56,970 nucleotides of DNA. Source: Candidatus Nanoarchaeia archaeon. Its GTDB lineage: Archaea; Nanobdellota; Nanobdellia; SCGC-AAA011-G17; GW2011-AR18. The position numbers and the translations under genes are program-made. This document shows positions 1-56,970 of this stretch, piece after piece. The notes beneath the pieces are model-generated. The model made no database searches, had not been told where the DNA came from, and worked only from the letters and a program-made list of their open reading frames with translations. The stretch covers positions 1 through 56,970 of the forward strand of contig DASRUL010000005.1 of the NCBI GenBank assembly GCA_035655455.1, written 5' to 3'. Positions within the stretch are counted from its first letter, which is position 1; each line of letters begins with the position of its first letter.

Positions 1-827
1 TCAGTCGCAATATACGCGCCAGAAAAACCAGCGGTACAAGGAAGCATCATCTCACGCTTCCTCAAATACTTCGCAGCAATCTTCAAATGCATCTTCTCCA
101 CATGATCATGCTTCTCCCTCACCTCAAAATTCTCAGCAAACCAATCAAACATTTTCGCAGGCTCCTCTCCGACCAATGGCTTAATATCAGTATTCTCATA
201 GTACGTCTCAGACGTCTGCGTGAACGTTAACACGCCAATATCCTTCGCGAACTCCTTGTAAAACTCCTTAAACACGGCCATATTCTGGGTGTGCACTGTC
301 GATTGGTAGCGCACTGAAACACCAATCTCTTTTAGGGCATGAAACGTCTTAATCGCCCGTTGCCAGCCGTCCTTCATCCCCCTAATTTGATTATGGACAT
401 CCTGAGGACCATCCAACGAAATCGTAATATGGCACTCCAATCCCGTGTTCATCAACTCTCTTGTTTTCTCCACAATCCTCTCTGTCCAAAATCCATTCGT
501 CGGAATTGACAACAGCCTCACCTCAGGGCAATGCTCTACAGCGAGCTGGGCAATCTTGTCAATATCAGGCCTGGTAAAGGGCTCACCGCCTGTTAGCGAA
601 AGCCAAAACACGTTCTCATTCTCCTTAAACAGCCTTTCATAGTCTTCTAAGGAAAGAAACTGTTTATTCGGCGAAGACCAGATTGAACAATTTACACACT
701 TGTTATTACATACTTTTGTGGTTTCAACCAAGAGCTTCCAGGGCAGAGGAAGGTCAAGCCCCCAATCCCTCGCAAGCCTCGTGTGGGCGATCTTTTTCGC
801 AAAAACAGGATAGTCTAGAGCTTGCAT
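1..827 (-). CDS. radical SAM enzyme (SPASM/twitch-type family), 3' end beyond window edge
   Basis: Absent from the ORF track because no stop lies in the window. Minus-strand reading from the ATG at 825-827 gives MQALDYPVFAKKIAHTRLARDWGLDLPLPWKLLVETTKVCNNKCVNCSIWSSPNKQF...LSLTGGEPFTRPDI...ISLDGPQDVHNQIRG. CNNKCVNC is the CxxxCxxC cluster motif. Collinear paralog of 7237..8370. Confidence 0.8.
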   Translation of the reverse strand, partial: MQALDYPVFAKKIAHTRLARDWGLDLPLPWKLLVETTKVCNNKCVNCSIWSSPNKQFLSLEDYERLFKENENVFWLSLTGGEPFTRPDIDKIAQLAVEHCPEVRLLSIPTNGFWTERIVEKTRELMNTGLECHITISLDGPQDVHNQIRGMKDGWQRAIKTFHALKEIGVSVRYQSTVHTQNMAVFKEFYKEFAKDIGVLTFTQTSETYYENTDIKPLVGEEPAKMFDWFAENFEVREKHDHVEKMHLKIAAKYLRKREMMLPCTAGFSGAYIAT

Positions 828-855
828 TGGTAACCAATAAAAGAGAAACGGTTAA

Positions 856-863
856 GATATAAA
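856..863 (-). promoter_or_regulatory. archaeal-type TATA box candidate for gene 1..827
   Basis: Minus strand reads TTTATATC about 30 nt upstream of the ATG at 827. The same spacing recurs at most first-in-operon genes in this window. Confidence 0.4.
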
Positions 864-870
864 TAGTTAA

Positions 871-901
871 CTGAATGGTGAGCTGTAAAGTAAACGTCTG
901 G
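871..901. repeat. left end of cargo element 1: 8-bp direct repeat CTGAATGG (871-878) plus terminal inverted repeat (879-901)
   Basis: TGAGCTGTAAAGTAAACGTCTGG at 879-901 matches the reverse complement of 3671-3693 (TGAGCTGTAAAGTTGGCGTCTGG) at 20/23 positions, with the first 13 perfect. CTGAATGG is repeated directly at 3694-3701. Confidence 0.6.
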
Positions 902-917
902 AGTTTTGAACAAAAAA

Positions 918-1079
918 TTAATTTTTCTTAACTATCAGCTTATTTTCTTTAATTTCAACTCCTAATTCCTGTCCTTCTTTCCATTTTAGTTCTTCCACGA
1001 TATTTGGAGGGATAACTAAAACCCACTTAGCATATTCTCTATCGCCAACCTTTCTAGAAAGTTGTTTTTGCAGTTTCAT
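918..1079 (-). CDS. AbrB/SpoVT (MazE-like) small DNA-binding protein, 53 aa
   Basis: Below the ORF-track size cutoff. My translation: MKLQKQLSRKVGDREYAKWVLVIPPNIVEELKWKEGQELGVEIKENKLIVKKN. The (I/V)PxxIxxxLxxxxGxxLxxxxxxxxIxI pattern is typical of swapped-hairpin AbrB-type antitoxins/regulators. TATA-like ATTTAAATATAAG (minus strand) lies ~21-33 nt upstream. Confidence 0.6.
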   Translation of the reverse strand: MKLQKQLSRKVGDREYAKWVLVIPPNIVEELKWKEGQELGVEIKENKLIVKKN

Positions 1080-1112
1080 AATATAAAGTAGAATCGACTT
1101 ATATTTAAATTT

Positions 1113-1702
1113 TTAGGTACCAACGGCTCTGTAGAAAGTTAGAATGAAGACCGCTTGGCGGTCTTTAAGTATTAGGCTGTATGTGAGATATTTTCCGTAG
1201 CAATTTCTGGCTTGTTGCCAGAATGTTCGACCACGAAGAGTGTGACCAAAAACCGCTTTGATTGTATGGTTGTTACTTTCTGAATGAGCTCGAAGTGTGT
1301 AGATTTTTGGAAGACCTTTTTTTTTAATTTCTTGCGGTGTTCACCTTTTGTTCTCCAGATAGGAACTTCTAGATATTTTGGGGGGACGAATGATCGTCCT
1401 CCTACGCGAGCAATTTGCTCATGAAATTTCTCAGCGTCAAATTCTTTATCCGCAAGAACGTTCTTTCTTTTAAAGCTGGGAAGAAGTTCTGGAATGTCTT
1501 TCATTCCGTGTCGTTCTCTCGTACGAAGAAAGACATCTGGAACAAGATCGCATCGTGGGCAAATTACCACGCTTACCTTTCTTCCTTTGAATTTGCGTAT
1601 ATCTCTGCCAATCCGAGCGAGATAGCTTGCGCACGGATTTGTGGTTTGAAAATAGGTGGGATCTAAACTTCTAAGTTTATATTCAGTAGTCGCAAGAACA
1701 CT
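1113..1702 (-). pseudogene. IS4/IS5-type DDE transposase, C-terminal part (no start codon, frameshifted)
   Basis: The frame of ORF 1172..1570 stays open upstream to 1702 (SVLATTEYKLRSLDPTYFQTTNPCASYLARIGRDIRKFKGRKVSVVICPRCDLVP...LADKEFDAEKFHEQI...). The family-typical C-terminus YTLRAHSESNNHTIKAVFGHTLRGRTFWQQARN is in another frame downstream of an A9 run (T9 on + strand, 1317-1325) and runs into the IR. Confidence 0.65.
1125..1142. repeat. IS5-like terminal inverted repeat (left)
   Basis: GGCTCTGTAGAAAGTTAG. Partner at 2789-2806. Confidence 0.65.
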
Positions 1703-1768
1703 CTACTCCTTTAGGTCTGAGTGAATTGCGTGTAGAACAAAGCTTTTTCTAGTTAAAAAATAAAAAAA

Positions 1769-1795
1769 GTAGCGTAGCGTCAGACGCTACGCTAC
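1769..1795 (+). repeat. perfect 11-bp-stem hairpin upstream of tnpA (left-end structure of the IS200-like element)
   Basis: GTAGCGTAGCG-tcaga-CGCTACGCTAC. Confidence 0.6.
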
Positions 1796-1861
1796 TTGAA
1801 AGACATAAGCTAGTGTGAACTATCACTCTTTCTATAAAAACTTTGCGTCAGGAAAAAAAAC

Positions 1862-2344
1862 ATGAAAAACGGAATAGAACTAGTAAGAACAAGCTCAACT
1901 GTAGGAGAAATAAACCTTCACTTACAGTTAACACCAGCATACAGAAGAGACATCTTCTCCAACGAACAAGTAAAGGAGCTAACAAAAACATACTTCCTGG
2001 AGAAAGCAAAGAAACTCGGAATAATTATCGCCGCCTTAGACTTCGGTCCTGACCACTTCCACGCTTTCATAAGCAACTGGAAACATCACAGCGTTGAAAA
2101 ACTCGCTAACGAACTCAAAGGATTCACAAGCTACATGATGCGCAAGCATCATTGGGACTTATTCAGAAATAAACTTTGGGGAAACAAATTTTGGAGCGAA
2201 GGATACTTCTACAGAACAGTTGGAATAGTAACAGCAGAAGCAGTAAAATACTACGTAGAACACGGACAACAAAAACACTGGCAAGCAGTAGATTATGCTT
2301 ACTACAAAGACAAACAACAAGCCCTCCTCGCACAATTTTCTTAA
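1862..2344 (+). CDS. tnpA: IS200-type Y1 HUH transposase TnpA
   Basis: 160 aa. HUH motif in PDHFHAFI. Catalytic-Tyr region FWSEGYFYRTVG matches the IS200 pattern FW.RGY...TVG. AGGA-type RBS upstream. Confidence 0.8.
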   Translation: MKNGIELVRTSSTVGEINLHLQLTPAYRRDIFSNEQVKELTKTYFLEKAKKLGIIIAALDFGPDHFHAFISNWKHHSVEKLANELKGFTSYMMRKHHWDLFRNKLWGNKFWSEGYFYRTVGIVTAEAVKYYVEHGQQKHWQAVDYAYYKDKQQALLAQFS

Positions 2345-2358
2345 TAGAGGATTCACTT

Positions 2359-2407
2359 GGTAGGAGCTTTAGCTCCTCCCAACGACGCTCAGCCCTTTAG
2401 GGCTGAG
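2359..2407 (+). repeat. two TTTA-loop hairpins downstream of tnpA (right-end structures)
   Basis: GG(t)AGGAGC-TTTA-GCTCCTCC at 2359-2379 and CTCAGCCC-TTTA-GGGCTGAG at 2388-2407. Confidence 0.55.
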
Positions 2408-2446
2408 TAGTTCACGTTTGCATTTTCCTGACTCTTGCGCAGACTA

Positions 2447-2719
2447 GAGCAAGAGTCGTGGAGGAAGGCGTGCGAATGCCTTCTGAAGAGTTGTCCAATG
2501 GGGTTCTTCCTTGAGATTAATTGTTTTGGATTCAAGCAAGAAAGCTACAAAACGGCGGTAGCTTTTATCTTCGATCGAGAAGAAAACAAAGAACACGCAA
2601 ACAGTATGCACATCAAACTTTTCATTCCTTCTTTTACTCCAATGTTTTGGCACTCCAAAGCGGCTTACTAGCCGTTGCGTCTGAGACGCAATATTCTTAT
2701 AACTAAACACCTCTTTCAT
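2447..2719 (-). pseudogene. IS4/IS5-type DDE transposase, N-terminal part
   Basis: 91-aa ORF ...IEDKSYRRFVAFLLESKTINLKEEPHWTTLQKAFARLPPRLLL ends at a stop created at the IS200-like junction. The pattern YRxxxxxL...(P)HxTTLxKxxxRL is typical of the N-termini of these transposases. Confidence 0.55.
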
Positions 2720-2788
2720 CTATTCCTCCTAAATCGAATTTAGCGATTTTGTTTAGGAGGAAAGAGAGGGCACCGCCCTCTCTTAAAA

Positions 2789-2806
2789 CTTACTTTCTAC
2801 TGAGCC
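2789..2806. repeat. IS5-like terminal inverted repeat (right)
   Basis: CTTACTTTCTACTGAGCC is the reverse complement of GGCTCAGTAGAAAGTAAG. Confidence 0.65.
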
Positions 2807-2842
2807 AAAAGTAGCGGAAGCTTTAAATATAAGTTAATATTT

Positions 2843-2866
2843 AATAGTTACAAATTAATAACTATT
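2843..2866 (+). promoter_or_regulatory. palindromic operator candidate upstream of the TA pair
   Basis: AATAGTTA-caaattaa-TAACTATT (8-bp arms) ends 1 nt before the GTG at 2868 and 10 nt before the ATG at 2877. Confidence 0.35.
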
Positions 2867-2867
2867 A

Positions 2868-3137
2868 GTGACTAAAATGCAAGAACTCGAACATTCCCCA
2901 ACTTTGAACACGGTACTTATGGTAGAAGACACTCTGAAAAATATGAATGAAAGTGTCATAACCGTTGCAGAGCTTAAACACCGCCTTCCACGTCAAGTAA
3001 ACCACAATACTCTTAAAATCATTCTTGAATATCTTGAATTAAGCAATAAAATTCTGGTTACAATACGAGGCATAACCTGGATACACAACCCCAATCCAAA
3101 CCTCCAAAAAGCAATTTCCGAGGGACTCGAATTATGA
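2868..3137 (+). CDS. small winged-helix-like protein, putative antitoxin
   Basis: 89-aa ORF (an alternative ATG start at 2877). Its stop overlaps the start of the RelE-like gene (ATGA at 3134-3137). ITVAELKHRL...NTLKIILEYLELSNKILV looks like a wHTH. Confidence 0.5.
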   Translation: MTKMQELEHSPTLNTVLMVEDTLKNMNESVITVAELKHRLPRQVNHNTLKIILEYLELSNKILVTIRGITWIHNPNPNLQKAISEGLEL

Positions 3138-3487
3138 AAATAGTGCGCGTAAAACTATCGCCAGAAGCAGAAGAGGTGTACAAACATCTTAATGAAGAAG
3201 CTCCTACATCCAAAACGGAACGGATGATTCTCAAAGCAGTTAATCAAAAGGTTGAACTGATTAAGACCAATCCCCACTACGGCGATCCCATAGGAAAAGA
3301 TAAAATTCCTGATGAATACCTCCAAAAGTATACTGCAAAAAATCTCTTTCGTGTAGAACTTCCTGCTTTTTGGAGAATGTTATACACTTTAACCGAGGGA
3401 GAAAGTGAAATAGAGATTATCGCTTTTGTTCTCGATGTGATTGATCATAAAGAATACAATAAAAAGTTTGGTTATAGAGGAATCTAG
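3134..3487 (+). CDS. RelE/ParE-superfamily toxin-like protein
   Basis: 117 aa. NLFRVELPAFWRMLYTLTEGESEIEIIAFVLDVIDHKEY fits the RelE/ParE core pattern (lyr.rl..yRliY.v......i.i..i..H..Y). Translationally coupled to the upstream small gene. Confidence 0.65.
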   Translation: MKIVRVKLSPEAEEVYKHLNEEAPTSKTERMILKAVNQKVELIKTNPHYGDPIGKDKIPDEYLQKYTAKNLFRVELPAFWRMLYTLTEGESEIEIIAFVLDVIDHKEYNKKFGYRGI

Positions 3488-3644
3488 CGCCCCACCTACT
3501 AATTTTACTCTGCCATGCAGTAATCTAATCTTCTCAAAGTAAGAAAAAACTCCGGCAACAACTAGATTCTCGGCGGACTCGCAACTCGAAATTTTTGCCT
3601 TCGGCATCGTTGCACTAAAATTTCGTCTCCCCTTCGGTCAGAGA

Positions 3645-3671
3645 GTATAACAGCGATCGCATATGTTATAC
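3645..3671. repeat. subterminal hairpin abutting the right TIR of element 1
   Basis: GTATAACA-gcgatcgcata-TGTTATAC. The loop contains the palindrome GCGATCGC. Confidence 0.4.
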
Positions 3672-3701
3672 CAGACGCCAACTTTACAGCTCACTGAATG
3701 G
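3671..3701. repeat. right end of cargo element 1: TIR (3671-3693) plus direct repeat CTGAATGG (3694-3701)
   Basis: See 871..901. Confidence 0.6.
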
Positions 3702-3785
3702 CTCTTTTTTAAAAATAGCAAGATCGCTTACAACGTTACTTTGTCTTTATTCTTTAGTTGTGTTTTCATAGGTCTTTAACACCCT

Positions 3786-5174
3786 CTAAAGCGACGCAAC
3801 AGCCTTCACTCCCCACCACGCCTTCTTCACCTCAAGCATCGACCTCAACTTTACAACTCTTTTTGCTATATACGCTGGCCTGAAATAAAACTCCTTATAC
3901 GCCCTCTTTAGCAAGTCTTGAAGCTCCTCAGGCCGCATCGAATTCGGGACAAACACCATATGATTCTCTGTTCTCTTACTCAAGTCCTGATCGACAATCG
4001 TTCCTGTCTCAGTAGCAATCCTGTCAAACTCTGTTCCTGGCAACGGGGTCATCGGAAAGAACTTTACATAATCAGGATCAAGCTTCTTAATCTCTCTAAT
4101 CGTTTCAAGGCCTTCCTGATAAGTCTCACCGGGCGTTCCGAAGATAAAAGAGCATTCGCTCTCAATCCCAAACTCCTTACACCCTTTAATCGCGGCATGA
4201 ATCTGAGGAACAAGTACACCTTTCTTTAGCGTGTTTAACTGCTTTTGATTCATCGATTCCACCCCAAAGAAGATTTTCCAACACCCAGCATCAGCCATCC
4301 TCTCCAAGAGCTCCCTATCTAACGTGTTCACACGAGAATTACAGCACCACACAAGGTCCCAGCTCTCTTTTTTAATCAAATCCATCATCTCCAAGACCCT
4401 CTTCTTATTCAACGTAAACGTGTCATCCCAAAACGTGATGTCCTTTACCTTGTATTCATTGACTAAAACCCTCATCTCTTCCAACACATTCTGCGGTGAT
4501 CTGAAATAGGCCTTCGTGTTTCCAGAAGAGCAAAAAATACATTGGTATGGACAACCTCTTGTCGTAATCATATTCGTGACAGGCAGGCGCTTATACTGCT
4601 CCAGCGCTGGAACGTAATCATGGATATTCACAAGATGACGCGCAGGAAAAGGGATCTCGTCCAAATTCGTCAACCTCGGCGCGGGAGGACCAACAACAAT
4701 TCCTCCATCGCCACGAACAATCAGCCCCGTCATCCCAGCCAACGGCTTTCTTTGTTCTAAGGCGTTCGCTAGATTTTCCATCGCAAACTCAGCCTCACCC
4801 AACAACGCAGCGTCAATAGAGCTACACTCCCACAAGGCCTTTTCCTTAATTTGGCTTACATGATGACCACCAACAGCAATAAACGTATTAGGATGTCTCG
4901 CTTTCAAATCCATACACCATGTCTTCACCTTCTCCCATAAAAACGTCATCACATTCAACGCCACGATATCAGGCTCAAACTTATAAATCGCATCATTCAT
5001 CTCAAAAATATCCTTCATCGACCCATCAAGAACAATCACCTTATGACCAGCCTTCTCCAACACGGCAGCAATATATAAAATTCCCAACGGTGGAAAGGTT
5101 CCAGCAGCCTTCGCGATCGCCTTGTTATACCTTTCCTCAAACGAATGCGGAGGAAGAACCAACGCAATTTTCAT
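3786..5174 (-). CDS. B12-binding (class B) radical SAM enzyme
   Basis: N-terminal B12-binding-domain pattern (MKIALVLPP...PPLGILYIAAVLEKAGHKVIVLDG) and cluster motif TTRGCPYQCIFCSS. ATG at 5174 preferred over the track's TTG at 5189. Confidence 0.8.
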   Translation of the reverse strand: MKIALVLPPHSFEERYNKAIAKAAGTFPPLGILYIAAVLEKAGHKVIVLDGSMKDIFEMNDAIYKFEPDIVALNVMTFLWEKVKTWCMDLKARHPNTFIAVGGHHVSQIKEKALWECSSIDAALLGEAEFAMENLANALEQRKPLAGMTGLIVRGDGGIVVGPPAPRLTNLDEIPFPARHLVNIHDYVPALEQYKRLPVTNMITTRGCPYQCIFCSSGNTKAYFRSPQNVLEEMRVLVNEYKVKDITFWDDTFTLNKKRVLEMMDLIKKESWDLVWCCNSRVNTLDRELLERMADAGCWKIFFGVESMNQKQLNTLKKGVLVPQIHAAIKGCKEFGIESECSFIFGTPGETYQEGLETIREIKKLDPDYVKFFPMTPLPGTEFDRIATETGTIVDQDLSKRTENHMVFVPNSMRPEELQDLLKRAYKEFYFRPAYIAKRVVKLRSMLEVKKAWWGVKAVASL

Positions 5175-5193
5175 AGCACTCTCCCGCAAGGAA

Positions 5194-7185
5194 TCATCGT
5201 TTATATGTTTTTCTCACCACAAAGAAGAGAACACTTAACCACACGAGAACGCTTGCTCCAATAAACACCCAATTCCTTGGCTTATATACGACATCCATAT
5301 CATATGCACCTTCTGGGAGCACAACACTCATCAACTTGTTCTCATCTTCAACCAGCTGCAATTCTTCACTATCTCTCAACGCTTTCCAATACGGATGATA
5401 CGCAATTTTCACCGTAACGATCCTAGCATGATTCTCTAACACTTTCAACCTGACACGCTGCTCCCCATAACTAACGACTTCAACGCCATGACCCTCTACA
5501 AGAGAAGGAACACTTTCTTTTACCTTGAATATTTTATAATTCTCAGAGGTATACACTGCCTCAAAATACTCTGAATCAGTTAACAATTTTTTCAACTTCC
5601 CCTCAACAGCAATCACATACCCAATATTAAACACCTTCATCTTTTCAACAACCTCTTCAACAGCATTATCCTCAATCTTCTTTCCAAACAAAAAAAATTC
5701 CTCAGTCTTTAATTCATCCTCCAACGGGAAAACTGTCGTGTACCAAGAACCGACATACTCATGCCCAGTATAATAATTCGCCATCGCAGGCAGGATGCTA
5801 TCAAACGTCACCAACGGCTCTTTGATGTTTCCAAAAAAGTTCTGATTCAGAATACGCGTCTCTTTTGGCACGTTTTCTTTAATCCACCCCCACATTCTTA
5901 ACGTCTCCTCAAAAATTGGCGTCTTATCAGACGTTGCAGTATAAGATTCCGGTGGATTGTACGCTCCCAACAACGCCCCAAGCACGATTATTCCACATAC
6001 TATCGCTATTCCGACTTTTTTAAATTTCCATTTCATCTCACTCAACCCAATCCCAGCAAACACAACCAAGCCAACCTTCGCCATGTACACAAACCGGTAC
6101 GACAACACCGCACCAAAAAAAGGAACATTCCTCCCCCAATCAAACAAAAACCAGAACCCTGTACCTATCACCAGCGAGACAACGACAAAGCCAGCAACCA
6201 GATTCAGAAAATCATCAGACCGCCCCCTTTTTTTATACAAAAACGCTCCTACAACAGCAAGGGCCCCTATCATCATGCCAGGAAGCGTCTTCACCATCGT
6301 AATTACCAAGGTTTTCATGATTTCCCCGAGAGCATTGCTTTCCAACACATCCACCACCAACAAGAACGGCTTCAACGAAAAAAATATCCCGATCAATTTG
6401 TACACCATCTCACCCACAGAAGAACCCAACCCCCACCCGTATTCAGTCCCAAACCAACCAAACGTCTCAACGTAAGGATACAAATAAAACAGAGACAACA
6501 ACACGCCCAATAACGCCGCAGCGCCATACCAAAACATCCCTTTGATATTATCCTTTCCTTTTTTCGCCAGCGACAAAAGCCAAGCGATACCAAGCGTATA
6601 AAACCCGGCGACTGTCACAAATGGATGCGCAAGGATAATCAAGCCAAGCAACACACCCGCCTTCACAAACGTATTTTTGTTTAGTTTCAGCCCTCCACTC
6701 GCAAGATGATCCATCAACACGATCAACAACGCAACACCTATCGCGTACGCCCACATTCCAGCAAGAAATAACTTCGCCACATCAGCCAACAACAAAAAAG
6801 AAGCAGCGCACGCCAACGCGATCTCTCCAGGAACCCTCTTCCTTAACGCAAAGAACAATGTCCACGGGATAGACAAAACCGCGAGCAAGAACCCAAGCTT
6901 GTACGCTAAAAATAGCGGGACACCAAAATTGTAGACCAACGCAACAAGCCAGATCCCTAACTGGTATGAATACATCTGCGTAGGATTTCCAGCAAGCTCA
7001 AAGGGATACCACCCATTGATCCAATGATACTTCGGAATCAGCACGTCAGCAAGATACTTCGCCTCCACCATATGCACAGGATTGTCAGACTTCACCAAAA
7101 AACCAGGACTCAAAAAAATATCCAAATAGACTAAGACACCCACTAGCACGATTACAAGATACGGAGCCAGCCTTTTGCACCACAT
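5194..7185 (-). CDS. large polytopic membrane protein, GT-C/YfhO-like architecture
   Basis: Many predicted TM helices followed by a soluble C-terminal domain ending ...KIAYHPYWKALRDSEELQLVEDENKLMSVVLPEGAYDMDVVYKP plus a final TM, which recalls YfhO-type tails. Start moved to the ATG at 7185 because the track start (7293) overlaps the divergent gene. Confidence 0.5.
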   Translation of the reverse strand: MWCKRLAPYLVIVLVGVLVYLDIFLSPGFLVKSDNPVHMVEAKYLADVLIPKYHWINGWYPFELAGNPTQMYSYQLGIWLVALVYNFGVPLFLAYKLGFLLAVLSIPWTLFFALRKRVPGEIALACAASFLLLADVAKLFLAGMWAYAIGVALLIVLMDHLASGGLKLNKNTFVKAGVLLGLIILAHPFVTVAGFYTLGIAWLLSLAKKGKDNIKGMFWYGAAALLGVLLSLFYLYPYVETFGWFGTEYGWGLGSSVGEMVYKLIGIFFSLKPFLLVVDVLESNALGEIMKTLVITMVKTLPGMMIGALAVVGAFLYKKRGRSDDFLNLVAGFVVVSLVIGTGFWFLFDWGRNVPFFGAVLSYRFVYMAKVGLVVFAGIGLSEMKWKFKKVGIAIVCGIIVLGALLGAYNPPESYTATSDKTPIFEETLRMWGWIKENVPKETRILNQNFFGNIKEPLVTFDSILPAMANYYTGHEYVGSWYTTVFPLEDELKTEEFFLFGKKIEDNAVEEVVEKMKVFNIGYVIAVEGKLKKLLTDSEYFEAVYTSENYKIFKVKESVPSLVEGHGVEVVSYGEQRVRLKVLENHARIVTVKIAYHPYWKALRDSEELQLVEDENKLMSVVLPEGAYDMDVVYKPRNWVFIGASVLVWLSVLFFVVRKTYKR

Positions 7186-7205
7186 CTTCAAGGCAAGAGA
7201 AGAAA

Positions 7206-7215
7206 GTTTTAAAAG
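7206..7215. promoter_or_regulatory. single central TATA-like box shared by divergent genes (starts 7185 and 7237)
   Basis: GTTTTAAAAG sits 21-31 nt from both start codons in a 51-bp spacer. Confidence 0.45.
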
Positions 7216-7236
7216 ACTAGCTCCTTTCCTTCCCTT

Positions 7237-8370
7237 ATGATCGCCGCAACAGAACTCCTCCCAAAAATGGCCACTTATAAACTCGCGAAACACGGCCTTT
7301 TTCCTATACCCCGACCACTTACCTTAACTTGCTCCATCACTACCGCGTGTCAATCCCTCTGCCAAAGCTGCAACATCGGGCTCGTTTATCAAAAAAATCC
7401 AACGTTAGCAAGAGACGACCTCACCCTCGAAGAAATAGAAAAAATATTCAAATCCTTAGGACACGTTTATTTTTTCAACATCTCAGGCGGAGAACCATTT
7501 CTCAGGCAGGATATTCATGAAATTGTCAGACTTGCCTGCACATACTTAACACCGAAAGTCATTCACACCCCAACAAATGCCTTAATGCCTCAACTCATCG
7601 AAAAAAGAACAAGAAAAATCCTAGACGTCATGAAAGAAGAAGGATTCGGCGACGTTCCTTTCACTATCAAACCCTCCTATGATGGAATAGGGCACAGACA
7701 TGACGAGCTTCGCGGAGTCAAAGGCAACTTCGAAAAATTGATGGACACCTTAAACAGGCTGTTTGCCTTGAGGAAAGACTATCCTAACTTAAAAGTTGGT
7801 TTAGGAACCGTCATCTCCAAAATGAATCTGAAAGACATTCCAGATGTTGTCGCATTCGCATCAACTTTACCCCTAGACACCTACATCAACGAGGTAGCAG
7901 AGCAACGCTTCGAAATGTTCAACACCAATAACCCGATAACACCCACAGCGGAAGAATACCGCCGAGCAGTCGAACACTTCAAAAACTATTCAGAAGGGCG
8001 ACTTAAAGACTCCAAAGACGTGTCCAAAGCCATGTTCGCCTTTAGACTCATCTACTACGAGCTCACTATCAAAACCCTCGCAGAAAAAAGGCAAGTCATC
8101 CCCTGCTACGGCGGCATCTCAAACGTGCATCTCAACGCGAAAGGAGAAGTCTGGCCCTGCTGCGTCTTAGGATATTCAAAACCCCTGGGAAATTTAAGAG
8201 AAGCAGGCTACGACTTTGACAACGTCTGGCATTCTGAACAAGCTAAAGACGTGAGAAGGCATATTCATGAAAAAAAATGTGGTTGCCCTCTCGCAAACCA
8301 AATGTACTCCAATATTTTATTAGATCCTGCGTCAATGACGAAAGTCGCAGCAAAAATACTTTTTAGCTAA
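7237..8370 (+). CDS. radical SAM enzyme with SPASM/twitch-like C-terminal Cys domain
   Basis: CQSLCQSC (CxxxCxxC), ISGGEPF, and C-terminal C-x12-G-x4-C (CYGGISNVHLNAKGEVWPCC) plus CGC. Paralog of 1..827. Confidence 0.8.
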   Translation: MIAATELLPKMATYKLAKHGLFPIPRPLTLTCSITTACQSLCQSCNIGLVYQKNPTLARDDLTLEEIEKIFKSLGHVYFFNISGGEPFLRQDIHEIVRLACTYLTPKVIHTPTNALMPQLIEKRTRKILDVMKEEGFGDVPFTIKPSYDGIGHRHDELRGVKGNFEKLMDTLNRLFALRKDYPNLKVGLGTVISKMNLKDIPDVVAFASTLPLDTYINEVAEQRFEMFNTNNPITPTAEEYRRAVEHFKNYSEGRLKDSKDVSKAMFAFRLIYYELTIKTLAEKRQVIPCYGGISNVHLNAKGEVWPCCVLGYSKPLGNLREAGYDFDNVWHSEQAKDVRRHIHEKKCGCPLANQMYSNILLDPASMTKVAAKILFS

Positions 8371-8939
8371 TCTTTCTTTGTCACAGTCCACACCTCATCA
8401 TTCAAGGCACCATCCCATATTTTCGTAAGGTCAATCAGCCCCAATTGGAACAATTTAATCAACACCATCTTCAACTTGTTCTTCTCAACACCCACCTCCT
8501 TCTCAATATCCTCCAGCTTTTCTCTCCCCTCACTCACCTTTTTCAACACAAGCTCCTCTTCCTCAGTAAGCCTAAGCTCTTTCTTCATTCCAGGAAACCT
8601 CAACTCCTCATCCTGCACATACTCCAAGCCTGCTACTAAAGCAATATACGCCTTCTCCAATTCCATCCCAAGATAAGCGGCATGCTCCTTTAACGAAACC
8701 AAATTCAACTTGCTCTCCATCACAATCGTCGCGTACAACTCCTCAGGATGCTTTCCCTTCACAACAAGCTCAACCTCATTATTCCTCCTACAATACCCAG
8801 CCTCAATCTCCCGCGTCTTTAGATTAATCCTAATCAGAAAATAGCCCTTTGGGTCATATTTCCATTCTTTCAACGAATCATATTTCGCTTGAACAATCTT
8901 CGCCTCATCCCTCACACTCGAACCCACATATAAGCTCAT
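8367..8939 (-). CDS. DUF4346-like domain protein with C-terminal winged-helix-like region
   Basis: DPKGYFLIRIN...GYCRRNNEVELVVKGKHPEELYATIV...HAAYLGMELEKAYIAL..GLEYVQD matches my recollection of the DUF4346 signature (KGYF.I...HAaYLG.EL.kAe.al...Y.QD). The C-terminal ~60 aa look like a wHTH. Confidence 0.45.
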   Translation of the reverse strand: MSLYVGSSVRDEAKIVQAKYDSLKEWKYDPKGYFLIRINLKTREIEAGYCRRNNEVELVVKGKHPEELYATIVMESKLNLVSLKEHAAYLGMELEKAYIALVAGLEYVQDEELRFPGMKKELRLTEEEELVLKKVSEGREKLEDIEKEVGVEKNKLKMVLIKLFQLGLIDLTKIWDGALNDEVWTVTKKD

Positions 8940-8982
8940 CCCTCACAAAAACCTCCAAAACTATAAAAACCCTTTGCATTCC

Positions 8983-10071
8983 TTACACAGACAACAACAT
9001 CTTACTATACTTCTCCCAAGAAAAGTTATGCTTATGCCTTTTAACGTTTTCTTCAAACTCTCCTTTCCTTCCTTCCTTGTAAAAACGCACCACCGCCTCC
9101 CCAAGCTTCTCAGGATTCATCGGCTCAACAAGATACCCAGTCTTACCCTCAACCACAGCCTCCCCAAACCCGCCAACGTTCGTGCTGATCACAGCCTTGT
9201 CAAAGAAATACGCTGTCTGAATCACCCCTGACTGCGTGCCAGAGATGTAGGGCATCACCACAACATCGGTTCTCTCAAAATACCAACACATATCCTCATC
9301 AGGAACATACTTATCTATGATCTTCACATTTTCACCGATCTTCAACCTTTCCACCAAATTTGTATACTCCTCCTTATCCTGCCAAAACTCACCAACGACA
9401 AGAAGATCAAGATTAACCTGCCTCAAAATGAACGGCAACGCCTCAAGAAGATACTTCAACCCCTTGTACGGCCGCACAAAACCAAAAAACAAGATAACAT
9501 TCTTTTTTAATTTTAAACTCTTCAAAATTTCAGGAATATGCTCTCCTTTCGGAGCAGGAAAAATCGGCAAAAACGCACTCGCAACAGGGATCTTGCTCAA
9601 CGCCCTCAAGCTCTCAGCCTCTTTTTTAGCATGCACAACAGCACCATCAACACACCTAAAAAAAAGCTTCGCAAGAGGCTTATCAACAAACGTCCTCTCA
9701 TGAGGAAGCACATTATGACAAATCGCAATCACCCTCGCTCTCGCCATACTTTTAATAAACTTTACAAGAAGCCAATATATTGGGCTCGCAAGAGGAGTAA
9801 TCAATGTGACAATGACTATGTCCGAACCATGCTCCTTGATCTTTCTTGCGGCCTTGTACAACGTCCATGGCTTCGCATAATCCAATAAAAAAATAACATC
9901 ATTATTCTCCGGATCAATAGGCTGATTTTTAATAATAAAAGAAGGATACATCTTTTTCCAACTTAGCACTTGAACACTGTGGTCTTGTTTTAAATTCTCA
10001 ACCAGCATGTGATTAAATTGAGCAATCCCTCCCTTAAAAGGTGGCACCGGTCCAATAAGTGTGATTTTCAT
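8983..10071 (-). CDS. GT4-family glycosyltransferase
   Basis: 362 aa. C-terminal GT-B motif ...VISTNVGGFGEAVVEGKTGYLVEP. Confidence 0.75.
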   Translation of the reverse strand: MKITLIGPVPPFKGGIAQFNHMLVENLKQDHSVQVLSWKKMYPSFIIKNQPIDPENNDVIFLLDYAKPWTLYKAARKIKEHGSDIVIVTLITPLASPIYWLLVKFIKSMARARVIAICHNVLPHERTFVDKPLAKLFFRCVDGAVVHAKKEAESLRALSKIPVASAFLPIFPAPKGEHIPEILKSLKLKKNVILFFGFVRPYKGLKYLLEALPFILRQVNLDLLVVGEFWQDKEEYTNLVERLKIGENVKIIDKYVPDEDMCWYFERTDVVVMPYISGTQSGVIQTAYFFDKAVISTNVGGFGEAVVEGKTGYLVEPMNPEKLGEAVVRFYKEGRKGEFEENVKRHKHNFSWEKYSKMLLSV

Positions 10072-10093
10072 TTTATAATAAGCTAAAGAAAAT

Positions 10094-10102
10094 CTTATAT
10101 AC
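10094..10102. promoter_or_regulatory. single central TATA-like box shared by divergent genes (starts 10071 and 10124)
   Basis: CTTATATAC sits in a 52-bp spacer, 22-31 nt from both ATGs. Confidence 0.45.
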
Positions 10103-10123
10103 GCATCGGAAATCCCTTCGTCA

Positions 10124-10411
10124 ATGAAAAGGGTTCTTATTACAGGAATTACAGGACAAGACGGATCCTACCTCGCAGAATTTCTTCTGGGAAAGAACTA
10201 TGAGGTTTTTGGGATGGTCCGCCGCTCAAGCAATGAGAAACTCGAAAGAATAAGTCATATTCTAGACCACATCACCCTTATCTAGGGAGATATTACAGAC
10301 CAATCTTCTCTTCATGAAGCGCTTAAAGACGTACAACCAGATGAAGTCTATCACCTTGCATCACAATCCTTTGTCGCAACATCATGGAACCAGCCTGTGC
10401 TCACCGCAGAG
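10124..10411 (+). pseudogene. gmd: GDP-mannose 4,6-dehydratase remnant (in-frame TAG, truncated after ~96 codons)
   Basis: [36 protein letters not shown]...HITLI*GDITDQSSLHEALKDVQPDEVYHLASQSFVATSWNQPVLTAEA. Collinear with the Gmd N-terminus (..[20 protein letters not shown]...LHYGDLSD...QPDEVYNLGA.SHV). The TAG at 10283-10285 replaces the conserved Tyr codon. Homology ends near 10411. Confidence 0.8.
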
Positions 10412-11308
10412 GCCTCAGACAAGTTTGATCCGTTACTCGGATGGAAACCAAAACCAAACTTTAAAGGAAAATATTTAAACAACGCGACCTACACCACAAA
10501 TTCCCAAGGCATTCGCGGCCAGCGAGAATACTCTTATAAAAAAGACCCTTCCACTTTTAGAATCATCACCATTGGAGACTCGTTCACCTTTGGGGAAAAC
10601 GCCAATGACAACGAAACTTACCCTTTCCTTCTCGAACAAACACTTACGACACTCACCAACAAGACTATTGAAGTGATTAACTTCGGTGTTCACGCAACAG
10701 GCACAGACCAAGGCTATCTCTACCTCAAGGAAGAAGGAATGAACTACACTCCCAATCTTATCGTTTACGGACTCTTTATTCCAGACATTCATCGAAATTC
10801 CATGAACTTCAGAGACTACGCAAAACCCCGTTTCACTCTGAAAAATGGAGACCTCGTTTTGGAAAGCCTTCCACGAGAACCAGGATATTACCTCAGCCAT
10901 CCAGCAGAACGACCCATCCTCTACTCCCCAAGACTTATAGGAAACTTCCTCCTCACTACCTACAAAAAACTCACCTTATACCATCACGATGTAGAACTCA
11001 CCAAATCAATCATCAAAGAAATGAACAACCTCACAAAAGAAAAGAATGCACAACTGATTGTTGTTCTTATTCCCACCCAAGCGTCAGTAGAAACAGACAC
11101 CTTCAACTTTTACGACAACGTTCAAAAAAGTTTTAAGGAATTCGCTCCTGAAGAATCCATCCCACTCTTCGACCTAGAACCGGAATTTAAACTCCTTACA
11201 AAAGCAGAAAATATTACTCTTTACAACGAACACTGGACACTTGAAGGCAACAAAGAAGCAGCAGAAGCAATCGCACATTTTCTCATCCAAGAAAAACTCT
11301 TACAATAA
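10397..11308 (+). CDS. SGNH/GDSL hydrolase-like protein lacking its N-terminal membrane anchor (possibly a pseudogene, in frame with the gmd remnant)
   Basis: GDS block FRIITIGDSFTFG. Paralog of 35337..36620 (DPLLGW...NSQGIRG...GDSFTFGENANDNETY versus DPVLGH...NSEGLRG...GDSFAFGVGVEDNETF). No ATG start; the track start is a GTG in the gmd frame. Confidence 0.55.
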   Translation: MLTAEASDKFDPLLGWKPKPNFKGKYLNNATYTTNSQGIRGQREYSYKKDPSTFRIITIGDSFTFGENANDNETYPFLLEQTLTTLTNKTIEVINFGVHATGTDQGYLYLKEEGMNYTPNLIVYGLFIPDIHRNSMNFRDYAKPRFTLKNGDLVLESLPREPGYYLSHPAERPILYSPRLIGNFLLTTYKKLTLYHHDVELTKSIIKEMNNLTKEKNAQLIVVLIPTQASVETDTFNFYDNVQKSFKEFAPEESIPLFDLEPEFKLLTKAENITLYNEHWTLEGNKEAAEAIAHFLIQEKLLQ

Positions 11309-11309
11309 C

Positions 11310-11319
11310 TTATATAAAG
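11310..11319 (+). promoter_or_regulatory. TATA box candidate for the flippase gene
   Basis: TTATATAAAG lies 23-32 nt upstream of the ATG at 11342. Confidence 0.4.
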
Positions 11320-11341
11320 GCGCCACTCTCGAACAGTCTTC

Positions 11342-12880
11342 ATGAACCAAACAGATAGCGCTCTCGAAAAAATCGCACATGGAACACTCCTCGCACTCGG
11401 AGGAATCATCATTTCAAAACTTTTAGGATACACTTACAGGCTCATCGCAGCGCGCTTCGGAACAGAAGAATATGGCATTCTTTCTTTAGGACTTGCAGTT
11501 TTTAACATCCTCACACTCATCGGCGTTCTCGGACTTAATCAGGGAGCCTTACGCTACGTTTCATTTTACAGAGAAAAAGCAAATTTTTCAAGACTTAAAG
11601 AAATCATCACCTCAGCTGTCGCATCCTCAGCTCTTATCAGTATCCTTTTAGGAGCGCTGCTCTTCATCTTTTCAGATTTTATCGCAACAGCTTTCTTTCA
11701 TGAGCCAAAACTCGGAATCGTCTTAAAAATTTTAGCATTCATCGTCCCTTTTGATACATGTAAGAACATTCTTTTCAGCATCATCAGAGGATTCCAAAAC
11801 GTCATCTATGAAATTTACTCTCGAAACATCACAGAAACTGCAGTCAAAGTTTTTCTCACGTTAATCCTCTCCTTCTTAGGGTACAAACTCTTAGGAGCGA
11901 CTATCGCTTTTAGCATTGCTATCCTCGTTTCTTTCTCGATGGCTGTTTATTACCTTTTCAAAACTTACAATATCCTCAAACACAAAGGAAGCTTTATTCT
12001 CTTTGACAAAGAATTAATGTATTACTCCTTACCACTCGTCCTCAACAACTTTACCATCCTTGTCTTGCTCTGGGCAGACACGCTCATCATCGGCTACTTC
12101 AAGGCAGCACACGATGTCGGTATTTACAACGCCGCAGGCCCAAGCGCAGCGCTCATGTATCTCTTTCCACAAGCCCTGCTTTCACTCTTCCTTCCAGTGC
12201 TCACAGGGCTGTACGCGAAAGGAAACATGGAAGATTTCAAAAACGTGTACAAAACAGCAATCAAGTGGGTCACTCTTGTCAACGCACTCGCCTTCATTCT
12301 TTTCTTCCTCTCACCGAAAGAACTCCTCTCCTTGTTCTTCGGCGACGCTTATGCAGAGGGAGCAGTTGTTCTCGTTATTCTCGCAGCAGGCTATCTCATC
12401 TACTACCTTAGCCTTATCTCCACAAATGTCCTTCTTATTCACGAGAAAACAAGGCTTATCTTTTTTATATCAGCAGCGGGAGCAGCACTCAACCTTGTTC
12501 TTAACGTGCTCTTCATCCAGTTCTATGGCATCATCGGATCAGCACTTGCAACAGCAACAGCATACTTTTTCATGAGCCTGCTCCTTTTCCATCACAGCTT
12601 CAAGCTGACGAAGATAAAGATACTCTTTAATAAAAATATTTTTAAAATCTCACTTGCTGCTCTGCTCTCAGCAGCACTCACTTTCTTTTTTACCAGCTTC
12701 CTTTCTCTTCAACCAGCACTTACTCTCCTCGTTCGCAGCGTTCTTGCAAGCGTTCTTTACCTTGTCATGATCTTTTTATTCAATGTCTTAGAAGAACACG
12801 ATTTCTTGCTCTTAAAAGAGGCGAGTAAACGGCTCAACTCGCCAAGATTGGAAAGATTCCTCAAAAGAGTTGTTAAATAA
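11342..12880 (+). CDS. Wzx/MOP-family oligosaccharide flippase
   Basis: 512 aa and about 12-14 TM helices. N-terminal pattern ...GTLLALGGIIISKLLGYTYRLIAARFGTEEYG is typical of polysaccharide biosynthesis (PST) proteins. Confidence 0.7.
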   Translation: MNQTDSALEKIAHGTLLALGGIIISKLLGYTYRLIAARFGTEEYGILSLGLAVFNILTLIGVLGLNQGALRYVSFYREKANFSRLKEIITSAVASSALISILLGALLFIFSDFIATAFFHEPKLGIVLKILAFIVPFDTCKNILFSIIRGFQNVIYEIYSRNITETAVKVFLTLILSFLGYKLLGATIAFSIAILVSFSMAVYYLFKTYNILKHKGSFILFDKELMYYSLPLVLNNFTILVLLWADTLIIGYFKAAHDVGIYNAAGPSAALMYLFPQALLSLFLPVLTGLYAKGNMEDFKNVYKTAIKWVTLVNALAFILFFLSPKELLSLFFGDAYAEGAVVLVILAAGYLIYYLSLISTNVLLIHEKTRLIFFISAAGAALNLVLNVLFIQFYGIIGSALATATAYFFMSLLLFHHSFKLTKIKILFNKNIFKISLAALLSAALTFFFTSFLSLQPALTLLVRSVLASVLYLVMIFLFNVLEEHDFLLLKEASKRLNSPRLERFLKRVVK

Positions 12881-13862
12881 ACCTTCTCAACCCTTCCTTA
12901 AACAATCTCACGCTCTCCTCCTCGCTAGGATAGGACCCGCTAACTTCAATAGCTTTTTTAGCGTACTTCTTCAACAAGACTTTACTTTTCCACAATTTTT
13001 TAATAATCCGTTCAGCCTCAGCATCATCTTTCACCACAAGCTCCTTTGCAACTCTCTCGACATACACCTTATTCCCAACACCCTTGCTCACAATCGGAAC
13101 AATGCCAACACTCATCGCCTGTATTACAGAGACAGAGGCAGGATCAATCCACGACAAGTTCACGTACAACGAACATAACCTCAAATAAGGCTTAATGTCC
13201 ACATGACCTGTAAAAATCACATCTTTTAAATTTCTTCTTTCTAATTGTTCTCTTAAATTCCCTTGGCCATGAATGTACGAACTCGCACCACACAAATATA
13301 ACTTTGCCTCAGGAAACTCTTTTTTTACTTTTAAGAACGCTTCCACAAGATGATCAACGCCTTTCTCCAAACAAATCCTCGCAGTGAAAATAATATTCTT
13401 TGTATTAACATTTCCTTTTACTCTTTTCAAACTCTTCCTGTCAAAAGCAGGAGCGACAATAAAAGCCCTCTTCTGGCACTCAACAGGCAAGTAGTTCTTC
13501 ATCATCTCAGACGTGCACACAAGCACATCAATCTTTTTCAACATCCATAAATACAACTTTTTTTTAATAGTGAGCATCCTCCATATGTGATAATACTTCG
13601 GATCAGACACAATCAAGCCTAGCTTTTTTTTCTTGTTCTTTAACTTCCAAAGAACACCAGTAGGAAGCTGCGAAGCGCTCTCACACAACACAAAGTCTGC
13701 GTTCCTCTTAATCCTCCTTAATGTTTTAAAAGATTTTAACAACCTAGACAAATTCTTCAGTTTGTACGCATTCACCCTGTCATCAAGATACTCCGCATTA
13801 ATACTATCAGCCCACAAGCCATGCGCAGGATGAGGCGCGTTACTCAAAAAAACAGCTTTCAT
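12873..13862 (-). CDS. GT4-like glycosyltransferase
   Basis: GT-B-like C-terminal half (KLYLCGAS...ASVSVIQAMSVGIVPIVSKGVGN). ATG at 13862 preferred (TATA-like TTTTTAAATC, minus strand, 21-32 nt upstream). Confidence 0.6.
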   Translation of the reverse strand: MKAVFLSNAPHPAHGLWADSINAEYLDDRVNAYKLKNLSRLLKSFKTLRRIKRNADFVLCESASQLPTGVLWKLKNKKKKLGLIVSDPKYYHIWRMLTIKKKLYLWMLKKIDVLVCTSEMMKNYLPVECQKRAFIVAPAFDRKSLKRVKGNVNTKNIIFTARICLEKGVDHLVEAFLKVKKEFPEAKLYLCGASSYIHGQGNLREQLERRNLKDVIFTGHVDIKPYLRLCSLYVNLSWIDPASVSVIQAMSVGIVPIVSKGVGNKVYVERVAKELVVKDDAEAERIIKKLWKSKVLLKKYAKKAIEVSGSYPSEEESVRLFKEGLRRFI

Positions 13863-13930
13863 CCAATAAAGCAAAAAACTCTGATTTAAAAAGATAGTTA
13901 TAGCATCAATTCAAATAATTCTTTCATGTT

Positions 13931-15409
13931 TTAAGCGTACGCTGGCTGCGATGGAGATCTAATGTAGGGCAATGACTTCAACACAACCTTACTGAACAAA
14001 TTGTCCTTATGAGAATACTTCTTCTGCAAAGAACTTAATATCTGCAGCTCGGTCGGATGCTCAAAATCCTTCTCTCTCAGCCTTTTTTCAGGAATCTTAG
14101 AAAGGATGGGGATATTTACCTCTCTCAACGGCAACAAATTGAAATAATCCCTGATCCTCCTGAAATACGCGGAATCCTTCACCCAATCCAGCCACGTCAA
14201 CTGCAAATTCCCAGCCCAACGATCGAGACAATCCCAATCCTCAGTCTTTGTGGGAGGAACAAAGCCCATCCTCAACGCAGTATCATATAAGTCAGATCCA
14301 GGATACGGCAGGTAAAACCCGAAACTAAACCTCGCCTTTGGATTCACCTGACTCAACTCCAACGCCAGATCAATAGTCTGGAAGGTCTCCTCCTTTGTCT
14401 CAGTCGGCAGACCCATAATAAACGAACCAACAGGCTTCACGTCAGGCGCTTTTGTCAGATTTCTTATGCCTCTCTTGATGTGATCAACAGTTTGCAACTT
14501 CTTCATCATCGCCAACAAGCGATTGCTTCCAGACTCCAATCCCAACAAGAGCTCCCTGCATTGCGTCTCTACGAGTTTCTTAACCAAGGGCTCGTCAAGC
14601 ATGCCCACACGCACCTCCCCATACCACGGAAGCTTTACCTCCTCAAGAATCCTTATCGCGCGCTGTGGATCAGAAAAAATAAGATCATCATAAAACTTAA
14701 TCCCATCAATATTATACATATCCTTCAAATACTTCACCTTCTCGACAACCTTCTTCTCTGACATCGCCCTCCACCTTCTCAAATTAAACCTCAAATTATA
14801 ACAGAATTTGCAATCAAACGGACAGCCCCTGCTCGTGATAAACCCAAGCACTCTCTTGTTACTCCACTCACGCTCCAAATGATCCTCCACATTTATCAAA
14901 TCAAAATCCAAATCCAGTTGGTCAAGATCTTCAATTAACGGTCTTGGAGCATTTACTACAGGAACACCATTATTCTTAAAACATAACCCCAGAATTTCTT
15001 CAGGCTTCACCTTTCCTTCCAACATCCTTACAATGTCCAGAATAATCGTGTCACCCTCACCATTCGCAACATAATCAATATAATCCTCTTTCACTGTCTC
15101 CCTCGGAAGCAAGGTTGGATGCACACCCCCCCACAAGATTGGTAGCTCTGGCTTCTCAGCTTTCAACATCTTTGAAAGATTCGCACTCTCTCTTGTTTGG
15201 TTTCCTGTGATCACTGAAAGACCAACAAGCATCGGATCAACACTCAAAATGTCTTTGACTGCAGCCTGCAGTTTTTCAGAATTCACATGAAACACCTTCG
15301 GCTCGTACCCAGCTTTTTTCAAGGTGTCCCCAACAAAGAGAAGCGCAAGTGGCGCTATTCTCATATCCTCAGGGTTACTGATCTGCACCAGCGCGATAGG
15401 TTTTTCCAT
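13931..15409 (-). CDS. B12-binding (class B) radical SAM enzyme
   Basis: N-terminal B12-domain pattern (IAPLALLFVGDTLKKAGYEPKVFHV) and TSRGCPFDCKFCYN. Confidence 0.8.
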   Translation of the reverse strand: MEKPIALVQISNPEDMRIAPLALLFVGDTLKKAGYEPKVFHVNSEKLQAAVKDILSVDPMLVGLSVITGNQTRESANLSKMLKAEKPELPILWGGVHPTLLPRETVKEDYIDYVANGEGDTIILDIVRMLEGKVKPEEILGLCFKNNGVPVVNAPRPLIEDLDQLDLDFDLINVEDHLEREWSNKRVLGFITSRGCPFDCKFCYNLRFNLRRWRAMSEKKVVEKVKYLKDMYNIDGIKFYDDLIFSDPQRAIRILEEVKLPWYGEVRVGMLDEPLVKKLVETQCRELLLGLESGSNRLLAMMKKLQTVDHIKRGIRNLTKAPDVKPVGSFIMGLPTETKEETFQTIDLALELSQVNPKARFSFGFYLPYPGSDLYDTALRMGFVPPTKTEDWDCLDRWAGNLQLTWLDWVKDSAYFRRIRDYFNLLPLREVNIPILSKIPEKRLREKDFEHPTELQILSSLQKKYSHKDNLFSKVVLKSLPYIRSPSQPAYA

Positions 15410-15434
15410 CTTTTGGACTGAGTCAACAGTTTTT

Positions 15435-15677
15435 CTATTTAAAACTTCCTGTCTCTTTCACAACTTTAATCACTTTCGTCGGACAATCCCTCGCAGCCAG
15501 TTCATTCACCGCAAGCTCACTCTCAGCGATCTCAACAACAAAAATTTCACCTTCTTTCTTCCCACACTTCAAATTGGACTTCCCATCATCCTTGTCCATC
15601 TCCCATTGGCCAGGCGCTTGCTCGGCACACAACGTACAGCCAATACACCCAGGACGATCGTGCACAATCTTAATCAT
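15435..15677 (-). CDS. small single-cluster ferredoxin
   Basis: MIKIVHDRPGCIGCTLCAEQAP...ARDCPTKVIKV (CxxCxxC...CP). Lies directly upstream of, and on the same strand as, the B12-rSAM gene. Confidence 0.75.
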   Translation of the reverse strand: MIKIVHDRPGCIGCTLCAEQAPGQWEMDKDDGKSNLKCGKKEGEIFVVEIAESELAVNELAARDCPTKVIKVVKETGSFK

Positions 15678-15702
15678 CCCTCTCAAAAGAAAGAAAGATT
15701 AT

Positions 15703-16353
15703 TTAAGAGTTATGATCCCTCTTTTTAAGCACGTACGTTTTATGAACATTCATCCAGTCAGGAAAACGGCACTTCCCAAATAGTTTCGCGTAATGAACAT
15801 TCAAAGAAAGAAAATTACACGTCACATGCCTTTCTTCGATACTTAATCCCGCTTTTTTAAAGACGCTAATATATCTTTCTTCCCCCCATTCAATCATTTC
15901 ATAAAAAATGCCGTGCTTATGAGGATGGCCATGCGCGAAAAACCTCAATGGGTTTTTTAGAAATTTTTTAAACTCTTTCAGCGGCTGCAACCACACGCCT
16001 GGAGATAGGAAATAAGCCAAGTACCAAGAAGGTCTTGGCACGCTCAAAATAATTCTTCCTTGGCCTTTCAAACACCGCCGCATCTCTTTCAAATAAACGT
16101 CCTCATCCTCCACATGCTCAAGCACAAAATTCGAGACAAACACATCCACACTTTCGTCCTTAAAAGGCAGGCTATCCCCTCTTGTGACAACATCCACCCC
16201 ATCGTCCTCTTTGATATCCAACCCAATGATATTTTTATTATATAATCTTTTAAACTCGTTCTTCCCACACCCATTGTCAATAATAAGACTCCCTCTAAAT
16301 TTTTCAAGAAGACTCGCAATAAACAGATAGGAAGGATTATTTTCCTGCATCAT
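15703..16353 (-). CDS. class I SAM-dependent methyltransferase
   Basis: Motif I IIDNGCGKN and post-I/II VFVSNFVLEHV. ATG at 16353 overlaps the upstream stop (ATGA). Confidence 0.7.
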   Translation of the reverse strand: MMQENNPSYLFIASLLEKFRGSLIIDNGCGKNEFKRLYNKNIIGLDIKEDDGVDVVTRGDSLPFKDESVDVFVSNFVLEHVEDEDVYLKEMRRCLKGQGRIILSVPRPSWYLAYFLSPGVWLQPLKEFKKFLKNPLRFFAHGHPHKHGIFYEMIEWGEERYISVFKKAGLSIEERHVTCNFLSLNVHYAKLFGKCRFPDWMNVHKTYVLKKRDHNS

Positions 16354-18338
16354 TTCAAACTGCACTTCAGCGTGATGTTCCTCGCGAACTTGTTTCCAGT
16401 CATTGCATTCAGAAACTTATCCGTATGCCTGCTAAACGTAAGCTTACACATCGCAGTATACACATACGCATTCTTCGTGCGAAAAGGCCTGAAGAGCCCG
16501 CCGTGAATTCTTCTCACCCTAAACCCTTCCTCATCAAGCACTGTCAAAATCTCAGGAACAGTGTATTCTTTATGCCAAAACCTGTAATATTTCTCACCCT
16601 CATTAATCTCTGCCTTGTCCTGCGTCTCAATAGCCTTCTCTCCTCTCTTCTGCTTGTACCAGACATTTCCCTTCTCGTTAAAATACACCAATGGGACAGA
16701 GACAATAAACCTCGTCTTTTCTGAACACAACGACCTCACCTTTCTCAAAAAAGCCCTTGGATCAACAAGATGCTCCATGATCTCAGTAGCGATTATATAA
16801 TGAGGATTCTTAAAACCTCCAAGATCCTCAGGCCTCAGTTTTTCCACATCCATCACCTTGAAAGAAATCCTATCCATGGCAGTTTTTCTAGAAAGCTCAG
16901 TCGCCAACTGAATTTGTTTTTGAGAAATATCCACACCAAGAATCCTCGCGTTCGGAACCTTTCTCAACACATAAAAATCATACAAGCCAATCCCGCACCC
17001 AAGATCAAGAATCACCGTTTCTTCTTCTTTTTGCTTCACCATCCCCGCAGCAATCTCCATCCTCACCCTAAAAGAATTATCCTGAGGAATCAGATCCTCA
17101 TCAAGACGGTCAGCACGCTCGTTCTCCCAAGCTTCCCCATAGAAGGCCACTAACTCCTCTTTGGTTGGCATCGCCTCTTGATAAGCCTGCTCCACCTGCT
17201 TCGCAATACGCTCAGGCTCATGCTCAACAACAATCGTCTTCGCCTTTCTCACCATCTTTTTTGCGACAGAAGGGTTTTTTATTAAGCTTGCTATTTTCTC
17301 ACACCATTCTTCCTCGCTCTCAGGATCATCAACAGGGAGATATGTCTTGTCAGGAAGGTCCACTATTCCACCCCTTCTTGACGCAATAAGCGGCTTTCCC
17401 AACCAGCCAGCCTCCAAAATAATCCCGGAGAAAGGCTCCTCCCACAACGACGGAAGCAGGATCATATCTGCAACCGCAAATAGTCTCAACGTCTTCGCAT
17501 GGTCGAGCTTTCCGGTAAATACTGCTGCGCCACCACTTGCTTCTTCCAAGCTCTTCCTCAACGCCCCATCGCCAACAACGAGCGCACTGAGATCCTTGAA
17601 TTCTTTCATCAGCTTAGGAAGGATTGGAACAACAACTTGAAACCCCTTATTCATTTCTAAGTTTCCGCACAGCATGATCACTTTCTTCTTCAACCCATAC
17701 TCTTCTTTTAATTTTTTACGCTCATCTTTTAAAAGATTTATTTTTATCGCTTCTCTCGGCGGATGAATTATGCGGATATTCCCACAAATTCCAAACCCCT
17801 CAAGCTTGTTTTTCACAGCAAGAGAATTCACGATCTTTACATCCGCCTCTTTCAGCATCTTTCTTATTCTCTTCAAATGCAACATCTTGTACCAATCCAG
17901 AGGAATCCTAAGGGGTGAGGCGCTACACTTCAACATACAAGACCACTCACATCCCTTGCATAATGTCAGGTCAGTCTTCAGGCATGTGCTCTTCGGACAA
18001 GCAAACCAATAATCCCTATAATGATTTACAACCCTTACTTTCTCTCTCTTTCCAGCAAGAATCGCAGGCGCAGCAGTCATCCGATCATGCGTGTGAATAA
18101 TTTCAATTCGCTCTTTTTCTACAATCTTTCTGAAGCAGGATAAGAGAATTCTTTGCTGAAGAAAATAAGGGAGCCTTCTCACCTTTGGAAGAGGATACGT
18201 CTTGAAACCCTCATATATCCCCGTTGACGCGATAACAACCTTGTGCCCTCTCTTCTTCAGCGCCCTTCCAAGATGAAGCATACTAATTTCCCCACCGCCA
18301 TATCCAAGCGGGAAGTACGCAGCAAAGAGGATGTTCAT
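16350..18338 (-). CDS. fusion protein: GT4 glycosyltransferase (N) plus class I SAM methyltransferase (C)
   Basis: 662 aa. N-terminal MNILFAAYFPLGYGGGE...PSLWEEPFSGIILEAGWLGKPLIASRRGGI. C-terminal VILDLGCGIGLY...IIATEIMEHL. Confidence 0.7.
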   Translation of the reverse strand: MNILFAAYFPLGYGGGEISMLHLGRALKKRGHKVVIASTGIYEGFKTYPLPKVRRLPYFLQQRILLSCFRKIVEKERIEIIHTHDRMTAAPAILAGKREKVRVVNHYRDYWFACPKSTCLKTDLTLCKGCEWSCMLKCSASPLRIPLDWYKMLHLKRIRKMLKEADVKIVNSLAVKNKLEGFGICGNIRIIHPPREAIKINLLKDERKKLKEEYGLKKKVIMLCGNLEMNKGFQVVVPILPKLMKEFKDLSALVVGDGALRKSLEEASGGAAVFTGKLDHAKTLRLFAVADMILLPSLWEEPFSGIILEAGWLGKPLIASRRGGIVDLPDKTYLPVDDPESEEEWCEKIASLIKNPSVAKKMVRKAKTIVVEHEPERIAKQVEQAYQEAMPTKEELVAFYGEAWENERADRLDEDLIPQDNSFRVRMEIAAGMVKQKEEETVILDLGCGIGLYDFYVLRKVPNARILGVDISQKQIQLATELSRKTAMDRISFKVMDVEKLRPEDLGGFKNPHYIIATEIMEHLVDPRAFLRKVRSLCSEKTRFIVSVPLVYFNEKGNVWYKQKRGEKAIETQDKAEINEGEKYYRFWHKEYTVPEILTVLDEEGFRVRRIHGGLFRPFRTKNAYVYTAMCKLTFSRHTDKFLNAMTGNKFARNITLKCSLK

Positions 18339-19030
18339 AGTTTTGTCGCCTTCACCAGCATCCCCGCGCTCAACTCAGGAAAGTTATATCCAATCTTGAT
18401 CAGGAAACGAAACAGGGCCCTGCACACTATGATATTCGCAACGTGCTCCGCTCTTGGAATGGGAAGAGGCAAATAATACCCAACAACCTTAATGTTTTTC
18501 AAGTAAGGAGACAACAAGCGTTTCATTTCTCTTACGCTGTACTCATAATAATGCTTGTCAACAATCTTATGACCAAAAATTCTTCCTCTCAACTCTCTCC
18601 TGTTCGGCGTTGTTAAGTAGAAAGATCCTCCGACCTTCAACACACGAGCCATCTCTTTTATTCCCTTTGCGGCGATCTCTCTCGGAATGTGCTCAATCAC
18701 ATCAAAACACGCCACCTTGTCAAAGCTCTCGTCCTTAAATTTTAGCTGTGTCATATCCCTGGCCTTAAAAATCGCGTTCTTAATCTTTAGTTTTTCAAAA
18801 ATCAACCTCCCAAACTTCAAAGGATACTCTTGGTGGTCGACACCTATTACTTTTTTTGCCCGAGAAGCGATCAAAGAAGTTAGTCTGCCATCACCGCACC
18901 CCACATCCAAGACCACATCGTTCTTTTTAAACTCAGGCAAGATCAGCCTCACAGGCCTTTCGTATACTTCCTTGTAAAAGCCATCCCAACCCCAATGGTA
19001 CGGGATCAAATATTCATTAATCTTCTCCAT
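18335..19030 (-). CDS. class I SAM-dependent methyltransferase
   Basis: VVLDVGCGDGRL...VACFDVIEHI. ATG at 19030 (the track start at 19033 is TTG). Confidence 0.75.
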   Translation of the reverse strand: MEKINEYLIPYHWGWDGFYKEVYERPVRLILPEFKKNDVVLDVGCGDGRLTSLIASRAKKVIGVDHQEYPLKFGRLIFEKLKIKNAIFKARDMTQLKFKDESFDKVACFDVIEHIPREIAAKGIKEMARVLKVGGSFYLTTPNRRELRGRIFGHKIVDKHYYEYSVREMKRLLSPYLKNIKVVGYYLPLPIPRAEHVANIIVCRALFRFLIKIGYNFPELSAGMLVKATKL

Positions 19031-19050
19031 CAACGGCTCACCGAAGTAAG

Positions 19051-19060
19051 TTATTTAAAG
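19051..19060. promoter_or_regulatory. single central TATA-like box shared by divergent genes (starts 19030 and 19081)
   Basis: TTATTTAAAG sits in a 50-bp spacer, 21-30 nt from both ATGs. Confidence 0.45.
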
Positions 19061-19080
19061 TTATTGCCACCCAACCACCT

Positions 19081-20202
19081 ATGAACATAGGATTTATCAC
19101 CACCTACTTTTATCCCGTCCTTGGAGGCGCAGAAGCTAACTGTTACTACCTCGCCAAAGAGCTCGCGAAAAGGCACGAGGTTCACGTCTTCACCTCAACC
19201 CAGGGCAACCTTCCAGAAGAAGAAACTATTCATCAGATTCATATCCACAGGTCTAAAGAGCTCATTAGGGTCGGATATTATGGGGCGTTCTACCCTTCCT
19301 TGCTCAAAAAAATTCTTTCTTATGAACTTGATATCCTTCACGTCCAATCTTTTGGATTTTTATGGCATGATCTTTGCGTTCTTCTTAAAAAAGCAGCTTC
19401 TTCCCACACAAAACTTGTTATCACCGCCCACGGACCCTTCATGGCGCTAGCCTCTTATCCTCTTTGGAAACGAGCAGTCGGAAGCGTCGTCAAGATTTTG
19501 GAATACCTTCCCAATAGTTTTTATGATCTTGTCATCCAAGTCAACCCCTCTCAGAGGCAATGGCTTCTCCGCTACGGGTTTAGAACGTCAAAGATCCGGT
19601 TTCTTCCCAATGGCGTTCCAGTATCGGCACTTAAAAGACACCCAACGATGAAAGACCTCGCAGGAAGATTTATTATCTCCTATATTGGAAGGGTCCAACG
19701 CTACAAGGGCCTCAACCAGGTCATCCATATCCTCCCAGACCTCATCAGAAAAAACAAAAAAATCCTCTTCGTCATCGCAGGACACCCTGAAGACATGCAC
19801 CATCTGGTGAACCTCTCACGAAGCCTCAGTGTTGGAAACAACGTTCTCTTCCTCGGAACAATCACAGAAGAAGACAAATACTCATTACTCGCAACAACCA
19901 ACGTCTTTGTCTTTCCAAGCAAGTGGGAAGCCTTCGGTATCTCCATGCTTGAAGCAATGAGTCAAGGATGTCCAGTCATCTCAACAAGAACAGAAGGAGG
20001 AGCCTATCTTATCGAAGAAGGAACAAACGGCTTCCTCTTTGATTATGGAAACACCCAAGAACTCAAAGAAAAAATCCTTCTTCTCATGAACAATAAAAAA
20101 CTCGCCACCACCATCTCAAAAAACAACGCCAAGAAGGCCAAAACCTACACCTGGGAAAAAATCAGCCAAGACCTCGAACAGCTTTACCTGAGGATACGAT
20201 GA
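19081..20202 (+). CDS. GT4-family glycosyltransferase
   Basis: 373 aa; ...FPSKWEAFGISMLEAMSQGCPVISTRTEGGAYLIEEGTNGFL. Confidence 0.8.
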   Translation: MNIGFITTYFYPVLGGAEANCYYLAKELAKRHEVHVFTSTQGNLPEEETIHQIHIHRSKELIRVGYYGAFYPSLLKKILSYELDILHVQSFGFLWHDLCVLLKKAASSHTKLVITAHGPFMALASYPLWKRAVGSVVKILEYLPNSFYDLVIQVNPSQRQWLLRYGFRTSKIRFLPNGVPVSALKRHPTMKDLAGRFIISYIGRVQRYKGLNQVIHILPDLIRKNKKILFVIAGHPEDMHHLVNLSRSLSVGNNVLFLGTITEEDKYSLLATTNVFVFPSKWEAFGISMLEAMSQGCPVISTRTEGGAYLIEEGTNGFLFDYGNTQELKEKILLLMNNKKLATTISKNNAKKAKTYTWEKISQDLEQLYLRIR

Positions 20203-21320
20203 AAATCTTATTCATCAGCCCCTACTACGAGCCAGTACGGGGAGGTATGGAAACCCACGTCGCTTCCTTGGCTAAAGAACTCGTAAAACGAGGACACGAC
20301 GTTCACGTCTTCACCTCAGACCTCTCACGGGAGGGAAGAATCAGCCAGAAACAAGAAACCATTGAAGGCGTTCACGTCAAGAGATTCACCACGTGGTTTA
20401 AACTCGGACAATTCGCCTCTTTCTTTCCAGGAATTTTTTTCGCCATACGAAAACTCAACCCAGATATCATTCATGTTCATAATTTCAGGCACCCCAGCAA
20501 TCTCGCTCCTTTTTTTACAAAAAGGCCTTGTTTCCTTACCTTTCACTGGCCCCAATACCCTAGAGGGCTCAGGACACCTGTCATGGATTTTTTCTCCAAG
20601 CTCTTTGACAAGACCCTCGCACGACCCCTGCTCGAAAAATACAAAAAAGTCTGCGCAGTAACCATTTCAGAAGTTCCTTTCATCCAAGCTTTCAACGTAC
20701 CACAAGAGAAGATTCTTCTTACTCCTAACGCCATCCCAAAAGCATATCTCATACCCCAAGAGCGAAGAAGCTTCAGAGTCAAACACCACCTCAAAGAAAA
20801 AGACTTTGTTGTTCTAAGCTTATCCAGAATCCACAAGAGCAAAGGCTTCGACCTTGTTGTTCAGTTAGCAGCACGCTATCCCCAGATAAAATTCGTCATC
20901 GCTGGAAGGGATGAAGGCCACAAACATCATCTTGAAGATTTAGCGAAGGCCCTTAACACAAAGAACGTTTTCTTTATTGGAGAACTCACAGACGAAGACA
21001 AAATCAAAGCGTACGCGTCATGCGATGTTTTTCTTCATCCCAGCCACTTCGAAGCATTCGGCATCGTCGCCCTCGAAGCAATGAGCCAAGCAAAACCAGT
21101 CATCACCTCGAACAGCGGCGGGTTGCCCTGGGTTGTCGGAGACGCAGGCCTCACTTTCAAAGATAATAATCTTCATGACCTCGAAGACAAATTCAAAAGA
21201 ATCCTCTATAGCCCATCCCTGAGAAAAGAATTAGGAAAAAAAGCGTATCGACGCGCAACAACACTCACCTGGAACAACGTAGCAGAACATCTAGAAAAAG
21301 CGTACAAGGGGATCCTATGA
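20199..21320 (+). CDS. GT4-family glycosyltransferase (tandem paralog)
   Basis: 373 aa; ...HPSHFEAFGIVALEAMSQAKPVITSNSGGLPWVV. ATGA overlap with the upstream gene. Confidence 0.8.
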   Translation: MKILFISPYYEPVRGGMETHVASLAKELVKRGHDVHVFTSDLSREGRISQKQETIEGVHVKRFTTWFKLGQFASFFPGIFFAIRKLNPDIIHVHNFRHPSNLAPFFTKRPCFLTFHWPQYPRGLRTPVMDFFSKLFDKTLARPLLEKYKKVCAVTISEVPFIQAFNVPQEKILLTPNAIPKAYLIPQERRSFRVKHHLKEKDFVVLSLSRIHKSKGFDLVVQLAARYPQIKFVIAGRDEGHKHHLEDLAKALNTKNVFFIGELTDEDKIKAYASCDVFLHPSHFEAFGIVALEAMSQAKPVITSNSGGLPWVVGDAGLTFKDNNLHDLEDKFKRILYSPSLRKELGKKAYRRATTLTWNNVAEHLEKAYKGIL

Positions 21321-22189
21321 TAAGCATTATTATCACTACCTACAAAGAACTTAGCACCATCAAAAAAGCACTTACCTCTTTTTTAGAAACACCTCCAGAA
21401 GAACCATACGAGATCCTTGTTGTCTCTCCAGACCTAGAGACAAAAGAAGCAATCAGCGACCTTCTTGAAAAGCATCCAACCATCAGCCACCTCCAAGATC
21501 AAGGACAAGGAAAACCAGCAGCACTCAACCTTGCCCTAGCCAATGTCCAAGGAGAGATCGTGGTCTTAACAGACGGCGACGTTATCACAGAACTCGGGGC
21601 GCTTGATGACCTTCTCAAACCTTTCGAAGATCCTCTAGTTGGCCTTGTCACAGGAAGACCACTCAGCCTCGAATCAGAAGACACCATGCTTGGCTACTGG
21701 TCCTCCATCCTCACGGACATCGCACATAAGACAAGAGAACGCTCCTCTTTTGTTGTGGCATCAGGATACCTTTACGCTTTCAGAAAAGGCCTTATCACCC
21801 CTCTTCCTGAGGACGCTCTCTCAGAAGACGCGGTGATCTCTTCTCTTGTTTTCGAACAAGGGTACAAAACAGTTTATGCGCGAGAAGCACGCGTCTACGT
21901 GAGATACCCAAAAACACTCAAAGACTGGATCAAACAAAAAAAACGAAGCGCTGGAGGATACACCCAACTCAATCAGTACGTTCAGGGCAAAGAACGCATG
22001 CGCTCCTTTACCAAAGAAGCATCAGGAGTCTACAAACTCCTTCCTTACTGCACTACTTTAAAAAAGGCACTTTGGATTTTTTGCCTCATCTTCACAAGAC
22101 TTTACCTCTGGATCCTTATCCTTTTCGATGTTAAACTCAAAAGAAAATCTTTTAAACAACTCTGGGTGAGAGTGGAAAGCACGAAATGA
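21317..22189 (+). CDS. GT2-family glycosyltransferase
   Basis: MISIIITTYKE...VVLTDGDV (DxD). Confidence 0.75.
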   Translation: MISIIITTYKELSTIKKALTSFLETPPEEPYEILVVSPDLETKEAISDLLEKHPTISHLQDQGQGKPAALNLALANVQGEIVVLTDGDVITELGALDDLLKPFEDPLVGLVTGRPLSLESEDTMLGYWSSILTDIAHKTRERSSFVVASGYLYAFRKGLITPLPEDALSEDAVISSLVFEQGYKTVYAREARVYVRYPKTLKDWIKQKKRSAGGYTQLNQYVQGKERMRSFTKEASGVYKLLPYCTTLKKALWIFCLIFTRLYLWILILFDVKLKRKSFKQLWVRVESTK

Positions 22190-23655
22190 CAGAGCAATCC
22201 CAAGGAGCGTGGTTTCACCACTATCAAAATAAAATCCTTCTTCTTCTTTTAGCAATAGCCTTCGCATTCAGGCTCTATTATTTGGATTTTAACAGCGCAG
22301 TATGGTGGGATGAGGCAGACTACTTAGCCTCCGCGAAGCACTGGTTCTTTGATCTTTCTTACACCTACAACCCTCAGCGCGGTATTCTCTTTCCGCTTCT
22401 CATCGGCATGCTTTTTAAGCTCGGATTAAGTGAACTTGCAGCCAAATTCGTTGTCGTCCTCCTTCCCTCCTTAGGCATTGTCCTCTTAACTTATCTTCTC
22501 GGAAAAGAAATGTACTCAAAAAATGTTGGCCTTATCAGCGCAGCACTTATGAGCACCTTCTGGGTTTCACTTTTCTGGACATCACGCTTCAGCAACGACT
22601 TCTTAGCATTATTCTTTCAACTCTGTGCGATCCTCTGCTTCTGGAAAGGCGTTGTTAAAAAACAATCAAAATATTACACCTGGTCATTTGGATTTTTTCT
22701 CGCACTCGGATTCCTCACAAGAGCACAATCACTCTTAGCAGGGTTAGGCTTGCTCCTCTTCTTACTTCTTACCCAACGCCTTCGTTTTTTAAAAAACAAG
22801 GATTTGTGGATCGCAACGGCACTCTTTTTTTTAACACTCACTCCCTACCTGCTTTGGCTCAACTCAGCTTTCGGAACACCACTCGCCTTTTCCACAGGAT
22901 ACTCCTCACAAATTCAATCAGCAGCACCCTTTGGATGGTACGTTCTCAATTTTGTTTTCCAATTCCCAGGGCCATTTATTTTTGTCGCTTTTCTTTTAGG
23001 GTTATTCCCTCTTTGGAAAACATTTCTCGGATTAGACTTGATCCTGAAAAACCAAGCCTCAGAAGAAAACCTCGCGAATGTTTTCTGGATTCTTGTGGGC
23101 ATTCTTACCTTAGCATTCTTTGTTTTCTGGCTTCGAGGCGCAGAAGACCGATGGGTTATTCTTCTTTCAGTACCTGTCTTTATTTTTTCAGCAAAGGGAG
23201 CCTTACTCGCTTACGAAATCTTTCTTAAAAAAACAAACCAAAAATTCGCCACTTTCATCTTACTCCTCTTAGTCTTAGGAGGAATGTACGCCCAATATTC
23301 TCTTGCAACGCCACTCCTCAACGAGAAAAAAGACACCTACCTCCAAGTCAAGGAAGCCGCACTTTGGATGAAAACAATCTCCAACCCTCAAGACATTCTC
23401 TACTCAGCCTCAGGACCACAAACCAGTTATTATTCAGATCGAGAAGTGAAAGGGTATCCAACAACTGAAGAGGAATTCTTAACAAACACTCAGGAGAGAA
23501 AACCGAGATACATGTCCTTGTCAGCCTTTGAACGCCACCCAGAATGGGTATATTCTTTTCCAGAACGACACCAAGACCTGGTTCATCCCGTCAACGCATG
23601 GTATGCCGACCAAGAACAAAAACAACCCCTTCTTGTCGTGCTTGAGTTCAAATAA
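22186..23655 (+). CDS. GT-C membrane glycosyltransferase (ArnT/PMT, GT39/83-like)
   Basis: 489 aa, polytopic. First-loop motif AVWWDEADYLASAKHW is typical of this family. Confidence 0.65.
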   Translation: MTEQSQGAWFHHYQNKILLLLLAIAFAFRLYYLDFNSAVWWDEADYLASAKHWFFDLSYTYNPQRGILFPLLIGMLFKLGLSELAAKFVVVLLPSLGIVLLTYLLGKEMYSKNVGLISAALMSTFWVSLFWTSRFSNDFLALFFQLCAILCFWKGVVKKQSKYYTWSFGFFLALGFLTRAQSLLAGLGLLLFLLLTQRLRFLKNKDLWIATALFFLTLTPYLLWLNSAFGTPLAFSTGYSSQIQSAAPFGWYVLNFVFQFPGPFIFVAFLLGLFPLWKTFLGLDLILKNQASEENLANVFWILVGILTLAFFVFWLRGAEDRWVILLSVPVFIFSAKGALLAYEIFLKKTNQKFATFILLLLVLGGMYAQYSLATPLLNEKKDTYLQVKEAALWMKTISNPQDILYSASGPQTSYYSDREVKGYPTTEEEFLTNTQERKPRYMSLSAFERHPEWVYSFPERHQDLVHPVNAWYADQEQKQPLLVVLEFK

Positions 23656-24823
23656 AGTTCTTCTTCACTTTCTCAATTTCCTCAACAAAAACTTTCATCT
23701 GAACTTCCTCTTTAAACCTCTCAACACTCTTCACAATCTCACTCTTTTTTCTTTCTTTCAAATCTTCCTTCAAGACTTGTTCAATCTTTTCAGCAAAATC
23801 GCCACAGTCGTACGGTTTCGCCAAATACCCGCTTATCCCCTCAATAACAGTCTCACTCGGACCAGCATTATCAGCCCAAGCAACTACTGGACAACCACAA
23901 GCCATCGCCTCAACAGGAACAAGCCCAAAATCCTCGTCAGGAGCAGGAAACACAAACACCTTAGCCTCATTATATAACGCAACAAGATCCTCATCAAGGA
24001 CATAGCCTAAAAACTTGATACGCTGCAGGCATCCAAGATGAATCGCCCTCTCACGCAACGCCTCCTCATACGCCTTTCCGATTCTCCCCGCGATGACAAG
24101 GTCAACATCTCCGTCGCGCAGTCTTGAAAGAGCCTCAACTAGCCACTCGTACTTCTTATCAGGAATCAGCCTTCCAGTACAAAAAATAAACTTCTTTAAG
24201 TTATATTTTTCTAAGACATACCCTGTTTCTTTCTTTTCCTTCATGCGGAATATTTTTGAGAGCGTCGGGTAGATGACCTGAGCGTCAATATTGTAAATTT
24301 TTTCAACCCCCCTCTTCGTGTAATAACTATTCACAAAGATTTTATCAGCAGCCCGCACAACTTTTTTATCAATACTTCTAAGAACAGGGCCGAACAAGAT
24401 CCCCGCAGCCATCGCCACCTTCCTTCCCGCATCAAACCCCCACTCCTTTCTCTTTCCCTTGAAGTACAAAAAGTTTGGAGGATGGTGCAAATACACCACA
24501 TAGGGAATCTTATGCCTCTCCTTCATCTCGTGGGCAAGCCGCGTACAAATAAAACTATGGCTTACGAACAATTCAGCTTCCTTTGACTCTTCAAGAACAT
24601 TCTTATTTAAAAACGTTGAAATAATCCTCATCGTAGGATTTTTCCACAACCAATTATGCTCCCCAACAGGAACATCCTTAAACAAATACAACAATCTTTG
24701 ATTCACTGTCGCAAATGACACCTTTACCTTATTCTTTTCGGCTAACCAACGCGCCTGCGTAGCCATCACCCGCTCAAGACCACCTTCTTCGAGCAAGAAA
24801 TCATACAACAAGGTAATATTCAT
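23648..24823 (-). CDS. GT4-family glycosyltransferase
   Basis: ...FPAPDEDFGLVPVEAMACGCPVVAWADNAGPSETV. ATG at 24823 overlaps the upstream stop (ATGA). Confidence 0.8.
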   Translation of the reverse strand: MNITLLYDFLLEEGGLERVMATQARWLAEKNKVKVSFATVNQRLLYLFKDVPVGEHNWLWKNPTMRIISTFLNKNVLEESKEAELFVSHSFICTRLAHEMKERHKIPYVVYLHHPPNFLYFKGKRKEWGFDAGRKVAMAAGILFGPVLRSIDKKVVRAADKIFVNSYYTKRGVEKIYNIDAQVIYPTLSKIFRMKEKKETGYVLEKYNLKKFIFCTGRLIPDKKYEWLVEALSRLRDGDVDLVIAGRIGKAYEEALRERAIHLGCLQRIKFLGYVLDEDLVALYNEAKVFVFPAPDEDFGLVPVEAMACGCPVVAWADNAGPSETVIEGISGYLAKPYDCGDFAEKIEQVLKEDLKERKKSEIVKSVERFKEEVQMKVFVEEIEKVKKNFI

Positions 24824-25347
24824 TTCACAACCTCCAACTCCGCAATCACCTCTGAACACGGAAACACCCAACAAAAAAACCGCTCGTATAACAATGGACT
24901 TAAATTCAACAACGGGTTAAAGAGCATATTCAAGAACTTCGCGCGCATCCTTGTAAAATTCAACATCCTTCTTTTAATTCTAAAACGAGGCGTCTTGTAA
25001 AATGTTTTGCTCGTAAAAAAATCAAACGTGAAATAAGAAAAAAGCCTCTTATGCGTCGGATCCCAATAGCTCACACCACAAGAAAAATGCGGAGCGCGAA
25101 TAATCACACGACCATTCCTCTTCGTTACCCTATGGATCTCTCTCATCACAGCCACAAGGTCGTCAACATGCTCCAGCACATGACTGCAATACACCTCATC
25201 AAACTCGCCATCCTTAAACGGGAATTTCTTATTCAAATTATGAATAACATCGATACCCTCCAAAGGCAGTTCGTCCACGTTCACCCATGTTACCGATCCA
25301 GAAGAGCGCCGCACATCCTGACCCGCACCGAGATTCAACTTTTTCAT
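24820..25347 (-). CDS. class I SAM-dependent methyltransferase (Methyltransf_11-like)
   Basis: MKKLNLGAGQD...DEVYCSHVLEHV. Confidence 0.7.
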   Translation of the reverse strand: MKKLNLGAGQDVRRSSGSVTWVNVDELPLEGIDVIHNLNKKFPFKDGEFDEVYCSHVLEHVDDLVAVMREIHRVTKRNGRVIIRAPHFSCGVSYWDPTHKRLFSYFTFDFFTSKTFYKTPRFRIKRRMLNFTRMRAKFLNMLFNPLLNLSPLLYERFFCWVFPCSEVIAELEVVK

Positions 25348-26297
25348 CGCCTTTCAGCCCTCAACAGCCAACCCTCCCTTGTTCCCCTTTCTTTCTTGAC
25401 AAGCCTGTTCCTCAAAGCTCCGTACAGCGTGAAAAGAATCCAAAGCCTCGTCGCAACCACAACCTTCAACCTCTTTTTCAACCATGACCTCGTCATCATG
25501 AACCACACCAACGGAAGATAAAAATTCGTCAATGTCACCTTTAAATTATACTTCTTAAAAAGCTGCTCCCTCGCAAGCGCAGTCCTCGTCTTCTGCTTTC
25601 CCAAATCCGCAAACGACTGATACGCATACGAAGCAACCATCCTTGGCTGCTCAGGATTGTTCAGCACGCGCAACAAAAACCCCCTTTCTAATATATCCAA
25701 CGGCCTCTCAAAATCATCAGCCAACGTCTCATTTGCTTTGTACAACTCTTTTCTAAATACGTTGCACAAAAAAGGAAAATTCTTACTGTTAGGATTCACA
25801 TACAAATCGTTATTCTTTCTCACCGTAAACCTCTCCTTCATAAACTCCAACCAAAAATAATTCCCGTATGCAGAAGCCAAGAACGCCCAGTCCCCCGCCT
25901 TCTTAAGCAAATCTTCATCGTACTCAACAGGATAAGACTCAACGATTCCTCCAAGCTTCGGATCATCAAACCAAGAAACAACCTCTTGTAAGGATTTCTG
26001 ATCCTGAACCCTGAACACCCAGTCCGCGTCATGAATAACAATGATCTCACCTTTCGCGCGAGGATAGAGCTTGTTAATAACCGCAGGCTTTCCCTTTCGC
26101 TCGTTCAATTCTAAATGACTAAACACTTTCGGATGAAGCCTTTCAAACTCCTCAACAATCTTCAACGTGCCATCCGTACATCCATCCAATCCTAGCAAAA
26201 CCTCATACTCTTTAAAAGGCAAGCTTGCAAGGTTTTCCAACGCATTTCTGATAATTCGCTCCTCATTATGCGCAGCCATCAAAAACGAAAGCTTCAT
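25344..26297 (-). CDS. GT2-family glycosyltransferase
   Basis: MKLSFLMAAHNEE...IVIHDADW. ATG at 26297 preferred over the TTG at 26309. Confidence 0.75.
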   Translation of the reverse strand: MKLSFLMAAHNEERIIRNALENLASLPFKEYEVLLGLDGCTDGTLKIVEEFERLHPKVFSHLELNERKGKPAVINKLYPRAKGEIIVIHDADWVFRVQDQKSLQEVVSWFDDPKLGGIVESYPVEYDEDLLKKAGDWAFLASAYGNYFWLEFMKERFTVRKNNDLYVNPNSKNFPFLCNVFRKELYKANETLADDFERPLDILERGFLLRVLNNPEQPRMVASYAYQSFADLGKQKTRTALAREQLFKKYNLKVTLTNFYLPLVWFMMTRSWLKKRLKVVVATRLWILFTLYGALRNRLVKKERGTREGWLLRAERR

Positions 26298-26333
26298 GAA
26301 ACTGCGCAAAGAGAGAAGATTTATAAGGCTTTA

Positions 26334-27074
26334 TCAGAATACCTTCTCATAAATTTTCACAACAAACCTTAACGGAGAATACATCAACCTCAACCGCGTC
26401 ACAGCCAAGAACATCTCAACCGTGGCCTTTTTCACATTTAATTTTGAACCCTCAGTATCCTTCCATACTGTAGGAACTTCCTTCCACGTAAACCCCTGAC
26501 GCTTTAACTGGTACAACAAGTCAATATCAAACGCCCACCTTGTTATTCCCATCTTCGGAAGAATCTTTTCTATAACTTTTTTTGTGAAAATTTTCGCACC
26601 GCACTGGCTGTCAGCAAGCTTCAAACCAAACAAGAACCTAATCAAGAGATTAAACCCTCGCGAAGCAACCCTCCTACTCAACGGCTGCTTCGGCTCAACA
26701 ACAGCGCCTTTCATGTACCGTGACGCAATCACCGCATCAGCGTATCCAATGCTCCTAAAAATCCTGTCGAACTCCTCAGCAGTCGTGGAATTATCTGCAT
26801 CCACAAACCCAATATTGTTTCCTCTCGCGACCTTCCACCCTTCTATTACAGCACCGCCCTTTCCAATCCCTTCCTTAAATTCCAAGATTCTTAGCTGCTT
26901 GTACCTCTTAAACCTCTCAACCACACTCATTGTATTATCCCGACATCCATTCAGCACCACAATCACCTCAACATCATCCTTATATTTTTTAGAAAAATAA
27001 AATAAGTACTCCTGAAGCGTCCTTCCTATCCTTTTTTCTTCGTTGTACGCCGGAATAACAATGCTTAGCTCCAT
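26334..27074 (-). CDS. GT2 polyprenyl/dolichyl-phosphate hexose synthase-like (Dpm1-like)
   Basis: MELSIVIPAYNEEKRI...IGFVDADNST...DSQCGAKIF. Confidence 0.7.
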   Translation of the reverse strand: MELSIVIPAYNEEKRIGRTLQEYLFYFSKKYKDDVEVIVVLNGCRDNTMSVVERFKRYKQLRILEFKEGIGKGGAVIEGWKVARGNNIGFVDADNSTTAEEFDRIFRSIGYADAVIASRYMKGAVVEPKQPLSRRVASRGFNLLIRFLFGLKLADSQCGAKIFTKKVIEKILPKMGITRWAFDIDLLYQLKRQGFTWKEVPTVWKDTEGSKLNVKKATVEMFLAVTRLRLMYSPLRFVVKIYEKVF

Positions 27075-28312
27075 CCTCTCCTCGTGTACCAATATAAAAC
27101 GAGAAACAACCCGACCATCGTTCCTGCGAGAATCTTCACCACCTGACCAAGCGTCTCATGAAACACCCCAATCAGCAACGCCTCAATCACAAAAAACACC
27201 CCTAAAACGTACACAAACTTCGTCCTGTTCACAGAAAGATTGTAGAGCGAAAGCAAATAACAAAGAGAAAAAAACGCCATCGCAATGCCCATCGCACCAA
27301 CAAGAGGAACAATCGGCAAGTACTGCTCACCAAACAACACCAACACGATCAGCTTCGGCACCGCGAAATACACCCCTACAGCAACGATAGAACCTAGCAC
27401 CATCAATATCAACGATTTTTTCAACAAATGCTTGTTCTCCTTTTTTAACGAATGCATCTCGGCGACCTTCGGAAACATCACACTCCCAAGAGCAAACGTT
27501 CCGAAGAAAATAACCTTCCCAATAATCGATAAGGCAGCATAATACCCTGCCTCAGCAGCAGAAAAAAAATGCTTTACCAAGAGCACGTCAATAGTATAAT
27601 ACCCTGTCAGAATCACCAACACATAAAACACAGGAAACGCATACTTGTAAATTTCAGCCTTCTCAAATGCCTCACCTTGCTTTTTCAACAAGGCCCTCAA
27701 AGGAAAATACGCCACCAAGAGAGACGCTCCAGCAAACGAAATCACAATCCCAAGAATAGCACCATTCACCCCAAAACCAAGAACAATCAAGCCAAGCCCC
27801 GCCCCTACCTTCAGTAATCCCTCTAACGCAACATTCCACCCCAATTCTTTAAACCTTTGCAGTCCCTGCAAGACACCCCGCATCACAGGCAAGAGCAAGG
27901 CAAAAAACACGATAGGCATGAACACAAGCAGCGCTGTTTTTGGAATCTTCAGAAACGAAGCCAAAGGCGCATGCACCAGGAAAAAAGCCAGGAATCCACC
28001 AACACCAACAATCACCATCTTCCTCAACGAGCGTCCCAGCAACCTGTTCACCTTCTCTTCCTTTCCCTCAGCCCTAAACTGCGCAGAAAACTTCGCGATT
28101 GTTGTTTGAATTACGTTTACCGGAACATTGATCAAGTACAGCAAAGAGATCACCGCGCCGAGCACCCCATACTCAGCAGGACCCAACAAACGACCAGCAG
28201 CAAAATGATATAAGTACGCGAACACGTTCGCGACCATCGTCGCGGAAAACAAGATCACCCCATCTCGCACAAGACTGTCATCTTTCTCATACTTCAACAA
28301 ACTTTTCAGCAT
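27065..28312 (-). CDS. Wzx/MOP-family flippase
   Basis: 415 aa, polytopic; PST-type N-terminus. Confidence 0.65.
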   Translation of the reverse strand: MLKSLLKYEKDDSLVRDGVILFSATMVANVFAYLYHFAAGRLLGPAEYGVLGAVISLLYLINVPVNVIQTTIAKFSAQFRAEGKEEKVNRLLGRSLRKMVIVGVGGFLAFFLVHAPLASFLKIPKTALLVFMPIVFFALLLPVMRGVLQGLQRFKELGWNVALEGLLKVGAGLGLIVLGFGVNGAILGIVISFAGASLLVAYFPLRALLKKQGEAFEKAEIYKYAFPVFYVLVILTGYYTIDVLLVKHFFSAAEAGYYAALSIIGKVIFFGTFALGSVMFPKVAEMHSLKKENKHLLKKSLILMVLGSIVAVGVYFAVPKLIVLVLFGEQYLPIVPLVGAMGIAMAFFSLCYLLSLYNLSVNRTKFVYVLGVFFVIEALLIGVFHETLGQVVKILAGTMVGLFLVLYWYTRRGWS

Positions 28313-28316
28313 CGGC

Positions 28317-29321
28317 CTAAATAACCCAGATCAAGGCGCTAAAAAAAGCCTCGATCCCCATCATCAACCACACGATTCTTTTTTCAGTAAACCTTCCCCT
28401 CCTTGTGAAGAGATGAATTAAAGAATAAATCCTCTCTCCCTGCCTTGAATGAACCTTCCCCTCCTTAAAAATACCATAACTCTGCGCCTGAAAATTACTT
28501 CTCGCTTTCAGAACAAACTCAATAAAAAAAGGAACAGACACGATCAACGCAGCCCTCTCAAGATTCCCCAAAATCGCGATAACAGCCAAAGAGCCACCCA
28601 TCAAGTAAGTCAAGGAATCACCAGGAAGAATTTTCGCAGGGAATTTATTGTACAAATAAAACGCGAGTAAAGCAGTGAATGTCACTAAGGCAATCAACGC
28701 ACCCAGGTACTCATGGTGCGTGTAAGCAAACAACCCTAAACTTCCCATATACACGAGCCCCATTCCAGCTTCCACCCCATTTAACCCCGCAAGCATATTC
28801 ACCATATTCGCAGCGCCTACCACTCCCAGCGGGACGAGCACTAAGGGATAAAGAATTCCAAAATCAACAACACCAAGGAAAGGGAGACCCATTTCTGTCG
28901 TACCAACGCTGACCACCATCAAAGGAATCGCCGCAGTCAATGTCAGCAGCGGTTTTTGCCACTGCCTCAACCCAGAAGAACTGTCCCGAGACTCAACCAC
29001 CAAATCATCCAGAAAACCGACGAGCGTAATAATAAAGATTGACACCATTGCCGCAAACAAAAACAATAATCCCGCCTCATTCACAACCCTGCTTAACTCT
29101 GTCTCTATGAAAAATGTCCTGACAAAAATAAACCCCAACAACCCAGCAAGCATGCCCGCAAGCACAGGAATACCAGCAGAAAAAGGAATCAAAGGCGTGT
29201 GTTCTTTGTTTTGATCCTTCACCTCTAAACGAATCTTTTTCACATAACGAATCCACCACGACATTCCTAAATACACTACCAAGAAGCTGATTACGCCGAA
29301 CAGCAAGACTAAGATGAGCAT
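28317..29321 (-). CDS. GlcNAc-1-phosphate transferase (AglH/WecA/MraY family)
   Basis: Polytopic, with FLDDLV and AANMVNMLAGLNGVEAG motifs. ATG at 29321 sits 21-31 nt downstream of a TATA-like box at 29342-29352 (the track start at 29336 is TTG). Confidence 0.75.
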   Translation of the reverse strand: MLILVLLFGVISFLVVYLGMSWWIRYVKKIRLEVKDQNKEHTPLIPFSAGIPVLAGMLAGLLGFIFVRTFFIETELSRVVNEAGLLFLFAAMVSIFIITLVGFLDDLVVESRDSSSGLRQWQKPLLTLTAAIPLMVVSVGTTEMGLPFLGVVDFGILYPLVLVPLGVVGAANMVNMLAGLNGVEAGMGLVYMGSLGLFAYTHHEYLGALIALVTFTALLAFYLYNKFPAKILPGDSLTYLMGGSLAVIAILGNLERAALIVSVPFFIEFVLKARSNFQAQSYGIFKEGKVHSRQGERIYSLIHLFTRRGRFTEKRIVWLMMGIEAFFSALIWVI

Positions 29322-29357
29322 TATCAAGCCCACCAAGAAAGCTTATAAAAAGGTTTC

Positions 29358-29380
29358 CCTCAGCTTGGCTCTGTCCTAAG
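29358..29380. repeat. left end of cargo element 2: 9-bp direct repeat CCTCAGCTT (29358-29366) plus 14-bp TIR GGCTCTGTCCTAAG (29367-29380)
   Basis: An exact inverted copy CTTAGGACAGAGCC lies at 32447-32460, followed by an exact CCTCAGCTT at 32461-32469. Confidence 0.65.
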
Positions 29381-29474
29381 TCCTTTTCACGAGTTACATT
29401 CCAAGCCACTCAAATCGGGTTTTCTTATGGAAAAAACTGGGTCTTTCCAAAGTGAACATTCAACAAAAATAAGG

Positions 29475-29487
29475 TTTAGGACAGAGC
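29475..29487. repeat. third, internal copy of the element-2 TIR (forms a 121-bp MITE-like unit with 29367-29380)
   Basis: TTAGGACAGAGCC, in the same orientation as the right TIR. Confidence 0.5.
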
Positions 29488-29632
29488 CCCCAACAACAAC
29501 ACTAAAAGCGAGATCATTGCAGCTACCGCGATAGTCGCTGTTTTTTTTGCGCTCTTTTTCCTGCATGGAACTGGTAGCGACAGTAAAAACTACAAAACTG
29601 GCCAAAGGATCAAAAATTACCCGGAATTTAAC

Positions 29633-32140
29633 TTACACGCATCGCCCAGAATTACAAACTTTTAAGTTCGGGCATTGTGAATTAGACGTGCAAGCCGAGC
29701 ATAGCCATCCCCCTGGAGTTAGAGCGCAGTATCCAGACCGGCATTGCGAAGATCTCAAACATACACCGCCATTCCTGATGCTGCTGGCTCCGCAAACTCT
29801 TCTGGTCTGGTATTGGATGCAGGCTCCCGAGGAACAATCAGAATCTACTGTGCACAATGAGCCATCAGGCAAATTGGTTTGCGCTTGGCTGGAGCAGACA
29901 TTGTTCAGACAATTAAACGATTGGCACTGGATGCTTAAGCTGCAGGATGCGCCAGCCTGAAGATTGGATGGCAGGCAGGTCAGTCTGCTTGATCCGGCAG
30001 GATATCTGCATAAATTGGAGCTGCATTCTGAATCAGTTGAACATGATGCGCCATAGCCTAAACTTCCTGTCTCAGCCAAGCAGAATTTACCTTGTCCTGC
30101 AGGATTATTGATGCAATTTCCGGATAAGCATTGGTTATGGTTTTCACAGGTTTCACCGACGGAAAATCCGGCTATACAGAATTTTGCGTTTATTGGTCCT
30201 CGGCATAAATTAGGAGCGGGGCACTCTTCGTTGTACCAGCAGGAATCTCCGATGTTTTTTAAAGGTATACATTGTTTTTGAGTAAATTGACCGATTCGTC
30301 TACATGATCCGGAAAGGCATTGCGCATCTACATAACAGTTCTGATAATCTTCGAAGTTAGAGTTGAGGCATATTTTTTCTCCAAGAGGATCACTTGCGCA
30401 AAGATTTGAGGTACACTGGCGACTAGTTGAACAGAATCTATCTTTAGTGAGCCCAGAAGGGAGACATTGTTTAATTCTTATTCCTTGCGGATAATCGCAC
30501 ACTCCGGAAATGCATTCAGCGTCATTGGAGCAGGTATAACCGCCGCGTCCATGCAAATTTCCAGTGCATATTCCGCGTAGATCTACTTGGCCGGTAGTCT
30601 CAATCATTCGATAACATATATGAGCTTCATTTATTTCTTCGTAATTTCTTTGTGAGAATATTATGTTTCCATCATTACCAAAACCAGAAGCGAGATGCCC
30701 AGCACCACCACCCATGACTGACATCTCAGTTGGTTTAACTAAAAAAAAAGCGTAAGAACATCCATTAAATACATTAGGCCACCAAGGTTTAGAACTCGGT
30801 AGACAATTAGGGTATAGTGGAAAAGGATATCCTGGGTTCGTGGTATATTCATCAGCAAGATTGCCAAACGAGTGTCCTACTTCGTGAAGAAATGTAATTA
30901 TAATGTTGTTCCAAACAGTACTGTCATCATCGCTTAACCAAACTCGTGAATTTCCGCCCATCACGAAAGAGAACCATCGGTCAAAATTAGCAGAAGATTT
31001 GCATTTATCCCTAAGCACGTAAATAATATTAGTATTGGATAACCCGCAGGGCTCAATTGGATTATATCGATCGCACGTCTCTTTAAGATCATTGCGAGAG
31101 GAGGGTAAAGGTAAATCCTGATCCAGATACCAGAAATTGAACAAATGATTATTGTACTTAAAAGGATCCATTCCAAACAAGCCAGATGTTGATCTTTTTC
31201 GGAGGTCTTCTCGGGTATATCGTTCTGTTACTCCTTTCGCATTATAATCAATCATCTCTAACAAATATTTTGTAAACTCCGGAAGTCCTCGTTGATCCCG
31301 ACCGTAACCTAGCCCCACAAAAACAAGGTTAACTCGGTTTTCGCCCAAAGCGTTATGCCCAGGAAAAATTTCTTTGTAACCAGTACACTCCTGCTGGAAG
31401 GTATTGCCTTCATCGCTGTTAATCCCCACTAACGTTCGTTCAGACGAACCATCTACTGTTCTTCCAGTAATTAAAGAGGGCTGGCTTCCTCCCACGGATA
31501 CGGGAGTTATTGAAGAACTCATCAATTCAAAATATTCCCGGTTTCCAGAGCTGGAAACAGCATATTCTTGGTCAGAAACAACCGCTCCTTTATTAGAGAT
31601 TATCTGCAATCTTGCCGGGCTGTTGGCTAAAGGCCTTTCCACGGTAAATCTAACTTCCACTTCCGTTTTAGAACTTTCTTTAATATTTCCTAAATTAATG
31701 GTTCCATCGTCATTAAACTGTTCGGAGATCTCTAAAGTGGTCAGGCCAAAAAATTGCGTATAATCTTGGCTGTTAACATTCAAAACTGCCCGGTAAATTT
31801 CTTCCTGATTTAATCCTCCGGCTTCCTGAGCCTGAGTTCTATATTCTTCAATTTTCCTGGTTGCTTCTGAAGACTGAGTGTACATTCGCGCCTGTTTCAA
31901 TTTCCAATTGCCGGTGTCCAAAACCAAGGCATAGACATAATGCCGTATCCCTTCAGAAGTCATCGGGCTAATTTCTCCCCGGATGGAGCTTGCTGTTGAT
32001 TTGCTTGCAGAAAATTTGTTGAAATCAGTTGAGAAAGCCTGCCCGACAAAATTCTCATTTCCAATAATGATCACTCCGGAAATTACTGCCAGCAACAGAA
32101 CAAGTATTACATAATGAACTTGCTTAAAACCTCTTTTCAT
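29633..32140 (-). CDS. secreted or anchored M64-like zinc metallopeptidase with a C-terminal array of ~10 four-Cys modules
   Basis: 835 aa. N-terminal TM/signal anchor (VHYVILVLLLAVISGVIIIG). FLHEVGHSFGNLADEY (30845-30886) matches my recollection of the M64 IgA-peptidase-like HExxHxxGxxxDEY signature. The last 301 aa are Cys-rich repeats. Confidence 0.65.
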   Translation of the reverse strand: MKRGFKQVHYVILVLLLAVISGVIIIGNENFVGQAFSTDFNKFSASKSTASSIRGEISPMTSEGIRHYVYALVLDTGNWKLKQARMYTQSSEATRKIEEYRTQAQEAGGLNQEEIYRAVLNVNSQDYTQFFGLTTLEISEQFNDDGTINLGNIKESSKTEVEVRFTVERPLANSPARLQIISNKGAVVSDQEYAVSSSGNREYFELMSSSITPVSVGGSQPSLITGRTVDGSSERTLVGINSDEGNTFQQECTGYKEIFPGHNALGENRVNLVFVGLGYGRDQRGLPEFTKYLLEMIDYNAKGVTERYTREDLRKRSTSGLFGMDPFKYNNHLFNFWYLDQDLPLPSSRNDLKETCDRYNPIEPCGLSNTNIIYVLRDKCKSSANFDRWFSFVMGGNSRVWLSDDDSTVWNNIIITFLHEVGHSFGNLADEYTTNPGYPFPLYPNCLPSSKPWWPNVFNGCSYAFFLVKPTEMSVMGGGAGHLASGFGNDGNIIFSQRNYEEINEAHICYRMIETTGQVDLRGICTGNLHGRGGYTCSNDAECISGVCDYPQGIRIKQCLPSGLTKDRFCSTSRQCTSNLCASDPLGEKICLNSNFEDYQNCYVDAQCLSGSCRRIGQFTQKQCIPLKNIGDSCWYNEECPAPNLCRGPINAKFCIAGFSVGETCENHNQCLSGNCINNPAGQGKFCLAETGSLGYGASCSTDSECSSNLCRYPAGSSRLTCLPSNLQAGASCSLSIQCQSFNCLNNVCSSQAQTNLPDGSLCTVDSDCSSGACIQYQTRRVCGASSIRNGGVCLRSSQCRSGYCALTPGGWLCSACTSNSQCPNLKVCNSGRCV
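29636..30538 (-). other. protein-level tandem array of ~10 four-Cys modules (C-x5-C-x3/4-C-x6-12-C)
   Basis: Examples: TCSNDAECISGVCDYPQGIRIKQC, FCSTSRQCTSNLCASDPLGEKIC, NCYVDAQCLSGSCRRIGQFTQKQC, TCENHNQCLSGNCINNPAGQGKFC, SCSTDSECSSNLCRYPAGSSRLTC, LCTVDSDCSSGACIQYQTRRVC. Confidence 0.7.
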
Positions 32141-32146
32141 GTTCTT

Positions 32147-32410
32147 CTATTCTGGTGTTATACAGAATGGTTGCGGTGGGTAGGACTCTAATAAGCCGCA
32201 TCCATTTCTATTTCCACACCGGTCTTCGCAATATTGGGAAAATTCTTGATAACTCAGGCATTTTTGTCCAGTTTCTATCGCATAGCAATTTAGTCCGGCA
32301 GGGCAATTTCCTTCATTATTGCAGGAAACAAAATTATTTCTGGTGGCGCTTTGACATGCCGTCAATATTAATGAGGTGAGCAAGGATAATATCAACAATA
32401 GTTTTTTCAT
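32147..32410 (-). CDS. small Cys-rich putative lipoprotein containing one copy of the same Cys module
   Basis: 87 aa. Signal peptide plus lipobox-like LILTAC. SCNNEGNCPAGLNCYAIETGQKC fits the module of the downstream gene. It ends 6 nt before the M64-like gene start, and a TATA-like box lies upstream inside the element. Confidence 0.6.
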   Translation of the reverse strand: MKKLLLILSLLTSLILTACQSATRNNFVSCNNEGNCPAGLNCYAIETGQKCLSYQEFSQYCEDRCGNRNGCGLLESYPPQPFCITPE

Positions 32411-32446
32411 CTATTAAAGAAGAATTAACTAGTATAAAAATGTTAT

Positions 32447-32469
32447 CTTAGGACAGAGCCCCTCAGCTT
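32447..32469. repeat. right end of cargo element 2: TIR (32447-32460) plus direct repeat CCTCAGCTT (32461-32469)
   Basis: See 29358..29380. Confidence 0.65.
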
Positions 32470-32553
32470 TTTTTTATTCTTGATGCGAGAAAACTATCCA
32501 CTTTAGTGGACTGAGATGAATCGCATTCTATTTGAATTCTGAAAAATTAAAAT

Positions 32554-32580
32554 GCATGGCGAGCGAAGCTTGCGCCATGC
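32554..32580 (+). repeat. strong hairpin upstream of the second tnpA
   Basis: GCATGGCG-a-GCGAAGC-tt-GCGCCATGC. An 8-bp outer stem encloses a GCGAAGC mini-hairpin. Confidence 0.5.
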
Positions 32581-32634
32581 ACTTTTCACTAAAGTTCAAC
32601 ATAGCGTTAGCTCTCCTCCGCCAGGAGCACAAAA

Positions 32635-33057
32635 ATGGAATACACACGTCATGCGCACAGCGTCGGAGACAACTTTTGGCACATAGAATGGTGTCCAAAG
32701 TACCGCTATAACATATTTGAGAAATTTAAGTATAAGAACCTTGCGGAAGCCTGCATCCGCAAAGTGGCCAAAGAACACAGCCTTGTGATTCACGAACTGC
32801 AAGTCATGCCTGATCACTTGCACTGTGTCGTTAGCATTCCAGATACAATGAGCATCTCAGAAGCAACAAGACTTCTGAAAGGAAGAAGCAGTTACTTGTT
32901 CTTCCGCAATCATGAGAAAGCACGATTACGCTATCCACAAGGACATTTGTGGAGCGTTGGAACATTCAGAACAAGTGTAGGTCACTCAGATCTTCCAACT
33001 ACTCTTCGTTACGTAAGAGAACAACAAGAATATCATGCAGTAGCATCACCCGCATGA
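32635..33057 (+). CDS. tnpA: IS200-type HUH transposase homolog lacking the catalytic tyrosine
   Basis: 140 aa. WHIEWCPKYRYNIF, HUH in PDHLHCVV, and KGRSS are all IS200-like. The FW.RGY..TVG region reads LWSVGTFRTSVG (Thr110, ACA at 32962-32964). AGGAG RBS 9 nt upstream. Confidence 0.75.
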   Translation: MEYTRHAHSVGDNFWHIEWCPKYRYNIFEKFKYKNLAEACIRKVAKEHSLVIHELQVMPDHLHCVVSIPDTMSISEATRLLKGRSSYLFFRNHEKARLRYPQGHLWSVGTFRTSVGHSDLPTTLRYVREQQEYHAVASPA

Positions 33058-33147
33058 AGCCTCGGACTTTAGCTCGAGGAGAAGGTTACTTAGACTAACT
33101 TTCTCTACCCAAAAACTCTTAAATAGCATTCGCTGACCAAAAATTTC

Positions 33148-33957
33148 ATGACCCTTAAGTTTTTATCCCCCAGCTTTAGAACACGATACCTCAGCATCCT
33201 CGGCCTTGTAGAAAACCTCTCAAAACATCATTCTCTCACAACAACCCTCAACATTGGCTGCGGAGAAGGAGACTACGACAGAGCCCTCACTCCTTACTGC
33301 ACAACCCTCCACTCAGGAGACCTCAACCCTTACGACGTCGCCTTCTGCAAAGAAGCAAACAAAGACCTCGCTATTCGTTACCAAGAACTCGACGCGGAAA
33401 ACTTACCCTTCCAAGACGAAGCCTTTGACTGCATCCTCTGTATAGAAGTCCTAGAACACGTCAACTCCATCGAAAAATCCCTCCAAAACATCCAACGCGC
33501 CCTCAAAAAGGGAGGACTCCTCATCATCACCGTACCCAACTCACGATTCCCTTTCACCTACGACCCCATCAACACCATTCTCAACCTTTTCAACATTTCT
33601 CTTCCCATAGGAGCATACGCCTACGGACATCAAAAACTCATCACCGAAGAAACACTCGAACAACAACTCGCCACATACGGACTCACCCTCCTCAAAAAAG
33701 AACATCTCTCCCATTACCTCGTAGGCTTCTTCGAAATGTACTGGGCAGGACTCGCACAAGCTCTCTTCAAACACAATTCAAAAAACACCCTCAAAAGAAC
33801 CAATAAAAAACTCGTTTTGAGATCAATAACGCTCAACCCCCCAAAAATCCTCCTCTCCATCATCGATACACTTATCCAACTTGATGAAGACCTTTTTAAA
33901 AAATCCAAACGTTCCATAGGCTTCTTACTTTTTCTTCAGAAAACTACGTCGCAATAA
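33148..33957 (+). CDS. class I SAM-dependent methyltransferase
   Basis: LNIGCGEGDY...FDCILCIEVLEHV...GGLLIITVPN. Confidence 0.7.
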   Translation: MTLKFLSPSFRTRYLSILGLVENLSKHHSLTTTLNIGCGEGDYDRALTPYCTTLHSGDLNPYDVAFCKEANKDLAIRYQELDAENLPFQDEAFDCILCIEVLEHVNSIEKSLQNIQRALKKGGLLIITVPNSRFPFTYDPINTILNLFNISLPIGAYAYGHQKLITEETLEQQLATYGLTLLKKEHLSHYLVGFFEMYWAGLAQALFKHNSKNTLKRTNKKLVLRSITLNPPKILLSIIDTLIQLDEDLFKKSKRSIGFLLFLQKTTSQ

Positions 33958-35107
33958 ACGCTCCCCAATTCGCACTCTCAGAAATCTGATAATAAAAACT
34001 TACCATCACCAACCATCCAACAATAATAAGCCCATATAAAAGAATTCTTACCCAAAGCTGCCTTTCTTCAATACCCTTCACAATAAACATCACATACAAC
34101 GGCACCAAATACGTAAAATACCTAAAATAATAAATCGAAGAACCCGCCCCAAAAAATTCCACTACAGGATTCATCACTAAAGAAACTACAAACACACCAA
34201 AAAACATCACCGCAGCGAACTTTCCATTTTCACTTTCTCTTATCCACTTCCACGCACCAGCCAAACAAAAAAACGTAAGCATTGCTGCAAAAATAATTAT
34301 CACTAGAAGTCCTAGTCGACCGAATTGTTCCCTGATTACAGAAGCATTCACCATCACTGCAAACTTAAAAAAAGGATACGGAATCTCTATAAGCCTTAAT
34401 CCTGTATAAGGTAAGTGACCCTCTTGAATCAAGGTATAATCCAACTGCCTTAAAAAAACAGGAACATAAGCTATAACTCCTATCAATAACACCCCTAAGC
34501 TCTTCCCAAAATCTTTTACTTCCACCCTCTTTCTCCATAATACTACAGTAAGAACATGCATTGCGATCAAAAAAACACTATAAAAATGCAAATAAAACAA
34601 TACTACATATAACATTCCCAAAAAATACACCATCCTCCCCTTACCCTTAAAAATGTACCCATACAAACAGTAAGTCGCAATCATAAACACCAATGAGACC
34701 AATATATAAGAACGTAATTGCAAAGAATACACAAGATGCATAGGATTTATAGCCAATAATAATGCTGTCAATATTCCAACACTTTCTTTCCCACTTAATT
34801 CTCTTGCAAGAAAATAAGTTACAAGAATACCCAACACTCCAATTAATACAGTAACAACTCTCAAAAAAACTTCGGAGTCATACACCTTCAACAAAAAGCC
34901 AAGTATAAAATAATACCCAGGAGGATGAGGCTCAGTCGCAAGCACCTCACCCAAACTCCCATTCACACTCAACCTAGAAAAATACAAACTATGATCCTCA
35001 TCAGTCCCCAACTGACGCTCCCCAACACCATTTATCCTTAAAAGAAAAGCAACCACTAAAATAAAAATCAACAAACCATACTTCTTAAAAAAATCCTTCC
35101 ACATCAT
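33944..35107 (-). CDS. GT-C membrane glycosyltransferase (ArnT/PMT-like)
   Basis: Polytopic. Early-loop motif LGTDEDHSLYFS. ATG at 35107 lies 21-29 nt from a TATA-like box at 35128-35136 (the track start at 35119 is GTG). Confidence 0.6.
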   Translation of the reverse strand: MMWKDFFKKYGLLIFILVVAFLLRINGVGERQLGTDEDHSLYFSRLSVNGSLGEVLATEPHPPGYYFILGFLLKVYDSEVFLRVVTVLIGVLGILVTYFLARELSGKESVGILTALLLAINPMHLVYSLQLRSYILVSLVFMIATYCLYGYIFKGKGRMVYFLGMLYVVLFYLHFYSVFLIAMHVLTVVLWRKRVEVKDFGKSLGVLLIGVIAYVPVFLRQLDYTLIQEGHLPYTGLRLIEIPYPFFKFAVMVNASVIREQFGRLGLLVIIIFAAMLTFFCLAGAWKWIRESENGKFAAVMFFGVFVVSLVMNPVVEFFGAGSSIYYFRYFTYLVPLYVMFIVKGIEERQLWVRILLYGLIIVGWLVMVSFYYQISESANWGAFIAT

Positions 35108-35184
35108 CCTCACACTCACAAGACAATCTATAAAAACGTTTCTCTACGAAACCTTAATATACTTCGCATCTCCACCGCCTTTTT

Positions 35185-35340
35185 ATGGCAGAATCCCTCG
35201 TTTCCGACTTCTGGTACTTCATGAAAGAAAACAAAAAATGGTGGCTTCTCCCCATCGTTCTCCTCTTAGCGCTCGTCGGCGTCCTTATCGTTTTCTCAGG
35301 AAGCTCAGCAGTTTCTCCTTTTGTGTACGCACTCTTCTAA
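35185..35340 (+). CDS. DUF5989/SxtK-like small membrane protein, 51 aa
   Basis: Below the ORF-track cutoff. MAESLVSDFWYFMKENKKWWLLPIVLLLALVGVLIVFSGSSAVSPFVYALF matches the family pattern I recall (...FW.F...rKKfWLlPi...L...G.L......a..PFIYtLF). TATA-like CTTAATATAC lies 23-32 nt upstream. Confidence 0.65.
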   Translation: MAESLVSDFWYFMKENKKWWLLPIVLLLALVGVLIVFSGSSAVSPFVYALF

Positions 35341-36620
35341 GACTCTTTCTCAACATAGGACACCTTTGCCTCAAGCACACCAACCAAGAGATCAGCAACC
35401 TTTTCGTGCCCTTCTCTCGTAAAGTGGCCATCTTCCTTGAAATAAAAACGCAGAGGGTCTTTTTCCCTTCCAAACTCCTCCACAAGATCAATAATCAAGA
35501 TATTCCTTTTCTTTCCAAACTCCAACAACCTGTGCCTCGCTTTAACCTTCCCATACGCTTCCTTGTCCAAGGGAAAAAACTTTCTCGAAGGAATACTCAA
35601 GATGATCACTCTCGCGCCGTTCTCTTCCGACAAAGCAACAATCTCCTCCAACAACCCCTCAGTCTTCGTCCATTCTCTTCCAGTCCTCTCAGAAGAGCCA
35701 GCGTATACCTCGTAAAAATCTTTCTTCTCAAACAAATCATCAAAGCCTTTCTTCTCCTTCGCAAGACTCCTAAAAACAGCGTCAGCTTTTGCACTCAAGA
35801 AACTCATTACATACAGCTTCATCTTCTCAGAACTTTTATAATCCTTCACAAAAAAGCCTTCAACCACAGAAAAATTACTCACATCAATGTTGTCAGTTAA
35901 ATCATTCCCCACAAAAAAAGCAACAATAACAACCTCAGGATTCAGCCTCAAACCATCCTCCTTCAAATAAAGAAGCTCCTGATCAGTACCATATCCGCCA
36001 ACACCAGCATTGACCACTTCAACGTCCTCTTTTTCACTTATTTTTCTCTCCAACACCTCGGAAAACGTTTCATTATCCTCTACACCAACCCCAAACGCGA
36101 AGGAGTCACCAAGCACAAGAACCTTTTTTTCAATAGAACTCTCACTTTCGCCCCCACGCAAACCCTCACTATTCGTGGAAACAGCAACATCATACTCAGC
36201 AGTCCTCATCCTTCCGGTAAAATTCGCAGCCATCCTATGACCAAGAACAGGATCATTCTCAAACATGTACCGAGGGATATAATCCCTCCCGATCTGCGGA
36301 GACAAGGGAAACGCCACACGCAATACTCCTTCAAACACTAGCAAGAACACAACCACTGACAAGAATAATACAACAACCTGTCTTTTGTTTCTTTTCAAAA
36401 AATCCAAGACCCTCCAACGACCTGTGGCCTCGAACACCCACAGGACTAGCAGCGCAAGAGCAACAACCAGCAACACTCCCTCAAAAATCCTAATCTTTAC
36501 TATGCTTAACTCAGAAAACTCTCTTCCAAAATACAATGACAGCGTGCTCTTATTAAAAACCACGCCAAGCACGAGCAACAACGACCCGATTGTTAAGAGC
36601 ACTCTTTCACTCTTCATCAT
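35337..36620 (-). CDS. membrane-anchored SGNH/GDSL hydrolase
   Basis: N-terminal TM segments, then VLVLGDSFAFG...GVGGYGTDQE...VGNDLTD...EDGHFT. ATG at 36620 (the track start is TTG). Confidence 0.7.
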   Translation of the reverse strand: MMKSERVLLTIGSLLLVLGVVFNKSTLSLYFGREFSELSIVKIRIFEGVLLVVALALLVLWVFEATGRWRVLDFLKRNKRQVVVLFLSVVVFLLVFEGVLRVAFPLSPQIGRDYIPRYMFENDPVLGHRMAANFTGRMRTAEYDVAVSTNSEGLRGGESESSIEKKVLVLGDSFAFGVGVEDNETFSEVLERKISEKEDVEVVNAGVGGYGTDQELLYLKEDGLRLNPEVVIVAFFVGNDLTDNIDVSNFSVVEGFFVKDYKSSEKMKLYVMSFLSAKADAVFRSLAKEKKGFDDLFEKKDFYEVYAGSSERTGREWTKTEGLLEEIVALSEENGARVIILSIPSRKFFPLDKEAYGKVKARHRLLEFGKKRNILIIDLVEEFGREKDPLRFYFKEDGHFTREGHEKVADLLVGVLEAKVSYVEKES

Positions 36621-38208
36621 TCCACTCAATTCTGTAAATTGTCACCTTCCAAGACTCATCTTCCCCATACACTTTTCTAAAAAATCCAGGGACATTCCTC
36701 TCCTGCAACAACGGCTTTAACGCAGGCCTCAACTCAATATATTTAGGATCAATCACAGCATAATCAACCTTTAACCTTCTCATCCCATCTAGCGTTTCCT
36801 CGAACGTTTCAGCATACGGATACAACGACGTCTTTATTTTCCCAGAAACAAACCCTTTTCCCTCGAACCTCGCATCAGGCAAATACCTCATAATATGACT
36901 TTGACCTTCGAGCACCATTATGTATCCCTCAGCATTGTCAGCCAGCCACAACGCCCAACCAGCCTCCTTATTTAACGGATCATTCTCCAACGAATTCAAC
37001 GAGACAGTACTATCACGCAAGCCAAACCCAATCACAACAAGGACAAAAACCGTCCAGATCAGATACTTATACCTCTGATTTTTCGCTAACACCCCCATTC
37101 CGGCAACAGCGAGCATCAGCACCAAGGGCACTAACGGATAAAAATACCGAGGATAAGTAAATGTGCCATAGACTGGAAGATGTGACAACACCCAAAACCC
37201 AGGCACCACCAAGAACCCAGCCAGGATCGCTTTTTCCTTTTTAAAAAAGTACAGCAACCCGACCAAGAACGGCAAGATCAACAACGGACCAACAATCACA
37301 ACAACCAAGGAATAAGCCATCTTCACACTTCCAGAAAAGGCAAATTTATTCAGGATTGTTCCGAAACTATTTTCTTTTACATACTCTATTAACGAAGGAG
37401 GCTCAACATTCGGGCTCCATGCTTCCTGACCAGAACTCAACAAGAACCCACTCTCACCTCCAAAATCAAACGGAGAACCATACACAACAGCCCGCAACCC
37501 GAGATACGGCAGCAAGACCAACCCGAAAACAACCAACATTATTCCCACGCGCCTCCAAGAAAAATCGTGAATTTCCTTTCTCAGCAACAACACAGCAAGA
37601 AGAACACCACCAAGAACGAACAACCCATTCACTCTCACCAAAAAACACAAACCAGCGAAGATTGTTGCCATGTACGCGAACTTCATACCCTCTTTTATTC
37701 TCAATGAGCAATACACCACAAACAAGAAGACCAACATGAACAGCGACTCACTCATCCCAGAAACAGCAGTGATCACCATCACATAGCTCATCCCGAACAG
37801 CACCAACACCGCCAACGTTTCTCCCTTTCCTAGTATCCTTCTCGCAATCAACCACAACGGGACAAATACAAAACCTCCAACAACAGCAGAAGCAACCCTC
37901 AACACATACTCCTGAAACGCGAACGACCTTTCAAGAAAAGGAAGGAAAAACAACGAGGCAACCAACGGCCAACCCATCGCACCAGCTTGTATTGGAATAA
38001 AATTCCCGGCAAGAATCTCTCTCACCTTTAACAAATACACAAACGCGTCCTGCCTCAAGATCGCGTCAGGAATCAGCGCTATCCTTAAAATCAAACCAGC
38101 CAAGAATAACAACGGAACAACAATCTTTTCGTTCTCCACGAGAACCCTTCCAAACCTCACGCAAGAGGCTTCAATCCTCTCCAAAACCCCCTCAACAAGC
38201 TCAGTCAT
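36607..38208 (-). CDS. GT-C-like polytopic membrane glycosyltransferase
   Basis: About 12 TM helices plus a soluble C-terminal domain. The ATG at 38208 overlaps the carbamoyltransferase stop by 8 nt. Confidence 0.55.
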   Translation of the reverse strand: MTELVEGVLERIEASCVRFGRVLVENEKIVVPLLFLAGLILRIALIPDAILRQDAFVYLLKVREILAGNFIPIQAGAMGWPLVASLFFLPFLERSFAFQEYVLRVASAVVGGFVFVPLWLIARRILGKGETLAVLVLFGMSYVMVITAVSGMSESLFMLVFLFVVYCSLRIKEGMKFAYMATIFAGLCFLVRVNGLFVLGGVLLAVLLLRKEIHDFSWRRVGIMLVVFGLVLLPYLGLRAVVYGSPFDFGGESGFLLSSGQEAWSPNVEPPSLIEYVKENSFGTILNKFAFSGSVKMAYSLVVVIVGPLLILPFLVGLLYFFKKEKAILAGFLVVPGFWVLSHLPVYGTFTYPRYFYPLVPLVLMLAVAGMGVLAKNQRYKYLIWTVFVLVVIGFGLRDSTVSLNSLENDPLNKEAGWALWLADNAEGYIMVLEGQSHIMRYLPDARFEGKGFVSGKIKTSLYPYAETFEETLDGMRRLKVDYAVIDPKYIELRPALKPLLQERNVPGFFRKVYGEDESWKVTIYRIEWNDEE

Positions 38209-40960
38209 CAGCAAACGCCTCGCTATCCCACATATCCTGAGCATTATCAGCGCGCCTAATCAGGAAACGATCCATCACCAAACAATCAATCCCCGTACCC
38301 ATCATACATCTATACGCCTCTTCAGGCTTACACACAATCGGCTCACCACGAATATTGAACGAGGTATTTATCAGCACAGGAACGCCGCTTAACTTTCCAA
38401 ACTCCTTAATCACCTCATAATATCGAGGATTCTGCTCCTTTCTTATCGTCTGCAACCTTCCAGTACCGTCAACATGCGTCACCGCAGGCAACAACTTTTG
38501 TTTCTCTTTCCTAATAGGATACACCAATAACATAAAATCAGCAGCCAACGGAATAGGATCGTCACACTCAAAATATTTCGGAGCGTCCTCAACGCATACC
38601 ACAGGAGCGAACGGCCTAAAACTGTTTCCACTAAAAACAATCTTTTCATCTCTTTTTACACAGAGCAGATTATACTTAGGAACCTTAACACAATATACTT
38701 TTCCATTATAATCTATTAAACCACTTTGATTTTTCCTGACATAAGATATCTTACTTCCTTTATTTAGTCTTACATAATAAGTAATATTATGTTTTGGATT
38801 CTTAGGAACTTCTGTTGATGTCGTTATACTATAGTCCAGTTTTAAACCTAACTCTTGGACTTCATCCGCTAATCTTTTACTTGTAGTCGTGTACTTATAC
38901 TGCTTTTTCCTAGGTGTTCCATCACCGCGCATCAACGCATCGAACAAGATCTTTAACTGTCTTTCGCTTAACTCTAAAAATTCTCTCGGTATGAACTTGC
39001 TCTTTGCTTTACCAAACTGTTTTAGATATTCAAAAAGCTGTTTGTTTCCCTTTATAAAACTTCCAGAATTATATCTCCATTGGTATATCTTGTTTAGACA
39101 CCCCTTCATTCTTCTATAATATTTTGAACTTACATTCTGAGAAATGTAAATATTGTGCTTTCCTTGATCATAACAACAACATCCTTCAGACAGATAATAT
39201 CCAAAAAATTCCAACCATAAATCCATAGGTATCTTATCTTTCTCAATAATATGACCATACTTTTTTCTTACAATTTTTGGTATTAAAAAATATTTTTTTT
39301 CTTTTCCATTCCATTTCTCAATTGCTTTGATCTGAATATTTTCTTTACACACTAGTCTTTTAGCTTCTTCAAATCCAAATCTATTCACATAAATACTGTC
39401 TCTATGATTAGTTATCTTTTTTGCCCACATATTATGTTCAGGCGTCACAACTAGATTTATTCTTTTGTTCTTGAAATATACCATCTTGCCTGTGTAATTG
39501 TACTCCATTCTTTTCTCTATTCTTTGATACACCAACTCTTTCGTTTTTGGATTCAATGTTGCTACTTTATCGTCTTTAGTCAGTTCTTTGAATGATTTCC
39601 ACCCCTCCTTTGTTAAAATTTGAGTTTGATCATCATAACACTCCCTATGCTTCACCTTGAGATTAAGAATTTCCTGCATCTTCGGATTACAAGGATTAGA
39701 AAGGATGCTTCTTGCGCCTAACGCCCTCGGACCAAACTCCATCCTTCCCTGAAACCAGCCAACAACATTGTTCTCGTAAATCAACTTCCCAACAGTCTCG
39801 ACTAATTCTTTTCCAGATCTAAATTCATTATATTTAATTCTGTTTTTATCCAAGTACTCTTTGATCTCTTTTTGATCATATCCAGGACCAAGATACGAAT
39901 GCTCCATCACGACATTCCTCTTGTTTTTAAAAAGACTAAAATACACAAAAGCAGCAGCGCCAACACTAGTGCCGCCGTCGCCAGCAGCAGGCTGAATAAA
40001 CAACGACTTAAACGGAGTTTTTTTCAAGATCTTCCCATTCGCCAAACTATTCAACGCGACACCCCCAGCCATACACAGATTCTTAGATTTGTACTTTTTA
40101 TGCAATGCGTTCAAGATTTTGAATAGTATCTCCTCTGTTAATTTCTGGACCGAAGATGCTATATCCTGATAATACTCCGTCATTGCCTCACTTTTTTTTC
40201 TCGACGGACCAAACTCTTGTATGAACTTTTTCGAAGGCATCGCCATCTTATAATGATACACGAAGTACTCCATATTCAACATGAAACTCCCGTCTTCCTT
40301 AACTTCTATTAACTTTCTTACTTTGTCAACATATTTTGGCTTTCCATACGCGCTCAATCCCATAGCTTTATACTCTCCGGAATTTGCCGTGAACCCCAAA
40401 AATACAGTAAATGTACTATACAACAACCCCAACGAATGAGGAAAACGAATCTCCTTCTCCAACACTAATTTATTATCCTTCGCATAGCCCGCAGTAGCAG
40501 ACGCCCACTCTCCTACCCCATCAACTGTCAACAAGACCGCGTCCTTAAACGGACTCATCAAATAAGAACTCGCGGCATGCGCAAGATGATGCTCAACAAA
40601 ATACACTTCCCCATCAAATCCCACCTTTTTCTTAATAATTCCACGAATCCTCAACTTTTCATTAATCCAAGATGGCATTGTCTTGTTGAAGGCAAACAAA
40701 CCGCGAGGAAAAGAATCCACAAATTGACTCATCACTCTCTCAAACTTTACTAGTGGTTTCTCATAAAAAGCGACAGCATCAAGCTCCTTTCCAGAAACAC
40801 CAGCCTCCTTTAAACAATACTTAATCGCGTTTATTGGAAAAGAGGCATCATGCTTTTTCCTTGTGAAGCGCTCTTCCTCCGCAGCAGCAATCAGCTTCCC
40901 ATCTTTGAGTATACACGCAGACGAGTCATGAAAGAATGCTGAAATACCTAATATAATCAT
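38201..40960 (-). CDS. NodU/CmcH/SxtI-family carbamoyltransferase interrupted by an intein
   Basis: N-terminus MIILGISAFFHDSSACILKDGKLIAAAEEERFTRKKHD...HHLAHAASSY...; C-terminal part ...FRPFAPVV...THVDGTGRLQT...LINTSFNIRGEPIV. 919 aa versus the ~580 I expect for this family. Confidence 0.85.
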   Translation of the reverse strand: MIILGISAFFHDSSACILKDGKLIAAAEEERFTRKKHDASFPINAIKYCLKEAGVSGKELDAVAFYEKPLVKFERVMSQFVDSFPRGLFAFNKTMPSWINEKLRIRGIIKKKVGFDGEVYFVEHHLAHAASSYLMSPFKDAVLLTVDGVGEWASATAGYAKDNKLVLEKEIRFPHSLGLLYSTFTVFLGFTANSGEYKAMGLSAYGKPKYVDKVRKLIEVKEDGSFMLNMEYFVYHYKMAMPSKKFIQEFGPSRKKSEAMTEYYQDIASSVQKLTEEILFKILNALHKKYKSKNLCMAGGVALNSLANGKILKKTPFKSLFIQPAAGDGGTSVGAAAFVYFSLFKNKRNVVMEHSYLGPGYDQKEIKEYLDKNRIKYNEFRSGKELVETVGKLIYENNVVGWFQGRMEFGPRALGARSILSNPCNPKMQEILNLKVKHRECYDDQTQILTKEGWKSFKELTKDDKVATLNPKTKELVYQRIEKRMEYNYTGKMVYFKNKRINLVVTPEHNMWAKKITNHRDSIYVNRFGFEEAKRLVCKENIQIKAIEKWNGKEKKYFLIPKIVRKKYGHIIEKDKIPMDLWLEFFGYYLSEGCCCYDQGKHNIYISQNVSSKYYRRMKGCLNKIYQWRYNSGSFIKGNKQLFEYLKQFGKAKSKFIPREFLELSERQLKILFDALMRGDGTPRKKQYKYTTTSKRLADEVQELGLKLDYSITTSTEVPKNPKHNITYYVRLNKGSKISYVRKNQSGLIDYNGKVYCVKVPKYNLLCVKRDEKIVFSGNSFRPFAPVVCVEDAPKYFECDDPIPLAADFMLLVYPIRKEKQKLLPAVTHVDGTGRLQTIRKEQNPRYYEVIKEFGKLSGVPVLINTSFNIRGEPIVCKPEEAYRCMMGTGIDCLVMDRFLIRRADNAQDMWDSEAFADD
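38624..39640 (-). other. intein (339 aa) with a LAGLIDADG-type homing-endonuclease domain
   Basis: Residues 441-779. Starts at Cys (TGT, 39638-39640; CYDDQTQILT). Block B is VVTPEHNMW. Dodecapeptide-like motifs LWLEFFGYYLSEGC and LKILFDALMRGDGT. Ends VFSGN (AAC, 38624-38626) followed by Ser+1. The exteins rejoin as KHRE|SFRPFAP. Confidence 0.8.
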
Positions 40961-40961
40961 C

Positions 40962-41219
40962 TTAAAATGGTTTCAAATACTCCTCCTTGTTTTTTTCACC
41001 GCCAATTTTTACTTCTTCCCAATAAGTTTCTTTTTCCTTTTCAGAATTCTTCATGTTCAAAAACCTCTTTCTTCCAATTTTCGCGCATACAGCCACAAAC
41101 CCAATACCAACAACAAAAATAACAGTCAACAAGAGCGTATTTATGATCACCGCGATCGTCTCGCCAAACGTGTGCATCCCCTGCTTCCAACCACTAAAAA
41201 ATAACTTTATTCTTTCCAT
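40962..41219 (-). CDS. SxtJ-like membrane protein, C-terminal half
   Basis: 85 aa. ...GWKQGMHTFGETIAVIINTLLLTVIFVVGIGFVAVCAKIGRKRFLNMK....ETYWEEV resembles the second half of SxtJ-family proteins as I recall them. Confidence 0.45.
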   Translation of the reverse strand: MERIKLFFSGWKQGMHTFGETIAVIINTLLLTVIFVVGIGFVAVCAKIGRKRFLNMKNSEKEKETYWEEVKIGGEKNKEEYLKPF

Positions 41220-41415
41220 ACCTCCCCCTCACCTTCCTTCCAACAACAAACATCACCACCAATATTCCAGCAGCAACCACCACAAACCAGTATGTCACCC
41301 AATCTCTCAACTTTATCAAGAAGGCCGCTGACAAAAAGATAAGCGAACCGCAAAAGATTCCAGCATACTCACCTGCCATATAGGAAAGCCTTCTTCTCTT
41401 AAGATGATCATCCAT
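41194..41415 (-). CDS. SxtJ-like membrane protein, N-terminal half (2 TM)
   Basis: ATG at 41415 (MDDHLKRRRLSYMAGEYAGIF...) with a TATA-like box at 41437-41446. Overlaps the next ORF by 26 nt in a different frame. Confidence 0.45.
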   Translation of the reverse strand: MDDHLKRRRLSYMAGEYAGIFCGSLIFLSAAFLIKLRDWVTYWFVVVAAGILVVMFVVGRKVRGRYGKNKVIF

Positions 41416-41457
41416 CAGCAAGCGCAACTGTGTAAGTTTTAAATAACTTTCTAAGAA

Positions 41458-42513
41458 TCATACAATCTTCGCTAGCTCAGCACCGACCATCTCCTTAAAA
41501 ATAGTATCCCTGTCCTTCGTAATTCTCCAAGAGGGGTATTCTTTTTTTAATTTCCTTAAATTACTGATATAACAAATATGATCACCCTCCCTGTTTTGCT
41601 CATTGTACGTATAATTCACTTCTTTTCCCGCCATTCTCTTTAAGATATCAAAACACTCTAAGATCGAAACACTATTCTCACGACCACCCCCAAGATTAAA
41701 GACAACACCATGCTGAGGATCATTAATAAACGCCTCGAACGCCCTCACCACATCATAACAATGGATCTGATCCCGCACCTGCTTTCCCTTATACCCAAAC
41801 ACTGTGTAAGGATCGCCTTTTACTGCAGTCTTAATCAAATACGATAAAAAGCCATGCAACTCAACACCACTATGCTGGGGTCCTGTGAGACAGCCACCAC
41901 GAAAACAAACAGTATTCATGTCAAAATAACGGCCATACTCCTGCACCATAATATCAGCAGCAACCTTTGATGCGCCAAAAACACTATGCTTCGAGCGATC
42001 AATACTCAATGACTCATCAACGCCCTCAAAATGCTCCTTGTTTGAGTAATCCCACCTTGTTTTCAACTCTTTCAACGGCAAATAGTTCGGAGAATCCCCA
42101 TACACCTTGTTCGTGCTCATAAACACAAAAGGAGCGGCAGGACAATGCTTTCTCGTGGCTTCCAACAAGTTCAACGTTCCTAACGCGTTCACCTCAAAAT
42201 CAGTAAGAGGATCATTCTTCGCCCAATCATGGGAAGGCTGCGCAGCACAATGAACAATCGCGCCAAACTCATGCTTCCTAAACAAATCAAACACCCCCTG
42301 CCTGTCTCTAATGTCAAGATCCATATGAGAAAAATTCTTCACTTTTTCTTTCAAATTTCTCAACATCCAAGACGTATCACCCTTCTCACCAAAGAAGAAC
42401 TTCCTCATATTATTATCAACGCCAACAAGATCATACCCCTGATTGCCAAAGTGCAAGACAGCCTCAGAACCAATAAGGCCACTGCTCCCAGTCACAAGAA
42501 TCTTCTTCTGCAT
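41458..42513 (-). CDS. extended SDR, CDP-paratose 2-epimerase-like NAD-dependent epimerase/dehydratase
   Basis: KILVTGSSGLIGS, STNKVYGD, FDMNTVCFRGGCLTGPQH, YKGKQVRDQIHCYDV and NLGGGRENSVSILE are collinear with RfbE-type epimerases as I recall them. The YxxxK motif reads FGASK. Confidence 0.7.
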   Translation of the reverse strand: MQKKILVTGSSGLIGSEAVLHFGNQGYDLVGVDNNMRKFFFGEKGDTSWMLRNLKEKVKNFSHMDLDIRDRQGVFDLFRKHEFGAIVHCAAQPSHDWAKNDPLTDFEVNALGTLNLLEATRKHCPAAPFVFMSTNKVYGDSPNYLPLKELKTRWDYSNKEHFEGVDESLSIDRSKHSVFGASKVAADIMVQEYGRYFDMNTVCFRGGCLTGPQHSGVELHGFLSYLIKTAVKGDPYTVFGYKGKQVRDQIHCYDVVRAFEAFINDPQHGVVFNLGGGRENSVSILECFDILKRMAGKEVNYTYNEQNREGDHICYISNLRKLKKEYPSWRITKDRDTIFKEMVGAELAKIV

Positions 42514-42584
42514 TCTTCACCCTCTTTCAGGAGAATACAAGACCCTTTTAAGGTTTTTGTGACACCTATCAGGGTTTATAATTT

Positions 42585-44021
42585 TTAAATAAACTTCAAC
42601 TTCCTCGAGGCAGCCAAGCACATCCTCAACATCGTCAACCCATTCTTCACGCGCTTATTCATCTTCGTCTCGCCATACGTCCTTTCCACATAGTGCACCG
42701 GCATGTCAACTATCTTTAAGTTAATCTTTGAGGCTGAAAACAATAACTCGTAATCACCCCACTGATCCTCAACACCCCACGTGAAGAAGACCTTCCTCAT
42801 CCTTTCATAATCCTCTTTGAAAAACACTTTTGTGCCGCAGAGCGTGTCTTTGACCGGTCTATCAAGAAGATAGGAAAAAATCATGCCGAACATTTTGTTA
42901 CCTATCATATTAAAACCGCGCATCGCCTGATCCTCCATTGGATACACCATCCTCGAGCCGTTGATGAACTCACCCTTGCCTTCCATCAACGCGTTGAAAA
43001 AGTAAGGAAGCTCTTCAGGTAACACCGTTAAATCAGCATCAAGAATCATCAAGACGTCACCTGACGCGTGCTTAAAACACTCCCACACATTCTTCGACTT
43101 ACAAATACCAGGGGAATCAACCAATCTAATCTTTCTGTTGGGATAAGTCTTGATACACCTCAACACTTCTTCCCTCGTATCATCAGTAGATTTGTCATCC
43201 CCGAAAATAATCTCCGTCCACTTTCCTAACTCAGGAATTCTCTTTATTGCGTTCTCAATGTTTCCTTTCTCATTCTTACAAGGTATTACAATACTCACTG
43301 AAAAATTCTTCCCATTTTTTCTCTCAGTGACCTTCCTTGCAATCACTACCTGCAAATACCCCAACCCCCTCATTCCCGGAATACGCGCGATATACTTATT
43401 TGTAAGACTACTTACCAATGGAACATACTTCGGCATTAACAACGCTCGATCCTTCCTCACCACATCTAAATCAGCAAGATACAACAAGTTACTCACATCC
43501 TCAACAGAAAGCCAATTCAGTGTTGGTTGTTTCATTTTCAACTTTAATCCTTCAGCGATTTTTACAATAGGATACCACAACGAGCTATGATTGATGATAA
43601 CAATCCTTGTTCTGTCGTCCGCAATCCTGCACACTTCCTTAAACAACTTCAATACGTCAACAATATCATCCAAAACATTCACCAACAAGATATAATCAAA
43701 TTTCTCCTTAATCTTTTCTAAACGCTCAAAATCCGCAACCTCAAAATTCAAATAAGGATATTTTTGCTTTGCAATCCTTACTAACTCTTCACCATACTCT
43801 AATCCTAGACCATAACTAGGATCAACACCCTGCAAAAAATCCCCAAGGTCGCTTTTTAACAATAACACTCGTTTCTTTGGCTCTACAATATTCTTCAAAA
43901 GCTTAAGGATATACCTATAGTAATACCGATTTTTCTTAATCCACTTCTTCCTAAACTCTGCATTCTTCCGATGAGCACTAACAATCTCACGTTTCTTCCA
44001 GCTCAAATCATCAATCGGCAT
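42585..44021 (-). CDS. fusion protein: SAM methyltransferase-like (N) plus GT2 glycosyltransferase (C)
   Basis: 478 aa. C-terminal half FSVSIVIPCKNEKGNIENAI...LMILDADLTV. N-terminal half has a Rossmann MTase-like layout (VLLLKSDLGDF...FDYILLVNVLDDI). Confidence 0.65.
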   Translation of the reverse strand: MPIDDLSWKKREIVSAHRKNAEFRKKWIKKNRYYYRYILKLLKNIVEPKKRVLLLKSDLGDFLQGVDPSYGLGLEYGEELVRIAKQKYPYLNFEVADFERLEKIKEKFDYILLVNVLDDIVDVLKLFKEVCRIADDRTRIVIINHSSLWYPIVKIAEGLKLKMKQPTLNWLSVEDVSNLLYLADLDVVRKDRALLMPKYVPLVSSLTNKYIARIPGMRGLGYLQVVIARKVTERKNGKNFSVSIVIPCKNEKGNIENAIKRIPELGKWTEIIFGDDKSTDDTREEVLRCIKTYPNRKIRLVDSPGICKSKNVWECFKHASGDVLMILDADLTVLPEELPYFFNALMEGKGEFINGSRMVYPMEDQAMRGFNMIGNKMFGMIFSYLLDRPVKDTLCGTKVFFKEDYERMRKVFFTWGVEDQWGDYELLFSASKINLKIVDMPVHYVERTYGETKMNKRVKNGLTMLRMCLAASRKLKFI

Positions 44022-44042
44022 TGGGCGCTCTTATTCAGAATA

Positions 44043-44052
44043 GTTTATATTC
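44043..44052. promoter_or_regulatory. single central TATA-like box shared by divergent genes (starts 44021 and 44074)
   Basis: GTTTATATTC sits in a 52-bp spacer, 22-31 nt from both ATGs. Confidence 0.45.
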
Positions 44053-44073
44053 TTTTCGTTACTCTCTCGTGGT

Positions 44074-45054
44074 ATGGTGGATATTGACTGCTTTTCGGTT
44101 CCTGGAATCTTTACTACACTCTTTGTTGCGCAACCTGTTCCTTTTGTTCCATCTGTTCCTGCCGAATACGTTTTCTGGGTCAAAAGACCATCACTCAGAG
44201 ATCCAGAACTAGAAGCGTTAATCGACTCCAAATGGCAAGCTCAAATAGAAACGAAAAAGAGGGAACTTGAAGCTAGAGGCGTACAAGATATAGCAATACG
44301 CCCTGATGAACGAGGACTTCCCGCACTCTATGAAGGAGAAAGAAAAATCATGTTTGACGGAACTATCTTTAGAGTATCTGATGTTTGCCCTGCCTTTGAT
44401 GGCACAGAAGCGGTCTGTATTGATGTTGAAGAAGGAAGATTCAGCACCATCAACCTCTCTCGCGATCCGGAATTTAGAGCACTCTCAGAAAAAAAATCCG
44501 GAGAAATAAGAAACGACGCTCTCGGCTCTTCAGAACTTCTTGTTACGAAAGATGGTTATATTGTTCTTACAAACAGAGGAGAACGACCAAACACCTACAA
44601 AAATCAGATGTATATGCCTGGAGGAAGACCTTCAACAGTAGCAGAATCTCCTTTAGAACACCAACTTGGAGAGAATGCTGAAGAACTTGGCTTAACATCA
44701 GAAGACTATCTTCGAGGCACAAAACACTGCTTTTACGGAATTGTTGCTGACGAACAACTTAACAGAAACAGAGAACTCATGTTCAAAGTTGAACTCAGCC
44801 TCACTGCAGATGAAGTGCAAAAAAGATACGATGCTTTACCAAAAAAACCAATAGACGTTGCTTCCTTAGAATTTTTATCTGCTGATGCAGACTCAATCTT
44901 GGGAAGACTTCTTAACGACGCACTTTGCCCAAGAAATAAGCCTGGCATTGTCATCCCACCAACCTTGGGTCTTTTAACACACTACGGATTCCACTCCTAC
45001 GGTCAAATGTGGCTTGAAGAGCTTGATATAAAAGTAAAAGAAGGAGATTTCTAA
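44074..45054 (+). CDS. divergent Nudix-fold protein with an N-terminal extension
   Basis: PGGRPSTVAESPLEHQLGENAEELGL approximates the Nudix box Gx5Ex7REUxEExGU but with GE in place of RE. Confidence 0.5.
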   Translation: MVDIDCFSVPGIFTTLFVAQPVPFVPSVPAEYVFWVKRPSLRDPELEALIDSKWQAQIETKKRELEARGVQDIAIRPDERGLPALYEGERKIMFDGTIFRVSDVCPAFDGTEAVCIDVEEGRFSTINLSRDPEFRALSEKKSGEIRNDALGSSELLVTKDGYIVLTNRGERPNTYKNQMYMPGGRPSTVAESPLEHQLGENAEELGLTSEDYLRGTKHCFYGIVADEQLNRNRELMFKVELSLTADEVQKRYDALPKKPIDVASLEFLSADADSILGRLLNDALCPRNKPGIVIPPTLGLLTHYGFHSYGQMWLEELDIKVKEGDF

Positions 45055-45055
45055 C

Positions 45056-45790
45056 TCACTTAGAATAAAACTTCTCCGCGCTTCTTAAAATATCTTGATT
45101 TGTCACATCAAACCACTCGCTTTCAAACACAAACGAATGCAAAAGCGTCCTTTTAAACATAAACTCGATTAAATCTCCAGAATGATCCTTATTCCCCTCT
45201 TTTACACATTGTAAAACAAGCGACAAGTCTTCTTTTTTTAGTATATAATAACATAAGCTTCCGATATTTGTTTTTGGAATCTTCGGCTTATCTTCAAACC
45301 CGACTATCTTATTCCCTTCTCCCACTTCAATTACACCAAATCTTGTTGCCAGTAAACTTTTATCTTCCACTGCTTTTCCCGCAACCACTGATGTATTCTT
45401 TCCTTTGAAAAAAGCTATACTCTCTTCAACTCCAAACCCAAATAATGTATCTCCACCTATAATGATTATATCCTCTTCTAAACCTATTCTTTCTATAACA
45501 AAAGCCATATCTCCCACCGCGCCAAGCCTCTCTTCAGGACCATTTGTCAGATTATTAATAATCCTTATCTTTTTAGTAAAACTTGACTGCTTATCCCATT
45601 CACAAAATGCTTCAAAAAAAAGATTATTTGTAATAAGAAAAATATCACTAATATCCTTACAAGAATCCAATTTTTCCATGATATGGTCGATAATCTTCTT
45701 CCCTCCAACTTCAATAAAAGCCTTAGAAATATTCTCTGTTAAAGGATAAAGCCTTGTTCCAAACCCAGCAATTAGAATTAGCACTTTCAT
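45056..45790 (-). CDS. sugar-1-phosphate nucleotidylyltransferase
   Basis: MKVLILIAGFGTRLYPLTENISKAFIEVGGKKIIDHI (G-x-G-T-R-L motif). ATG at 45790 preferred over the track start. Confidence 0.75.
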   Translation of the reverse strand: MKVLILIAGFGTRLYPLTENISKAFIEVGGKKIIDHIMEKLDSCKDISDIFLITNNLFFEAFCEWDKQSSFTKKIRIINNLTNGPEERLGAVGDMAFVIERIGLEEDIIIIGGDTLFGFGVEESIAFFKGKNTSVVAGKAVEDKSLLATRFGVIEVGEGNKIVGFEDKPKIPKTNIGSLCYYILKKEDLSLVLQCVKEGNKDHSGDLIEFMFKRTLLHSFVFESEWFDVTNQDILRSAEKFYSK

Positions 45791-45809
45791 CTCTCTGCTA
45801 AAGAGCAAA

Positions 45810-45819
45810 TGTTTAAATC
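45810..45819. promoter_or_regulatory. single central TATA-like box shared by divergent genes (starts 45790 and 45841)
   Basis: TGTTTAAATC sits in a 50-bp spacer, 20-31 nt from both ATGs. Confidence 0.45.
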
Positions 45820-45840
45820 TCTTATGTATTTCCTTTTTTT

Positions 45841-46515
45841 ATGACTTCAATCAAAGACCATTTCGAACACGTCGCACACAACTACGACTACTGGAAAAAA
45901 AAGAACTGGTACTATTATCAACAGCTTAAAACTATCCTCAAAGAAAAAATTCCCCCGGGGAAAAAAGTTCTCGAAATAGGATGCGGAACAGGAGATCTTC
46001 TTGCAGCTTTGCAACCTTTAAAAGGATTAGGAATAGACATCAGCGAAAATATGATTAAGATAGCCAAGGAAAAACACAAAGAAACAAAAAACATCGCCTT
46101 CAACGTCGGAAAAGCAGAAAACCTCACACTCAACCAAGAATTCGATGTCATCCTTCTCGCAGACATTATTGAACACCTAGAAAACGTAAACCAAATGTCC
46201 GAATCCCTCACAAAAATCGCAAATTCAAAAACTCTTATTATCCTCACAATGATCAACCCCCTTTGGGAGCCTGCCCTTCTCCTAGCTGAAAAATTCAACC
46301 TTAAAATGCCGGAAGGACCGCACCACCGGCTCACCTTTAAAGAACTCGAAAAAATCTTCAAAAAACATCACCTTTACGTTCTTGATTTAGAATACAGGAT
46401 TTTTATTCCAAAATACCTCCCCTTTATTTCTGACAAAATAAACAGTACTTTTTTTAACATCCCTCTCCTTAGAAATTTAGGGCTTGTCCAAATCTTAACC
46501 CTCAAAAAAGTTTAG
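45841..46515 (+). CDS. class I SAM-dependent methyltransferase
   Basis: VLEIGCGTGDL...ILLADIIEHL. Confidence 0.75.
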   Translation: MTSIKDHFEHVAHNYDYWKKKNWYYYQQLKTILKEKIPPGKKVLEIGCGTGDLLAALQPLKGLGIDISENMIKIAKEKHKETKNIAFNVGKAENLTLNQEFDVILLADIIEHLENVNQMSESLTKIANSKTLIILTMINPLWEPALLLAEKFNLKMPEGPHHRLTFKELEKIFKKHHLYVLDLEYRIFIPKYLPFISDKINSTFFNIPLLRNLGLVQILTLKKV

Positions 46516-47462
46516 TCTGCCCTTTGATATATTTCCTTTACAAGACTCAACACACTTACAGCATCTTCCCCTTTCACAAAAGGCTCCCTCCCACTCCTTA
46601 TTGCATGAGCAACATCCTCAAGCTGCATTACTAAACTTCCGCTTTTAAGATTTTTCATCCTCGGAAAATTGTACAGGAAATTCCTGTATCCACTCGTGCT
46701 GATCCTTGCCCTTCTTTTCTCACCAACAATCTCTAAAAAAATCCTCTTTTTCTTCATATTATTGCTCGCCTTCAACTCGCAAGGAATGCCGTTTTCAAAC
46801 TTCAATAAAGCTTCACATTCATCTTCTACCTTTAACCAAGGTCTTGTGCTTCTTATGACTGCTTTTTTCACCTTCGGGACGCCAAACAAATAAACAAGAA
46901 TATCCAGAAAATGAATCACTTGCATGATTACAACTCCTCCACCAGCCTTTTTAGGATCATTCCTCCAAAAACTCTTCCTGAAATACTCTAACGCCCTCAG
47001 ACTTTCATACACTATCCTTATCCTTTTTATTTTCCCAAACTCTCCCCTCTCCAAACGTTTTTTGGTCTCCACAACAAGCGGCGAAAACCGCAACTGGCTT
47101 ACTACACTCAACAAAAGCCCCTTCCTTTTCGCTTTCTCCACCAGACGTTTCGCCTTTTTTAGATCAACATCAATCGGCTTCTCCACAACAACATGCTTTC
47201 CAGCATCCAAAACCCTCATTGCGATATCTCCGTGCGTTTCATTTTCAGTCACAATCAACACTACTTTACTTTCCTTATCCTTCAAAACCTCTTCAAAATT
47301 CTTAAACCACTTTATCTCATACTTCGCTGCAAATAGCCTCCCTCTCTCTTCATTCCGACTATGCACTCCCATCAGCGTCATCTCTTTAGAATTCTTAAAA
47401 GCTCTTACATACTTAGGGGCTATAGCACCAGCACCAACCAAACAAAACCCTACTCTCCTCAT
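46512..47462 (-). CDS. Gfo/Idh/MocA-family NAD(P)-dependent oxidoreductase
   Basis: RVGFCLVGAGAIAPKYVRAF...HVVVEKPI (EKP motif). Confidence 0.75.
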   Translation of the reverse strand: MRRVGFCLVGAGAIAPKYVRAFKNSKEMTLMGVHSRNEERGRLFAAKYEIKWFKNFEEVLKDKESKVVLIVTENETHGDIAMRVLDAGKHVVVEKPIDVDLKKAKRLVEKAKRKGLLLSVVSQLRFSPLVVETKKRLERGEFGKIKRIRIVYESLRALEYFRKSFWRNDPKKAGGGVVIMQVIHFLDILVYLFGVPKVKKAVIRSTRPWLKVEDECEALLKFENGIPCELKASNNMKKKRIFLEIVGEKRRARISTSGYRNFLYNFPRMKNLKSGSLVMQLEDVAHAIRSGREPFVKGEDAVSVLSLVKEIYQRAD

Positions 47463-48232
47463 TCTTTCTTCCCAATCACATAAAATAAATGAGCATACAA
47501 GTGCTTCATAAAAAGAGGCATAGGAAAACGCTCAAACCCATGCATTATCTTAATCCACATGGGGTACCGCTTTTCCTTCATAAACCTGACCGTATTTGCA
47601 TCCCACTCAATTTCATCCATCTCTTTTTTCATCCTATGAAACTTCATATCACGAAAACCAATAGTATCGGGCCATACCGGACAATTCATCATATTTGTCT
47701 CTATAGGAATAAGCCCACATCTATTCATCAGAAATTTCACGCCTTTTGGAAACAAAAATAATTTTTCTCCATGCGTCCACTTGACTTTATACACCTTGTG
47801 TAGCATTCTATGAATCGGAGATCCCACATTATATCCATCCACACAAAGAATCATCACATACTTTTTCGAAACTCTCTTCATCTCATTCAAAATCTGTTCA
47901 TAATTATTATTCAGCGATAGCGTGTTAAAATTCCACACAAAATCATAAACCCCATCCTCTACAGGCAGTTTAGATAAATCTTCTGCCTTCACAACCTTAT
48001 ACTTCAACCCCAAATCATCCCACACTTCCAACCCTTTCTTAGAAGGATTCACCAATGAAACTTCGCATCCCGCTTCAGCAAAACCCAGAGAATACAATGA
48101 CGGCAACGCCTTCACACCCCCCGCAGGAACCTCCAACACAGACTTTATATCATACTTTTTAACAATCCTTCTTAAACCACGATTAATCGCATACCGCTCA
48201 TAATCCAACTGAAAAGGCTCCTTCTCAACCAT
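47459..48232 (-). CDS. methyltransferase-like protein (class I fold, divergent)
   Basis: VLEVPAGGVKAL...YDFVWNFNTL...KKYVMILCVDGYN. ATG at 48232 lies 22-31 nt from a TATA-like box (48254-48263). Confidence 0.5.
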   Translation of the reverse strand: MVEKEPFQLDYERYAINRGLRRIVKKYDIKSVLEVPAGGVKALPSLYSLGFAEAGCEVSLVNPSKKGLEVWDDLGLKYKVVKAEDLSKLPVEDGVYDFVWNFNTLSLNNNYEQILNEMKRVSKKYVMILCVDGYNVGSPIHRMLHKVYKVKWTHGEKLFLFPKGVKFLMNRCGLIPIETNMMNCPVWPDTIGFRDMKFHRMKKEMDEIEWDANTVRFMKEKRYPMWIKIMHGFERFPMPLFMKHLYAHLFYVIGKKE

Positions 48233-48284
48233 AAACCCTGCCAACAATACGCCTCTTAAAAAGGATTCGTTTTTTCTCCAGAAA

Positions 48285-48414
48285 GGGGTTGGTGCGAATA
48301 TATGCTAAGATATGCTGTAAAAGATCTTTCTTAAGTAAATCTTGCGAGAAAACCACCCTTTCAACAGCGCATCAAACAAACTTCAGAGTTAAGGATTAGT
48401 TTCGCACCAACCCC
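48285..48414. mobile_element. 130-bp MITE with 14-bp perfect TIRs and a 9-bp target-site duplication
   Basis: GGGGTTGGTGCGAA (48285-48298) pairs with TTCGCACCAACCCC (48401-48414). CTCCAGAAA is repeated directly at 48276-48284 and 48415-48423. No ORF inside. Confidence 0.7.
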
Positions 48415-48428
48415 CTCCAGAAAGCAAC

Positions 48429-48438
48429 CTTTAAATAA
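48429..48438 (+). promoter_or_regulatory. TATA box candidate for the B12-rSAM gene at 48459
   Basis: CTTTAAATAA lies 21-30 nt upstream of the ATG. Confidence 0.4.
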
Positions 48439-48458
48439 CGAAAACTAATTCCCCAAAA

Positions 48459-49856
48459 ATGAAAATCCTTCTCATCAACCCCCCCTTAGAACACCAAGCA
48501 CGCTGGGATGTTTCACAAATTGCTTACCCGCCTCTAGGAATCCTCTGGATAGCTGCCATGCTCGAGAAAGAAGGTCACCACGTCAAATTCTTAGATGGCG
48601 ACTGCTGGAAATTTGACATTCTTGAAGAAATCAAAAACTACAATCCCAGACTTGTAGGACTAGCAGTCATCACCATCAAAGTCAACAGCGCAGCAGCCAT
48701 GATCCACCAAATCAAAGAAGTATACCCACAATTACCTGTTGTCGTTGGCGGGAACCACATCACCAACGTCAAACAACAATCCTTTGACCAAATCCCGGGA
48801 GCAGACTACCTCATGATCGGAGAAGCGTACTATACCTTTCCAGAACTTGCGCACGCACTCGAACAAAATACCAACCTCTCAACCATCAGAGGCCTCATCT
48901 GGAAAGAAGACGGAAACATTATCACCAACAAGTCCCGACCAGACATTCAAGACTTAGACATTCTCCCCTTCCCTGCACGACACCTCCTTCCCCAACCCTT
49001 CACTACTCACTACCAGTCAGACACGCGTTACTTAAGAAAACCGAGCACAAGCATGATCACCAGCCTCGGCTGCTACTACAGATGCACCTTCTGCGACCAC
49101 ACGAGGAACGTCAGATTCTTCTCTCCAAAAAGAGTCGTAGATGAAATCGAACACTTGCAAAAAATCTACGGCATCAAAGAAATCCACTTCTGGGACGAAA
49201 TTTTCACCATGACCCCAAAACGCACACGCGAAATCTGCCAAGAAATTATCGACCGCAACATTGATATCACCTGGAGCGGATACGGAAGACTCGATATTAT
49301 CGCACGAAACCCCGACTTAGTGCCACTCATCAAAAAATCAGGATGCTGGTTCATGTCCTTCGGCGTCGAATCAGGAAGCCAAAAAGTCAGAGACTTCATT
49401 AAAAAAGATCTTACAGACGAACAAATACGACAAGCTGCGGAAACCCTTGCAGCAGCAGGCATCTATACCCGAGGTTTATTCATGCTCGGACATCCTACTG
49501 AAACTCTCGAAACTCTTGAACAAACCATCCAATTCGCCAAAACCTTACCTCTCAACTCTGCGCAATTCAACCTCAACATACCCCTTCCAGGAACAGAGCA
49601 GTACGCTAACGCTAAAGACTATGGAATCCTTGATGAGGAACGCTTCAAAGATTACTCAGGGCATGGAAAACCTATCTACATTCCCAACGGACTCACTGCA
49701 GAAATCCTTGAAGAAGCCCAAAAACGCGCCTACAAAGAATTCTTCGCACGACCCCAAGTCTTCTTCAGAAACGCACGCTTCGTCCTCAGAAGTCCAGACA
49801 GCATCAAAAAATACAGCAAAAAATTCGTTACTATTATGACTGGGGGAAAACTATAA
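48459..49856 (+). CDS. B12-binding (class B) radical SAM enzyme
   Basis: MKILLINPP...PPLGILWIAAMLEKEGHHVKFLDG and TSLGCYYRCTFCDH. Paralog of 3786..5174. Confidence 0.8.
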   Translation: MKILLINPPLEHQARWDVSQIAYPPLGILWIAAMLEKEGHHVKFLDGDCWKFDILEEIKNYNPRLVGLAVITIKVNSAAAMIHQIKEVYPQLPVVVGGNHITNVKQQSFDQIPGADYLMIGEAYYTFPELAHALEQNTNLSTIRGLIWKEDGNIITNKSRPDIQDLDILPFPARHLLPQPFTTHYQSDTRYLRKPSTSMITSLGCYYRCTFCDHTRNVRFFSPKRVVDEIEHLQKIYGIKEIHFWDEIFTMTPKRTREICQEIIDRNIDITWSGYGRLDIIARNPDLVPLIKKSGCWFMSFGVESGSQKVRDFIKKDLTDEQIRQAAETLAAAGIYTRGLFMLGHPTETLETLEQTIQFAKTLPLNSAQFNLNIPLPGTEQYANAKDYGILDEERFKDYSGHGKPIYIPNGLTAEILEEAQKRAYKEFFARPQVFFRNARFVLRSPDSIKKYSKKFVTIMTGGKL

Positions 49857-49880
49857 AACCAGCCTCTTCTTTTAAACCTT

Positions 49881-50774
49881 ATGAATATCACTACCCTTCT
49901 TTTCTTAACCCTCGCCCTCTTTTCTAATTTTATCTGCATCTTTCTCATCGCACTCCGCTACAAACACCTCTTTATCTCAATAAGCGAACACGCCAAATTT
50001 TTAGACGTCACAAAACTTGTTGCCATCACCCAAATCGCCAGCTATCTCACCCCTTTTAATATAGGAATCCTTCTCGGAAGACCCTTCATCGGAAAAAAAT
50101 TCTTTAACATCCAGCCAGGAAAAACAATCCTCGCCACCGTTATCGACCAATGGCTCGAATTCTTCTGGCAAAGTCTTCTTGTCATTTTTCTTATAGTTAT
50201 AGGAGTCGGCTCCTTCTTTCAGAAAGACCTTTTCGTGTTTCCCATCCTCTTTCTTATTTTAAGCCTCGTTTTTCTTCTTCTTTTTTCCAAAACCCTCTAT
50301 ACAAAACTCTTCATCATTAAAGACAGCATTCCCTCTTTCCTCAAAAAACTTTTAAAACGCTTTATCACCCTCCAGGATCTTACGACAGCAAAGACCTACC
50401 TCGACCAAAACCTTCATACAAAAAAATTTATTCTTCCCTACTTCAGCCTCGTTCTCCTCTTTATTCTTGCTTATCCCCTTATTCTTTATTTTACTAGCCT
50501 TGCATTCTCCTCTTCACTCCCTTACACCAAAATCTTCACCGCGACATGGGCATCTTACCTTATAGGAAGACTTTCAGGGATTCCAGGCGGTTTTGGAACA
50601 CGAGACCTCACGCTCGGAGCCTTCCTCGCCCTCTACGGCCTCTCACTTGAACAAGCAGCAATCATCGCTCTTGTTTACAGAATCGTTACCCTCTTACCCT
50701 CCTTCCTTCTCAGCCTTTCTTTTGTTCCAGAAATTCTCTTTCTTCTTAAAAAAAATCCTCCGAAATCCATTTAA
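49881..50774 (+). CDS. flippase-like membrane protein (LPG-synthase TM-domain-like / UPF0104)
   Basis: 297 aa, ~8 TM. SGIPGGFGTRDLTLGAFLALYGLSLEQAAIIALVYRI resembles the conserved PGG.G..E...Y/R segment of this family. Confidence 0.5.
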   Translation: MNITTLLFLTLALFSNFICIFLIALRYKHLFISISEHAKFLDVTKLVAITQIASYLTPFNIGILLGRPFIGKKFFNIQPGKTILATVIDQWLEFFWQSLLVIFLIVIGVGSFFQKDLFVFPILFLILSLVFLLLFSKTLYTKLFIIKDSIPSFLKKLLKRFITLQDLTTAKTYLDQNLHTKKFILPYFSLVLLFILAYPLILYFTSLAFSSSLPYTKIFTATWASYLIGRLSGIPGGFGTRDLTLGAFLALYGLSLEQAAIIALVYRIVTLLPSFLLSLSFVPEILFLLKKNPPKSI

Positions 50775-50796
50775 ACATTCGCCCAGTCACTCTCCT

Positions 50797-51798
50797 ATGC
50801 AAAGACAAGACACCTACATCTCATGGATCAAACAAGGAGCTAAAAAACTAGAAACTTTCCAAAACGAAGAAGAAAAATACAAAGGATGCTTCTGCTATCC
50901 CTACTGGAGAAAACAAACAACCTATGTCAACAGCAGATGGCAAGAAGCAAGCCTCACTTTCGCATGGCTCTACAAAAAAACAGGAAACCCTGCCTATAAA
51001 GAAATTGCGCAACACGGAGTAGCCTACTGGTGCAGACTCCAACACAGAAAAGGCTCCTTTCCAGAATACTCAAGGCTGGATAGTTCCTTCGCAGCAACCG
51101 CCTTCACCACACTCGCAATGGCAGAAACTGCAAAAAAGATCCCCTTCACACCCAACCAACACTCAACCCTCCTCAAAGCCGCAGACTGGCTCTTAGAAAA
51201 TGATGAACTCACCTACACAAACCAACAAGCAGCCGCAGCCGCAGCACTCTTTTCAGTATGCAACCTCACTGAAAACCAACGCTACTTCATTGCAGCGCAG
51301 AAAAAACTTGCAAAAGTCTTTTCCAACCAACACACTCACGGCTATTACACCGAGAAAAACGGATTCGACTTAGGATACTCCACCCTCACTTTAGAAATGC
51401 TCGGCATATCTTATATCCTCTCCCCTCATGAGAAGATCCTCTCCTCTGCCCAAAAATTCATCGACTTCATTCTGACAAACAAAGCACCATCGCACAACAT
51501 CCGCGGAACAACATGGATCATCATAGATGGCTTCGAAATTTTTGCAGATAAAGTTAGAAACGGAAAGAAAGCACTTCTCCTCATGCTCAAGCATCCACAC
51601 ATCAAACATCTCGGGCACGATCAGAATCTTTGCACCGACCTCTACCGCTACTGCTGGGCCCATGACCATGCAACAGCCAACCTCAACCACGGAAAACTCA
51701 ACGAACACTACCCTCCCCAAAAAAACAGTAAACCTTCAAAACTCCTCAACCCTCTCAGACCATTTGGGCTTCATAACATCAGGAATCTCTTACAATGA
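50797..51798 (+). CDS. hypothetical protein, possibly an alpha/alpha-toroid (prenyltransferase/terpene-cyclase-like repeats)
   Basis: ATG at 50797 chosen; the track's upstream extension overlaps the preceding gene by 180 nt. GSFPEYSRLDSSFAATAFTTLAMAE and ...DWLLENDE... are weakly repeat-like. Confidence 0.45.
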   Translation: MQRQDTYISWIKQGAKKLETFQNEEEKYKGCFCYPYWRKQTTYVNSRWQEASLTFAWLYKKTGNPAYKEIAQHGVAYWCRLQHRKGSFPEYSRLDSSFAATAFTTLAMAETAKKIPFTPNQHSTLLKAADWLLENDELTYTNQQAAAAAALFSVCNLTENQRYFIAAQKKLAKVFSNQHTHGYYTEKNGFDLGYSTLTLEMLGISYILSPHEKILSSAQKFIDFILTNKAPSHNIRGTTWIIIDGFEIFADKVRNGKKALLLMLKHPHIKHLGHDQNLCTDLYRYCWAHDHATANLNHGKLNEHYPPQKNSKPSKLLNPLRPFGLHNIRNLLQ

Positions 51799-52664
51799 AA
51801 AAAGCGTCAATTATTGTCATCACCTACAACGAAGAGAAAAACATCGATGAATGCATTCAATCCCTTCTCCACCAAGACTATGAAGATTATGAACTTCTCG
51901 TCGTCGATGCTTCAGAGGACCAGACTGCAACACGCGCGTCCCTCTACCCCCGCGTGCGCGTCATCAAAAGCGAAAAAAAAGGATTCGGCATCCAGCGAAA
52001 CCTCGGCGTCAAACATGCAACGGGACACTACATTGCGTTCACCGACGCGGACTGCATCGCACCCCCAACATGGCTGAAAAACGCAATCACCTTTTTAGAA
52101 AACAATAACCTCTCAGGAACAGGCGGAAATGCTTATCCGCCAGAAAATTCTCCTCTTATTGGCAAAGCTATCTCCTGTCTCGGATACCCAGCAGGAGGAG
52201 CACTCGGGCTTTCTCCCAACGACCTTTTCTCAACCTGCAATGCAGTCCTCCTCAAAAGCGCACTTGAAGAAGCCAACGGCTTCAACGAATATCTCCTCCA
52301 CGGCGGAGAAGACACTGACCTTTCCGCACGCCTCAAAGAAAAAGGGCACACCCTTCTCATCAACCAAGAATCCTATGTCTACCACAAAACAAGAACCTTC
52401 AGCGAATTCCTCTCATGGTGCCAACGCAGGGGACGCGCAAAGTACCACCTCACTCAACATCCAAAACAACTCCTCATGCCCCTCGCCGTTCTCGCTTATC
52501 CCCTGACAGCAAAATATAGAAAAATCTTCAAAAAAAGAAAACACCTCCAATTACCCTACTCAACCATTCTCTTCCTTGTTCCCACCCTCTTCTTCCTCAG
52601 ACAACTCTTCATGACCTGTGGCTGGATCCAGGAAGCTCTTCATCAAAACCAATCACAATCGTAG
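51795..52664 (+). CDS. GT2-family glycosyltransferase
   Basis: ASIIVITYNEEKNIDECIQSL...IAFTDADCI. ATGA overlap upstream. Confidence 0.75.
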   Translation: MKKASIIVITYNEEKNIDECIQSLLHQDYEDYELLVVDASEDQTATRASLYPRVRVIKSEKKGFGIQRNLGVKHATGHYIAFTDADCIAPPTWLKNAITFLENNNLSGTGGNAYPPENSPLIGKAISCLGYPAGGALGLSPNDLFSTCNAVLLKSALEEANGFNEYLLHGGEDTDLSARLKEKGHTLLINQESYVYHKTRTFSEFLSWCQRRGRAKYHLTQHPKQLLMPLAVLAYPLTAKYRKIFKKRKHLQLPYSTILFLVPTLFFLRQLFMTCGWIQEALHQNQSQS

Positions 52665-53001
52665 CGCATTCTTTATCCCTTTTCAAGCCATACCTCTTCA
52701 CAAGAAAATCATGAACCTCCTGGGAAGGCGATGAAGAAACAGAATTCATATAACCTAACTCAGGAAACTCCAAAACAGGAAAAACAACTTTCCCTTCCTT
52801 TACCACCACGAGATCGCCCACAGGATCGCGAAACTCGGAATCATGGACTATAATTACTGCAGACTTTCTCTTCAAGCATTCAAAGACCCCCACATTCTCT
52901 TCTTTCTCCAATTCGAAAATCTTCTGCTTGTCTTCCTTACTTAAGACCTTCACATCCAAAATTCCCCTAACCGCGTTTAAAGTCTTTATAACCTTGTCCA
53001 T
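52609..53001 (-). CDS. hypothetical protein
   Basis: 130-aa ORF with an ATG start and a correctly spaced TATA-like box. No recognisable motif. The 3' end overlaps the convergent GT2 gene by 56 nt. Confidence 0.4.
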   Translation of the reverse strand: MDKVIKTLNAVRGILDVKVLSKEDKQKIFELEKEENVGVFECLKRKSAVIIVHDSEFRDPVGDLVVVKEGKVVFPVLEFPELGYMNSVSSSPSQEVHDFLVKRYGLKRDKECATIVIGFDEELPGSSHRS

Positions 53002-53020
53002 GCCTTCTTAACTAGTGGAA

Positions 53021-53031
53021 AACTATAAAAG
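53021..53031. promoter_or_regulatory. single central TATA-like box shared by divergent genes (starts 53001 and 53056)
   Basis: AACTATAAAAG sits in a 54-bp spacer, 20-35 nt from both starts. Confidence 0.4.
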
Positions 53032-53055
53032 CCGAACGGAATTCGCCACTCCACC

Positions 53056-54405
53056 GTGGAATTCGTAAACGTTCTCGAGGGAAGACGAAGCGTCAGAAAA
53101 TACAAGCAAGAACCCATTTCCCAAGAAACCATCCAAGAAATCATCAGAGCAGGATCATGCGCACCCAAACCCTCAAACAGACAGCAATGGGAGATCATCG
53201 TCGTTGACAACAAATCAGTCCTTGAACGCTTCATAAAAGAGGCAGGAGCACAAGAACACGTTCTCGCAGCACCAACAGTTCTCGTTATCGTTGTTGACAC
53301 GGAATTCAACAAAGAACACTGGTCCAACATCCAAGCAACAGCAGCAGCCTGCCAAAACATGCAACTCCGTGCATTTGATCTCGGCTACGGAAGCTGCGTC
53401 ATGGCCGGATTCGGAGACGGAAAAGCCATCAAAAAAATTCTTAACGTCCCAGATCCTTGGGACGTCACCTGCTTCATGATGCTCGGCAAACCAGACGAAG
53501 CACCCTCAACACCACCAAAAAAACACGTTGAGGAAATTCTCCACTACAATACCTTCGTTGACAGGACTGAGAGACTGCCAAGCAGCGTCCGCATCAAAGA
53601 CTGGACTCTTAATCAGGTTCGGCAACACCAAAAATTCGCCTCTCGCGCTTATCGCATGGGAACAGACTACGAATTCTACGATCCGGAGGAGATCTCCAAA
53701 ATCCAACACATCATCAAACAATACATTCCTAGCCAAGGAAAAATCCTCAACATCTTGGGATACGACGGAACCGTCCTCAAACACCTCCAACACCTCTTTC
53801 CCAACCACGAATTCATCGACTGCGAATTAAGCCCAGAAGCAGGAGAATTCGTCAAATCCAAAACCCAAAACATCAACTTTGTCACCTTTACAGACAAAAT
53901 CGAAGGCGTAGAAGACAACACCATCGACCTCGTTTTACTCACTTTCGCACTCGAAAAGTCACCAGAAAAGGAAAAACTCCTCGGAGAAGCCCACCGCGTC
54001 TTAAACCCAGAAGGAAAACTCATCGCCTTTGTTAAAAACAAGGCCTCCTCCTACGGACTCATGTACTATGCCATCATCAAACTTTTAGGCATCAACCATC
54101 TCGAAGGATTCTACATCAGATCAGGGCCTTTTGAACCTGTCAGCATCTATCAAACAAAAAAACTTTTACAAAACAACAGGTTCAACATCCAGGATAAAAA
54201 AGGAATCTTCCTTCTTCCGGCAGAAATAAAAATCTACACCAAAAAAGTAGACGGCTACCTCCACCGACACGGGCACAAACTTTCCGTTTTCAAATACCTC
54301 ATTAAGCCGGCACTCTGGCTCGGAAACTTCACTTTCAATAGCACAAAATGGATCAACAACCCTTACTTATCCTCAACAATCTGCGTCATCGCCAAAAAAC
54401 AATGA
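53056..54405 (+). CDS. fusion protein: nitroreductase-family flavoprotein (N) plus SAM methyltransferase-like domain (C)
   Basis: N-terminal LEGRRSVRKYKQEPISQETIQEIIRAGSCAPKPSNRQQWEIIVV (nitroreductase signature). The C-terminal half has an MTase layout (KILNILGYDGTVL...IDLVLLTFALE...NPEGKLIAFV). GTG start. Confidence 0.65.
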   Translation: MEFVNVLEGRRSVRKYKQEPISQETIQEIIRAGSCAPKPSNRQQWEIIVVDNKSVLERFIKEAGAQEHVLAAPTVLVIVVDTEFNKEHWSNIQATAAACQNMQLRAFDLGYGSCVMAGFGDGKAIKKILNVPDPWDVTCFMMLGKPDEAPSTPPKKHVEEILHYNTFVDRTERLPSSVRIKDWTLNQVRQHQKFASRAYRMGTDYEFYDPEEISKIQHIIKQYIPSQGKILNILGYDGTVLKHLQHLFPNHEFIDCELSPEAGEFVKSKTQNINFVTFTDKIEGVEDNTIDLVLLTFALEKSPEKEKLLGEAHRVLNPEGKLIAFVKNKASSYGLMYYAIIKLLGINHLEGFYIRSGPFEPVSIYQTKKLLQNNRFNIQDKKGIFLLPAEIKIYTKKVDGYLHRHGHKLSVFKYLIKPALWLGNFTFNSTKWINNPYLSSTICVIAKKQ

Positions 54406-55094
54406 ACCTCAAAATACACACTCTCCGACAAATCGGAAACACTATCAAAATCATTTCCCTCGGCTTAACAGGACAGTCCTTCCCTTTTCGTCCAGGACAA
54501 GCAGTAGCTCTTACCATCAATGCACCTGAACATGACATCCTCAATCAAAAACGCTACTATTCTCTCTCCTCTTCGCCCCTTACAACAACGCATCTTGAAC
54601 TTCTTATCAAAGATAATGCCACAAGCGGCGTAGGTCATTATCTTTATAACACTCTTAAAAAAGGACAAACCCTTGAAATTTCTGGACCCTATGGAAATAT
54701 GGTTCTTCCAGAAAAGATACCTGCTTCTATTACTCTTATCGCAGGAGGATCTGGTATCGCTCCCCTTATGAGCATCCTCCGCTATCTTACTACAACCAAC
54801 TCTTCAACAAAAATTTCTGTCCTGTACAGCACAAAGACCCTCAAAGAAACAGCCTATAGGGACGAACTCCAAACTCTCGCATCCCAAGCGAAAATCACTT
54901 ACATCTCTACCCTGACTGAAGAGTCTTGGGGCGGAACTACCGGAAGAATCCTCCGCCCATTCTTAGAACAACACCTTCCCACAAAAGAAGGAATCTTCTT
55001 CATCTGTGGACCAAAAGACATGATCAAAGACACCTCTCAAGCACTCAAGGACATCGGCGTTCAAGAACAATCCATCATCATTGAACGCTACTAA
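54402..55094 (+). CDS. ferredoxin-NADP reductase-like FAD/NAD(P)-binding oxidoreductase
   Basis: RYYSLSS (RxYS FAD motif), GPYGNM, LIAGGSGIAPLMSIL. The ATG at 54402 overlaps the upstream stop (ATGA). Confidence 0.75.
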   Translation: MNLKIHTLRQIGNTIKIISLGLTGQSFPFRPGQAVALTINAPEHDILNQKRYYSLSSSPLTTTHLELLIKDNATSGVGHYLYNTLKKGQTLEISGPYGNMVLPEKIPASITLIAGGSGIAPLMSILRYLTTTNSSTKISVLYSTKTLKETAYRDELQTLASQAKITYISTLTEESWGGTTGRILRPFLEQHLPTKEGIFFICGPKDMIKDTSQALKDIGVQEQSIIIERY

Positions 55095-55098
55095 ACCC

Positions 55099-56304
55099 AT
55101 GCGCAAACTCAACATCCTCCTCCTCGCATTTGAGTTTCCACCCTATCCCCTCGCTGGAACAGGATTCTACGCCTACAACCTCGTAAAATCCCTCAAAGGA
55201 CACAATGTTACTCTCCTCACTCCAAACCACAGCGGCCGCGATCAAAACCCAGAACTCCCAGACAATGTCGAAATCAAAAGAATTCCCACCTTCAGCCTTC
55301 TCACAGGACAAGCCACGGCTAACAGGAGATTCATCGATAAAAAAACCCTCTTCGCTCTCAAAGTAAAAAATTATATTAAAGAAAACATTAACCTTAAGGA
55401 TTATAACATTTTCCACAGCCTCAACGAACGCGACGCAGCATTCTTAGACTATACTTACATGAACAAATCACTCCCAACGCTCGTCTCAGTCAACGACTAC
55501 TACATCCTAGGCGCTTCGCTTAATCCCTTCGCCTTTGAATTCAAATCTACCGACCTACCCTTACGCTACGCCCATCATAATATCATGAAACACTTCTATA
55601 AAAAAGCACTACGACAATGCACAAAAATCATTCCAAACTCCAACTTTGTTAGCAATGTTATCCAAAAAACTTGCAGTCTTACCCCTGAGAAAATAAAAGT
55701 TATCCACCGAGGCATTGACACAAAAAAATTTAATATCCAACCAGCGGCACACAAATACACCAACAACAAAATCCTCTTCATCGGTCCAAACGCAGAAAGA
55801 AAAGGAGCGCTCTTCGTTTTACAAGCACTTCCAGACATCCTAAAATACCATCCAGAAACAACACTCACTCTCATCGGCAGCTGCTCCTGGGTCTACAAAC
55901 AAAAATTACTTTCTTTCATCAAAGAAAACAACCTTACTAAGAATGTCACCTACCTCGAGCATTTACCCCAAGACGCGCTCTTATCCTACTACCAAGAAGC
56001 AAACGTCTTCATCATGCCCTCCATCATGGAAGCACTCGGACAAGTCTATCTGGAAGCGATGACCGCACGAACTCCAGTCATCGGAGCGAACGTAGGCGGT
56101 GTCAGCGAAATCATTACAGAAGATGTGGGGTTCTTAGTAGAACCACAAAACCCTCAGGCAATCAGCGACGCTGTCAAGAAAATCTTTTCAGACCCTTTCT
56201 TTGCAAAAAAACTCGGAGACGCAGGGCATAAACGCGTAATGGAATACTTCTCTATCGGACGACAAATGAAAGAAACACTCGACCTCTATAAGAGCTTACT
56301 TTAA
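55099..56304 (+). CDS. GT4-family glycosyltransferase
   Basis: MRKLNILLLAFEFPPYPLAGTG...MPSIMEALGQVYLEAMTARTPVIGANVGGVSEII. Confidence 0.8.
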   Translation: MRKLNILLLAFEFPPYPLAGTGFYAYNLVKSLKGHNVTLLTPNHSGRDQNPELPDNVEIKRIPTFSLLTGQATANRRFIDKKTLFALKVKNYIKENINLKDYNIFHSLNERDAAFLDYTYMNKSLPTLVSVNDYYILGASLNPFAFEFKSTDLPLRYAHHNIMKHFYKKALRQCTKIIPNSNFVSNVIQKTCSLTPEKIKVIHRGIDTKKFNIQPAAHKYTNNKILFIGPNAERKGALFVLQALPDILKYHPETTLTLIGSCSWVYKQKLLSFIKENNLTKNVTYLEHLPQDALLSYYQEANVFIMPSIMEALGQVYLEAMTARTPVIGANVGGVSEIITEDVGFLVEPQNPQAISDAVKKIFSDPFFAKKLGDAGHKRVMEYFSIGRQMKETLDLYKSLL

Positions 56305-56412
56305 ACAGCGCAAGAAACAGAACATTTCTTCTCTAAATACCTTTGATGGTATTCCTCAACCCTATAAAATCTGGAGATCATTTAGAACGCATAATAGAAT
56401 TTGAGTAATTCT

Positions 56413-56970
56413 TTAACGGCGATGCATGTCTGCCAAAAAACCAAAGAGAACAATCTGCAAACCAATAGTAATCAATAACATACTCAAAACCGTCGAAGGA
56501 AGATGACCAACCTTTCCCGTTGCCAAGAATAAGTATACTAATGCGAGACCAAGTATTAAACCTAAAAAAATAAAGCTGGCGCCAAACAATCCAAAGAATC
56601 TCAAAGGCTCATAATCACGATAAATCCTAAAAATATTAATCCACGCCTTCACAGCATACTCCAACGGATTCGAAATCAACCGAGACTTTCCATCGCGCTT
56701 CGCAAAATACACAGGAACTTCTTTAATCCTAAACTTCTGCCGCGCAGCGCGAATCACCGTCTCCTGCGTGTAGGTGTGGGTTGAAATCACGGGAACAGCA
56801 GCAGCGACTTCTTTTGTAAACGCTCTAAACCCTGTCTGACCGTCAGAAATTCTCAAGCCTGTAATCCTCGAAATCACCTGAGAAAACGCCTTGTTTCCCA
56901 ACCTTTTCACCAAGGGCATGTACTCAATCTTTCCCTTAAAACGAGAACCAAGCACAAGATCAGCCTCACC
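56413..56970 (-). CDS. GT2 glycosyltransferase with C-terminal TM helices (GtrB/Dpm1-like), 5' end beyond window edge
   Basis: The frame is open to the window end (...GEADLVLGSRFKGK...). GLRISDGQTGFRAF is typical of the family, followed by two C-terminal TM helices. Confidence 0.7.
   Translation of the reverse strand, partial: GEADLVLGSRFKGKIEYMPLVKRLGNKAFSQVISRITGLRISDGQTGFRAFTKEVAAAVPVISTHTYTQETVIRAARQKFRIKEVPVYFAKRDGKSRLISNPLEYAVKAWINIFRIYRDYEPLRFFGLFGASFIFLGLILGLALVYLFLATGKVGHLPSTVLSMLLITIGLQIVLFGFLADMHRR

What the first reader, a model, noticed from the sequence alone, without database searches (positions are those of the whole stretch)
871..3701. Second TIR/TSD-bounded cargo element carrying a RelE-type TA pair and an orphan AbrB gene, inserted inside an operon
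CTGAATGG occurs at 871-878 and 3694-3701. Immediately inside lie inverted termini TGAGCTGTAAAGTAAACGTCTGG and TGAGCTGTAAAGTTGGCGTCTGG (20/23 identical, first 13 perfect). Removing the element and one CTGAATGG copy would join the B12-rSAM gene (stop at 3786) to the promoter of the rSAM gene (start at 827) on the same strand. Without its nested IS the element is only about 1.1 kb. It then encodes an AbrB-like protein divergent from a wHTH/RelE-like pair, plus about 200 bp of structured non-coding DNA. I see no transposase of its own. This would be an addiction module travelling on a non-autonomous transposon. The termini share CTGTA..AAGT with the IS5-like IR.
Basis: seen in the sequence. Interest (0 to 1): 0.65.

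Follow-up and report, generated by a model that had tools for sequence, protein, structure and literature searches.

The report
Non-autonomous IS6-like transposon carrying toxin–antitoxin
A 2.8-kb insert between two radical-SAM genes of a groundwater nanoarchaeon is a transposase-less member of an undescribed IS6-like transposon family that carries a RelE-type toxin–antitoxin pair: a familiar kind of mobile element with several unusual family traits.

Summary
CTGAATGG flanks 23-bp inverted termini (20/23) at 879-901 and 3671-3693.

The repeats are real transposon ends. The terminus occurs in 89 metagenome loci with 68 distinct flanks. At least seven complete copies at different sites have perfect 8-bp target duplications.

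Full-length relatives encode the same 53-aa AbrB protein beside one terminus. They also encode a divergent ~288-aa zinc-finger DDE transposase of the IS6/IS240 type, plus variable passenger genes.

The window copy keeps AbrB and has no transposase. In its place it carries a winged-helix plus RelE/ParE-fold gene pair. An IS5-family IS is nested in it, and that IS is itself split by an IS200-type element.

A relative (84% identical flanking gene) has the two radical-SAM genes adjacent, 43 nt apart. This serves as an unoccupied-site equivalent.

- AbrB is a core gene of the family, not orphan cargo.
- The termini are IS6-like, not IS5-like.
- The downstream gene keeps its own TATA box.

Family traits found along the way:
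- Insertion at a fixed distance from host TATA boxes.
- An attC-like hairpin module with strong covariation next to one terminus, degenerate in the window.

Toxicity and mobility are untested.

The parts
871..878 (.). Left copy of the 8-bp target-site duplication, CTGAATGG
   Evidence: The same 8-mer follows the right terminus. The related empty site reads TGATTCAGTTAACTAT.
879..901 (+). TIR-A (TGAGCTGTAAAGTAAACGTCTGG), the AbrB-side terminus
   Evidence: The same terminus followed by an AbrB gene occurs in 45 metagenome loci.
918..1079 (-). 53-aa SpoVT/AbrB-domain protein, the core accessory gene of the family and a probable regulator
   Evidence: PF04014 at 26.6 bits against a cut-off of 24.7. 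It is conserved next to TIR-A and divergent from the transposase in autonomous copies.
1080..1124 (.). Remnant of the divergent promoter/operator region: AbrB TATA at 1099-1110 and one GGTACC box at 1116-1121
   Evidence: It aligns with autonomous copies, which have three GGTACC boxes and two TATA boxes here.
1125..2806 (-). Nested IS5-family IS. IRs GGCTCTGTAGAAAGT at 1125-1139 and 2792-2806. Transposase split into 2444-2719 and 1172-1570.
   Evidence: An intact 290-aa transposase in L019 matches NCBIfam IS5 at 3e-27. No TSD is visible here.
1678..2412 (+). IS200/IS605-type element (tnpA 1862-2344, hairpin 1767-1797) inserted in the IS5 transposase gene. Its ends are uncertain by about 4 nt.
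   Evidence: PF01797 at 4.6e-26 and NCBIfam IS200 at 8e-29. It is absent from every sister contig that spans the site.
2807..2876 (+). Promoter region of the two-gene cassette (TATA TTTAAATA at 2822-2829). The junction with the IS6-like backbone is at about 2814.
   Evidence: DNA homology with 80 other archaeal genomes starts at 2807-2822. Homology with autonomous elements ends at AAAGTAG.
2877..3137 (+). 86-aa (89 from GTG 2868) winged-helix protein, the candidate antitoxin/repressor
   Evidence: AF2 pLDDT 84.7 with H-H-H-wing topology. Foldseek matches winged-helix regulators with probability up to 0.99. There are 2233 homologues at 83-97% identity.
3134..3487 (+). 117-aa RelE/ParE-fold protein, the candidate toxin. 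It overlaps the upstream gene by ATGA.
   Evidence: AF2 pLDDT 83.8. The top 40 PDB fold matches are all ParE/YoeB/HigB/RelE toxins. There is no Pfam, NCBIfam or PDB sequence hit.
3488..3644 (.). Non-coding spacer. Segments of it are shared with the TIR-B-side regions of other family members (L136, L113, L142).
   Evidence: It does not fold better than shuffles. There is no Rfam hit.
3645..3671 (-). Collapsed remnant of the attC-like hairpin module (TATAAC ATAT GCGAT|CGC T GTTATAC). The variable centre is deleted.
   Evidence: Covariance-model hit of 25.8 bits, E 0.03. Full modules in relatives show 10/11 compensatory stem pairs.
3671..3693 (-). TIR-B (reverse complement TGAGCTGTAAAGTTGGCGTCTGG)
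   Evidence: This terminus type is followed by TATAAC plus the hairpin module in about 19 distinct loci.
3694..3701 (.). Right copy of the target-site duplication, CTGAATGG
1..870 (-). Host flank: radical-SAM/SPASM gene (ATG at 827, cut by the window start) with its own TATA box at 849-857
   Evidence: The gene is 343 aa in sister contigs. It lies directly after the B12-rSAM gene in L199-L202.
3786..5174 (-). Host flank: B12-binding radical-SAM gene (462 aa)

Best explanation
Window 879-3693 is a non-autonomous member (a 'mobile insertion cassette') of a family of IS6-like transposons of DPANN archaea. I have not found this family described. SHOWN: the family has 23-bp termini (TGAGCTGTAAAGT-NNN-CGTCTGG) and makes 8-bp target duplications. 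Autonomous members carry, from TIR-A inwards, a 53-aa AbrB-domain gene, a short control region with three GGTACC palindromes, a divergent ~288-aa zinc-finger DDE transposase of the IS6/IS240 type, and variable passenger genes. The window copy keeps TIR-A, AbrB and the first part of the control region. From about 2814 the transposase is replaced by a two-gene cassette (winged-helix protein plus RelE/ParE-fold protein) that is spread across archaeal phyla. After the cassette come a hairpin-rich spacer and TIR-B. The element sits between a B12-rSAM gene and an rSAM-SPASM gene that are adjacent in a relative, 13 bp from the TATA box of the downstream gene. Later an IS5-family IS landed in its control region. 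In this strain only, an IS200-type element then landed in that IS. INFERRED: the element was moved in trans by the transposase of an autonomous relative. By analogy with IS6 this would go through a replicative cointegrate that is then resolved. AbrB would repress the divergent promoters through the GGTACC boxes, as Arc does in IS605 elements. The gene pair would act as a type II toxin-antitoxin system, with a ribosome-dependent mRNase neutralised and auto-repressed by the winged-helix protein. That would make loss of the element, or of the DNA it sits in, costly to the cell.
For: Ends. Family: 89 loci with the exact terminus pattern and 68 distinct flanks, and none in viral contigs. Complete copies with perfect 8-bp TSDs lie at different sites: L121 CTGAATGG, L143 GAAAATAG, L153 TAAAATAG, L118 CTAAATCT, L156 TTTATTCA, L159 TGTTTTGA, L171 GCGATTCT. 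Transposase: PF13610 DDE_Tnp_IS240 at 5.6e-12, above its cut-off. The NCBIfam IS6 model is covered end to end at 7e-23. The nearest annotated relatives are IS6 family transposases at 25-28% identity. The transposase is present in 28 TIR loci, 15 of them uninterrupted; AbrB is present in 45. The IS6 family makes 8-bp repeats (PMC7986276). The window's TIR-A-to-control-region stretch aligns with autonomous copies up to AAAGTAG. Unoccupied-site equivalent: in L199-L202 the two genes are 43 nt apart, and the spacer TGATTCAGTTAACTAT aligns with the window flank CCATTCAG|TTAACTAT. Cargo: RelE/ParE fold, winged-helix fold, a 4-nt gene overlap, and WRMLY aligning with HRLVY of YoeB. Other transposase-less members also carry TA-like pairs: L153 has MNT+HEPN and L157 has a small protein plus PIN. 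Movement after the IS5 capture: L123 has the same TIR-A/AbrB/IS5 junction (88% identity) behind a different flank. G+C dips inside the element.
Against: No transposase of this family is in the 57-kb window, and I could not show that one exists in the same genome. Every sister contig that spans the locus, including a 95%-identity strain, carries the element. So there is no presence/absence polymorphism within the population. The only unoccupied site is in an 84%-identity relative whose spacer is 43 nt, against 135 nt reconstructed here. The TA-bearing version was found at this site only. In 80 other genomes the same cassette has no such termini. The two termini differ at 3 of 23 positions. The element carries two nested ISs and a collapsed hairpin module, which fits an old, possibly immobile copy. 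The transposase scores below the NCBIfam IS6 cut-off (81 against 125 bits), and the termini do not resemble IS26 ends beyond a CTGT core. The toxin has no sequence-level match to any RelE/ParE family. Toxicity, neutralisation and AbrB binding are untested.
Confidence: 0.85

Rival explanations
1. The cargo did not arrive by transposase loss and illegitimate recombination. It arrived as an integron-type gene cassette. The hairpin module next to TIR-B would be an attC-like recombination site, so this transposon family would be a mobile platform that captures and swaps cassettes. The wHTH/RelE pair would be one such cassette. This adds to the transposon reading rather than replacing it.
For: Full modules in relatives have invariant AAC...GTT boxes. 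Their 11-bp stem has compensatory changes in 10 of 11 pairs: 91.6% of cells paired, 0/500 shuffles reach this, and slid controls give about 40%. The boxes GTATAAC/GTTATAC are those of an archaeal attC chosen for the recombination assays by Ghaly et al. (PMC9668308 Data S9). The module also occurs away from any TIR, in arrays in direct orientation with one or two genes between copies: L037 has three, and L125 and L189 have two each. In L037 the same TA cassette lies between two modules. The TIR-B/TATAAC junction is constant while the module body differs widely between elements. TA cassettes make up 10.5% of annotated archaeal integron cassettes, and Nanoarchaeota carry attC arrays. The DNA homology of the TA cassette has sharp borders at 2807-3487 in 80 genomes.
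Against: No integron integrase was found in any available flank. The spacing between the R and L boxes (3-4 nt on one side, 0-1 on the other) differs from canonical attC sites, and extrahelical bases were not assessed. Gene orientation relative to the module is mixed, and one copy (L166) is inverted. Depending on which strand is the top strand, the constant junction is or is not where an attC crossover would fall. A generic attC-shaped pattern search did no better than shuffled DNA (28 against 24 hits). The modules share a conserved core (GAAGTT...ATTTGGG) that could equally mark an RNA or a small palindromic repeat. The window copy is a 27-nt remnant.
Confidence: 0.2
2. The element is now only a fixed relic. 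It transposed once into an ancestor, cannot move any more, and the gene pair is maintained as an ordinary chromosomal TA or regulator pair unrelated to the transposon.
For: It is present in all sister contigs, including the 95%-identity strain. It has two nested ISs, three TIR mismatches and a collapsed hairpin module. No transposase is in the window. The same gene pair is widespread without these termini.
Against: Both termini and the TSD are intact. Fifteen uninterrupted transposase genes with 78-100% mutual identity exist in the same groundwater communities, some in the same sample as the window's locus (Ga0209541 contigs). A diverged copy of the TIR-A/AbrB/IS5 arrangement lies at a second site.
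Confidence: 0.35
3. The 8-bp and 23-bp repeats are chance matches or the edges of a larger duplicated segment, and not element ends.
For: The 8-mer alone is no more frequent than expected. A 19-nt TIR-like stretch (16/19) lies inside the B12-rSAM gene at 3841-3859.
Against: There are 89 outside loci with the exact terminus, 68 distinct flanks and seven perfect TSDs of different sequence. Homology between copies stops exactly at the terminus. No other copy is in the window.
Confidence: 0.01

Closest known systems
IS6/IS26 family insertion sequences
   Same: DDE transposase with the DDE_Tnp_IS240 domain (in autonomous relatives), an 8-bp target duplication, short terminal inverted repeats with a CTGT core, and known occurrence in archaea.
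   Different: Identity to annotated IS6 transposases is only 25-28%, and the score is below the NCBIfam cut-off. There is an N-terminal zinc finger, described so far mainly for clostridial clades. The termini start TGAGC. Elements are 1.2-3.5 kb, not about 0.8 kb. There is a second conserved gene (AbrB) and regular passenger genes, whereas the 2021 review lists one passenger-carrying IS6 member and two MITEs. Insertion lies at a fixed distance from TATA boxes.
Mobile insertion cassettes (e.g. MIC231 of Bacillus cereus) and Tn3-derived TIME mosaics
   Same: Bounded by the inverted repeats of an IS or transposon family. No transposase. Passenger genes inside. Target duplication of the parent family. 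Presumed trans-mobilisation. TA-carrying non-autonomous mosaics are documented for Tn3 derivatives (PMC4133298).
   Different: The parent is IS6-like and the host is archaeal (DPANN). The element retains the family's AbrB regulator gene. Mobilisation has not been tested.
Toxin-antitoxin pairs carried by Tn3-family transposons
   Same: A type II TA pair sits inside a transposon next to its control region, and is proposed to stabilise the element or its carrier (PMC7157771).
   Different: There the TA sits beside the transposase and resolvase genes of an autonomous element. Here it occupies the place of the transposase in a defective one.
RelE/ParE superfamily type II toxins (YoeB, HigB2, RelE, ParE/PfiT)
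   Same: Predicted fold (Foldseek probability 1.0, TM 0.52-0.60). Small size. An upstream overlapping DNA-binding partner. A conserved Arg in the hRhhY strand and a conserved C-terminal His/Tyr.
   Different: No detectable sequence membership in any Pfam, NCBIfam or PDB family. The partner is a winged-helix protein rather than RelB, Phd or HigA. Conservation is unusually high, at 70-97% identity across archaeal phyla.
Integron attC sites and attC clusters lacking an integrase (CALINs) in Archaea
   Same: AAC/GTT boxes identical to an archaeal attC chosen for recombination assays. A stem kept by structure rather than sequence. Length 84-160 nt. Arrays in direct orientation around single genes or a TA pair.
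   Different: No integrase was found. The box-to-stem spacing is atypical. The internal core is conserved. Gene orientation is mixed. One copy abuts a transposon terminus, which is not known for attC sites.
Arc repressor of IS605-family transposons
   Same: A very small DNA-binding protein encoded inside an IS beside a promoter-bearing intergenic region (bioRxiv 10.64898/2026.09.24.754181).
   Different: The fold is different (SpoVT/AbrB swapped-hairpin against ribbon-helix-helix) and so is the IS family. Binding to the GGTACC boxes is only inferred.

Membership tests
IS6/IS26 family IS | DDE transposase of the IS240/IS6 type | tested here: met
   Autonomous relatives: PF13610 at 5.6e-12 (46.4 bits, cut-off 27). 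The best tblastn hits are annotated IS6 transposases. The window copy itself has no transposase.
IS6/IS26 family IS | 8-bp target-site duplication | tested here: met
   The window (CTGAATGG) and six other complete copies have perfect 8-bp duplications. The family trait is given in PMC7986276.
IS6/IS26 family IS | Score above the curated NCBIfam IS6 equivalog cut-off | tested here: not met
   81.3 bits against a cut-off of 125, although the whole model is covered.
IS6/IS26 family IS | Compact (~0.7-0.9 kb) single-ORF organisation with family-typical IRs | tested here: not met
   Copies are 1.2-3.5 kb, with AbrB plus passenger genes. The termini start TGAGCTGT. Similarity to IS26 ends (GGCACTGT..., recalled from memory) is limited to CTGT.
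IS6/IS26 family IS | Replicative cointegrate mechanism | not testable with these tools
   This needs a transposition assay.
Mobile insertion cassette (non-autonomous IS derivative) | Bounded by the IRs of an IS family whose autonomous members exist | tested here: met
Mobile insertion cassette (non-autonomous IS derivative) | No transposase of its own; passenger genes present | tested here: met
   The only transposases inside belong to the nested IS5-type and IS200-type elements.
Mobile insertion cassette (non-autonomous IS derivative) | Mobilised in trans by the cognate transposase | not testable with these tools
   There is only indirect support: an intact TSD, and a second site with the same TIR-A/AbrB/IS5 arrangement (L123).
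Type II toxin-antitoxin, RelE/ParE superfamily | Toxin with the RelE/ParE fold | tested here: met
   Model pLDDT 83.8. The top 40 PDB matches are all RelE/ParE/YoeB/HigB toxins.
Type II toxin-antitoxin, RelE/ParE superfamily | Sequence membership in a curated RelE/ParE/HigB/YoeB family | tested here: not met
   No hit in Pfam, NCBIfam or PDB sequences, even with a profile. hhalign to YoeB gives E 0.012, probability 3.5%.
Type II toxin-antitoxin, RelE/ParE superfamily | Small DNA-binding partner immediately upstream in one operon | tested here: met
   4-nt overlap at 3134-3137. Winged-helix fold. The two genes co-occur in 80 of 80 loci examined.
Type II toxin-antitoxin, RelE/ParE superfamily | Toxicity of the toxin and neutralisation by the partner | not testable with these tools
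   This needs an expression experiment.
SpoVT/AbrB-type (MazE/VapB-like) antitoxin | SpoVT/AbrB domain | tested here: met
   PF04014 at 26.6 bits, cut-off 24.7.
SpoVT/AbrB-type (MazE/VapB-like) antitoxin | Adjacent cognate toxin gene | tested here: not met
   There is no toxin next to it in the window or in the relatives. Its constant neighbours are TIR-A and the transposase. At 53 aa there is no toxin-binding tail.
Integron attC site / cassette array | R'' (RYYYAAC) and R' (GTTRRRY) boxes around a stem kept by structure | tested here: met
   This holds in relatives: AAC/GTT are invariant and 10/11 stem pairs are compensatory. The boxes equal those of an archaeal attC chosen for recombination assays. 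The window holds only a collapsed 27-nt remnant.
Integron attC site / cassette array | Two or more sites in direct orientation separated by cassettes | tested here: inconclusive
   Met in L037, L125 and L189 but not in the window. Gene orientation is mixed.
Integron attC site / cassette array | Integron integrase (IntI) in the genome; recombination activity | tested here: inconclusive
   No IntI-like ORF lies in the roughly ±5 kb flanks held. Whole genomes were not available, and activity is not testable here.

The most novel reading that the evidence does not exclude
This IS6-like family may be more than a cargo-carrying IS. It may be a transposable gene-cassette platform of DPANN archaea. 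The covarying hairpin module that abuts TIR-B would be an attC-type recombination site through which cassettes, including the wHTH/RelE pair, are captured and exchanged. The element would be steered to the upstream edge of host core promoters: TATA box 5 bp from the 8-bp target, seen in about 70% of 68 flanks. That could work by reading TBP/TFB-bound or TATA-bent DNA. The result would be an archaeal counterpart of transposon-borne mobile integrons combined with promoter-targeted integration.
Probability: 0.15. Interest if true: 0.85.

Novelty: new variant of a known kind. Interest (0 to 1): 0.6.

Why it matters
DPANN archaea have tiny genomes and depend on hosts, and how they exchange genes is poorly known. 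This locus leads to a whole transposon family in groundwater Nanoarchaeota with three properties:
- It regularly carries passenger genes. These include at least three different toxin-antitoxin-like pairs on transposase-less copies.
- It keeps its own small AbrB-type regulator.
- It lands at a fixed distance from host TATA boxes, leaving the promoter intact.

Passenger-carrying and non-autonomous IS6 relatives are rare in the curated collections, so the family widens what IS6-type elements are known to do.

It also gives a concrete vehicle for the spread of a gene pair that stays 70-97% identical across archaeal phyla.

If the neighbouring hairpin modules prove to be attC-type sites, the family would link transposition with cassette capture in Archaea. 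Each of these points can be tested with standard assays.

Tried and rejected
- **Rfam.** A scan of 700-3900 at permissive threshold gave only two chance-level hits.
- **Folding of 3480-3700.** Single-sequence folding on both strands is no better than shuffles. 'Structured DNA' therefore cannot be claimed from the window alone.
- **Sequence identification of the toxin and partner.** Pfam, NCBIfam, and PDB phmmer and profile searches found nothing. Only fold prediction worked.
- **Termini around the same gene pair elsewhere.** 80 species-representative genomes gave none with up to 4 mismatches. The pair is therefore not generally transposon-borne.
- **Empty site among exact-protein contigs.** All sister contigs are occupied or break inside the element. 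An equivalent was found only through an 84%-identity homologue.
- **Relation of the termini to the nested IS5-like IR.** Rejected, because the family's transposase is IS6-like and the nested IS has its own IRs and a 9-bp TSD at other sites.
- **Generic attC-shaped pattern search.** It did not beat shuffled DNA, at 28 against 24 hits. Only the specific module family is significant.
- **Tyrosine-recombinase motif scan of all loci.** It found one Xer-like ORF and no IntI.
- **Viral contigs.** No copy of the terminus was found.
- **Chimera of two separate insertions joined by IS5 recombination after insertion.** Rejected, because both termini share one perfect TSD. A join before the insertion is not excluded.

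Full report
**1. The observation**

CTGAATGG stands at 871-878 and 3694-3701. Directly inside are TGAGCTGTAAAGTAAACGTCTGG (879-901) and, on the other strand, TGAGCTGTAAAGTTGGCGTCTGG (3671-3693). These match at 20/23 positions, with the first 13 perfect.

Neither the 13-mer nor any longer part of the element recurs in the 57-kb window. The 8-mer alone is not unusual, with 3 copies against 2.2 expected. The case therefore rests on the adjacency of direct and inverted repeats, and on outside data.

G+C falls from 0.44-0.49 in the flanks to 0.33-0.40 inside.

**2. Contents of the element**

- **AbrB.** ORF 918-1079(-) is a 53-aa SpoVT/AbrB-domain protein (PF04014, just above its cut-off).
- **Nested IS5-family IS.** It occupies 1125-2806, with IRs GGCTCTGTAGAAAGT. 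Its transposase is in two pieces, 2444-2719 and 1172-1570, on the minus strand. An intact 290-aa version exists in sister contigs L016, L019 and L020.
- **IS200-type element.** In the window the IS5 gene is further split by a ~735-bp IS200-type element (tnpA 1862-2344, PF01797 4.6e-26; perfect hairpin 1767-1797). This element is missing from every sister contig that spans the site.
- **Two overlapping genes.** These are 2877-3137 and 3134-3487, on the plus strand.

**3. The termini are transposon ends**

A scan of metagenome contigs for TGAGCTGTAAAGTNNNCGTCTGG returned 89 loci, with 68 different outside flanks. The same scan of 2.9 million viral contigs returned none. Homology between copies begins exactly at the terminus.

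Allowing a few mismatches for the partner end, I found complete elements of 0.86-3.5 kb. Seven of them lie at different sites and have perfect 8-bp duplications of different sequence: CTGAATGG, GAAAATAG, TAAAATAG, CTAAATCT, TTTATTCA, TGTTTTGA and GCGATTCT. This rules out chance repeats and segmental duplication.

**4. The family**

Many copies carry the following, reading inwards from TIR-A:
- the same AbrB gene, whose stop codon lies 16 nt from the terminus;
- a ~100-bp control region with two TATA boxes and three GGTACC palindromes;
- a divergent ~288-aa protein with an N-terminal CxxC...CxxC zinc finger and a DDE domain.

The DDE protein hits PF13610 (DDE_Tnp_IS240) at 5.6e-12. It covers the whole NCBIfam IS6 model at 7e-23, though its 81 bits fall below the 125-bit cut-off. 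Its nearest annotated relatives are IS6 family transposases of Bacillus and Clostridium plasmids, at 25-28% identity over 80-89% of its length.

Among the TIR-bearing loci, 45 have AbrB and 28 have the transposase, 15 of them uninterrupted. The IS6 family is defined by an 8-bp target repeat (PMC7986276), which fits.

The family departs from IS6 as catalogued in several ways. That review gives sizes of about 0.8 kb, one ORF, a single member with a passenger gene and two MITEs. Here there is a second conserved gene, and passenger genes are the rule: glyoxalase-like, methyltransferase, membrane proteins, radical SAM plus an Lrp-type regulator, and others.

**5. The window copy is a non-autonomous derivative**

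Its left part (879-1124, resuming after the nested IS at 2807-2814) aligns base for base with autonomous copies through ...TTTAGGTACCAAC...AAAGTAG. There the homology stops.

From 2807-2822 to 3474-3487 a different homology begins. It is shared with the wHTH/toxin cassette of 80 species-representative archaeal genomes, none of which has the termini. So the transposase has been replaced by a cassette that circulates independently.

Other transposase-less members carry comparable cargo:
- L153: a nucleotidyltransferase/HEPN pair plus a CYTH protein.
- L157: a small protein plus a PIN-domain protein.
- L171: a CPBP-type membrane protease.

TA-like pairs on defective copies are therefore a recurrent theme of this family.

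**6. The insertion site**

All contigs that encode exactly the window's toxin, AbrB or B12-rSAM protein carry the element at the same place, or break inside it. They come from Rifle and other groundwater samples, and they include a strain only 95% identical. I saw no presence/absence polymorphism.

An unoccupied equivalent exists in a Hainich groundwater nanoarchaeon whose B12-rSAM protein is 84% identical. There the B12-rSAM gene is followed after 43 nt by the rSAM-SPASM gene (L199-L202). The spacer TGATTCAGTTAACTATAAAAAC aligns with the window's CCATTCAG|TTAACTATTTATATC.

The reconstructed spacer in the window lineage is longer, at 135 nt. The 84 nt on the B12 side have no counterpart in the relative.

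The downstream gene keeps a TATA box (849-857) 22 nt before its ATG. The insertion therefore lies between two co-directional genes without removing a promoter, and 'inside an operon' overstates it.

**7. The cargo proteins**

Neither protein matches any Pfam, NCBIfam or PDB sequence, even as a profile. Both belong to large and very conserved families: 1806 and 2233 clusters, at 70-97% identity. These families occur in Nanoarchaeota/Woesearchaeota, Aenigmatarchaeota, Micrarchaeota, Thermoplasmata and others.

The 117-aa protein gave an AlphaFold model of pLDDT 83.8. Its best 40 PDB neighbours are all RelE/ParE-superfamily toxins: PfiT, YoeB, HigB2, ParE and RelE, including archaeal RelE (probability about 1.0, TM 0.52-0.60).

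That strand carries the catalytic arginine. An invariant D101...H105..Y108 lies at the C-terminus. This leans towards a RelE/YoeB-type ribonuclease rather than a ParE-type gyrase poison, but it is an inference.

The 86-aa partner gave a model of pLDDT 84.7 with helix-helix-helix-wing topology and an extra C-terminal helix. Its neighbours are BlaI-, PadR- and MarR-type winged-helix regulators.

Gene overlap, order, size and strict co-occurrence fit a type II toxin-antitoxin operon. Toxicity is untested.

**8. How it most likely works**

*Shown:* the anatomy, the family, the 8-bp duplication, and the loss of the transposase.

*Inferred:*
- The element was moved by a relative's transposase acting on its termini. 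By analogy with IS6 this would go through a cointegrate that is later resolved.
- AbrB represses the divergent promoters through the GGTACC boxes. This would parallel the Arc repressor just described for IS605 elements.
- The TA pair penalises loss of the element or of neighbouring DNA.

A copy of the same TIR-A/AbrB/IS5 junction, 88% identical, lies behind a different flank: the 3' end of a gene...CAATAG|TGAGC, in L123. So this lineage of the element moved after it had acquired the IS5 insertion.

The nested IS5 shows no target duplication here (GGTACCAAC| ... |AAAAGTAGC), whereas other copies have 9-bp duplications. A rearrangement at that IS may therefore have helped to join backbone and cargo, but only before the present insertion. 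Both outer ends share one perfect duplication.

**9. Target preference**

Across the 68 distinct flanks there is a sharp consensus: TTTATAAA at -21 to -14 from the terminus. A TATA-like motif starts at -21 to -19 in 48 flanks, against at most 2 at any other offset. T.AC follows at -11 to -8, and the duplicated octamer has a roughly palindromic consensus near CTAWWTAG.

Where an outward-reading gene is present, its ATG lies 43-61 nt from the terminus in 10 of 26 TATA-bearing flanks. That is the spacing of leaderless archaeal mRNAs. So the element sits about 13 bp upstream of host TATA boxes and leaves the BRE/TATA unit intact.

Reconstructed empty sites show the TATA box on one side, sometimes on both, and next to either terminus.

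This could be true targeting, or it could be the result of selection in genomes whose intergenic spacers are only a few tens of nucleotides long. I cannot separate the two.

**10. The hairpin module next to TIR-B**

In about 19 distinct elements TIR-B is followed at a constant junction (CGTCTGG|TATAAC) by an 84-160-nt module with this layout: TAAC, 3-4 nt, a ~11-bp arm, GAAGTT, hairpin, ATTTGGG, hairpin(s), the complementary arm, T, GTTA.

On 13 copies the arm helix is paired in 91.6% of cells. It has compensatory changes in 10 of 11 pairs. No shuffle out of 500 reaches the observed covariation, and partners slid by 1-3 columns pair in only about 40% of cells. The AAC/GTT boxes never vary.

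A covariance model finds further copies that are not next to any terminus. They form arrays in direct orientation: L037 has three and L125 has two. L189, L154, L180 and L192, which appear to be copies of a single element, have two each. One or two genes lie between the copies, and in L037 the same TA cassette is one of those intervening units.

The boxes GTATAAC...GTTATAC are identical to those of a Hadarchaeota attC chosen for the recombination assays by Ghaly et al. Those authors also report attC arrays in Nanoarchaeota and many TA cassettes.

Several points count against an attC identity:
- no integrase in the flanks available;
- atypical box-to-stem spacing;
- a conserved internal core;
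- mixed gene orientation;
- one inverted copy (L166);
- a generic attC-shaped search that does not beat shuffled DNA.

In the window only a collapsed 27-nt remnant survives (3645-3671; 25.8 bits, E 0.03). The rest of the ~200-bp spacer shares short segments with other elements but is not detectably structured. I therefore record the attC-like reading as the most novel possibility that is not excluded, not as a finding.

**11. Comparison with known systems, and verdict**

In function the element is a mobile insertion cassette, meaning an IS-derived, transposase-less, IR-bounded carrier of passenger genes. TA-carrying transposons and non-autonomous mosaics are known in bacteria (PMC7157771, PMC4133298). 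So the kind is known.

The new features are:
- an archaeal, very divergent IS6-like parent;
- a built-in AbrB gene;
- routine cargo;
- promoter-edge insertion;
- the covarying hairpin module.

I found no description of such a family in the IS6 reviews or in a 2026 survey of archaeal ISs. The literature search was limited, however.

I rate the finding as a new variant of a known kind, with interest 0.6. My confidence that it is a non-autonomous IS6-like transposon with a TA-type cargo is 0.85. Confidence in the TA function alone is about 0.6.

Noticed in passing
window 1678-2412 (tnpA 1862-2344; hairpin 1767-1797): An IS200/IS605-type, tnpA-only element sits inside the transposase gene of the nested IS5-family IS. 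It is present in the window but absent from every sister contig that spans the site. Two contigs (L009, L023) break exactly at its edge. This is therefore the youngest, strain-level polymorphic layer of a three-deep nest.
   Followed up: partly
window 1125-2806; L019 6432-7304; L123; L033: The nested IS5-family IS (IS903-like IRs GGCTCTGTAGAAAGT) has an intact 290-aa transposase in a 95%-identity strain and a broken one elsewhere. It shows no target duplication here, although other copies have 9-bp duplications. The same junction with the AbrB backbone recurs at a different genomic site in L123.
   Followed up: partly
Flanks of L110-L189; window 849-857 and 3707-3719: Insertions of the IS6-like family lie at a fixed distance from TATA boxes: TTTATAAA at -21 to -14 from the terminus in about 70% of 68 distinct flanks. 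The octamer target is roughly palindromic (about CTAWWTAG). Outward host genes often start 43-61 nt away. This is either promoter-edge targeting or selection in very short spacers.
   Followed up: partly
L181 601-686, L153 8250-8348, L125 11419-11509, L037 809-904 / 2813-2941 / 3637-3723; window 3645-3671 (remnant): An 84-160-nt hairpin module has invariant TAAC...GTTA boxes, a conserved GAAGTT...ATTTGGG core and a stem with 10/11 compensatory pairs. It abuts TIR-B in about 19 elements. It also forms arrays in direct orientation without any TIR. It resembles integron attC sites, but no integrase was found.
   Followed up: partly
window 2807-3487; L030-L109: The wHTH/RelE-fold gene pair is one of the most conserved small cassettes I have seen across archaeal phyla (70-97% amino-acid identity, about 2000 clusters each). 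Nucleotide homology starts at its TATA box and ends at the stop codon in all 80 genomes examined. That points to frequent horizontal transfer as a discrete unit. Neither protein belongs to any curated family.
   Followed up: partly
L118, L129, L141, L152 etc., about 203-305 nt from TIR-A; window 1116-1121: The AbrB-transposase intergenic region of autonomous copies holds three evenly placed GGTACC palindromes around two TATA boxes. These are likely operator sites. The window copy keeps only the first.
   Followed up: no
L026 last ~50 nt; L027/L028 contig ends (window equivalent 3599-3606): Several assemblies break about 95 nt inside TIR-B. One (L026) continues with a roughly 75%-identical variant of the spacer behind the same flank and terminus. 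The TIR-B-side region is therefore variable between co-occurring strains, or is repeated elsewhere in the community.
   Followed up: no
window 3841-3859: A 19-nt stretch inside the 3' end of the B12-rSAM gene matches TIR-B at 16/19 positions (GACCTCAACTTTACAACTC), 167 nt from the real terminus. The related gene in L199 lacks it. This is probably chance.
   Followed up: no
L001 5408-7292 (sister contig, beyond the window start): Just downstream of the rSAM-SPASM gene the sister contigs carry a nucleotidyltransferase/HepT (MNT-HEPN) pair and a Bro-N-domain gene. This part of a polysaccharide/glycosylation gene cluster has therefore collected several mobile or TA-type modules.
   Followed up: no
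window 3702-3785: The 84 nt between the right target duplication and the B12-rSAM stop codon have no counterpart in the 43-nt spacer of the related empty site. Their origin is unexplained; an older insertion remnant is one possibility.
   Followed up: no

What the first reader, a model, noticed from the sequence alone, without database searches (positions are those of the whole stretch)
29358..32469. Transposase-less 3.1-kb cargo transposon (perfect 14-bp TIRs, 9-bp TSD) carrying two secreted Cys-rich protein genes
GGCTCTGTCCTAAG (29367-29380) and its exact reverse complement (32447-32460) are each flanked on the outside by an exact CCTCAGCTT (29358-29366 and 32461-32469). That is the TIR-plus-TSD signature of a cut-and-paste insertion. 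The interior holds only an M64-like/Cys-repeat protein gene and a small Cys-rich lipoprotein gene with their own TATA-like promoter. There is no transposase. The first 8 nt of the TIR (GGCTCTGT) are identical to those of the dead IS5-like element at 1125-1142, so mobilisation in trans by that IS family is plausible. A third TIR copy at 29475-29487 makes the left 121 bp look like a MITE, hinting at a MITE-flanked composite origin. The interior lacks the C>G bias of the flanking DNA. The element sits 6 bp upstream of the TATA-like box of the AglH-like gene. MITE-like ends mobilising surface or secreted effector genes in a small archaeal genome would be an unusual gene-transfer vehicle.
Basis: seen in the sequence. 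Interest (0 to 1): 0.75.

Follow-up and report, generated by a model that had tools for sequence, protein, structure and literature searches.

The report
Transposase-less cargo transposon in a DPANN archaeon
A 3.1-kb DNA segment carrying a secreted metalloprotease gene and a small Cys-rich ORF was inserted into this tiny archaeon's genome as a non-autonomous transposon that uses the ends of an undescribed IS5-like insertion-sequence/MITE family common in Woesearchaeota/Nanoarchaeota; this kind of element is known from bacteria, but I found no report of one in these archaea.

Summary
The segment 29367-32460 (3,094 bp) has perfect 14-bp inverted ends and exact 9-bp direct repeats (CCTCAGCTT). 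It contains no transposase.

Outside evidence shows this is a real transposition signature. The same 13-bp terminal core (GGCTCTGTCCTAA) bounds 76 elements in metagenomes and mostly Woesearchaeota/Nanoarchaeota MAGs. Of these, 48 have perfect 9-bp target duplications and 13 more match 8/9; control flanks never exceed 5/9. Elements of about 890 bp with these ends encode a 268-aa IS5-like DDE transposase.

The left 122 bp is a complete MITE, 82% identical to an independent copy that has its own 9-bp duplication. The right end is a solo TIR.

The cargo genes have third-codon-position GC skew of +0.19 and +0.25, against -0.59 +/- 0.10 for all 31 host genes. In two relatives the flanking genes are adjacent, 35 nt apart.

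The cargo is an M64-like zinc metalloprotease with Cys-rich repeats, plus an uncalled 87-aa lipoprotein-like ORF.

Not found: an exact empty site, a second copy of the element, or a cognate transposase in the window. The dead IS at 1125 is only a distant relative.

Verdict: a real mobile-insertion-cassette-like element, a new member of a known kind, of moderate interest.

The parts
29358..29366 (.). Left copy of the 9-bp target-site duplication, CCTCAGCTT
   Evidence: Only two copies in the window, each abutting an element end. The 9-bp TSD is the family rule: 48/76 perfect.
29367..29380 (+). Outer left terminal inverted repeat, GGCTCTGTCCTAAG
   Evidence: Perfect complement of 32447-32460. 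The 13-nt core is identical to the ends of about 890-bp ISs and of MITEs in DPANN MAGs.
29367..29488 (.). Complete 122-bp MITE forming the left end (both TIRs present; the inner end has no TSD of its own)
   Evidence: 102/124 (82%) identical to the reverse complement of the independent MITE L100:4399-4519, which has its own TSD AGGTGGTTC. The inner flank is CCCAACAAC, not CCTCAGCTT.
29475..29488 (-). Inner TIR of the MITE (GGCTCTGTCCTAAA on the minus strand), in the same orientation as the distal right TIR
29489..29632 (-). Non-coding 3' region of the cargo operon, with T-runs on the minus strand (probable archaeal terminator; inferred)
   Evidence: Read from the sequence. No ORF with support. 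No Rfam family.
29633..32140 (-). Cargo gene 1: 835-aa protein with an N-terminal signal/anchor helix, beta-rich domains, an M64-like Zn-metallopeptidase domain (HEVGH 419-423, DEY 430-432) and Cys-rich C-terminal repeats (eight regex-matched C-x5-6-C-x4-5-C-x8-10-C units; 41 Cys after residue 520)
   Evidence: Pfam Peptidase_M64 2e-4, below cutoff. 13/27 family members hit M64. Profile vs PDB: 4df9/3p1v at 3e-9. AF2 pLDDT 73.9; Foldseek's only significant hits are BF3526/BACOVA_00663 at 2e-9 to 8e-8. Cys pattern. Third-position skew +0.19 vs host -0.59.
32147..32410 (-). Cargo ORF 2: 87 aa, with a signal peptide, a lipobox-like LTAC and 9 Cys; a probable gene
   Evidence: ORF. TATA box 22 nt upstream of the ATG, as for the host GT4 gene. 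Only weak lipoprotein-signal hits. Absent from every public gene call. Third-position skew +0.25.
32411..32446 (-). Cargo promoter region; TATA-like TTTTTATA at 32433-32440 on the minus strand, 6 nt inside the TIR and 22 nt upstream of the ATG
   Evidence: Read from the sequence. Same TATA-to-ATG geometry as the GT4 gene and as P0002 in L026. Function inferred.
32447..32460 (-). Distal right terminal inverted repeat (solo TIR, no MITE body)
32461..32469 (.). Right copy of the 9-bp target-site duplication, CCTCAGCTT
29337..29357 (-). Host context: BRE/TATA promoter of the GT4 (AglH-like) gene (GAAACCTTTTTATAA), left intact immediately next to the TSD
   Evidence: The same motif lies upstream of the GT4 orthologue in L238.
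32500..33100 (+). Neighbour, not part of the element: IS200/IS605-like insertion (TnpA 32635-33057; hairpins 32549-32585 and 33061-33080); approximate ends
   Evidence: Y1_Tnp 1e-25, transpos_IS200 2e-25. Skew change-point at 33085-33100. Hairpins.
1125..2807 (-). Distantly related dead IS5-like element (TIR GGCTCTGTAGAAAGT / GGCTCAGTAGAAAGT), split by another IS200-like insertion at 1679-2402
   Evidence: An intact relative, L108:1414-2364, has a 9-bp TSD.

Best explanation
The segment 29367-32460 is a non-autonomous cargo transposon (a mobile-insertion-cassette-like element). It belongs to an IS5-like IS/MITE family whose ends begin GGCTCTGTCCTAA and which makes 9-bp target duplications.

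Its left end is a complete 122-bp MITE. Its right end is a solo 14-bp TIR. Between them lie an M64-like secreted or anchored zinc metalloprotease gene and a small Cys-rich lipoprotein-like ORF, with their own archaeal TATA promoter.

Proposed mechanism. A DDE transposase supplied in trans synapsed the MITE's outer end with the distal solo end, rather than with the MITE's own inner end. The enzyme was of the 268-aa type encoded by the ~890-bp ISs of this family. It moved the whole 3.1 kb and integrated it with 9-bp staggered cuts into the divergent intergenic region between the GT4/AglH-like gene and a methyltransferase gene. The insertion point is directly upstream of the GT4 BRE/TATA, so no host gene or promoter was broken.

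Shown: the anatomy, the family and its TSD rule, the absence of a transposase, the foreign composition of the cargo, and the absence of the insert in syntenic relatives. Inferred: trans-mobilisation, which transposase did it, cut-and-paste versus copy-paste, the donor, and expression of the cargo.
For: (1) Perfect 14-bp TIRs plus exact 9-bp direct repeats abutting them.

(2) A metagenome scan for the two ends 83-113 nt apart found 9 MITEs. Seven have perfect 9-bp TSDs and two match 8/9.

About 100 are Nanoarchaeota, Woesearchaeota, 'Ca. Nanoarchaeia' or other archaeal MAGs. Over both scans there are 76 TIR pairs shorter than 1.2 kb: 48 with 9/9 TSD and 13 with 8/9. Control flanks shifted by 5 nt never exceed 5/9.

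(4) Elements of 887-909 bp with these ends encode 268-270-aa DDE transposases whose best NCBIfam match is the IS5 family (1.6e-33). Three identical copies in one Woesearchaeota genome each have a different perfect TSD.

(5) The left 122 bp is 82% identical to an independent MITE with its own TSD, in an archaeal contig from the same aquifer. Its inner end here lacks a TSD, so the last event used the outer and the distal ends.

(6) Third-position GC skew of the two cargo ORFs is +0.19 and +0.25. All 31 host genes lie between -0.43 and -0.85 whatever their coding strand (z = 7.4). The left skew change-point falls at 29281-29416.

(7) In relatives L238 and L239 (GT4 68% and 67% identical) the PMT_2 gene sits 35 nt upstream of GT4, with the same GAAACCTTTTTATAA promoter, and seven downstream genes are syntenic. 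Neither the cargo genes nor the TIRs are there.

(8) The structure is identical in more than 20 independent assemblies, so it is not an assembly artefact.
Against: No exact empty site was found; the closest GT4 relatives are only 71% identical.

No second copy of this cargo element was found. Among 129 family loci no other cargo-sized element with a TSD was seen, although 8-kb chunking limits that search.

No cognate transposase lies in the 57-kb window. The only IS5-like element there is dead and distant.

The element is fixed in the population. Its SNP density matches that of the flanks (0.19% vs 0.27%), so there is no sign of current mobility.

The two nearest homologues of the cargo protease looked up (P0002 at 48% identity and P0201 at 37%) sit in other genomes without these TIRs. 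The gene family therefore also moves, or resides, by other means.
Confidence: 0.85

Rival explanations
1. Independent events. The cargo DNA arrived by some other route, for example together with the adjacent IS200-like element or by recombination. A MITE and a solo TIR then happen to lie at its borders, and the 9-bp repeats are coincidental.
For: The anomalous-skew block extends beyond the right TSD to about 33100 and includes the IS200-like element. The two nearest cargo homologues looked up (P0002, P0201) sit in other genomes without TIRs.
Against: An exact 9-mer abutting both outer ends has a chance of about 4e-6, and 9 bp is exactly this family's TSD length. The MITE's own inner end has no matching TSD. 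IS200/IS605 elements make neither TIRs nor TSDs, and this one has its own hairpin ends at 32549-32585 and 33061-33080. Its third-position skew (-0.30) differs from the cargo's (+0.19, +0.25), which suggests a separate arrival.
Confidence: 0.04
2. A formerly autonomous element (a 'transporter IS' carrying passenger genes) that moved itself and lost its transposase gene after insertion.
For: Transporter ISs with passenger genes are a recognised class (PMC3129680). The ends are those of an IS family with a very compact transposase gene.
Against: There is no transposase remnant. Every base is accounted for by the MITE, the two ORFs, 144 nt of 3' DNA and 36 nt of promoter. The left end was already a MITE, homologous over its whole length to an independent MITE. 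A clean ~800-bp deletion that left perfect TIRs and TSD is less parsimonious.
Confidence: 0.06
3. Assembly or binning artefact: a chimeric join of foreign DNA into an archaeal contig at repeated TIRs.
For: The element has a different composition from its surroundings. Two assemblies break inside the 835-aa gene.
Against: The same junctions, at >=99.75% identity, occur in more than 20 contigs from different samples and assemblers (ENA MEGAHIT, JGI, Logan, ANAN16 scaffolds). The contig breaks are not at the TIRs. Strain SNPs run through both element and flanks.
Confidence: 0.01

Closest known systems
Mobile insertion cassettes (MICs), e.g. MIC231 of Bacillus cereus (Chen et al. 1999; De Palmenaer et al. 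2004, as cited in PMC2266710; concept in PMC3129680)
   Same: IS-type terminal inverted repeats bracket passenger genes unrelated to transposition. There is no transposase. The element is flanked by the direct repeats typical of the parent IS. Mobilisation is expected from a cognate IS in trans.
   Different: MIC231 derives from IS231 (IS4 family, 10-12-bp DRs), occurs in Firmicutes, and was shown experimentally to be trans-mobilised. Here the parent is an IS5-like family with 9-bp TSD in DPANN archaea. One end is a whole MITE and the other a bare 14-bp TIR. Mobilisation is inferred only.
MITE-bounded composite transposon-like structures (439-bp MITE pair around a blaPER-1 integron in Acinetobacter, PMC3934969; TIME-COMPs, PMC13367494)
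   Same: Non-autonomous miniature elements supply the ends that move the intervening genes. The target duplication flanks the whole composite rather than each MITE.
   Different: Those have two complete MITE copies; here there is one MITE plus a solo TIR. They come from other transposon families (Tn3-derived and others), carry resistance genes and are bacterial.
IS5 family, IS903-like elements (9-bp duplication and ends beginning GGCTTTGT are from my own knowledge of IS903, not tested here)
   Same: DDE transposase whose best match is NCBIfam 'IS5 family transposase' (transpos_IS5_2). Short TIRs begin GGCT. The TSD is 9 bp.
   Different: The cognate archaeal IS is about 890 bp with a 268-aa transposase that scores below the NCBIfam cutoff (116 vs 140 bits). 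No phylogeny was made and no ISfinder name is known. The TIR string appears in no paper in a transposon context.
Archaeal MITEs (Sulfolobus, Halobacterium, Haloquadratum and others; review PMC10969869)
   Same: Non-autonomous IS derivatives in archaea that are mobilised in trans.
   Different: The described archaeal MITEs carry no genes. The review lists no DPANN examples and its text contains neither 'cargo' nor 'passenger'.
Peptidase family M64 and Bacteroides BF3526/BACOVA_00663 metallopeptidases (for the cargo protein)
   Same: HExxH zinc site followed by a conserved DEY. There are profile and fold matches to 4df9, 9qdi and 3p1v.
   Different: Sequence identity is 11-15%. The Pfam score is below the gathering threshold. 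The protein has an extra N-terminal beta domain and a roughly 300-aa Cys-rich repeat tail, and it comes from an archaeon.

Membership tests
Non-autonomous derivative of the GGCTCTGTCCTAA / 9-bp-TSD IS5-like family | Terminal inverted repeats identical to those of the autonomous IS | tested here: met
   The 13-nt core is identical to both ends of the 887-909-bp ISs in L118, L138, L169, L176, L188 and L189, and to one end of the ISs in L147 and L202, whose other end has one mismatch.
Non-autonomous derivative of the GGCTCTGTCCTAA / 9-bp-TSD IS5-like family | Target-site duplication of the family's length (9 bp) | tested here: met
   Exact 9-bp CCTCAGCTT on both sides. In the family, 48/76 pairs are perfect and 13 match 8/9; the control maximum is 5/9.
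Non-autonomous derivative of the GGCTCTGTCCTAA / 9-bp-TSD IS5-like family | No transposase gene between the ends | tested here: met
   ORF map and Pfam/NCBIfam scans of the interior.
Non-autonomous derivative of the GGCTCTGTCCTAA / 9-bp-TSD IS5-like family | Cognate transposase present in the same genome | not testable with these tools
   Only 57 kb of the genome is available and it holds only a dead, distant IS5-like element. The rest of the MAG could not be listed.
Mobile insertion cassette (MIC) | Passenger gene(s) unrelated to transposition bracketed by IS ends and direct repeats | tested here: met
   An M64-like protease gene and an 87-aa ORF lie between the TIRs, with a 9-bp DR.
Mobile insertion cassette (MIC) | Demonstrated mobility: more than one insertion site, or experimental trans-mobilisation | tested here: not met
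   Only a single site is known. All contigs share the same junctions. There is no second copy among 129 family loci.
MITE-bounded composite transposon | A complete MITE copy at each end | tested here: not met
   The left end is a complete MITE. The right end is a 14-bp TIR followed after 6 nt by the cargo TATA box. No second inner TIR is found at <=3 mismatches.
IS5 family (for the cognate and the remnant transposases) | DDE transposase matching the IS5 family model above the curated cutoff | tested here: inconclusive
   transpos_IS5_2 is the best hit for all three transposase clades (1.6e-33, 1.2e-29, 5.6e-26), but scores of 92-117 bits fall below the 140-bit cutoff. Pfam DDE_Tnp_1 is precomputed for most homologues.
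Peptidase M64 (cargo protein) | Pfam PF09471 at or above the gathering score | tested here: not met
   20.9 bits against a cutoff of 26, matching residues 410-457 only.
Peptidase M64 (cargo protein) | HExxH zinc site and an M64-like catalytic fold | tested here: met
   H419, E420, H423, D430, E431 and Y432 are >=90% conserved in the family alignment. 13/27 members hit M64. PDB profile hits at 3e-9. Foldseek's only significant hits are BF3526/BACOVA_00663 at 2e-9 to 8e-8.
IS200/IS605 (adjacent element, considered as the possible mobiliser) | Y1 transposase with subterminal hairpins; makes no TIR and no TSD | tested here: met
   Y1_Tnp 1e-25 and hairpins. Membership is met for the neighbouring element itself, and this chemistry cannot explain a TIR plus a 9-bp TSD (established knowledge of the family). 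It was therefore rejected as the mobiliser.

The most novel reading that the evidence does not exclude
This may be the first archaeal mobile insertion cassette to be recognised. The GGCTCTGTCCTAA / 9-bp-TSD elements would then be a major, so far undescribed IS5-like IS/MITE family of Woesearchaeota/Nanoarchaeota. That family would occasionally capture neighbouring genes between a MITE and a stray TIR, and so shuttle secreted or surface effector genes (here an M64-like protease) between episymbiotic DPANN genomes sharing a habitat.
Probability: 0.3. Interest if true: 0.55.

Novelty: new member of a known kind. Interest (0 to 1): 0.4.

Why it matters
DPANN archaea have very small genomes, and little is known about how they gain accessory genes. 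This locus is a clean, datable case. A secreted-protease operon was delivered by a non-autonomous transposon whose ends belong to an abundant IS/MITE family of Woesearchaeota/Nanoarchaeota. I could find no description of that family. The host's extreme strand-compositional bias works as a built-in marker of recently arrived DNA. The mechanism itself, trans-mobilised cargo between IS ends, is already established in bacteria, so the value lies in a new lineage and a new IS family rather than a new principle.

Tried and rejected
1. Scan of IMG/VR for the 14-mer TIR: 64 loci with one hit each, at chance level.

2. Exact empty-site junction (GGTTTCCCTCAGCTTTTTTTTATTC) in all 239 fetched loci: none. 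Exact-protein look-ups of the GT4, cargo and TnpA proteins show the same filled site in every contig.

3. The dead IS at 1125 as cognate partner: rejected as the direct partner. Its transposase is only 25-28% identical to the 268-aa type, and its TIR differs after 8 nt.

4. The P0060-type IS from the same samples (TIR GGCTCTGTCCGAAGTT): its hosts have about 60% GC, so it is not this organism. The element next to it (L110:2579-3551) looked like a possible cargo element but is a frameshifted IS copy.

5. ORF 44074-45054, in a skew-neutral block, as a second island: rejected, because its third-position skew is host-like at -0.48 and it has no TIR or TSD.

6. Contexts of the cargo homologues P0002 and P0201: no GGCTCNGT ends bracket either gene. 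There are none in L026/L027, and in L240 there is a single 8-mer match about 3 kb from the gene.

7. Search for other cargo-sized (>1.1 kb) TSD-flanked pairs in 129 family loci: only the window's element.

8. Rfam on 29200-33200: nothing.

9. Literature search for the TIR string: only unrelated primer sequences.

10. The IS200-like TnpA as mobiliser: rejected on mechanism.

Full report
OBSERVATION. GGCTCTGTCCTAAG lies at 29367-29380 and its exact reverse complement at 32447-32460. CCTCAGCTT occurs only twice in the 56,970-bp window, at 29358-29366 and 32461-32469, each time abutting an end. A third end (13/14 match) at 29475-29488 has the same orientation as the right end. The architecture is therefore L-R...R: a 122-bp TIR-bounded unit (29367-29488), then 2,958 bp, then a solo right end.

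A perfect 14-nt inverted pair within 5 kb is expected about once by chance in 57 kb (my arithmetic), and relaxed matches to the TIR are not enriched over shuffles. The significance therefore rests on the abutting 9-mers (about 4e-6 by chance) and on the evidence from outside the window.

CONTENT. The interior holds:
- an 835-aa ORF (29633-32140, minus strand);
- an 87-aa ORF (32147-32410, minus strand);
- 144 nt of 3' non-coding DNA;
- a 36-nt promoter region.
There is no space for a transposase and no remnant of one. Rfam finds nothing.

THE ENDS BELONG TO A REAL TRANSPOSON FAMILY. One metagenome scan for the two ends 83-113 nt apart returned 9 MITEs of 119-137 bp. Seven have perfect 9-bp flanking duplications and two match 8/9.

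About 100 of those loci are Nanoarchaeota, Woesearchaeota, 'Ca. Nanoarchaeia', unclassified archaeal MAGs, or MAGs labelled 'uncultured Methanosarcinales'. The roughly 17 bacterial loci each have a single unpaired hit, as expected by chance.

Pairing ends across all these loci gives 76 elements shorter than 1.2 kb. Forty-eight have perfect 9/9 duplications and 13 have 8/9. Control flanks shifted by 5 nt never exceed 5/9.

Nine to ten of the pairs are 887-1,003 bp. Most of these encode a 268-270-aa DDE transposase with AIDSTG, ADKGY and YHRR..E motifs. Its best NCBIfam match is 'IS5 family transposase' (1.6e-33, below the curated cutoff). Three identical 890-bp copies in one Woesearchaeota genome each have a different perfect 9-bp duplication (L169, L188, L189), so this IS is or recently was active. 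I found no publication containing the TIR string in a transposon context.

THE LEFT END IS A BONA FIDE MITE. Window 29367-29488 is 102/124 (82%) identical over its whole length to the reverse complement of L100:4399-4519. That copy is an independent MITE with its own duplication AGGTGGTTC. It lies in a 28%-GC archaeal contig (best hit archaeal Trm14) from a JGI metagenome (3300025317) that also yielded a contig of the P0002 locus.

In the window, the MITE's inner end is followed by CCCAACAAC, not CCTCAGCTT. The last transposition event therefore paired the MITE's outer end with the distal solo end and moved everything between them. The distal end is a bare TIR. Six nt inside it lies a TATA-like box (TTTTTATA, 32433-32440 on the minus strand), 22 nt upstream of the ATG of the 87-aa ORF. 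This is the same TATA-to-ATG spacing as in the host GT4 gene and in the homologue P0002, which indicates archaeal, probably leaderless, expression (inferred).

THE CARGO IS COMPOSITIONALLY FOREIGN. The host DNA has an extreme strand asymmetry. GC skew on the plus strand is about -0.3 to -0.5 along the window. In plus-strand sense, third-codon-position skew is -0.43 to -0.85 for all 31 host genes, whichever strand encodes them (mean -0.586, sd 0.105).

The two cargo ORFs are the only positive values (+0.19 and +0.25; z = 7.4). A two-change-point fit places the left boundary at 29281-29416 and the right at 33085-33100.

The right boundary lies beyond the element because a separate IS200/IS605-like insertion sits next to it. 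Its features are TnpA at 32635-33057 (Y1_Tnp 1e-25), hairpins at 32549-32585 and 33061-33080, and third-position skew -0.30. That enzyme family makes neither TIRs nor duplications, so it does not explain the element.

SYNTENY. No exact empty site exists in the data. Every contig with the identical GT4, cargo or TnpA protein has the filled site, and the nearest other GT4 proteins are only 71% identical.

Two relatives are still informative: L238 (GT4 68% identical) and L239 (67%). In both, the PMT_2 glycosyltransferase gene ends 35 nt upstream of GT4. In L238 the spacer contains the same promoter motif, GAAACCTTTTTATAA, and seven downstream genes are collinear with the window.

In the window, 4.6 kb separates these two genes. 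It consists of a host-like methyltransferase gene, the IS200-like element and the cargo element. The cargo element's duplication lies directly against the conserved GT4 BRE/TATA, which is intact.

POPULATION. More than 20 contigs from different samples and assemblers carry identical junctions at >=99.75% identity, which excludes an assembly artefact. In the most divergent strain, the element has 6 SNPs in 3.1 kb (0.19%) against 27 in 9.9 kb of flank (0.27%). The insertion therefore predates the strain split and is fixed. There is no sign of ongoing movement.

THE CARGO. The 835-aa protein has only one close homologue among 5.8 billion clustered proteins: P0002, 48% identical. An exhaustive HMMER search with residues 1-560 found 223 relatives.

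In the family alignment, H419, E420, H423, D430, E431 and Y432 are >=90% conserved. Thirteen of 27 members match Pfam Peptidase_M64; the window protein itself scores below the threshold. The family profile hits the M64-like Bacteroides peptidases 4df9 and 3p1v at about 3e-9. An AlphaFold model (mean pLDDT 73.9) has those same structures as its only significant Foldseek matches (2e-9 to 8e-8).

The protein has an N-terminal hydrophobic helix. Its C-terminal region carries 41 cysteines, with eight regex-matched C-x5-6-C-x4-5-C-x8-10-C units. 'Secreted or anchored M64-like metalloprotease with Cys-rich repeats' is therefore supported.

The 87-aa ORF has a signal peptide with an LTAC lipobox-like motif and nine cysteines. 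It has no homologue I could test and is absent from every public gene call, so it is only a probable gene.

Neither P0002 (another strongly skewed genome from the same site, where it is again a composition island with third-position skew +0.29 against a host value of -0.6) nor P0201 (a non-skewed archaeal genome, where it looks native) is bracketed by these TIRs.

THE SUGGESTED PARTNER IS. The element at 1125-2807 is a dead IS5-like copy. Its ends are GGCTCTGTAGAAAGT and GGCTCAGTAGAAAGT, and it is split by a second IS200-like insertion at 1679-2402. An intact relative (L108, 951 bp) also makes a 9-bp duplication.

Its transposase is only about 25-28% identical to the 268-aa enzymes of the ISs that carry the exact GGCTCTGTCCTAA ends. 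It belongs to the same broad family but is not the cognate element. One 188-bp MITE with one end of each type and a perfect duplication (L167) shows that cross-recognition cannot be excluded. Whether this genome holds a cognate transposase could not be tested.

COMPARISON AND VERDICT. In function and architecture this is a mobile insertion cassette, or a MITE-bounded composite. Such elements are IS ends around passenger genes, without a transposase, mobilised in trans. The class is known from bacteria: MIC231, MITE-flanked integrons and TIME-COMPs.

It meets the structural criteria. It fails or cannot be tested on demonstrated mobility and on the presence of a cognate transposase. It differs from the MITE-pair composites in having one MITE plus a solo TIR.

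A review of prokaryotic MITEs lists no DPANN examples and its text contains neither 'cargo' nor 'passenger'. A search combining Woesearchaeota with insertion sequences found nothing relevant.

I rate it a new member of a known kind, well supported at about 0.85 that the segment was inserted as one unit by transposition. Interest is moderate. The by-products may interest specialists as much as the element itself: an abundant undescribed IS/MITE family in DPANN archaea, and the extreme strand bias of this genome.

Noticed in passing
whole window (e.g. 3786-56304); L026; L238: Extreme strand-compositional asymmetry that does not depend on gene orientation. Plus-strand GC skew is about -0.35, and third-codon-position skew is -0.43 to -0.85 for all 31 host genes. 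It resembles the G/C disparity reported for Microgenomates Ch65 (29.8% C vs 15.0% G; PMC7143001), but here in a DPANN archaeon. In relative L238 the syntenic glycosylation block has the opposite polarity relative to its genes: the GT4 coding strand is C-rich there and G-rich here.
   Followed up: partly
window 32500-33100 (TnpA 32635-33057): An IS200/IS605-like element lies about 40-70 nt outside the right target duplication. It has hairpins at 32549-32585 and 33061-33080, intermediate third-position skew (-0.30), and a single context in all contigs. The order of its arrival relative to the cargo element is unresolved.
   Followed up: partly
window 1125-2807: A dead IS5-like element is split by a second, different IS200-like insertion (1679-2402; TnpA 160 aa at 1862-2344). 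The boundaries were fixed by alignment to the intact IS in L108. No 9-bp duplication flanks the remnant.
   Followed up: yes
L026:7800-10660: The closest homologue of the cargo protease (P0002, 48% identical) sits in another strongly skewed genome as a sharp island of opposite skew (+0.29 vs -0.6 at third positions). It lies between an SbcC-like gene and a DUF460 gene, with no TIRs. Eight of the nine other contigs that carry it are 2.9-3.4 kb long and end just either side of this gene. How it got there is unexplained.
   Followed up: partly
L167:3669-3856: A 188-bp MITE has hybrid ends, GGCTCTGTAGAAA (the type of the window's dead IS) and GGCTCTGTCCTAA (the type of the cargo element), and a perfect 9-bp duplication GCAATCTAT. 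This suggests cross-recognition of the two end types.
   Followed up: no
window 32373-32424 compared with L012/L023: Four of the six SNPs that distinguish the most divergent strain inside the element cluster in the signal-peptide and promoter region of the 87-aa ORF.
   Followed up: no
window 29633-32410: Annotation gaps. The 87-aa ORF is in no public gene call. NCBI annotates the protease gene as 669 aa (HZX11900.1, VFE88_00380), whereas the 835-aa form is called in 16 contigs.
   Followed up: yes
L124, L125, L131, L142, L150, L152-L154, L165, L167, L172, L175, L177, L184, L187, L191, L200, L204, L208, L209, L220, L225: Many family MITEs (143-, 165- and 197-bp classes) lie in MAGs labelled 'uncultured Methanosarcinales archaeon'. 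Either the family extends beyond DPANN or these bins are mislabelled.
   Followed up: no
window ~31175-31190 and ~31809-31833 (L014/L025, L015/L024): Two assemblies break inside the 835-aa gene, not at the TIRs, with 16-25 nt of overlap between the contig ends. The cause (coverage or strain variation) was not examined.
   Followed up: no
window 33148-33957: A 269-aa methyltransferase gene lies between PMT_2 and GT4. It overlaps PMT_2 convergently by 14 nt and is absent from that position in relatives L238 and L239. Public gene callers replace it with three small antisense ORFs, yet it has strong Pfam support (1.6e-22) and host-like skew (-0.85).
   Followed up: partly

Follow-up and report, generated by a model that had tools for sequence, protein, structure and literature searches.

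A divergent M64-type zinc metallopeptidase with a tail of ten four-cysteine modules in a Candidatus Nanoarchaeia archaeon

Two neighbouring reading frames in a 56,970-nucleotide stretch of Candidatus Nanoarchaeia DNA (hereafter the window) raise the question of what a protease followed by a long cysteine-rich tail might be, and whether the small cysteine-rich protein encoded just upstream is its partner. The frames themselves are borne out, both on the reverse strand: 835 aa at 29633-32140 and 87 aa at 32147-32410, the ATG of the former lying 6 nt past the stop of the latter. The 835-aa form (P0155) is called as a gene on 16 contigs, and its only close orthologue, P0002 (48% identity), aligns with it starting at the N-terminus. 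The unusual part of the locus is the tail: ten four-cysteine modules on a membrane-anchored, predicted secreted zinc protease of the known M64 family.

The sequence-only reading had proposed the M64 family from the catalytic motif, and this assignment now stands on relatives, profiles and fold. Pfam Peptidase_M64 is matched at E <= 0.001 by 53 of 72 relatives (best 7.6e-15), and the family profile matches the solved M64 structures 3P1V (E 1.8e-11) and 4DF9 (E 1.3e-10). Searching the PDB by Foldseek with the AlphaFold model gave 13 matches at E <= 1e-3, all of them chains of 9QDI, 4DF9 and 3P1V (E 1.7e-9 to 7.5e-8, prob 1.0), the next match being at E 0.02. These alignments run over about 540 columns, which correspond to the N-terminal and catalytic domains, with modest TM-scores of 0.39-0.47 on the target; the model has a mean pLDDT of 70, with an upper subdomain at 80-95 and a lower subdomain of low confidence. 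On the other hand the gathering cut-off of PF09471 (26 bits) is missed by the whole protein (20.9) and by the catalytic region alone (24.4), as it is by the nearest relatives P0003, P0016, P0017, P0022, P0038, P0040 and P0047. The 835-aa protein is a real but divergent M64/igalysin metzincin.

Its divergence is that of a whole clade. At E <= 1e-3 an exhaustive profile search found 405 representatives of clusters, and the motif HExxHxxxxLxDEY is present in nearly all of them; the clade thus counts at least 405 cluster representatives at 50% identity. This exhaustive HMM search was the only informative one for homologues: word-indexed searches returned 2 proteins with the full protein, 5 with a profile of the catalytic domain and 4 with a profile of the tail. 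The genome collection was scanned for relatives of the protease with an alignment of five sequences as query. Labelled members of the clade belong to DPANN archaea (Woesearchaeota, Nanoarchaeota, Bilamarchaeaceae), to Patescibacteria/CPR and to a few other MAGs, and relatives in Bilamarchaeaceae and Nanoarchaeota carry the NCBI label 'M64 family metallopeptidase'.

The catalytic motif FLHEVGHSFGNLADEY, pointed out earlier, was found at residues 417-432. Its zinc-binding part HEVGHSFGNLADEY (residues 419-432; 30845-30886, reverse strand) aligns to the HEFGHSFGGLADEY motif of 4DF9/3P1V. The M64 motif is HExxHxxxGxxD, with an Asp as third ligand 11 residues past the first His (PMC12237041); here the series is H419-E420-x2-H423-x6-D430, invariant in 23 aligned relatives, and its H and D are spaced as H539...D550 are in the Thomasclavelia ramosa IgA protease. 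The Gly of the motif is at +7, N427 being at the usual Gly position (+8), and P0002 shows the same variation. By alignment, and with the residue roles described for M64 peptidases (PMC12237041, PMC12402451), the zinc ligands are H419, H423 and, as the third, D430, after which come E431 and Y432; E420 acts as general base. All of these residues, together with L428 and M476, are invariant or nearly so in alignments of 23 and of 72 relatives. M476 (30713-30715, reverse strand), taken as the Met-turn methionine from its conservation and from profile alignments, is aligned at the sequence level to the Met of C-R-M in the Bacteroides enzymes BF3526 and BACOVA_00663, and to that of C-I-M-R in the T. 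ramosa IgA protease, whose Met-turn is described (PMC12237041).

BF3526 has a second, structural zinc site formed by E323 (the Glu of DEY), C398, C409 and C412 (PMC12402451). The window protein retains the Glu, as E431, whereas in the profile alignment the Cys triad is absent: S474, a nearly invariant Ser of the clade, replaces C398, and the columns of C409 and C412 are not Cys. The clade has instead an invariant N445-C446 and G460-C461, i.e. a PNC...GCSY Cys pair. All catalytic residues are intact, and the 835-aa protein is probably a zinc-dependent peptidase, in which H419, H423 and D430 would bind the catalytic zinc, E420 would activate the water and M476 would form the Met-turn.

The catalytic domain of metzincin type, M64/igalysin kind, extends over residues 235-530 (30551-31438, reverse strand) according to the profile and fold matches. 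It is preceded by a beta-sandwich domain at residues 62-206 (31523-31957, reverse strand), with a pLDDT mostly of 80-95 and resembling that of BF3526; this domain has no match in Pfam and is kept in P0003-P0012. BF3526 (4DF9, 9QDI) and BACOVA_00663 (3P1V) share the beta-sandwich and the metzincin core with the window protein, as well as the HExxHSFGxLADEY motif, the Asp third ligand, the Met-turn and a LF..EPF.S.K..FN motif. They are its only significant fold matches and its best profile matches, although the aligned identity is about 11-12%, and they are exported and surface-anchored, as is predicted here. The anchor differs: the Bacteroides enzymes have a lipobox, while the window protein has a hydrophobic N-terminal helix (residues 1-35, ending in NFVGQA; 32036-32140, reverse strand) which could be a signal anchor or a cleavable signal peptide, and whose residues 5-26 are helical in the AlphaFold model. 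Of 135 relatives, 17 have an x-G-[QEKRH]-A motif after their signal segment, and none of the 135 has it in a control window; in many relatives of the protease a lipobox takes the place of the hydrophobic anchor.

These features suggest that the 835-aa product would be an extracellular zinc endo- or oligopeptidase, held at the cell surface by its N-terminal hydrophobic segment, with a two-domain M64 unit (beta-sandwich and catalytic domain) as its core. In BF3526 the N-terminal domain gates the cleft (PMC12237041, PMC12402451). By analogy, that of the window protein probably limits the access to its own cleft, so that the enzyme would act on flexible peptides or on the ends of proteins, not on folded ones.

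With the T. ramosa IgA protease (IgAse/ThomasA, the M64 holotype; 9EKK, 9QDH) the window protein has in common the igalysin domain, the HExxHxxxGxxD spacing and the Met-turn (PMC12237041), and, as far as predicted, accessory modules C-terminal to the catalytic domain, which in IgAse are Cys/His-rich, and an attachment to the surface. The C-type-lectin-like N-terminal domain, the wrapping FN3 domain, the His2Cys2 zinc-binding domains and the sortase anchor belong to IgAse alone. The family profile matches it weakly (E 2.3e-4), and nothing points to an immunoglobulin substrate of the window protein.

The tail, of which the Bacteroides M64 enzymes have no equivalent, fills the last 300 aa or so. 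Where about ten modules had been noticed in the last 301 aa, there are exactly ten, of pattern C-x5-C-x4/5-C-x4-10-C, with 40 Cys altogether (residues 534-835; 29636-30541, reverse strand), predicted to be small beta-hairpin units. Their consensus is G-x2-C-x5-C-x-S-G/N-x-C-x4-10-C with a period of about 31 aa, and the module HMM matches ten times at 23-38 bits, with nothing comparable elsewhere in the six-frame translation of the window. A recent tandem duplication was considered and rejected, as no tandem repeat can be detected among the modules at the DNA level; the modules are anciently diverged. They are one-for-one orthologous in P0002, and P0002, P0003, P0016 and P0022 all have the start of the array at the same point past the catalytic domain.

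The earlier remark that the module could not be placed in a named repeat family also agrees with our searches, which gave sub-threshold matches only and no significant fold match. All curated cut-offs are missed: 20.2 bits against 24.3 for EB, 17.5 against 25 for Dickkopf_N, 15.6 against 24.6 for DUF7107; the P0002 tail reaches 16 bits against 27 for Colipase, and the last module 14 against 25 for TIGR04201. By Foldseek the tail (model pLDDT 69) has no match at E <= 1e-3, the best folds being colipase 1LPB (E 0.15, prob 0.87-0.99) and the C-terminal domain of Dkk1 3S2K (E 0.23, prob 0.89), with knottins also among the non-significant resemblances. Still, Dickkopf_N (PF04706), EB (PF01683), colipase (PF01114) and the TraA repeat (TIGR04201) have a core of the C-x2-D/N-x2-C-x-S-G-x-C type like that of the modules, and Dickkopf_N, EB and colipase are disulfide beta-hairpin units, as predicted for the tail. 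The counts differ: four Cys per period of about 31 aa in the window module, 10 in the Dickkopf domain, 3-5 in the TraA repeat. The 'CysRRep' repeat of 2026 (Cx6-9Cx5-7Cx8-11Cx7-8CC) was set aside for its different spacing. Similar repeats occur in bacterial lipoproteins, among them P0168, which passes the Pfam cut-offs of both Dickkopf_N and EB.

What is this array for? Outside their Cys, modules 1, 6, 8 and 9 are 65-86% identical to those of P0002, against 51% for the catalytic domain. That four modules are more conserved than the enzyme itself suggests that the tail offers a surface for binding rather than serving as a spacer. The modules would most likely be disulfide-stabilised beta-hairpin units, as modelled in modules 1-6 (pLDDT 70-90; the most conserved modules, 7-9, are the worst modelled, at 30-50), forming an elongated, protease-resistant and membrane-distal arm. 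On this arm there is probably a surface that specifically binds a substrate, a matrix or a partner cell.

Alternatively the modules might lack a specific ligand and be an inert rigid stalk, a stabilising scaffold or a metal-binding array, and the protein might be a nutritional peptidase of an auxotrophic cell. Cys-rich repeats are presumed to be structural in surface proteins such as TraA of myxobacteria, a cell-surface receptor which contains repeats of this type (TIGR04201; PMC3325183), and it is this repeat that the last module weakly resembles. Moreover modules 3, 4 and 10 show little conservation outside their Cys, the tail Cys could bind metal instead of pairing in disulfides, and BF3526 trims pre-digested peptides (PMC12402451). 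The constraint on modules 1, 6, 8 and 9, however, exceeds what a spacer needs, and the array is membrane-distal instead of standing between the anchor and the enzyme. An inert stalk is therefore a credible reading, but on the unlikely side, and we prefer the binding arm.

In its architecture this arm recalls the ADAM/adamalysin proteases, where disintegrin and Cys-rich regions follow the metzincin domain as a disulfide-rich, presumably ligand-binding tail follows it here. ADAMs are M12B and the window protein is an M64 enzyme with no disintegrin match, so that the likeness is architectural only. One relative, P0047, has Disintegrin-domain repeats above the Pfam cut-off.

We now turn to the 87-aa ORF (32147-32410, reverse strand), a candidate small lipoprotein gene. 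It starts MKKLLLILSLLTSLILTAC: K2K3 and a hydrophobic core, as in a Sec-type signal peptide, lead to L16-T17-A18-C19, and the lipobox claimed for it does fit the consensus [LVI][ASTVI][GAS]C (PMC12462473). Lipidation is predicted on these grounds, although Pfam LPAM_1 scores 12.1 bits for a cut-off of 20; by prediction, lipoproteins are a common feature of DPANN (PMC12462473). The mature part would have 68 residues with 8 Cys.

A TATA-like box, TTTTTATA (32433-32440, reverse strand), lies 23-30 nt upstream of its ATG. Such hexamers are found at -36 to -24 of the start codon in 16 of 48 window genes, against 2.5% of random positions, and the ATG is at the distance typical of leaderless genes of this genome. 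No TATA-like hexamer occurs in this region before the protease gene; the gene of its orthologue P0002, by contrast, is preceded at about 30 nt by a TATA-like box of its own. The positional enrichment, the 6-nt gap and the lack of a TATA box before the protease gene argue for cotranscription: the box is a probable promoter of a leaderless bicistronic transcript, from which both the 87-aa ORF and the protease gene would be read.

Could this ORF nevertheless have arisen by chance, in the 5' leader of the protease transcript and beside an IS200 element, without being a gene at all? Gene callers never call it on 7 contigs with the same DNA, its exact sequence is missing from a collection of 15 billion proteins, and a metagenome scan found no relative, which is a weak negative since the collection seemingly lacks the window's own contigs. 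Its codon log-likelihood of -0.15 is below 93% of nested spurious ORFs and below all but 1.7% of true-gene windows. Yet a KK n-region, a hydrophobic core, a perfect lipobox and an even number of mature Cys are much to ask of a chance ORF whose ATG also stands at the characteristic TATA-box distance; its in-frame codon score beats both other frames, and the codon test does not decide the matter, since the gene that stands out most in codon usage within the window is the genuine protease gene next to it. The near-identical contigs L013-L019 carry no evolutionary signal, their small ORFs differing only by N calls. A spurious ORF is possible but clearly unlikely, and the 87-aa ORF is probably a real gene for a small Cys-rich lipoprotein, transcribed with the protease gene from its own TATA box. 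The IS200 element that adjoins it has no DNA similarity to a second IS200 copy at 1862-2344.

If real, is it a partner of the protease? The sequence-only reading saw in it one copy of the module and, in the two genes, a two-component extracellular system; neither claim was borne out. The first four mature Cys are spaced 5/5/8, as in module 4, but this match is no better than chance: the module HMM gives it 5.1-5.7 bits, equalled by 99 of 2000 composition-preserving shuffles, with a hhalign probability of 3.6% and a BLASTP E >= 2.6. Furthermore, no comparable small gene exists upstream of 15 related protease genes (P0002 and 14 further relatives), and the collections searched hold no homologue. 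Against this, the two genes have a similarly low GC3 (0.36 for the small ORF and 0.37 for the protease gene, for a window mean of 0.47), they are close together with probably one promoter, and both products are Cys-rich and predicted to be exported. We consider it improbable that the two proteins have a module in common and work together as a protease/adhesin pair directed at a host surface.

Small periplasmic inhibitors (Inh/AprI) are encoded beside serralysin genes. By analogy the 87-aa lipoprotein might be a cognate inhibitor or immunity factor shielding the surface of its producer from the metzincin: it is directly upstream in what is probably the same transcription unit, and it is small and predicted to be disulfide-rich and exported, like many protease inhibitors. 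The weak resemblance to knottin protease inhibitors mentioned above is that of the protease tail modules, not of the small protein, which matches no family, repeat or inhibitor, of Pfam or NCBIfam; and the pairing is absent from the same 15 related loci, so this proposal too has a low probability. We give hardly any credit to the composite of these ideas, where the strongly conserved modules 6-9 would specifically recognise a partner or host cell and the lipoprotein would be their membrane-tethered regulator (inhibitor or docking factor), in a surface protease-adhesin device of an archaeal episymbiont, convergent in architecture with ADAM-type metzincins. The 87-aa protein is an addition specific to its lineage; homology to the modules could not be demonstrated, and it is not a conserved partner of the protease.

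The genomic context gives no functional clue, as the genes that surround P0002 differ from those around the protease gene in the window. For the same reason a functional tie of the protease to the surrounding island of glycosylation genes was rejected, the neighbourhood of the orthologue being unrelated. The P0002 contig carries archaeal genes; these, together with the position of the TATA boxes, point to an archaeal source, while an NCBIfam scan of the neighbouring genes yielded no clue specific to a taxon.

The account that we favour, with moderate confidence for the whole, is that of a surface-held M64 protease with a disulfide-rich binding arm and a co-transcribed small lipoprotein. It extends the known M64 family and flags an uncurated repeat, but it does not open a new kind of system. 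To our knowledge, gut bacteria are almost the only known source of M64/igalysin peptidases, in the form of an IgA protease and of the peptide trimmers of Bacteroides. The locus described here is part of a sizeable divergent M64 clade; the nearest relatives of the window protein escape the Pfam cut-off, and members of the clade repeatedly gain disulfide-rich accessory modules. The differentially conserved Cys modules offer a concrete construct for binding tests. In organisms that depend on other cells, such exported proteases are candidate tools for the acquisition of nutrients or for the interaction with surfaces.

The protease ORF (29633-32140, minus strand) starts at an ATG located 6 nt from the end of the 87-aa ORF that precedes it (32147-32410, minus strand), and encodes 835 aa. 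This reading frame is supported because its sole close orthologue, P0002 (818 aa, 48% identity, 97% coverage), aligns to the protease from the first residues on, and because the identical 835-aa protein (P0155) has been called on 16 public contigs. One public annotation of the same contig places the start at an internal GTG (669 aa, entry P0001), so that the protein loses its signal anchor and most of its N-terminal domain; a 106-aa N-terminal fragment stands as a separate database entry, P0019. Both ORFs are compositional outliers, with a GC3 of 0.37 for the protease and 0.36 for the 87-aa ORF vs a window mean of 0.47 +/- 0.06. The codon-usage score of the protease is the lowest among the longer ORFs taken as genes, that of the 87-aa ORF is lower still, and the GC skew is -0.06 in 30001-32000 vs about -0.2 to -0.47 elsewhere in the window. 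Amino-acid composition or a foreign origin could cause the outlier composition of the two ORFs.

The Pfam Peptidase_M64 model remains below its cut-off of 26 (20.9 bits with the full-length protein, 24.4 bits with residues 230-535 alone), its match being confined to the motif region. The protease contains FLHEVGHSFGNLADEY at residues 417-432. Residues 40-535 and the orthologue P0002 together served as query for an exhaustive profile search, in which 405 cluster representatives reached E <= 1e-3 and 94 of them E <= 1e-10; almost all of these family members contain HExxHxxxxLxDEY. Two of them bear the NCBI name ‘M64 family metallopeptidase’, in MAGs of Bilamarchaeaceae and Nanoarchaeota, and the labelled relatives belong to Woesearchaeota, Nanoarchaeota and Bilamarchaeaceae, plus Patescibacteria. 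Among solved structures, a catalytic-domain profile built from 23 sequences finds the Bacteroides M64 peptidases 3P1V (E 1.8e-11) and BF3526 (4DF9/9QDI, E 1.3e-10) and, more weakly, the T. ramosa IgA protease (E 2.3e-4); the alignment begins at an LF..EPF..N..FN motif, takes in the zinc motif and ends at the Met-turn. The full-length AlphaFold2 model has a mean pLDDT of 70; its N-terminal domain and upper catalytic subdomain reach 80-95. Every one of the 13 PDB entries matched by the model at E <= 1e-3 is a chain of 9QDI, 4DF9 or 3P1V (prob 1.0, E about 1e-9), and the alignments run over ~540 columns, taking in the beta-sandwich N-terminal domain as well as the catalytic domain. The M64 call of the sequence-only reading therefore holds, since both family profile and model match solved M64 structures and 53 of the 72 family members scanned reach E <= 0.001 with Pfam M64 (7.6e-15 at best).

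M64 is the igalysin family of metzincins, whose hallmarks are a Met-turn and the motif HExxHxxxGxxD, in which Asp is the third ligand of the zinc (PMC12237041). In the protease H419, E420, H423 and D430 have exactly the spacing of this motif, and the Met-turn methionine is the conserved M476. The Gly position is occupied by N427; lower pappalysins also have an Asn at the equivalent position of the general metzincin motif, HExxHxxG/NxxH/D (PMC12237041). To judge from profiles and model, the protease has a divergent metzincin of the M64/igalysin family as its catalytic part. By contrast, the second zinc site of BF3526 has a Cys triad (C398, C409 and C412; PMC12402451) that is not conserved in the protease: C398 corresponds to S474 in the profile alignment, and the clade of the protease has an invariant PNC446 and GC461SY in place of the triad. 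The predicted anchor differs too, being a hydrophobic N-terminal segment in the protease and a lipobox in many relatives. Past this segment lies NFVGQA (residues 31-36; 32033-32050, minus strand): a motif [hydrophobic]-x-G-[Q/E/K/R/H]-A occurs 6-20 residues after the N-terminal hydrophobic segment in 17/135 family members vs 0/135 for a control window, in relatives both with and without a lipobox, and may be a processing or sorting signal.

Of the 48 Cys of the protease, 8 lie in residues 252-525 and 40 in residues 537-834. The latter form ten successive sets of four, C-x5-C-x4/5-C-x4-10-C, separated by linkers of 2-13 residues. A profile of the module matches ten times in the protease (23-38 bits), and the six-frame translation of the window contains no other match above about 8 bits. 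In the AlphaFold model each module is a short turn plus a beta-hairpin, with a pLDDT of 70-90 for modules 1-6 and poor values for modules 7-9. The array is old, since no tandem repeat was detected at the DNA level; all ten modules pair one-for-one with those of P0002. As the array starts at an identical place relative to the catalytic domain in the relatives P0003, P0016 and P0022, the fusion is older than this subclade. Curated models all score below threshold on the protease (score/cut-off: EB 20.2/24.3, Dickkopf_N 17.5/25, DUF7107 15.6/24.6, TIGR04201 14/25), as does Colipase on the tail of P0002 (16, cut-off 27), and fold searches gave nothing significant for the tail, the nearest being colipase, the colipase-fold C-terminal domain of Dkk1 and knottins. 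Bacterial lipoproteins (P0167-P0169) contain similar G-x2-C-x2-D/N-x2-C-x-S-G-x-C repeats, and one of them exceeds the Pfam Dickkopf_N and EB cut-offs. From these repeats and the weak family and fold resemblances, the module is an uncurated member of a loose and widespread class of disulfide-hairpin repeats, and no unique invention. Cys excluded, the identity between the protease and P0002 is 65-86% for modules 1, 6, 8 and 9 and 22-25% for modules 3, 4 and 10, the catalytic domains being 51% identical; loop residues more constrained than the enzyme itself suggest a specific interaction surface on the tail. Another relative, P0047, from outside the window (1294 aa, M64-like, 126 Cys), matches the Disintegrin domain (PF00200; cut-off 35, score 57 bits) in eight stretches N-terminal to its catalytic domain, i.e. 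an ADAM-like combination in a prokaryotic-type protein.

Some points speak against the 87-aa ORF being a gene. Gene callers skipped it on seven contigs carrying the same DNA, its exact sequence is absent from the protein collection searched, a homologue search found none, and its codon score is low, though the protease gene too stands out in the window by codon score and GC3, the latter being similar in both. On the other hand the ORF begins with a canonical signal peptide and a lipobox (L16-T17-A18-C19), its predicted mature part has 8 Cys, and DPANN are predicted to have many lipoproteins (PMC12462473). A TATA-like hexamer is found 24-36 nt before the start codon in 16/48 window genes vs 2.5% of random positions, which indicates mostly leaderless, archaeal-type transcription units. 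The 87-aa ORF has such a box, TTTTTATA (32433-32440, minus strand; -30 to -23 from the start codon), and none precedes the protease gene; at the P0002 locus, which lacks a small ORF, a separate TATA-like box stands at about -30 from the protease gene. Signal peptide, Cys and promoter arrangement thus favour the 87-aa ORF as a genuine gene, the first of a two-gene transcript. The sequence-only reading is right for the most part, but its pair sharing a module found no support: the 87-aa protein scores 5 bits against the module profile (equalled by 99 of 2000 shuffles), hhalign gives a probability of 3.6%, and BLASTP an E of at least 2.6. That the lipoprotein is an inhibitor or partner of the protease is improbable. 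In the P0002 locus and 14 other related loci, the M64-like gene is not preceded by any small ORF for an exported Cys-rich protein.

The window neighbours include glycosyltransferases, a flippase, a MraY/AglH-like GT4, PMT_2 proteins, a GDSL hydrolase and methyltransferases; P0002 is flanked by Mre11/Rad50 on one side and DUF460/MBOAT on the other, on a contig carrying an archaeal EF-1alpha. Because the two loci differ, the neighbourhood gives no functional clue. The promoter arrangement in the window, the P0002 contig and the labelled relatives of the protease point to a probable archaeal, DPANN-like source. The 87-aa ORF starts ~225 nt from an IS200/IS605-type Y1 transposase gene (32635-33057, plus strand), which has a hairpin with 13-nt arms (32549-32585) shortly before it; this transposase gene has no DNA similarity with a second IS200 copy (1862-2344, plus strand). 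Three B12-binding radical-SAM paralogues (3786-5189, 13931-15409 and 48459-49856) are scattered in the large glycosyltransferase/methyltransferase/PMT_2 island that spans most of the window. A 919-aa carbamoyltransferase (38201-40960, minus strand; Carbam_trans_N 3-336, Carbam_trans_C 779-903) is interrupted by ~330 residues with a LAGLIDADG_3 match at 675-735, probably an intein with a homing endonuclease.

By alignments and model together, the protease is exported and its igalysin active site is intact; its N-terminal domain resembles that of BF3526, and ten Cys-rich hairpin modules are predicted in its tail. The protease would be tethered by its N-terminus and might cut flexible peptides or termini, by analogy with BF3526, in which this cleavage works through gating by the N-terminal domain (PMC12402451). 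The membrane-distal module array, highly conserved in part, would bind a substrate, matrix or partner surface, and the predicted small lipoprotein is probably co-expressed with the protease. The protease is a variant of a known family joined to an uncurated repeat, not a new kind of system; protease and repeat deserve a note and a curated model.

Follow-up and report, generated by a model that had tools for sequence, protein, structure and literature searches.

The 339-residue insert carried by a 919-residue carbamoyltransferase precursor is very probably a class 1 intein, made of a HINT splicing domain and a double-motif LAGLIDADG endonuclease, which would have invaded the gene of an ATP-dependent O-carbamoyltransferase in a DPANN archaeon (Nanoarchaeia/Woesearchaeota-like) and would still be splicing and homing. 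This assignment is based on sequence comparison and structure modelling of the insert found in the window, i.e. the whole stretch of 56,970 nucleotides that was analysed. In the proposed mechanism, the 919-aa precursor would be translated first, Cys1 would undergo an N-S acyl shift aided by the Thr and His of block B, the N-extein would pass to Ser+1 and the C-terminal Asn would cyclise, setting free the active enzyme of 580 aa and, separately, the endonuclease of 339 aa. In the DNA, alleles that lack the intein would be cut by the endonuclease at the conserved site, and repair would copy the intein into the cut allele together with its Ser codon.

Table 1. Features of the interrupted carbamoyltransferase gene in the window
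Feature	Position (nt)	Strand	Basis or conservation
Precursor ORF, carbamoyltransferase + intein	38201..40960	-	ORF list, 919 aa; Pfam Carbam_trans_N + Carbam_trans_C
N-extein, aa 1-440: Kae1-like domain and first part of YrdC-like domain, ends KVKHRE	39641..40960	-	
KVKHRE, motif directly ahead of the intein; KHR probably supplies the KxR of the KxR...SxN tetrad	39641..39658	-	
Intein, 339 aa (aa 441-779), HINT + LAGLIDADG endonuclease	38624..39640	-	Profile, AF2/Foldseek, absence in homologues
Block A (CYDDQTQILTKEGW), Cys1 nucleophile	39599..39640	-	Cys1 in 231/233
Block B (INLVVTPEHNMWAK), Thr B:7 + His B:10	39419..39460	-	Thr 226/233, His 233/233
LAGLIDADG homing endonuclease domain, intein residues about 126-300	38741..39265	-	Pfam LAGLIDADG_3; I-DmoI match
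LAGLIDADG motif 1 (LWLEFFGYYLSEGC), catalytic acid Glu, intein residue 152	39179..39220	-	Glu/Asp 224/233
LAGLIDADG motif 2 (LKILFDALMRGDGT), catalytic acid Asp, intein residue 240	38915..38956	-	Asp/Glu 218/233
Block F (GKVYCVKVPKYNLLCVKR), Cys F:4, Asn, family-conserved Arg	38651..38704	-	
Block G and +1 residue (KIVFSGN|S): C-terminal Asn, penultimate Gly, Ser+1 nucleophile	38621..38644	-	
C-extein, aa 780-919: YrdC-like remainder, begins SFRPFAP, has NTSFN (SxN)	38204..38623	-	

The interrupted gene and its insertion site

A sequence-only reading of the window had proposed a LAGLIDADG intein in this gene, and its description of the locus proved accurate. The ORF encodes 919 aa as had been given, on the minus strand, which had been left unstated, and the insert of 1017 nt was placed exactly and is in frame. 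All the strings that had been quoted were found, namely CYDDQTQILT, with which the insert opens, VVTPEHNMW with the TxxH, LWLEFFGYYLSEGC, LKILFDALMRGDGT, and KIVFSGN followed by SFRPFAP. Pfam Carbam_trans_N matched residues 3-336 (5e-88), and Carbam_trans_C was split by the insert into two stretches (4.5e-67); with the insert removed in silico, it gave one continuous match over positions 2-170 of 170 (241.7 bits, 4e-72). The excess of about 340 aa over the family length is borne out, the spliced protein having 580 aa, the modal length among close homologues, and residues 1-440 and 780-919 do form one continuous carbamoyltransferase, aligning without gaps across the junction with the solved GdmN. 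The host type, read as NodU/CmcH/SxtI, is confirmed as NodU/CmcH/TobZ by Pfam and by alignment with GdmN and TobZ; the host is not a NodU orthologue, because it scores 138.8 with the NodU equivalog model, whose cutoff is 1000. In the N-extein, the putative His/Asp metal site of the Kae1 fold is represented by FFHDSSA and EHHLAHAAS, and KHR, NTSFN, FFHD and HHLAH all occur in the host protein. The term glycan-tailoring holds in part: the gene neighbourhood is one of glycan biosynthesis and suggests a glycan or a lipid-linked sugar as the substrate, the label itself being a reading of context alone. The public annotation of the protein (P0022) is 'carbamoyltransferase N-terminal domain-containing protein', and the intein is not mentioned.

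The insertion falls between Glu440 and Ser441 of the mature protein, inside KVKHRE-x-FRPFAP of the YrdC-like carbamoyl-adenylate-forming domain, at the motif's only variable position, x. KVKHRE is invariant among the 120 closest homologues; x is Lys in 62 of the 120 and Ser in only 5, four of which are intein-bearing alleles. A KxR...SxN motif has been described for TobZ, HypF and TsaC (PMC9654439), and KHR is probably the KxR half of this YrdC-fold catalytic tetrad, with the intein one residue after it; the assignment was made, without structural superposition, on a weak, sub-threshold Pfam Sua5_yciO_yrdC match that begins at KVKHRE (spliced-domain residues 62-182 to profile positions 35-151, E 0.0029). 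A profile of the YrdC-like domain searched against the PDB reached no Sua5, TsaC or HypF structure. Three TobZ variant chains scored lower in that search, consistent with the K443A and S530A variants of TobZ, which we take to mark the KxR and SxN motifs. Inteins generally sit in conserved catalytic motifs (PMC7765530), and since the insert splits such a motif, the precursor is expected to be inactive.

Base composition also sets the insert apart. The two local GC counts made earlier were exact (26.7% at 38701-38760 and 45.0% at 38281-38340), and the insert as a whole is more AT-rich than the exteins, as had been claimed, with a GC content of 30.8% versus 40.9% and 45.6%, and a GC3 of 28.0% versus 44.8% and 47.5%. 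It is the lowest-GC 1017-nt stretch of the window (mean 42.5%, SD 2.85), the sliding minimum lying at 38617 and no stretch off the insert being equally low. The Lys/Asn/Tyr-rich composition of the endonuclease could partly explain the low GC, though GC3 is low as well. No tRNA and no Rfam family were found in the window.

Alignment of the homologues showed that 116 of the 120 closest are about 580 aa long and lack the insert, and that the nearest orthologue (P0023, 76% identity), which has the same synteny, is without an intein. The claim that the insert is not a conserved collinear domain is thereby upheld. The opposite view, that it is an accessory domain conserved in a carbamoyltransferase subfamily, or else an assembly chimera, can draw on the continuous reading frame alone and has next to no likelihood: in addition to the absence in homologues, relatives of the insert occupy unrelated proteins at 34-42% identity over their full length, and the identical 919-aa protein is found on several independent public contigs from different samples and sources.

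Intein identity and splicing residues

The identification as a LAGLIDADG intein is supported by profile, fold and distribution. A single-sequence search of the insert against PDB sequences yielded only marginal matches (E about 0.3), and the intein family profile was needed, which matched PI-PkoII at 2.6e-15 and the Tli and Pho VMA inteins at 7.6e-11, and also the mini-inteins NrdHF and KlbA, via the N-terminal splicing region. The AF2 model of the intein (pLDDT 89.7, pTM 0.88) gave whole-intein Foldseek matches to TliVMA (1.2e-16), PI-SceI, PI-PkoII and PI-PfuI with TM values of 0.56-0.68, supporting the HINT fold. In the HMM scans, Pfam LAGLIDADG_3 matched precursor residues 675-735 with 28.2 bits, above the cutoff of 22.5. 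The splicing models stayed below their curated cutoffs (Intein_splicing 16.7 versus 35.8 bits, Hint_2 13.2 versus 28.4 bits), and NCBIfam intein_Nterm matched residues 441-511 with 22.3 bits, just below its cutoff of 24.5; curated intein models mostly miss the splicing domain of this family.

Both endonuclease motifs align with the first and second motifs of PI-PkoII and the VMA intein in the profile search. They end in YYLSEG and LMRGDG, an acid followed by Gly, and the acids are kept in a proportion that we give as at least 94% of 233 copies. In Foldseek, the modelled endonuclease part resembles I-DmoI (TMt about 0.63) and intein endonucleases, supporting the alpha-beta-beta-alpha-beta-beta-alpha pseudo-dimer fold.

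Residue conservation was counted over 233 full family copies. Intein residue 1 is Cys441 of the precursor, and TPEH occupies intein residues 66-69. At +1, all 233 copies have Ser, Thr or Cys, the window copy having Ser. The F:4 residue is Cys in 215 copies, Asp in 11 and Ser in 6, and Arg330 is kept in 217. The block F site occupied by Asn in the window copy has His in 91 of the 233 and Gly in 102. The penultimate His (G:6) is absent and replaced by Gly, as in 219 of the 233 copies. The unusual Gly-Asn C-terminus pointed out earlier is thus real and is not a defect of this copy, GN being the family norm (214/233). With no penultimate His and with Asn at the block F site, cyclisation of the C-terminal Asn may be slow or may depend on other residues, the family-conserved Arg330 being a candidate substitute for the function of the penultimate His.

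The same two residues, penultimate Gly and block F Asn, could be taken to mean that the insert cannot splice, leaving either a dead carbamoyltransferase or an enzyme that works with a permanent 339-aa insertion. The Chlamydomonas ClpP intein, with its penultimate Gly, reportedly spliced in E. coli only once that Gly had been changed to His, which would fit such a reading. We regard it as very improbable, since GN is the norm of a family whose 233 counted copies all have a +1 nucleophile, which makes sense only if the family splices. Moreover, the insert splits an invariant catalytic motif, so that a permanent insertion should kill the enzyme and free the exteins from constraint, and yet the window exteins have retained every one of the 160 columns whose conservation in homologues without an intein is 97% or more, an argument for removal of the intein by splicing. 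Gly also precedes the C-terminal Asn in the RNA polymerase A' intein of M. jannaschii and in the ClpP intein of C. eugametos. Inteins without the penultimate His have been documented (Chen, Benner and Perler 2000, and Wang and Liu 1997, listed under 74 and 75 in PMC4031507).

A class 3 assignment, suggested by Cys F:4, was rejected, Cys1 being present and the WCT triplet absent; it is also opposed by Asp or Ser at F:4 in 17 of the 233 relatives. Class 3 inteins have no N-terminal nucleophile and carry the WCT triplet Trp B:12, Cys F:4 and Thr G:5 (PMC2807308), and Cys is the second commonest F:4 residue among inteins generally, according to a passage of PMC4031507. The signature 'Cys1 ... Cys F:4 ... 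Arg ... Gly-Asn', found in more than 90% of the 233 copies, might instead mark a mechanistically distinct sub-class, a proposal that we consider doubtful. In such a sub-class, the block F Cys could serve as a redox toggle, through a disulfide with Cys1, or as a second acyl carrier, and the conserved Arg could replace the penultimate His in Asn cyclisation. Splicing that is conditional on reducing conditions has been shown for other inteins.

Distribution, mobility and selection

The intein is more similar to its same-site relatives than the exteins are, with identities to P0132 of 74.9% for the intein and 64.7% for the exteins, and to the distant carbamoyltransferase P0210 of 64.0% and 41.5-45.9%. 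The closest extein relative of P0132 (P0075, 93%) is intein-free. Synonymous differences between P0132 and P0140 amount to 0.46 for the intein, as against 0.80 for the exteins, and the GC content of the intein remains at 30-32% across hosts of 34-43% GC. Same-site inteins are 56-75% identical to the window copy, and inteins in other hosts 42% or less; the former share the pattern ...(K/F)RE|C...GN|(S/C)(F/W/E)(R/M)P(F/Y)AP, and in one of them the carbamoyltransferase is split into two genes that adjoin a phage sheath gene. Taken together, the identity, synonymous-divergence, distribution and GC evidence indicates that the intein moves. Judged by divergence, recent mobility is shown for the P0132/P0140 pair and not for the window copy. 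The omega values from P0132 versus P0140, 0.089 over the intein and 0.117 over the endonuclease domain, show the intein to be under purifying selection; dN/dS of the window copy against its relatives is unusable, synonymous sites being near saturation (pS 0.72-0.80).

It is possible, if unlikely, that the intein splices with an inactive endonuclease and is a vertically inherited passenger in the window lineage, not currently mobile. The near-saturated synonymous sites give no sign of recent transfer into the window genome, and neither a second intein copy nor an intein-free allele was seen in the window, both of which suit a passenger. Inteins that lose the endonuclease, however, usually decay to mini-inteins, and the window intein is full length and has kept the acids Glu152 and Asp240, which the family conserves; purifying selection acts on the endonuclease domain in the sister pair, and the intein exceeds the exteins in identity to P0132, P0140 and P0210 alike. 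An intein that still homes is the reading we prefer.

The intein family comprises 27,163 cluster representatives at 50% identity and occurs on at least 550 viral-contig loci; its other hosts include GT1 glycosyltransferases, UXS-type epimerases, PAPS reductase, LamG proteins and peptidases. When the contigs of GTDB genomes were scanned with this one intein sequence, the matches were four distant relatives from other archaea (32-34% identity) and nothing else; the scan has no bearing on inteins in carbamoyltransferases. The earlier suggestion of an unusual host stands insofar as an intein in a carbamoyltransferase appears to be unreported in the literature, and falls short insofar as the family already resides in many non-replicative hosts. 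Our literature searches found no relevant paper that pairs an intein with a carbamoyltransferase, and those on inteins in DPANN, or in metagenomes together with glycosyltransferases, found nothing on the window element. The same insertion recurs in several carbamoyltransferase lineages. The carbamoyltransferase is a new host protein and insertion site, and not a startling one, because the hosts of the family include glycosyltransferases; the element is of an ordinary kind.

Significance and comparison with known systems

The intein catalogue gains the ATP-dependent O-carbamoyltransferase as a host, with an insertion site that fits the catalytic-motif rule, and one intein allele appears to move between carbamoyltransferases that are only about 41-46% identical, one of them in a phage-like locus. 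Annotation is likely to split genes with such inteins or to give them a wrong size, and the family offers a so far unused supply of Gly-Asn, Ser+1 inteins and novel LAGLIDADG specificities. Should the redox toggle be true, glycan carbamoylation in an anaerobic DPANN archaeon would depend post-translationally on the redox state.

The host has the Kae1-like plus YrdC-like two-domain architecture of the class III ATP-dependent carbamoyltransferases (TobZ, GdmN, NovN, NodU, CmcH), and the spliced protein can be aligned over its whole length with GdmN (1.6e-98) and TobZ (2.4e-83). Carbamoyltransferases with the same allele (P0132, P0140, P0049, P0210/P0209, which is the Woesearchaeota MBS3153257.1 cluster, P0016, P0006 and the phage-like P0001) have the identical insertion point, while the exteins are as little as 41% identical.

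Among inteins of solved structure, PI-PkoII (2cw7), the Tli and Pho VMA inteins (7qss, 7qsu, 7qst), PI-PfuI (1dq3) and PI-SceI (1vde) have the same HINT domain split by a double-motif LAGLIDADG endonuclease and share Cys1, TxxH and the C-terminal Asn with the window intein. Identity to them is only 10-16%, and no solved structure belongs to the window intein's subfamily. Their hosts are a polymerase, an ATPase and a ribonucleotide reductase, whereas the window host is a carbamoyltransferase, and unlike them the window intein has a penultimate Gly and Cys at block F position 4. Class 3 inteins (PMC2807308, PMC6195587) have Cys F:4 in common with it, a residue present in 92% of its family, but the window intein differs from them in having Cys1, Thr B:7, Met B:12 and Ser G:5. 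Finally, the inteins documented without a penultimate His (Chen 2000; Wang and Liu 1997) are isolated exceptions, whereas in the window intein's very large family Gly-Asn is the consensus.

Host protein and insert

The precursor ORF and the insert described by the sequence-only reading were recovered at exactly the coordinates it gave, and every peptide string it quoted is present in the translation: the insert starts with CYDDQTQILT, contains VVTPEHNMW, LWLEFFGYYLSEGC and LKILFDALMRGDGT, and ends in KIVFSGN, followed by SFRPFAP of the C-extein. Pfam places Carbam_trans_N at residues 3–336 (5e-88), and Carbam_trans_C is broken into two stretches by the insert. Removing the insert in silico gives a 580-aa protein with Carbam_trans_C in one stretch (2–170 of 170, 241.7 bits), which aligns over its full length, gapless at the junction, with solved GdmN (1.6e-98) and TobZ (2.4e-83), bearing out the proposed collinear carbamoyltransferase host. 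Among the 120 closest database homologues (61–76% identity), 116 have about 580 aa and lack the insert; the insert is present in the window protein itself (P0022), P0049, P0132 and P0140. Named relatives belong to the DPANN archaea, and the public label of one protein in the same 90% cluster is just 'carbamoyltransferase N-terminal domain-containing protein [Candidatus Nanoarchaeia archaeon]'. The window matches a 72-kb scaffold from a groundwater metagenome.

The insert is more AT-rich than the exteins, as had been suggested from two hand counts that proved exact (26.7% and 45.0% GC): its GC content is 30.8% (GC3 28.0%), and the exteins reach 40.9% and 45.6% (GC3 44.8% and 47.5%). In a sliding 1017-nt scan of the window (mean 42.5%, SD 2.85) it forms the minimum, with the lowest point at 38617 and no stretch outside it equally low. 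The second-lowest region, with 34–36% GC in 1017-nt windows, spans the end of a 326-aa ORF and a neighboring ORF, and comparison with the intein detected no similarity. Plus-strand GC skew is strongly negative throughout 36000–43000 (−0.2 to −0.6), which fits G-rich (C-poor) coding strands of mostly minus-strand genes.

The gene neighbors encode a GT2-methyltransferase fusion, an NAD-dependent sugar epimerase, two small hydrophobic-looking ORFs, two PMT_2 (GT-C) proteins, an SGNH hydrolase and a methyltransferase; from this gene context, a glycan is a plausible substrate of the host enzyme. A 44-nt overlap joins the carbamoyltransferase ORF to the PMT_2 gene downstream of it, and the ORF begins 2 nt past the end of the upstream small ORF; the tightly packed genes look like an operon. 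ORFs of 75–87 aa likewise precede the carbamoyltransferase in related loci (L003, L004, L006, L007 and L008), and a DUF5989 mini-gene lies near it in three (L004, L005 and L006); enzyme, small ORFs and mini-gene together look like a conserved module. For an 835-aa ORF farther away, Peptidase_M64 is the sole match and falls short of its cutoff (E 2.3e-4, 20.9 vs 26 bits).

Coordinates of features in the window and in the related locus L009
Feature	Position (nt)	Strand	Remark
Precursor ORF, 919 aa	38201–40960	minus	from ORF list
Insert, residues 441–779	38624–39640	minus	exact, from translation
+1 codon	38621–38623		
PMT_2 gene	36607–38244		overlap 38201–38244
Small ORF, 85 aa	40962–41219	minus	hydrophobic-looking, no Pfam match; directly upstream of carbamoyltransferase
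Small ORF, 77 aa	41194–41427	minus	hydrophobic-looking, no Pfam match; directly upstream of carbamoyltransferase
Second-lowest GC region	44715–45571		
ORF, 326 aa	44074–45054	plus	no Pfam match
ORF	45056–45808	minus	
ORF, 835 aa	29633–32140	minus	
P0001 locus (L009)	1522–4560 and 5242–7560		

Identity and family of the intein

Searches with the single insert sequence give weak matches. A profile of 18 complete intein copies (alignment A1) matches the solved inteins PI-PkoII (2.6e-15) and Tli/Pho VMA (7.6e-11), as well as the NrdHF and KlbA mini-inteins. The AlphaFold model built from this alignment is confident (pLDDT 89.7, pTM 0.88), and in structure it most closely resembles whole intein endonucleases, first TliVMA (1.2e-16) and then PI-SceI, PI-PkoII and PI-PfuI, with I-DmoI matching the endonuclease part. 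Full-length relatives (34–56% identity) reside in unrelated proteins, including PAPS reductase, thymidylate-synthase-like proteins, dCMP deaminase, UXS-type epimerases, LamG proteins, a TPP enzyme and MCM, and those in carbamoyltransferases occupy the same site. The reading of the insert as an intein carrying a LAGLIDADG endonuclease agrees with both profile and fold, and a real intein is well supported, both its site and its host protein being new. Of the HMM scans it had proposed, that for LAGLIDADG gave LAGLIDADG_3 above cutoff, whereas curated splicing-domain (Hint) models scored below theirs, which is probably why the intein lacks public annotation.

The family comprises 27,163 cluster representatives at E ≤1e-3 and 6,834 at ≤1e-30; on viral contigs it occupies at least 550 loci. 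Pfam, run on 45 representatives, identified as hosts GT1 glycosyltransferases (7), RNA polymerase Rpb2 (4), carbamoyltransferase (2), and also MCM, ThyX, portal proteins, PolB, Clp, Lon, DNA methylases and a radical SAM enzyme. At E ≤1e-5, a LAGLIDADG domain was detected in 38 of these 45 proteins; for the splicing domain, Intein_splicing matched only 7 and Hint_2 only 3. Our literature search turned up no publication on a carbamoyltransferase intein, in line with the suggestion of an unusual host, but the family's hosts include GT1 glycosyltransferases; given so large a family with many other hosts, the carbamoyltransferase is a new but unsurprising one. Many of the top family proteins (P0142–P0288) have 1000–3700 aa with profile matches in 2–10 stretches, and 82 hold two or three full-length copies.

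On IMG/VR contigs (L014–L093, some >100 kb) the family is abundant, nearly all copies end in Gly-Asn, and insertion sites recur, as seen by flanking motifs alone. Judging by these motifs (slashes mark the intein boundaries), viral hosts would be papain-like peptidases (NSWG/.../S.WG), terminases (GTD..D/.../S.VGTNP), DPPY DNA methylases (LLDPPY/.../S) and UXS (...KRA/.../CYDESKR).

Insertion site and mobility

The segment in which the exteins had been proposed to rejoin, KVKHRE-x-FRPFAP, is found in 120/120 homologues, with the intein exactly at x; the intein-free site of P0024 reads ...AAACACAGAGAA/TCCTACAGGCCATTT... A sub-threshold Sua5_yciO_yrdC match (E 0.0029) in the spliced domain starts at VKHR and runs beyond NTSFN, so KHR, with Lys437 and Arg439 of the precursor, probably supplies the KxR part of the KxR...SxN catalytic motif common to TsaC, HypF and TobZ (PMC9654439). 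Inteins usually insert in catalytic motifs (PMC7765530). Residue x is Lys in 62/120 homologues and Ser in only 5, four of them intein-bearing alleles, consistent with the requirement for a nucleophile at +1. The +1 codon, read in the window and in L003, L005, L007 and L009, is AGT in the window, P0132 and P0140, TCT in P0049 and TGT (Cys) in P0001; in intein-free alleles it is AAA, TTG or TCC, with a Lys codon in P0023 and a Leu codon in P0075. The differing codon families of intein-bearing alleles may reflect separate invasions or co-conversion.

Carbamoyltransferase inteins are mutually closest (56–75% identity, compared with ≤42% to inteins in other hosts) and share one site, as expected for a single homing lineage. 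Conservation is higher in the intein than in its host protein, with 74.9% intein and 64.7% extein identity to P0132, and 64.0% and 41.5–45.9% to P0210, a distant Woesearchaeota enzyme. The intein's GC content is constant at 30–32% while hosts range from 34 to 43%. Intein-less alleles occur in P0023, the closest relative of the window, which shares its synteny, and in P0075, the nearest extein relative of P0132 (93%).

For the pair P0132 and P0140, the synonymous difference amounts to 0.46 in the intein compared with a saturated 0.80 in the exteins; omega is 0.089 for the intein, or 0.117 if just its endonuclease domain is considered. The synonymous difference is also lowered, to 0.55, in the first 50 C-extein codons, compared with 0.93 in the last 50 N-extein codons, which over only 50 codons is suggestive at best of one-sided co-conversion in this pair. 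This evidence of recent mobility concerns the intein lineage; it does not extend to the window copy, whose synonymous sites are nearly saturated relative to its intein relatives. Both LAGLIDADG acidic residues are intact in the window intein, and its endonuclease is probably active.

In P0001, which diverges most among the copies of this intein allele, the host is split over several genes, with Carbam_trans_N (387 aa) followed by a 110-aa ORF and then by Carbam_trans_C, which holds the intein. GC there is very low (23–27%), and since a Phage_sheath gene adjoins, its locus L009 is a possible viral or contractile-system vector.

Probable splicing and mechanistic class

The window intein holds all class 1 essentials, namely Cys1, Thr-x-x-His, the C-terminal Asn and Ser+1. 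Residues were counted in 233 full-length copies from the 150 best family representatives, 147 of which matched a locally rebuilt profile and supplied the copies: Cys1 is found in 231–232 copies, Thr at B:7 in 226, His at B:10 in all 233, terminal Gly-Asn in 214, and Ser, Thr or Cys at +1 in all 233. Moreover, the window exteins match 160/160 columns that are ≥97% conserved among intein-free homologues, which is hard to reconcile with a permanent 339-aa insert in a catalytic motif. The presence of the essentials, their conservation in the family and the constraint on the exteins argue that the intein splices out of the precursor. One caveat, specific to the window copy and its two nearest relatives, is Asn at a block F position that is His in 91/233 and Gly in 102/233 copies.

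The penultimate Gly in place of the usual His, pointed out earlier, is present but not exceptional: given its frequency, the Gly-Asn end is the family norm and no defect of this copy. Inteins without the penultimate His have their own literature, as cited in PMC4031507 (its refs 74 and 75). The intein of P0019 (TPP-enzyme host) ends in ISANMN/S, with a penultimate Met that is rare in the family. What gives the finding significance is chiefly that the family is large and poorly annotated and has a conserved non-canonical active-site signature.

Block F:4, Cys317 of the window intein, is Cys in 215/233 copies and Asp or Ser in 17. A redox toggle has been shown for a class 3 intein (PMC6195587), and the conserved Cys F:4 with Arg330 and Gly G:6 leaves room for one here, at low probability. 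Cys at F:4 is shared with class 3 inteins, which are defined by a missing N-terminal nucleophile and a Trp/Cys/Thr triplet (PMC2807308), but among inteins in general Cys also ranks second in frequency at F:4 (PMC4031507). The window intein has Cys1 and Met/Cys/Ser at the triplet positions, which, together with Asp or Ser at F:4 in 17 relatives, speaks against class 3; with Cys1 present, the triplet absent, and F:4 variable and commonly Cys among inteins, we file it as a class 1 intein.
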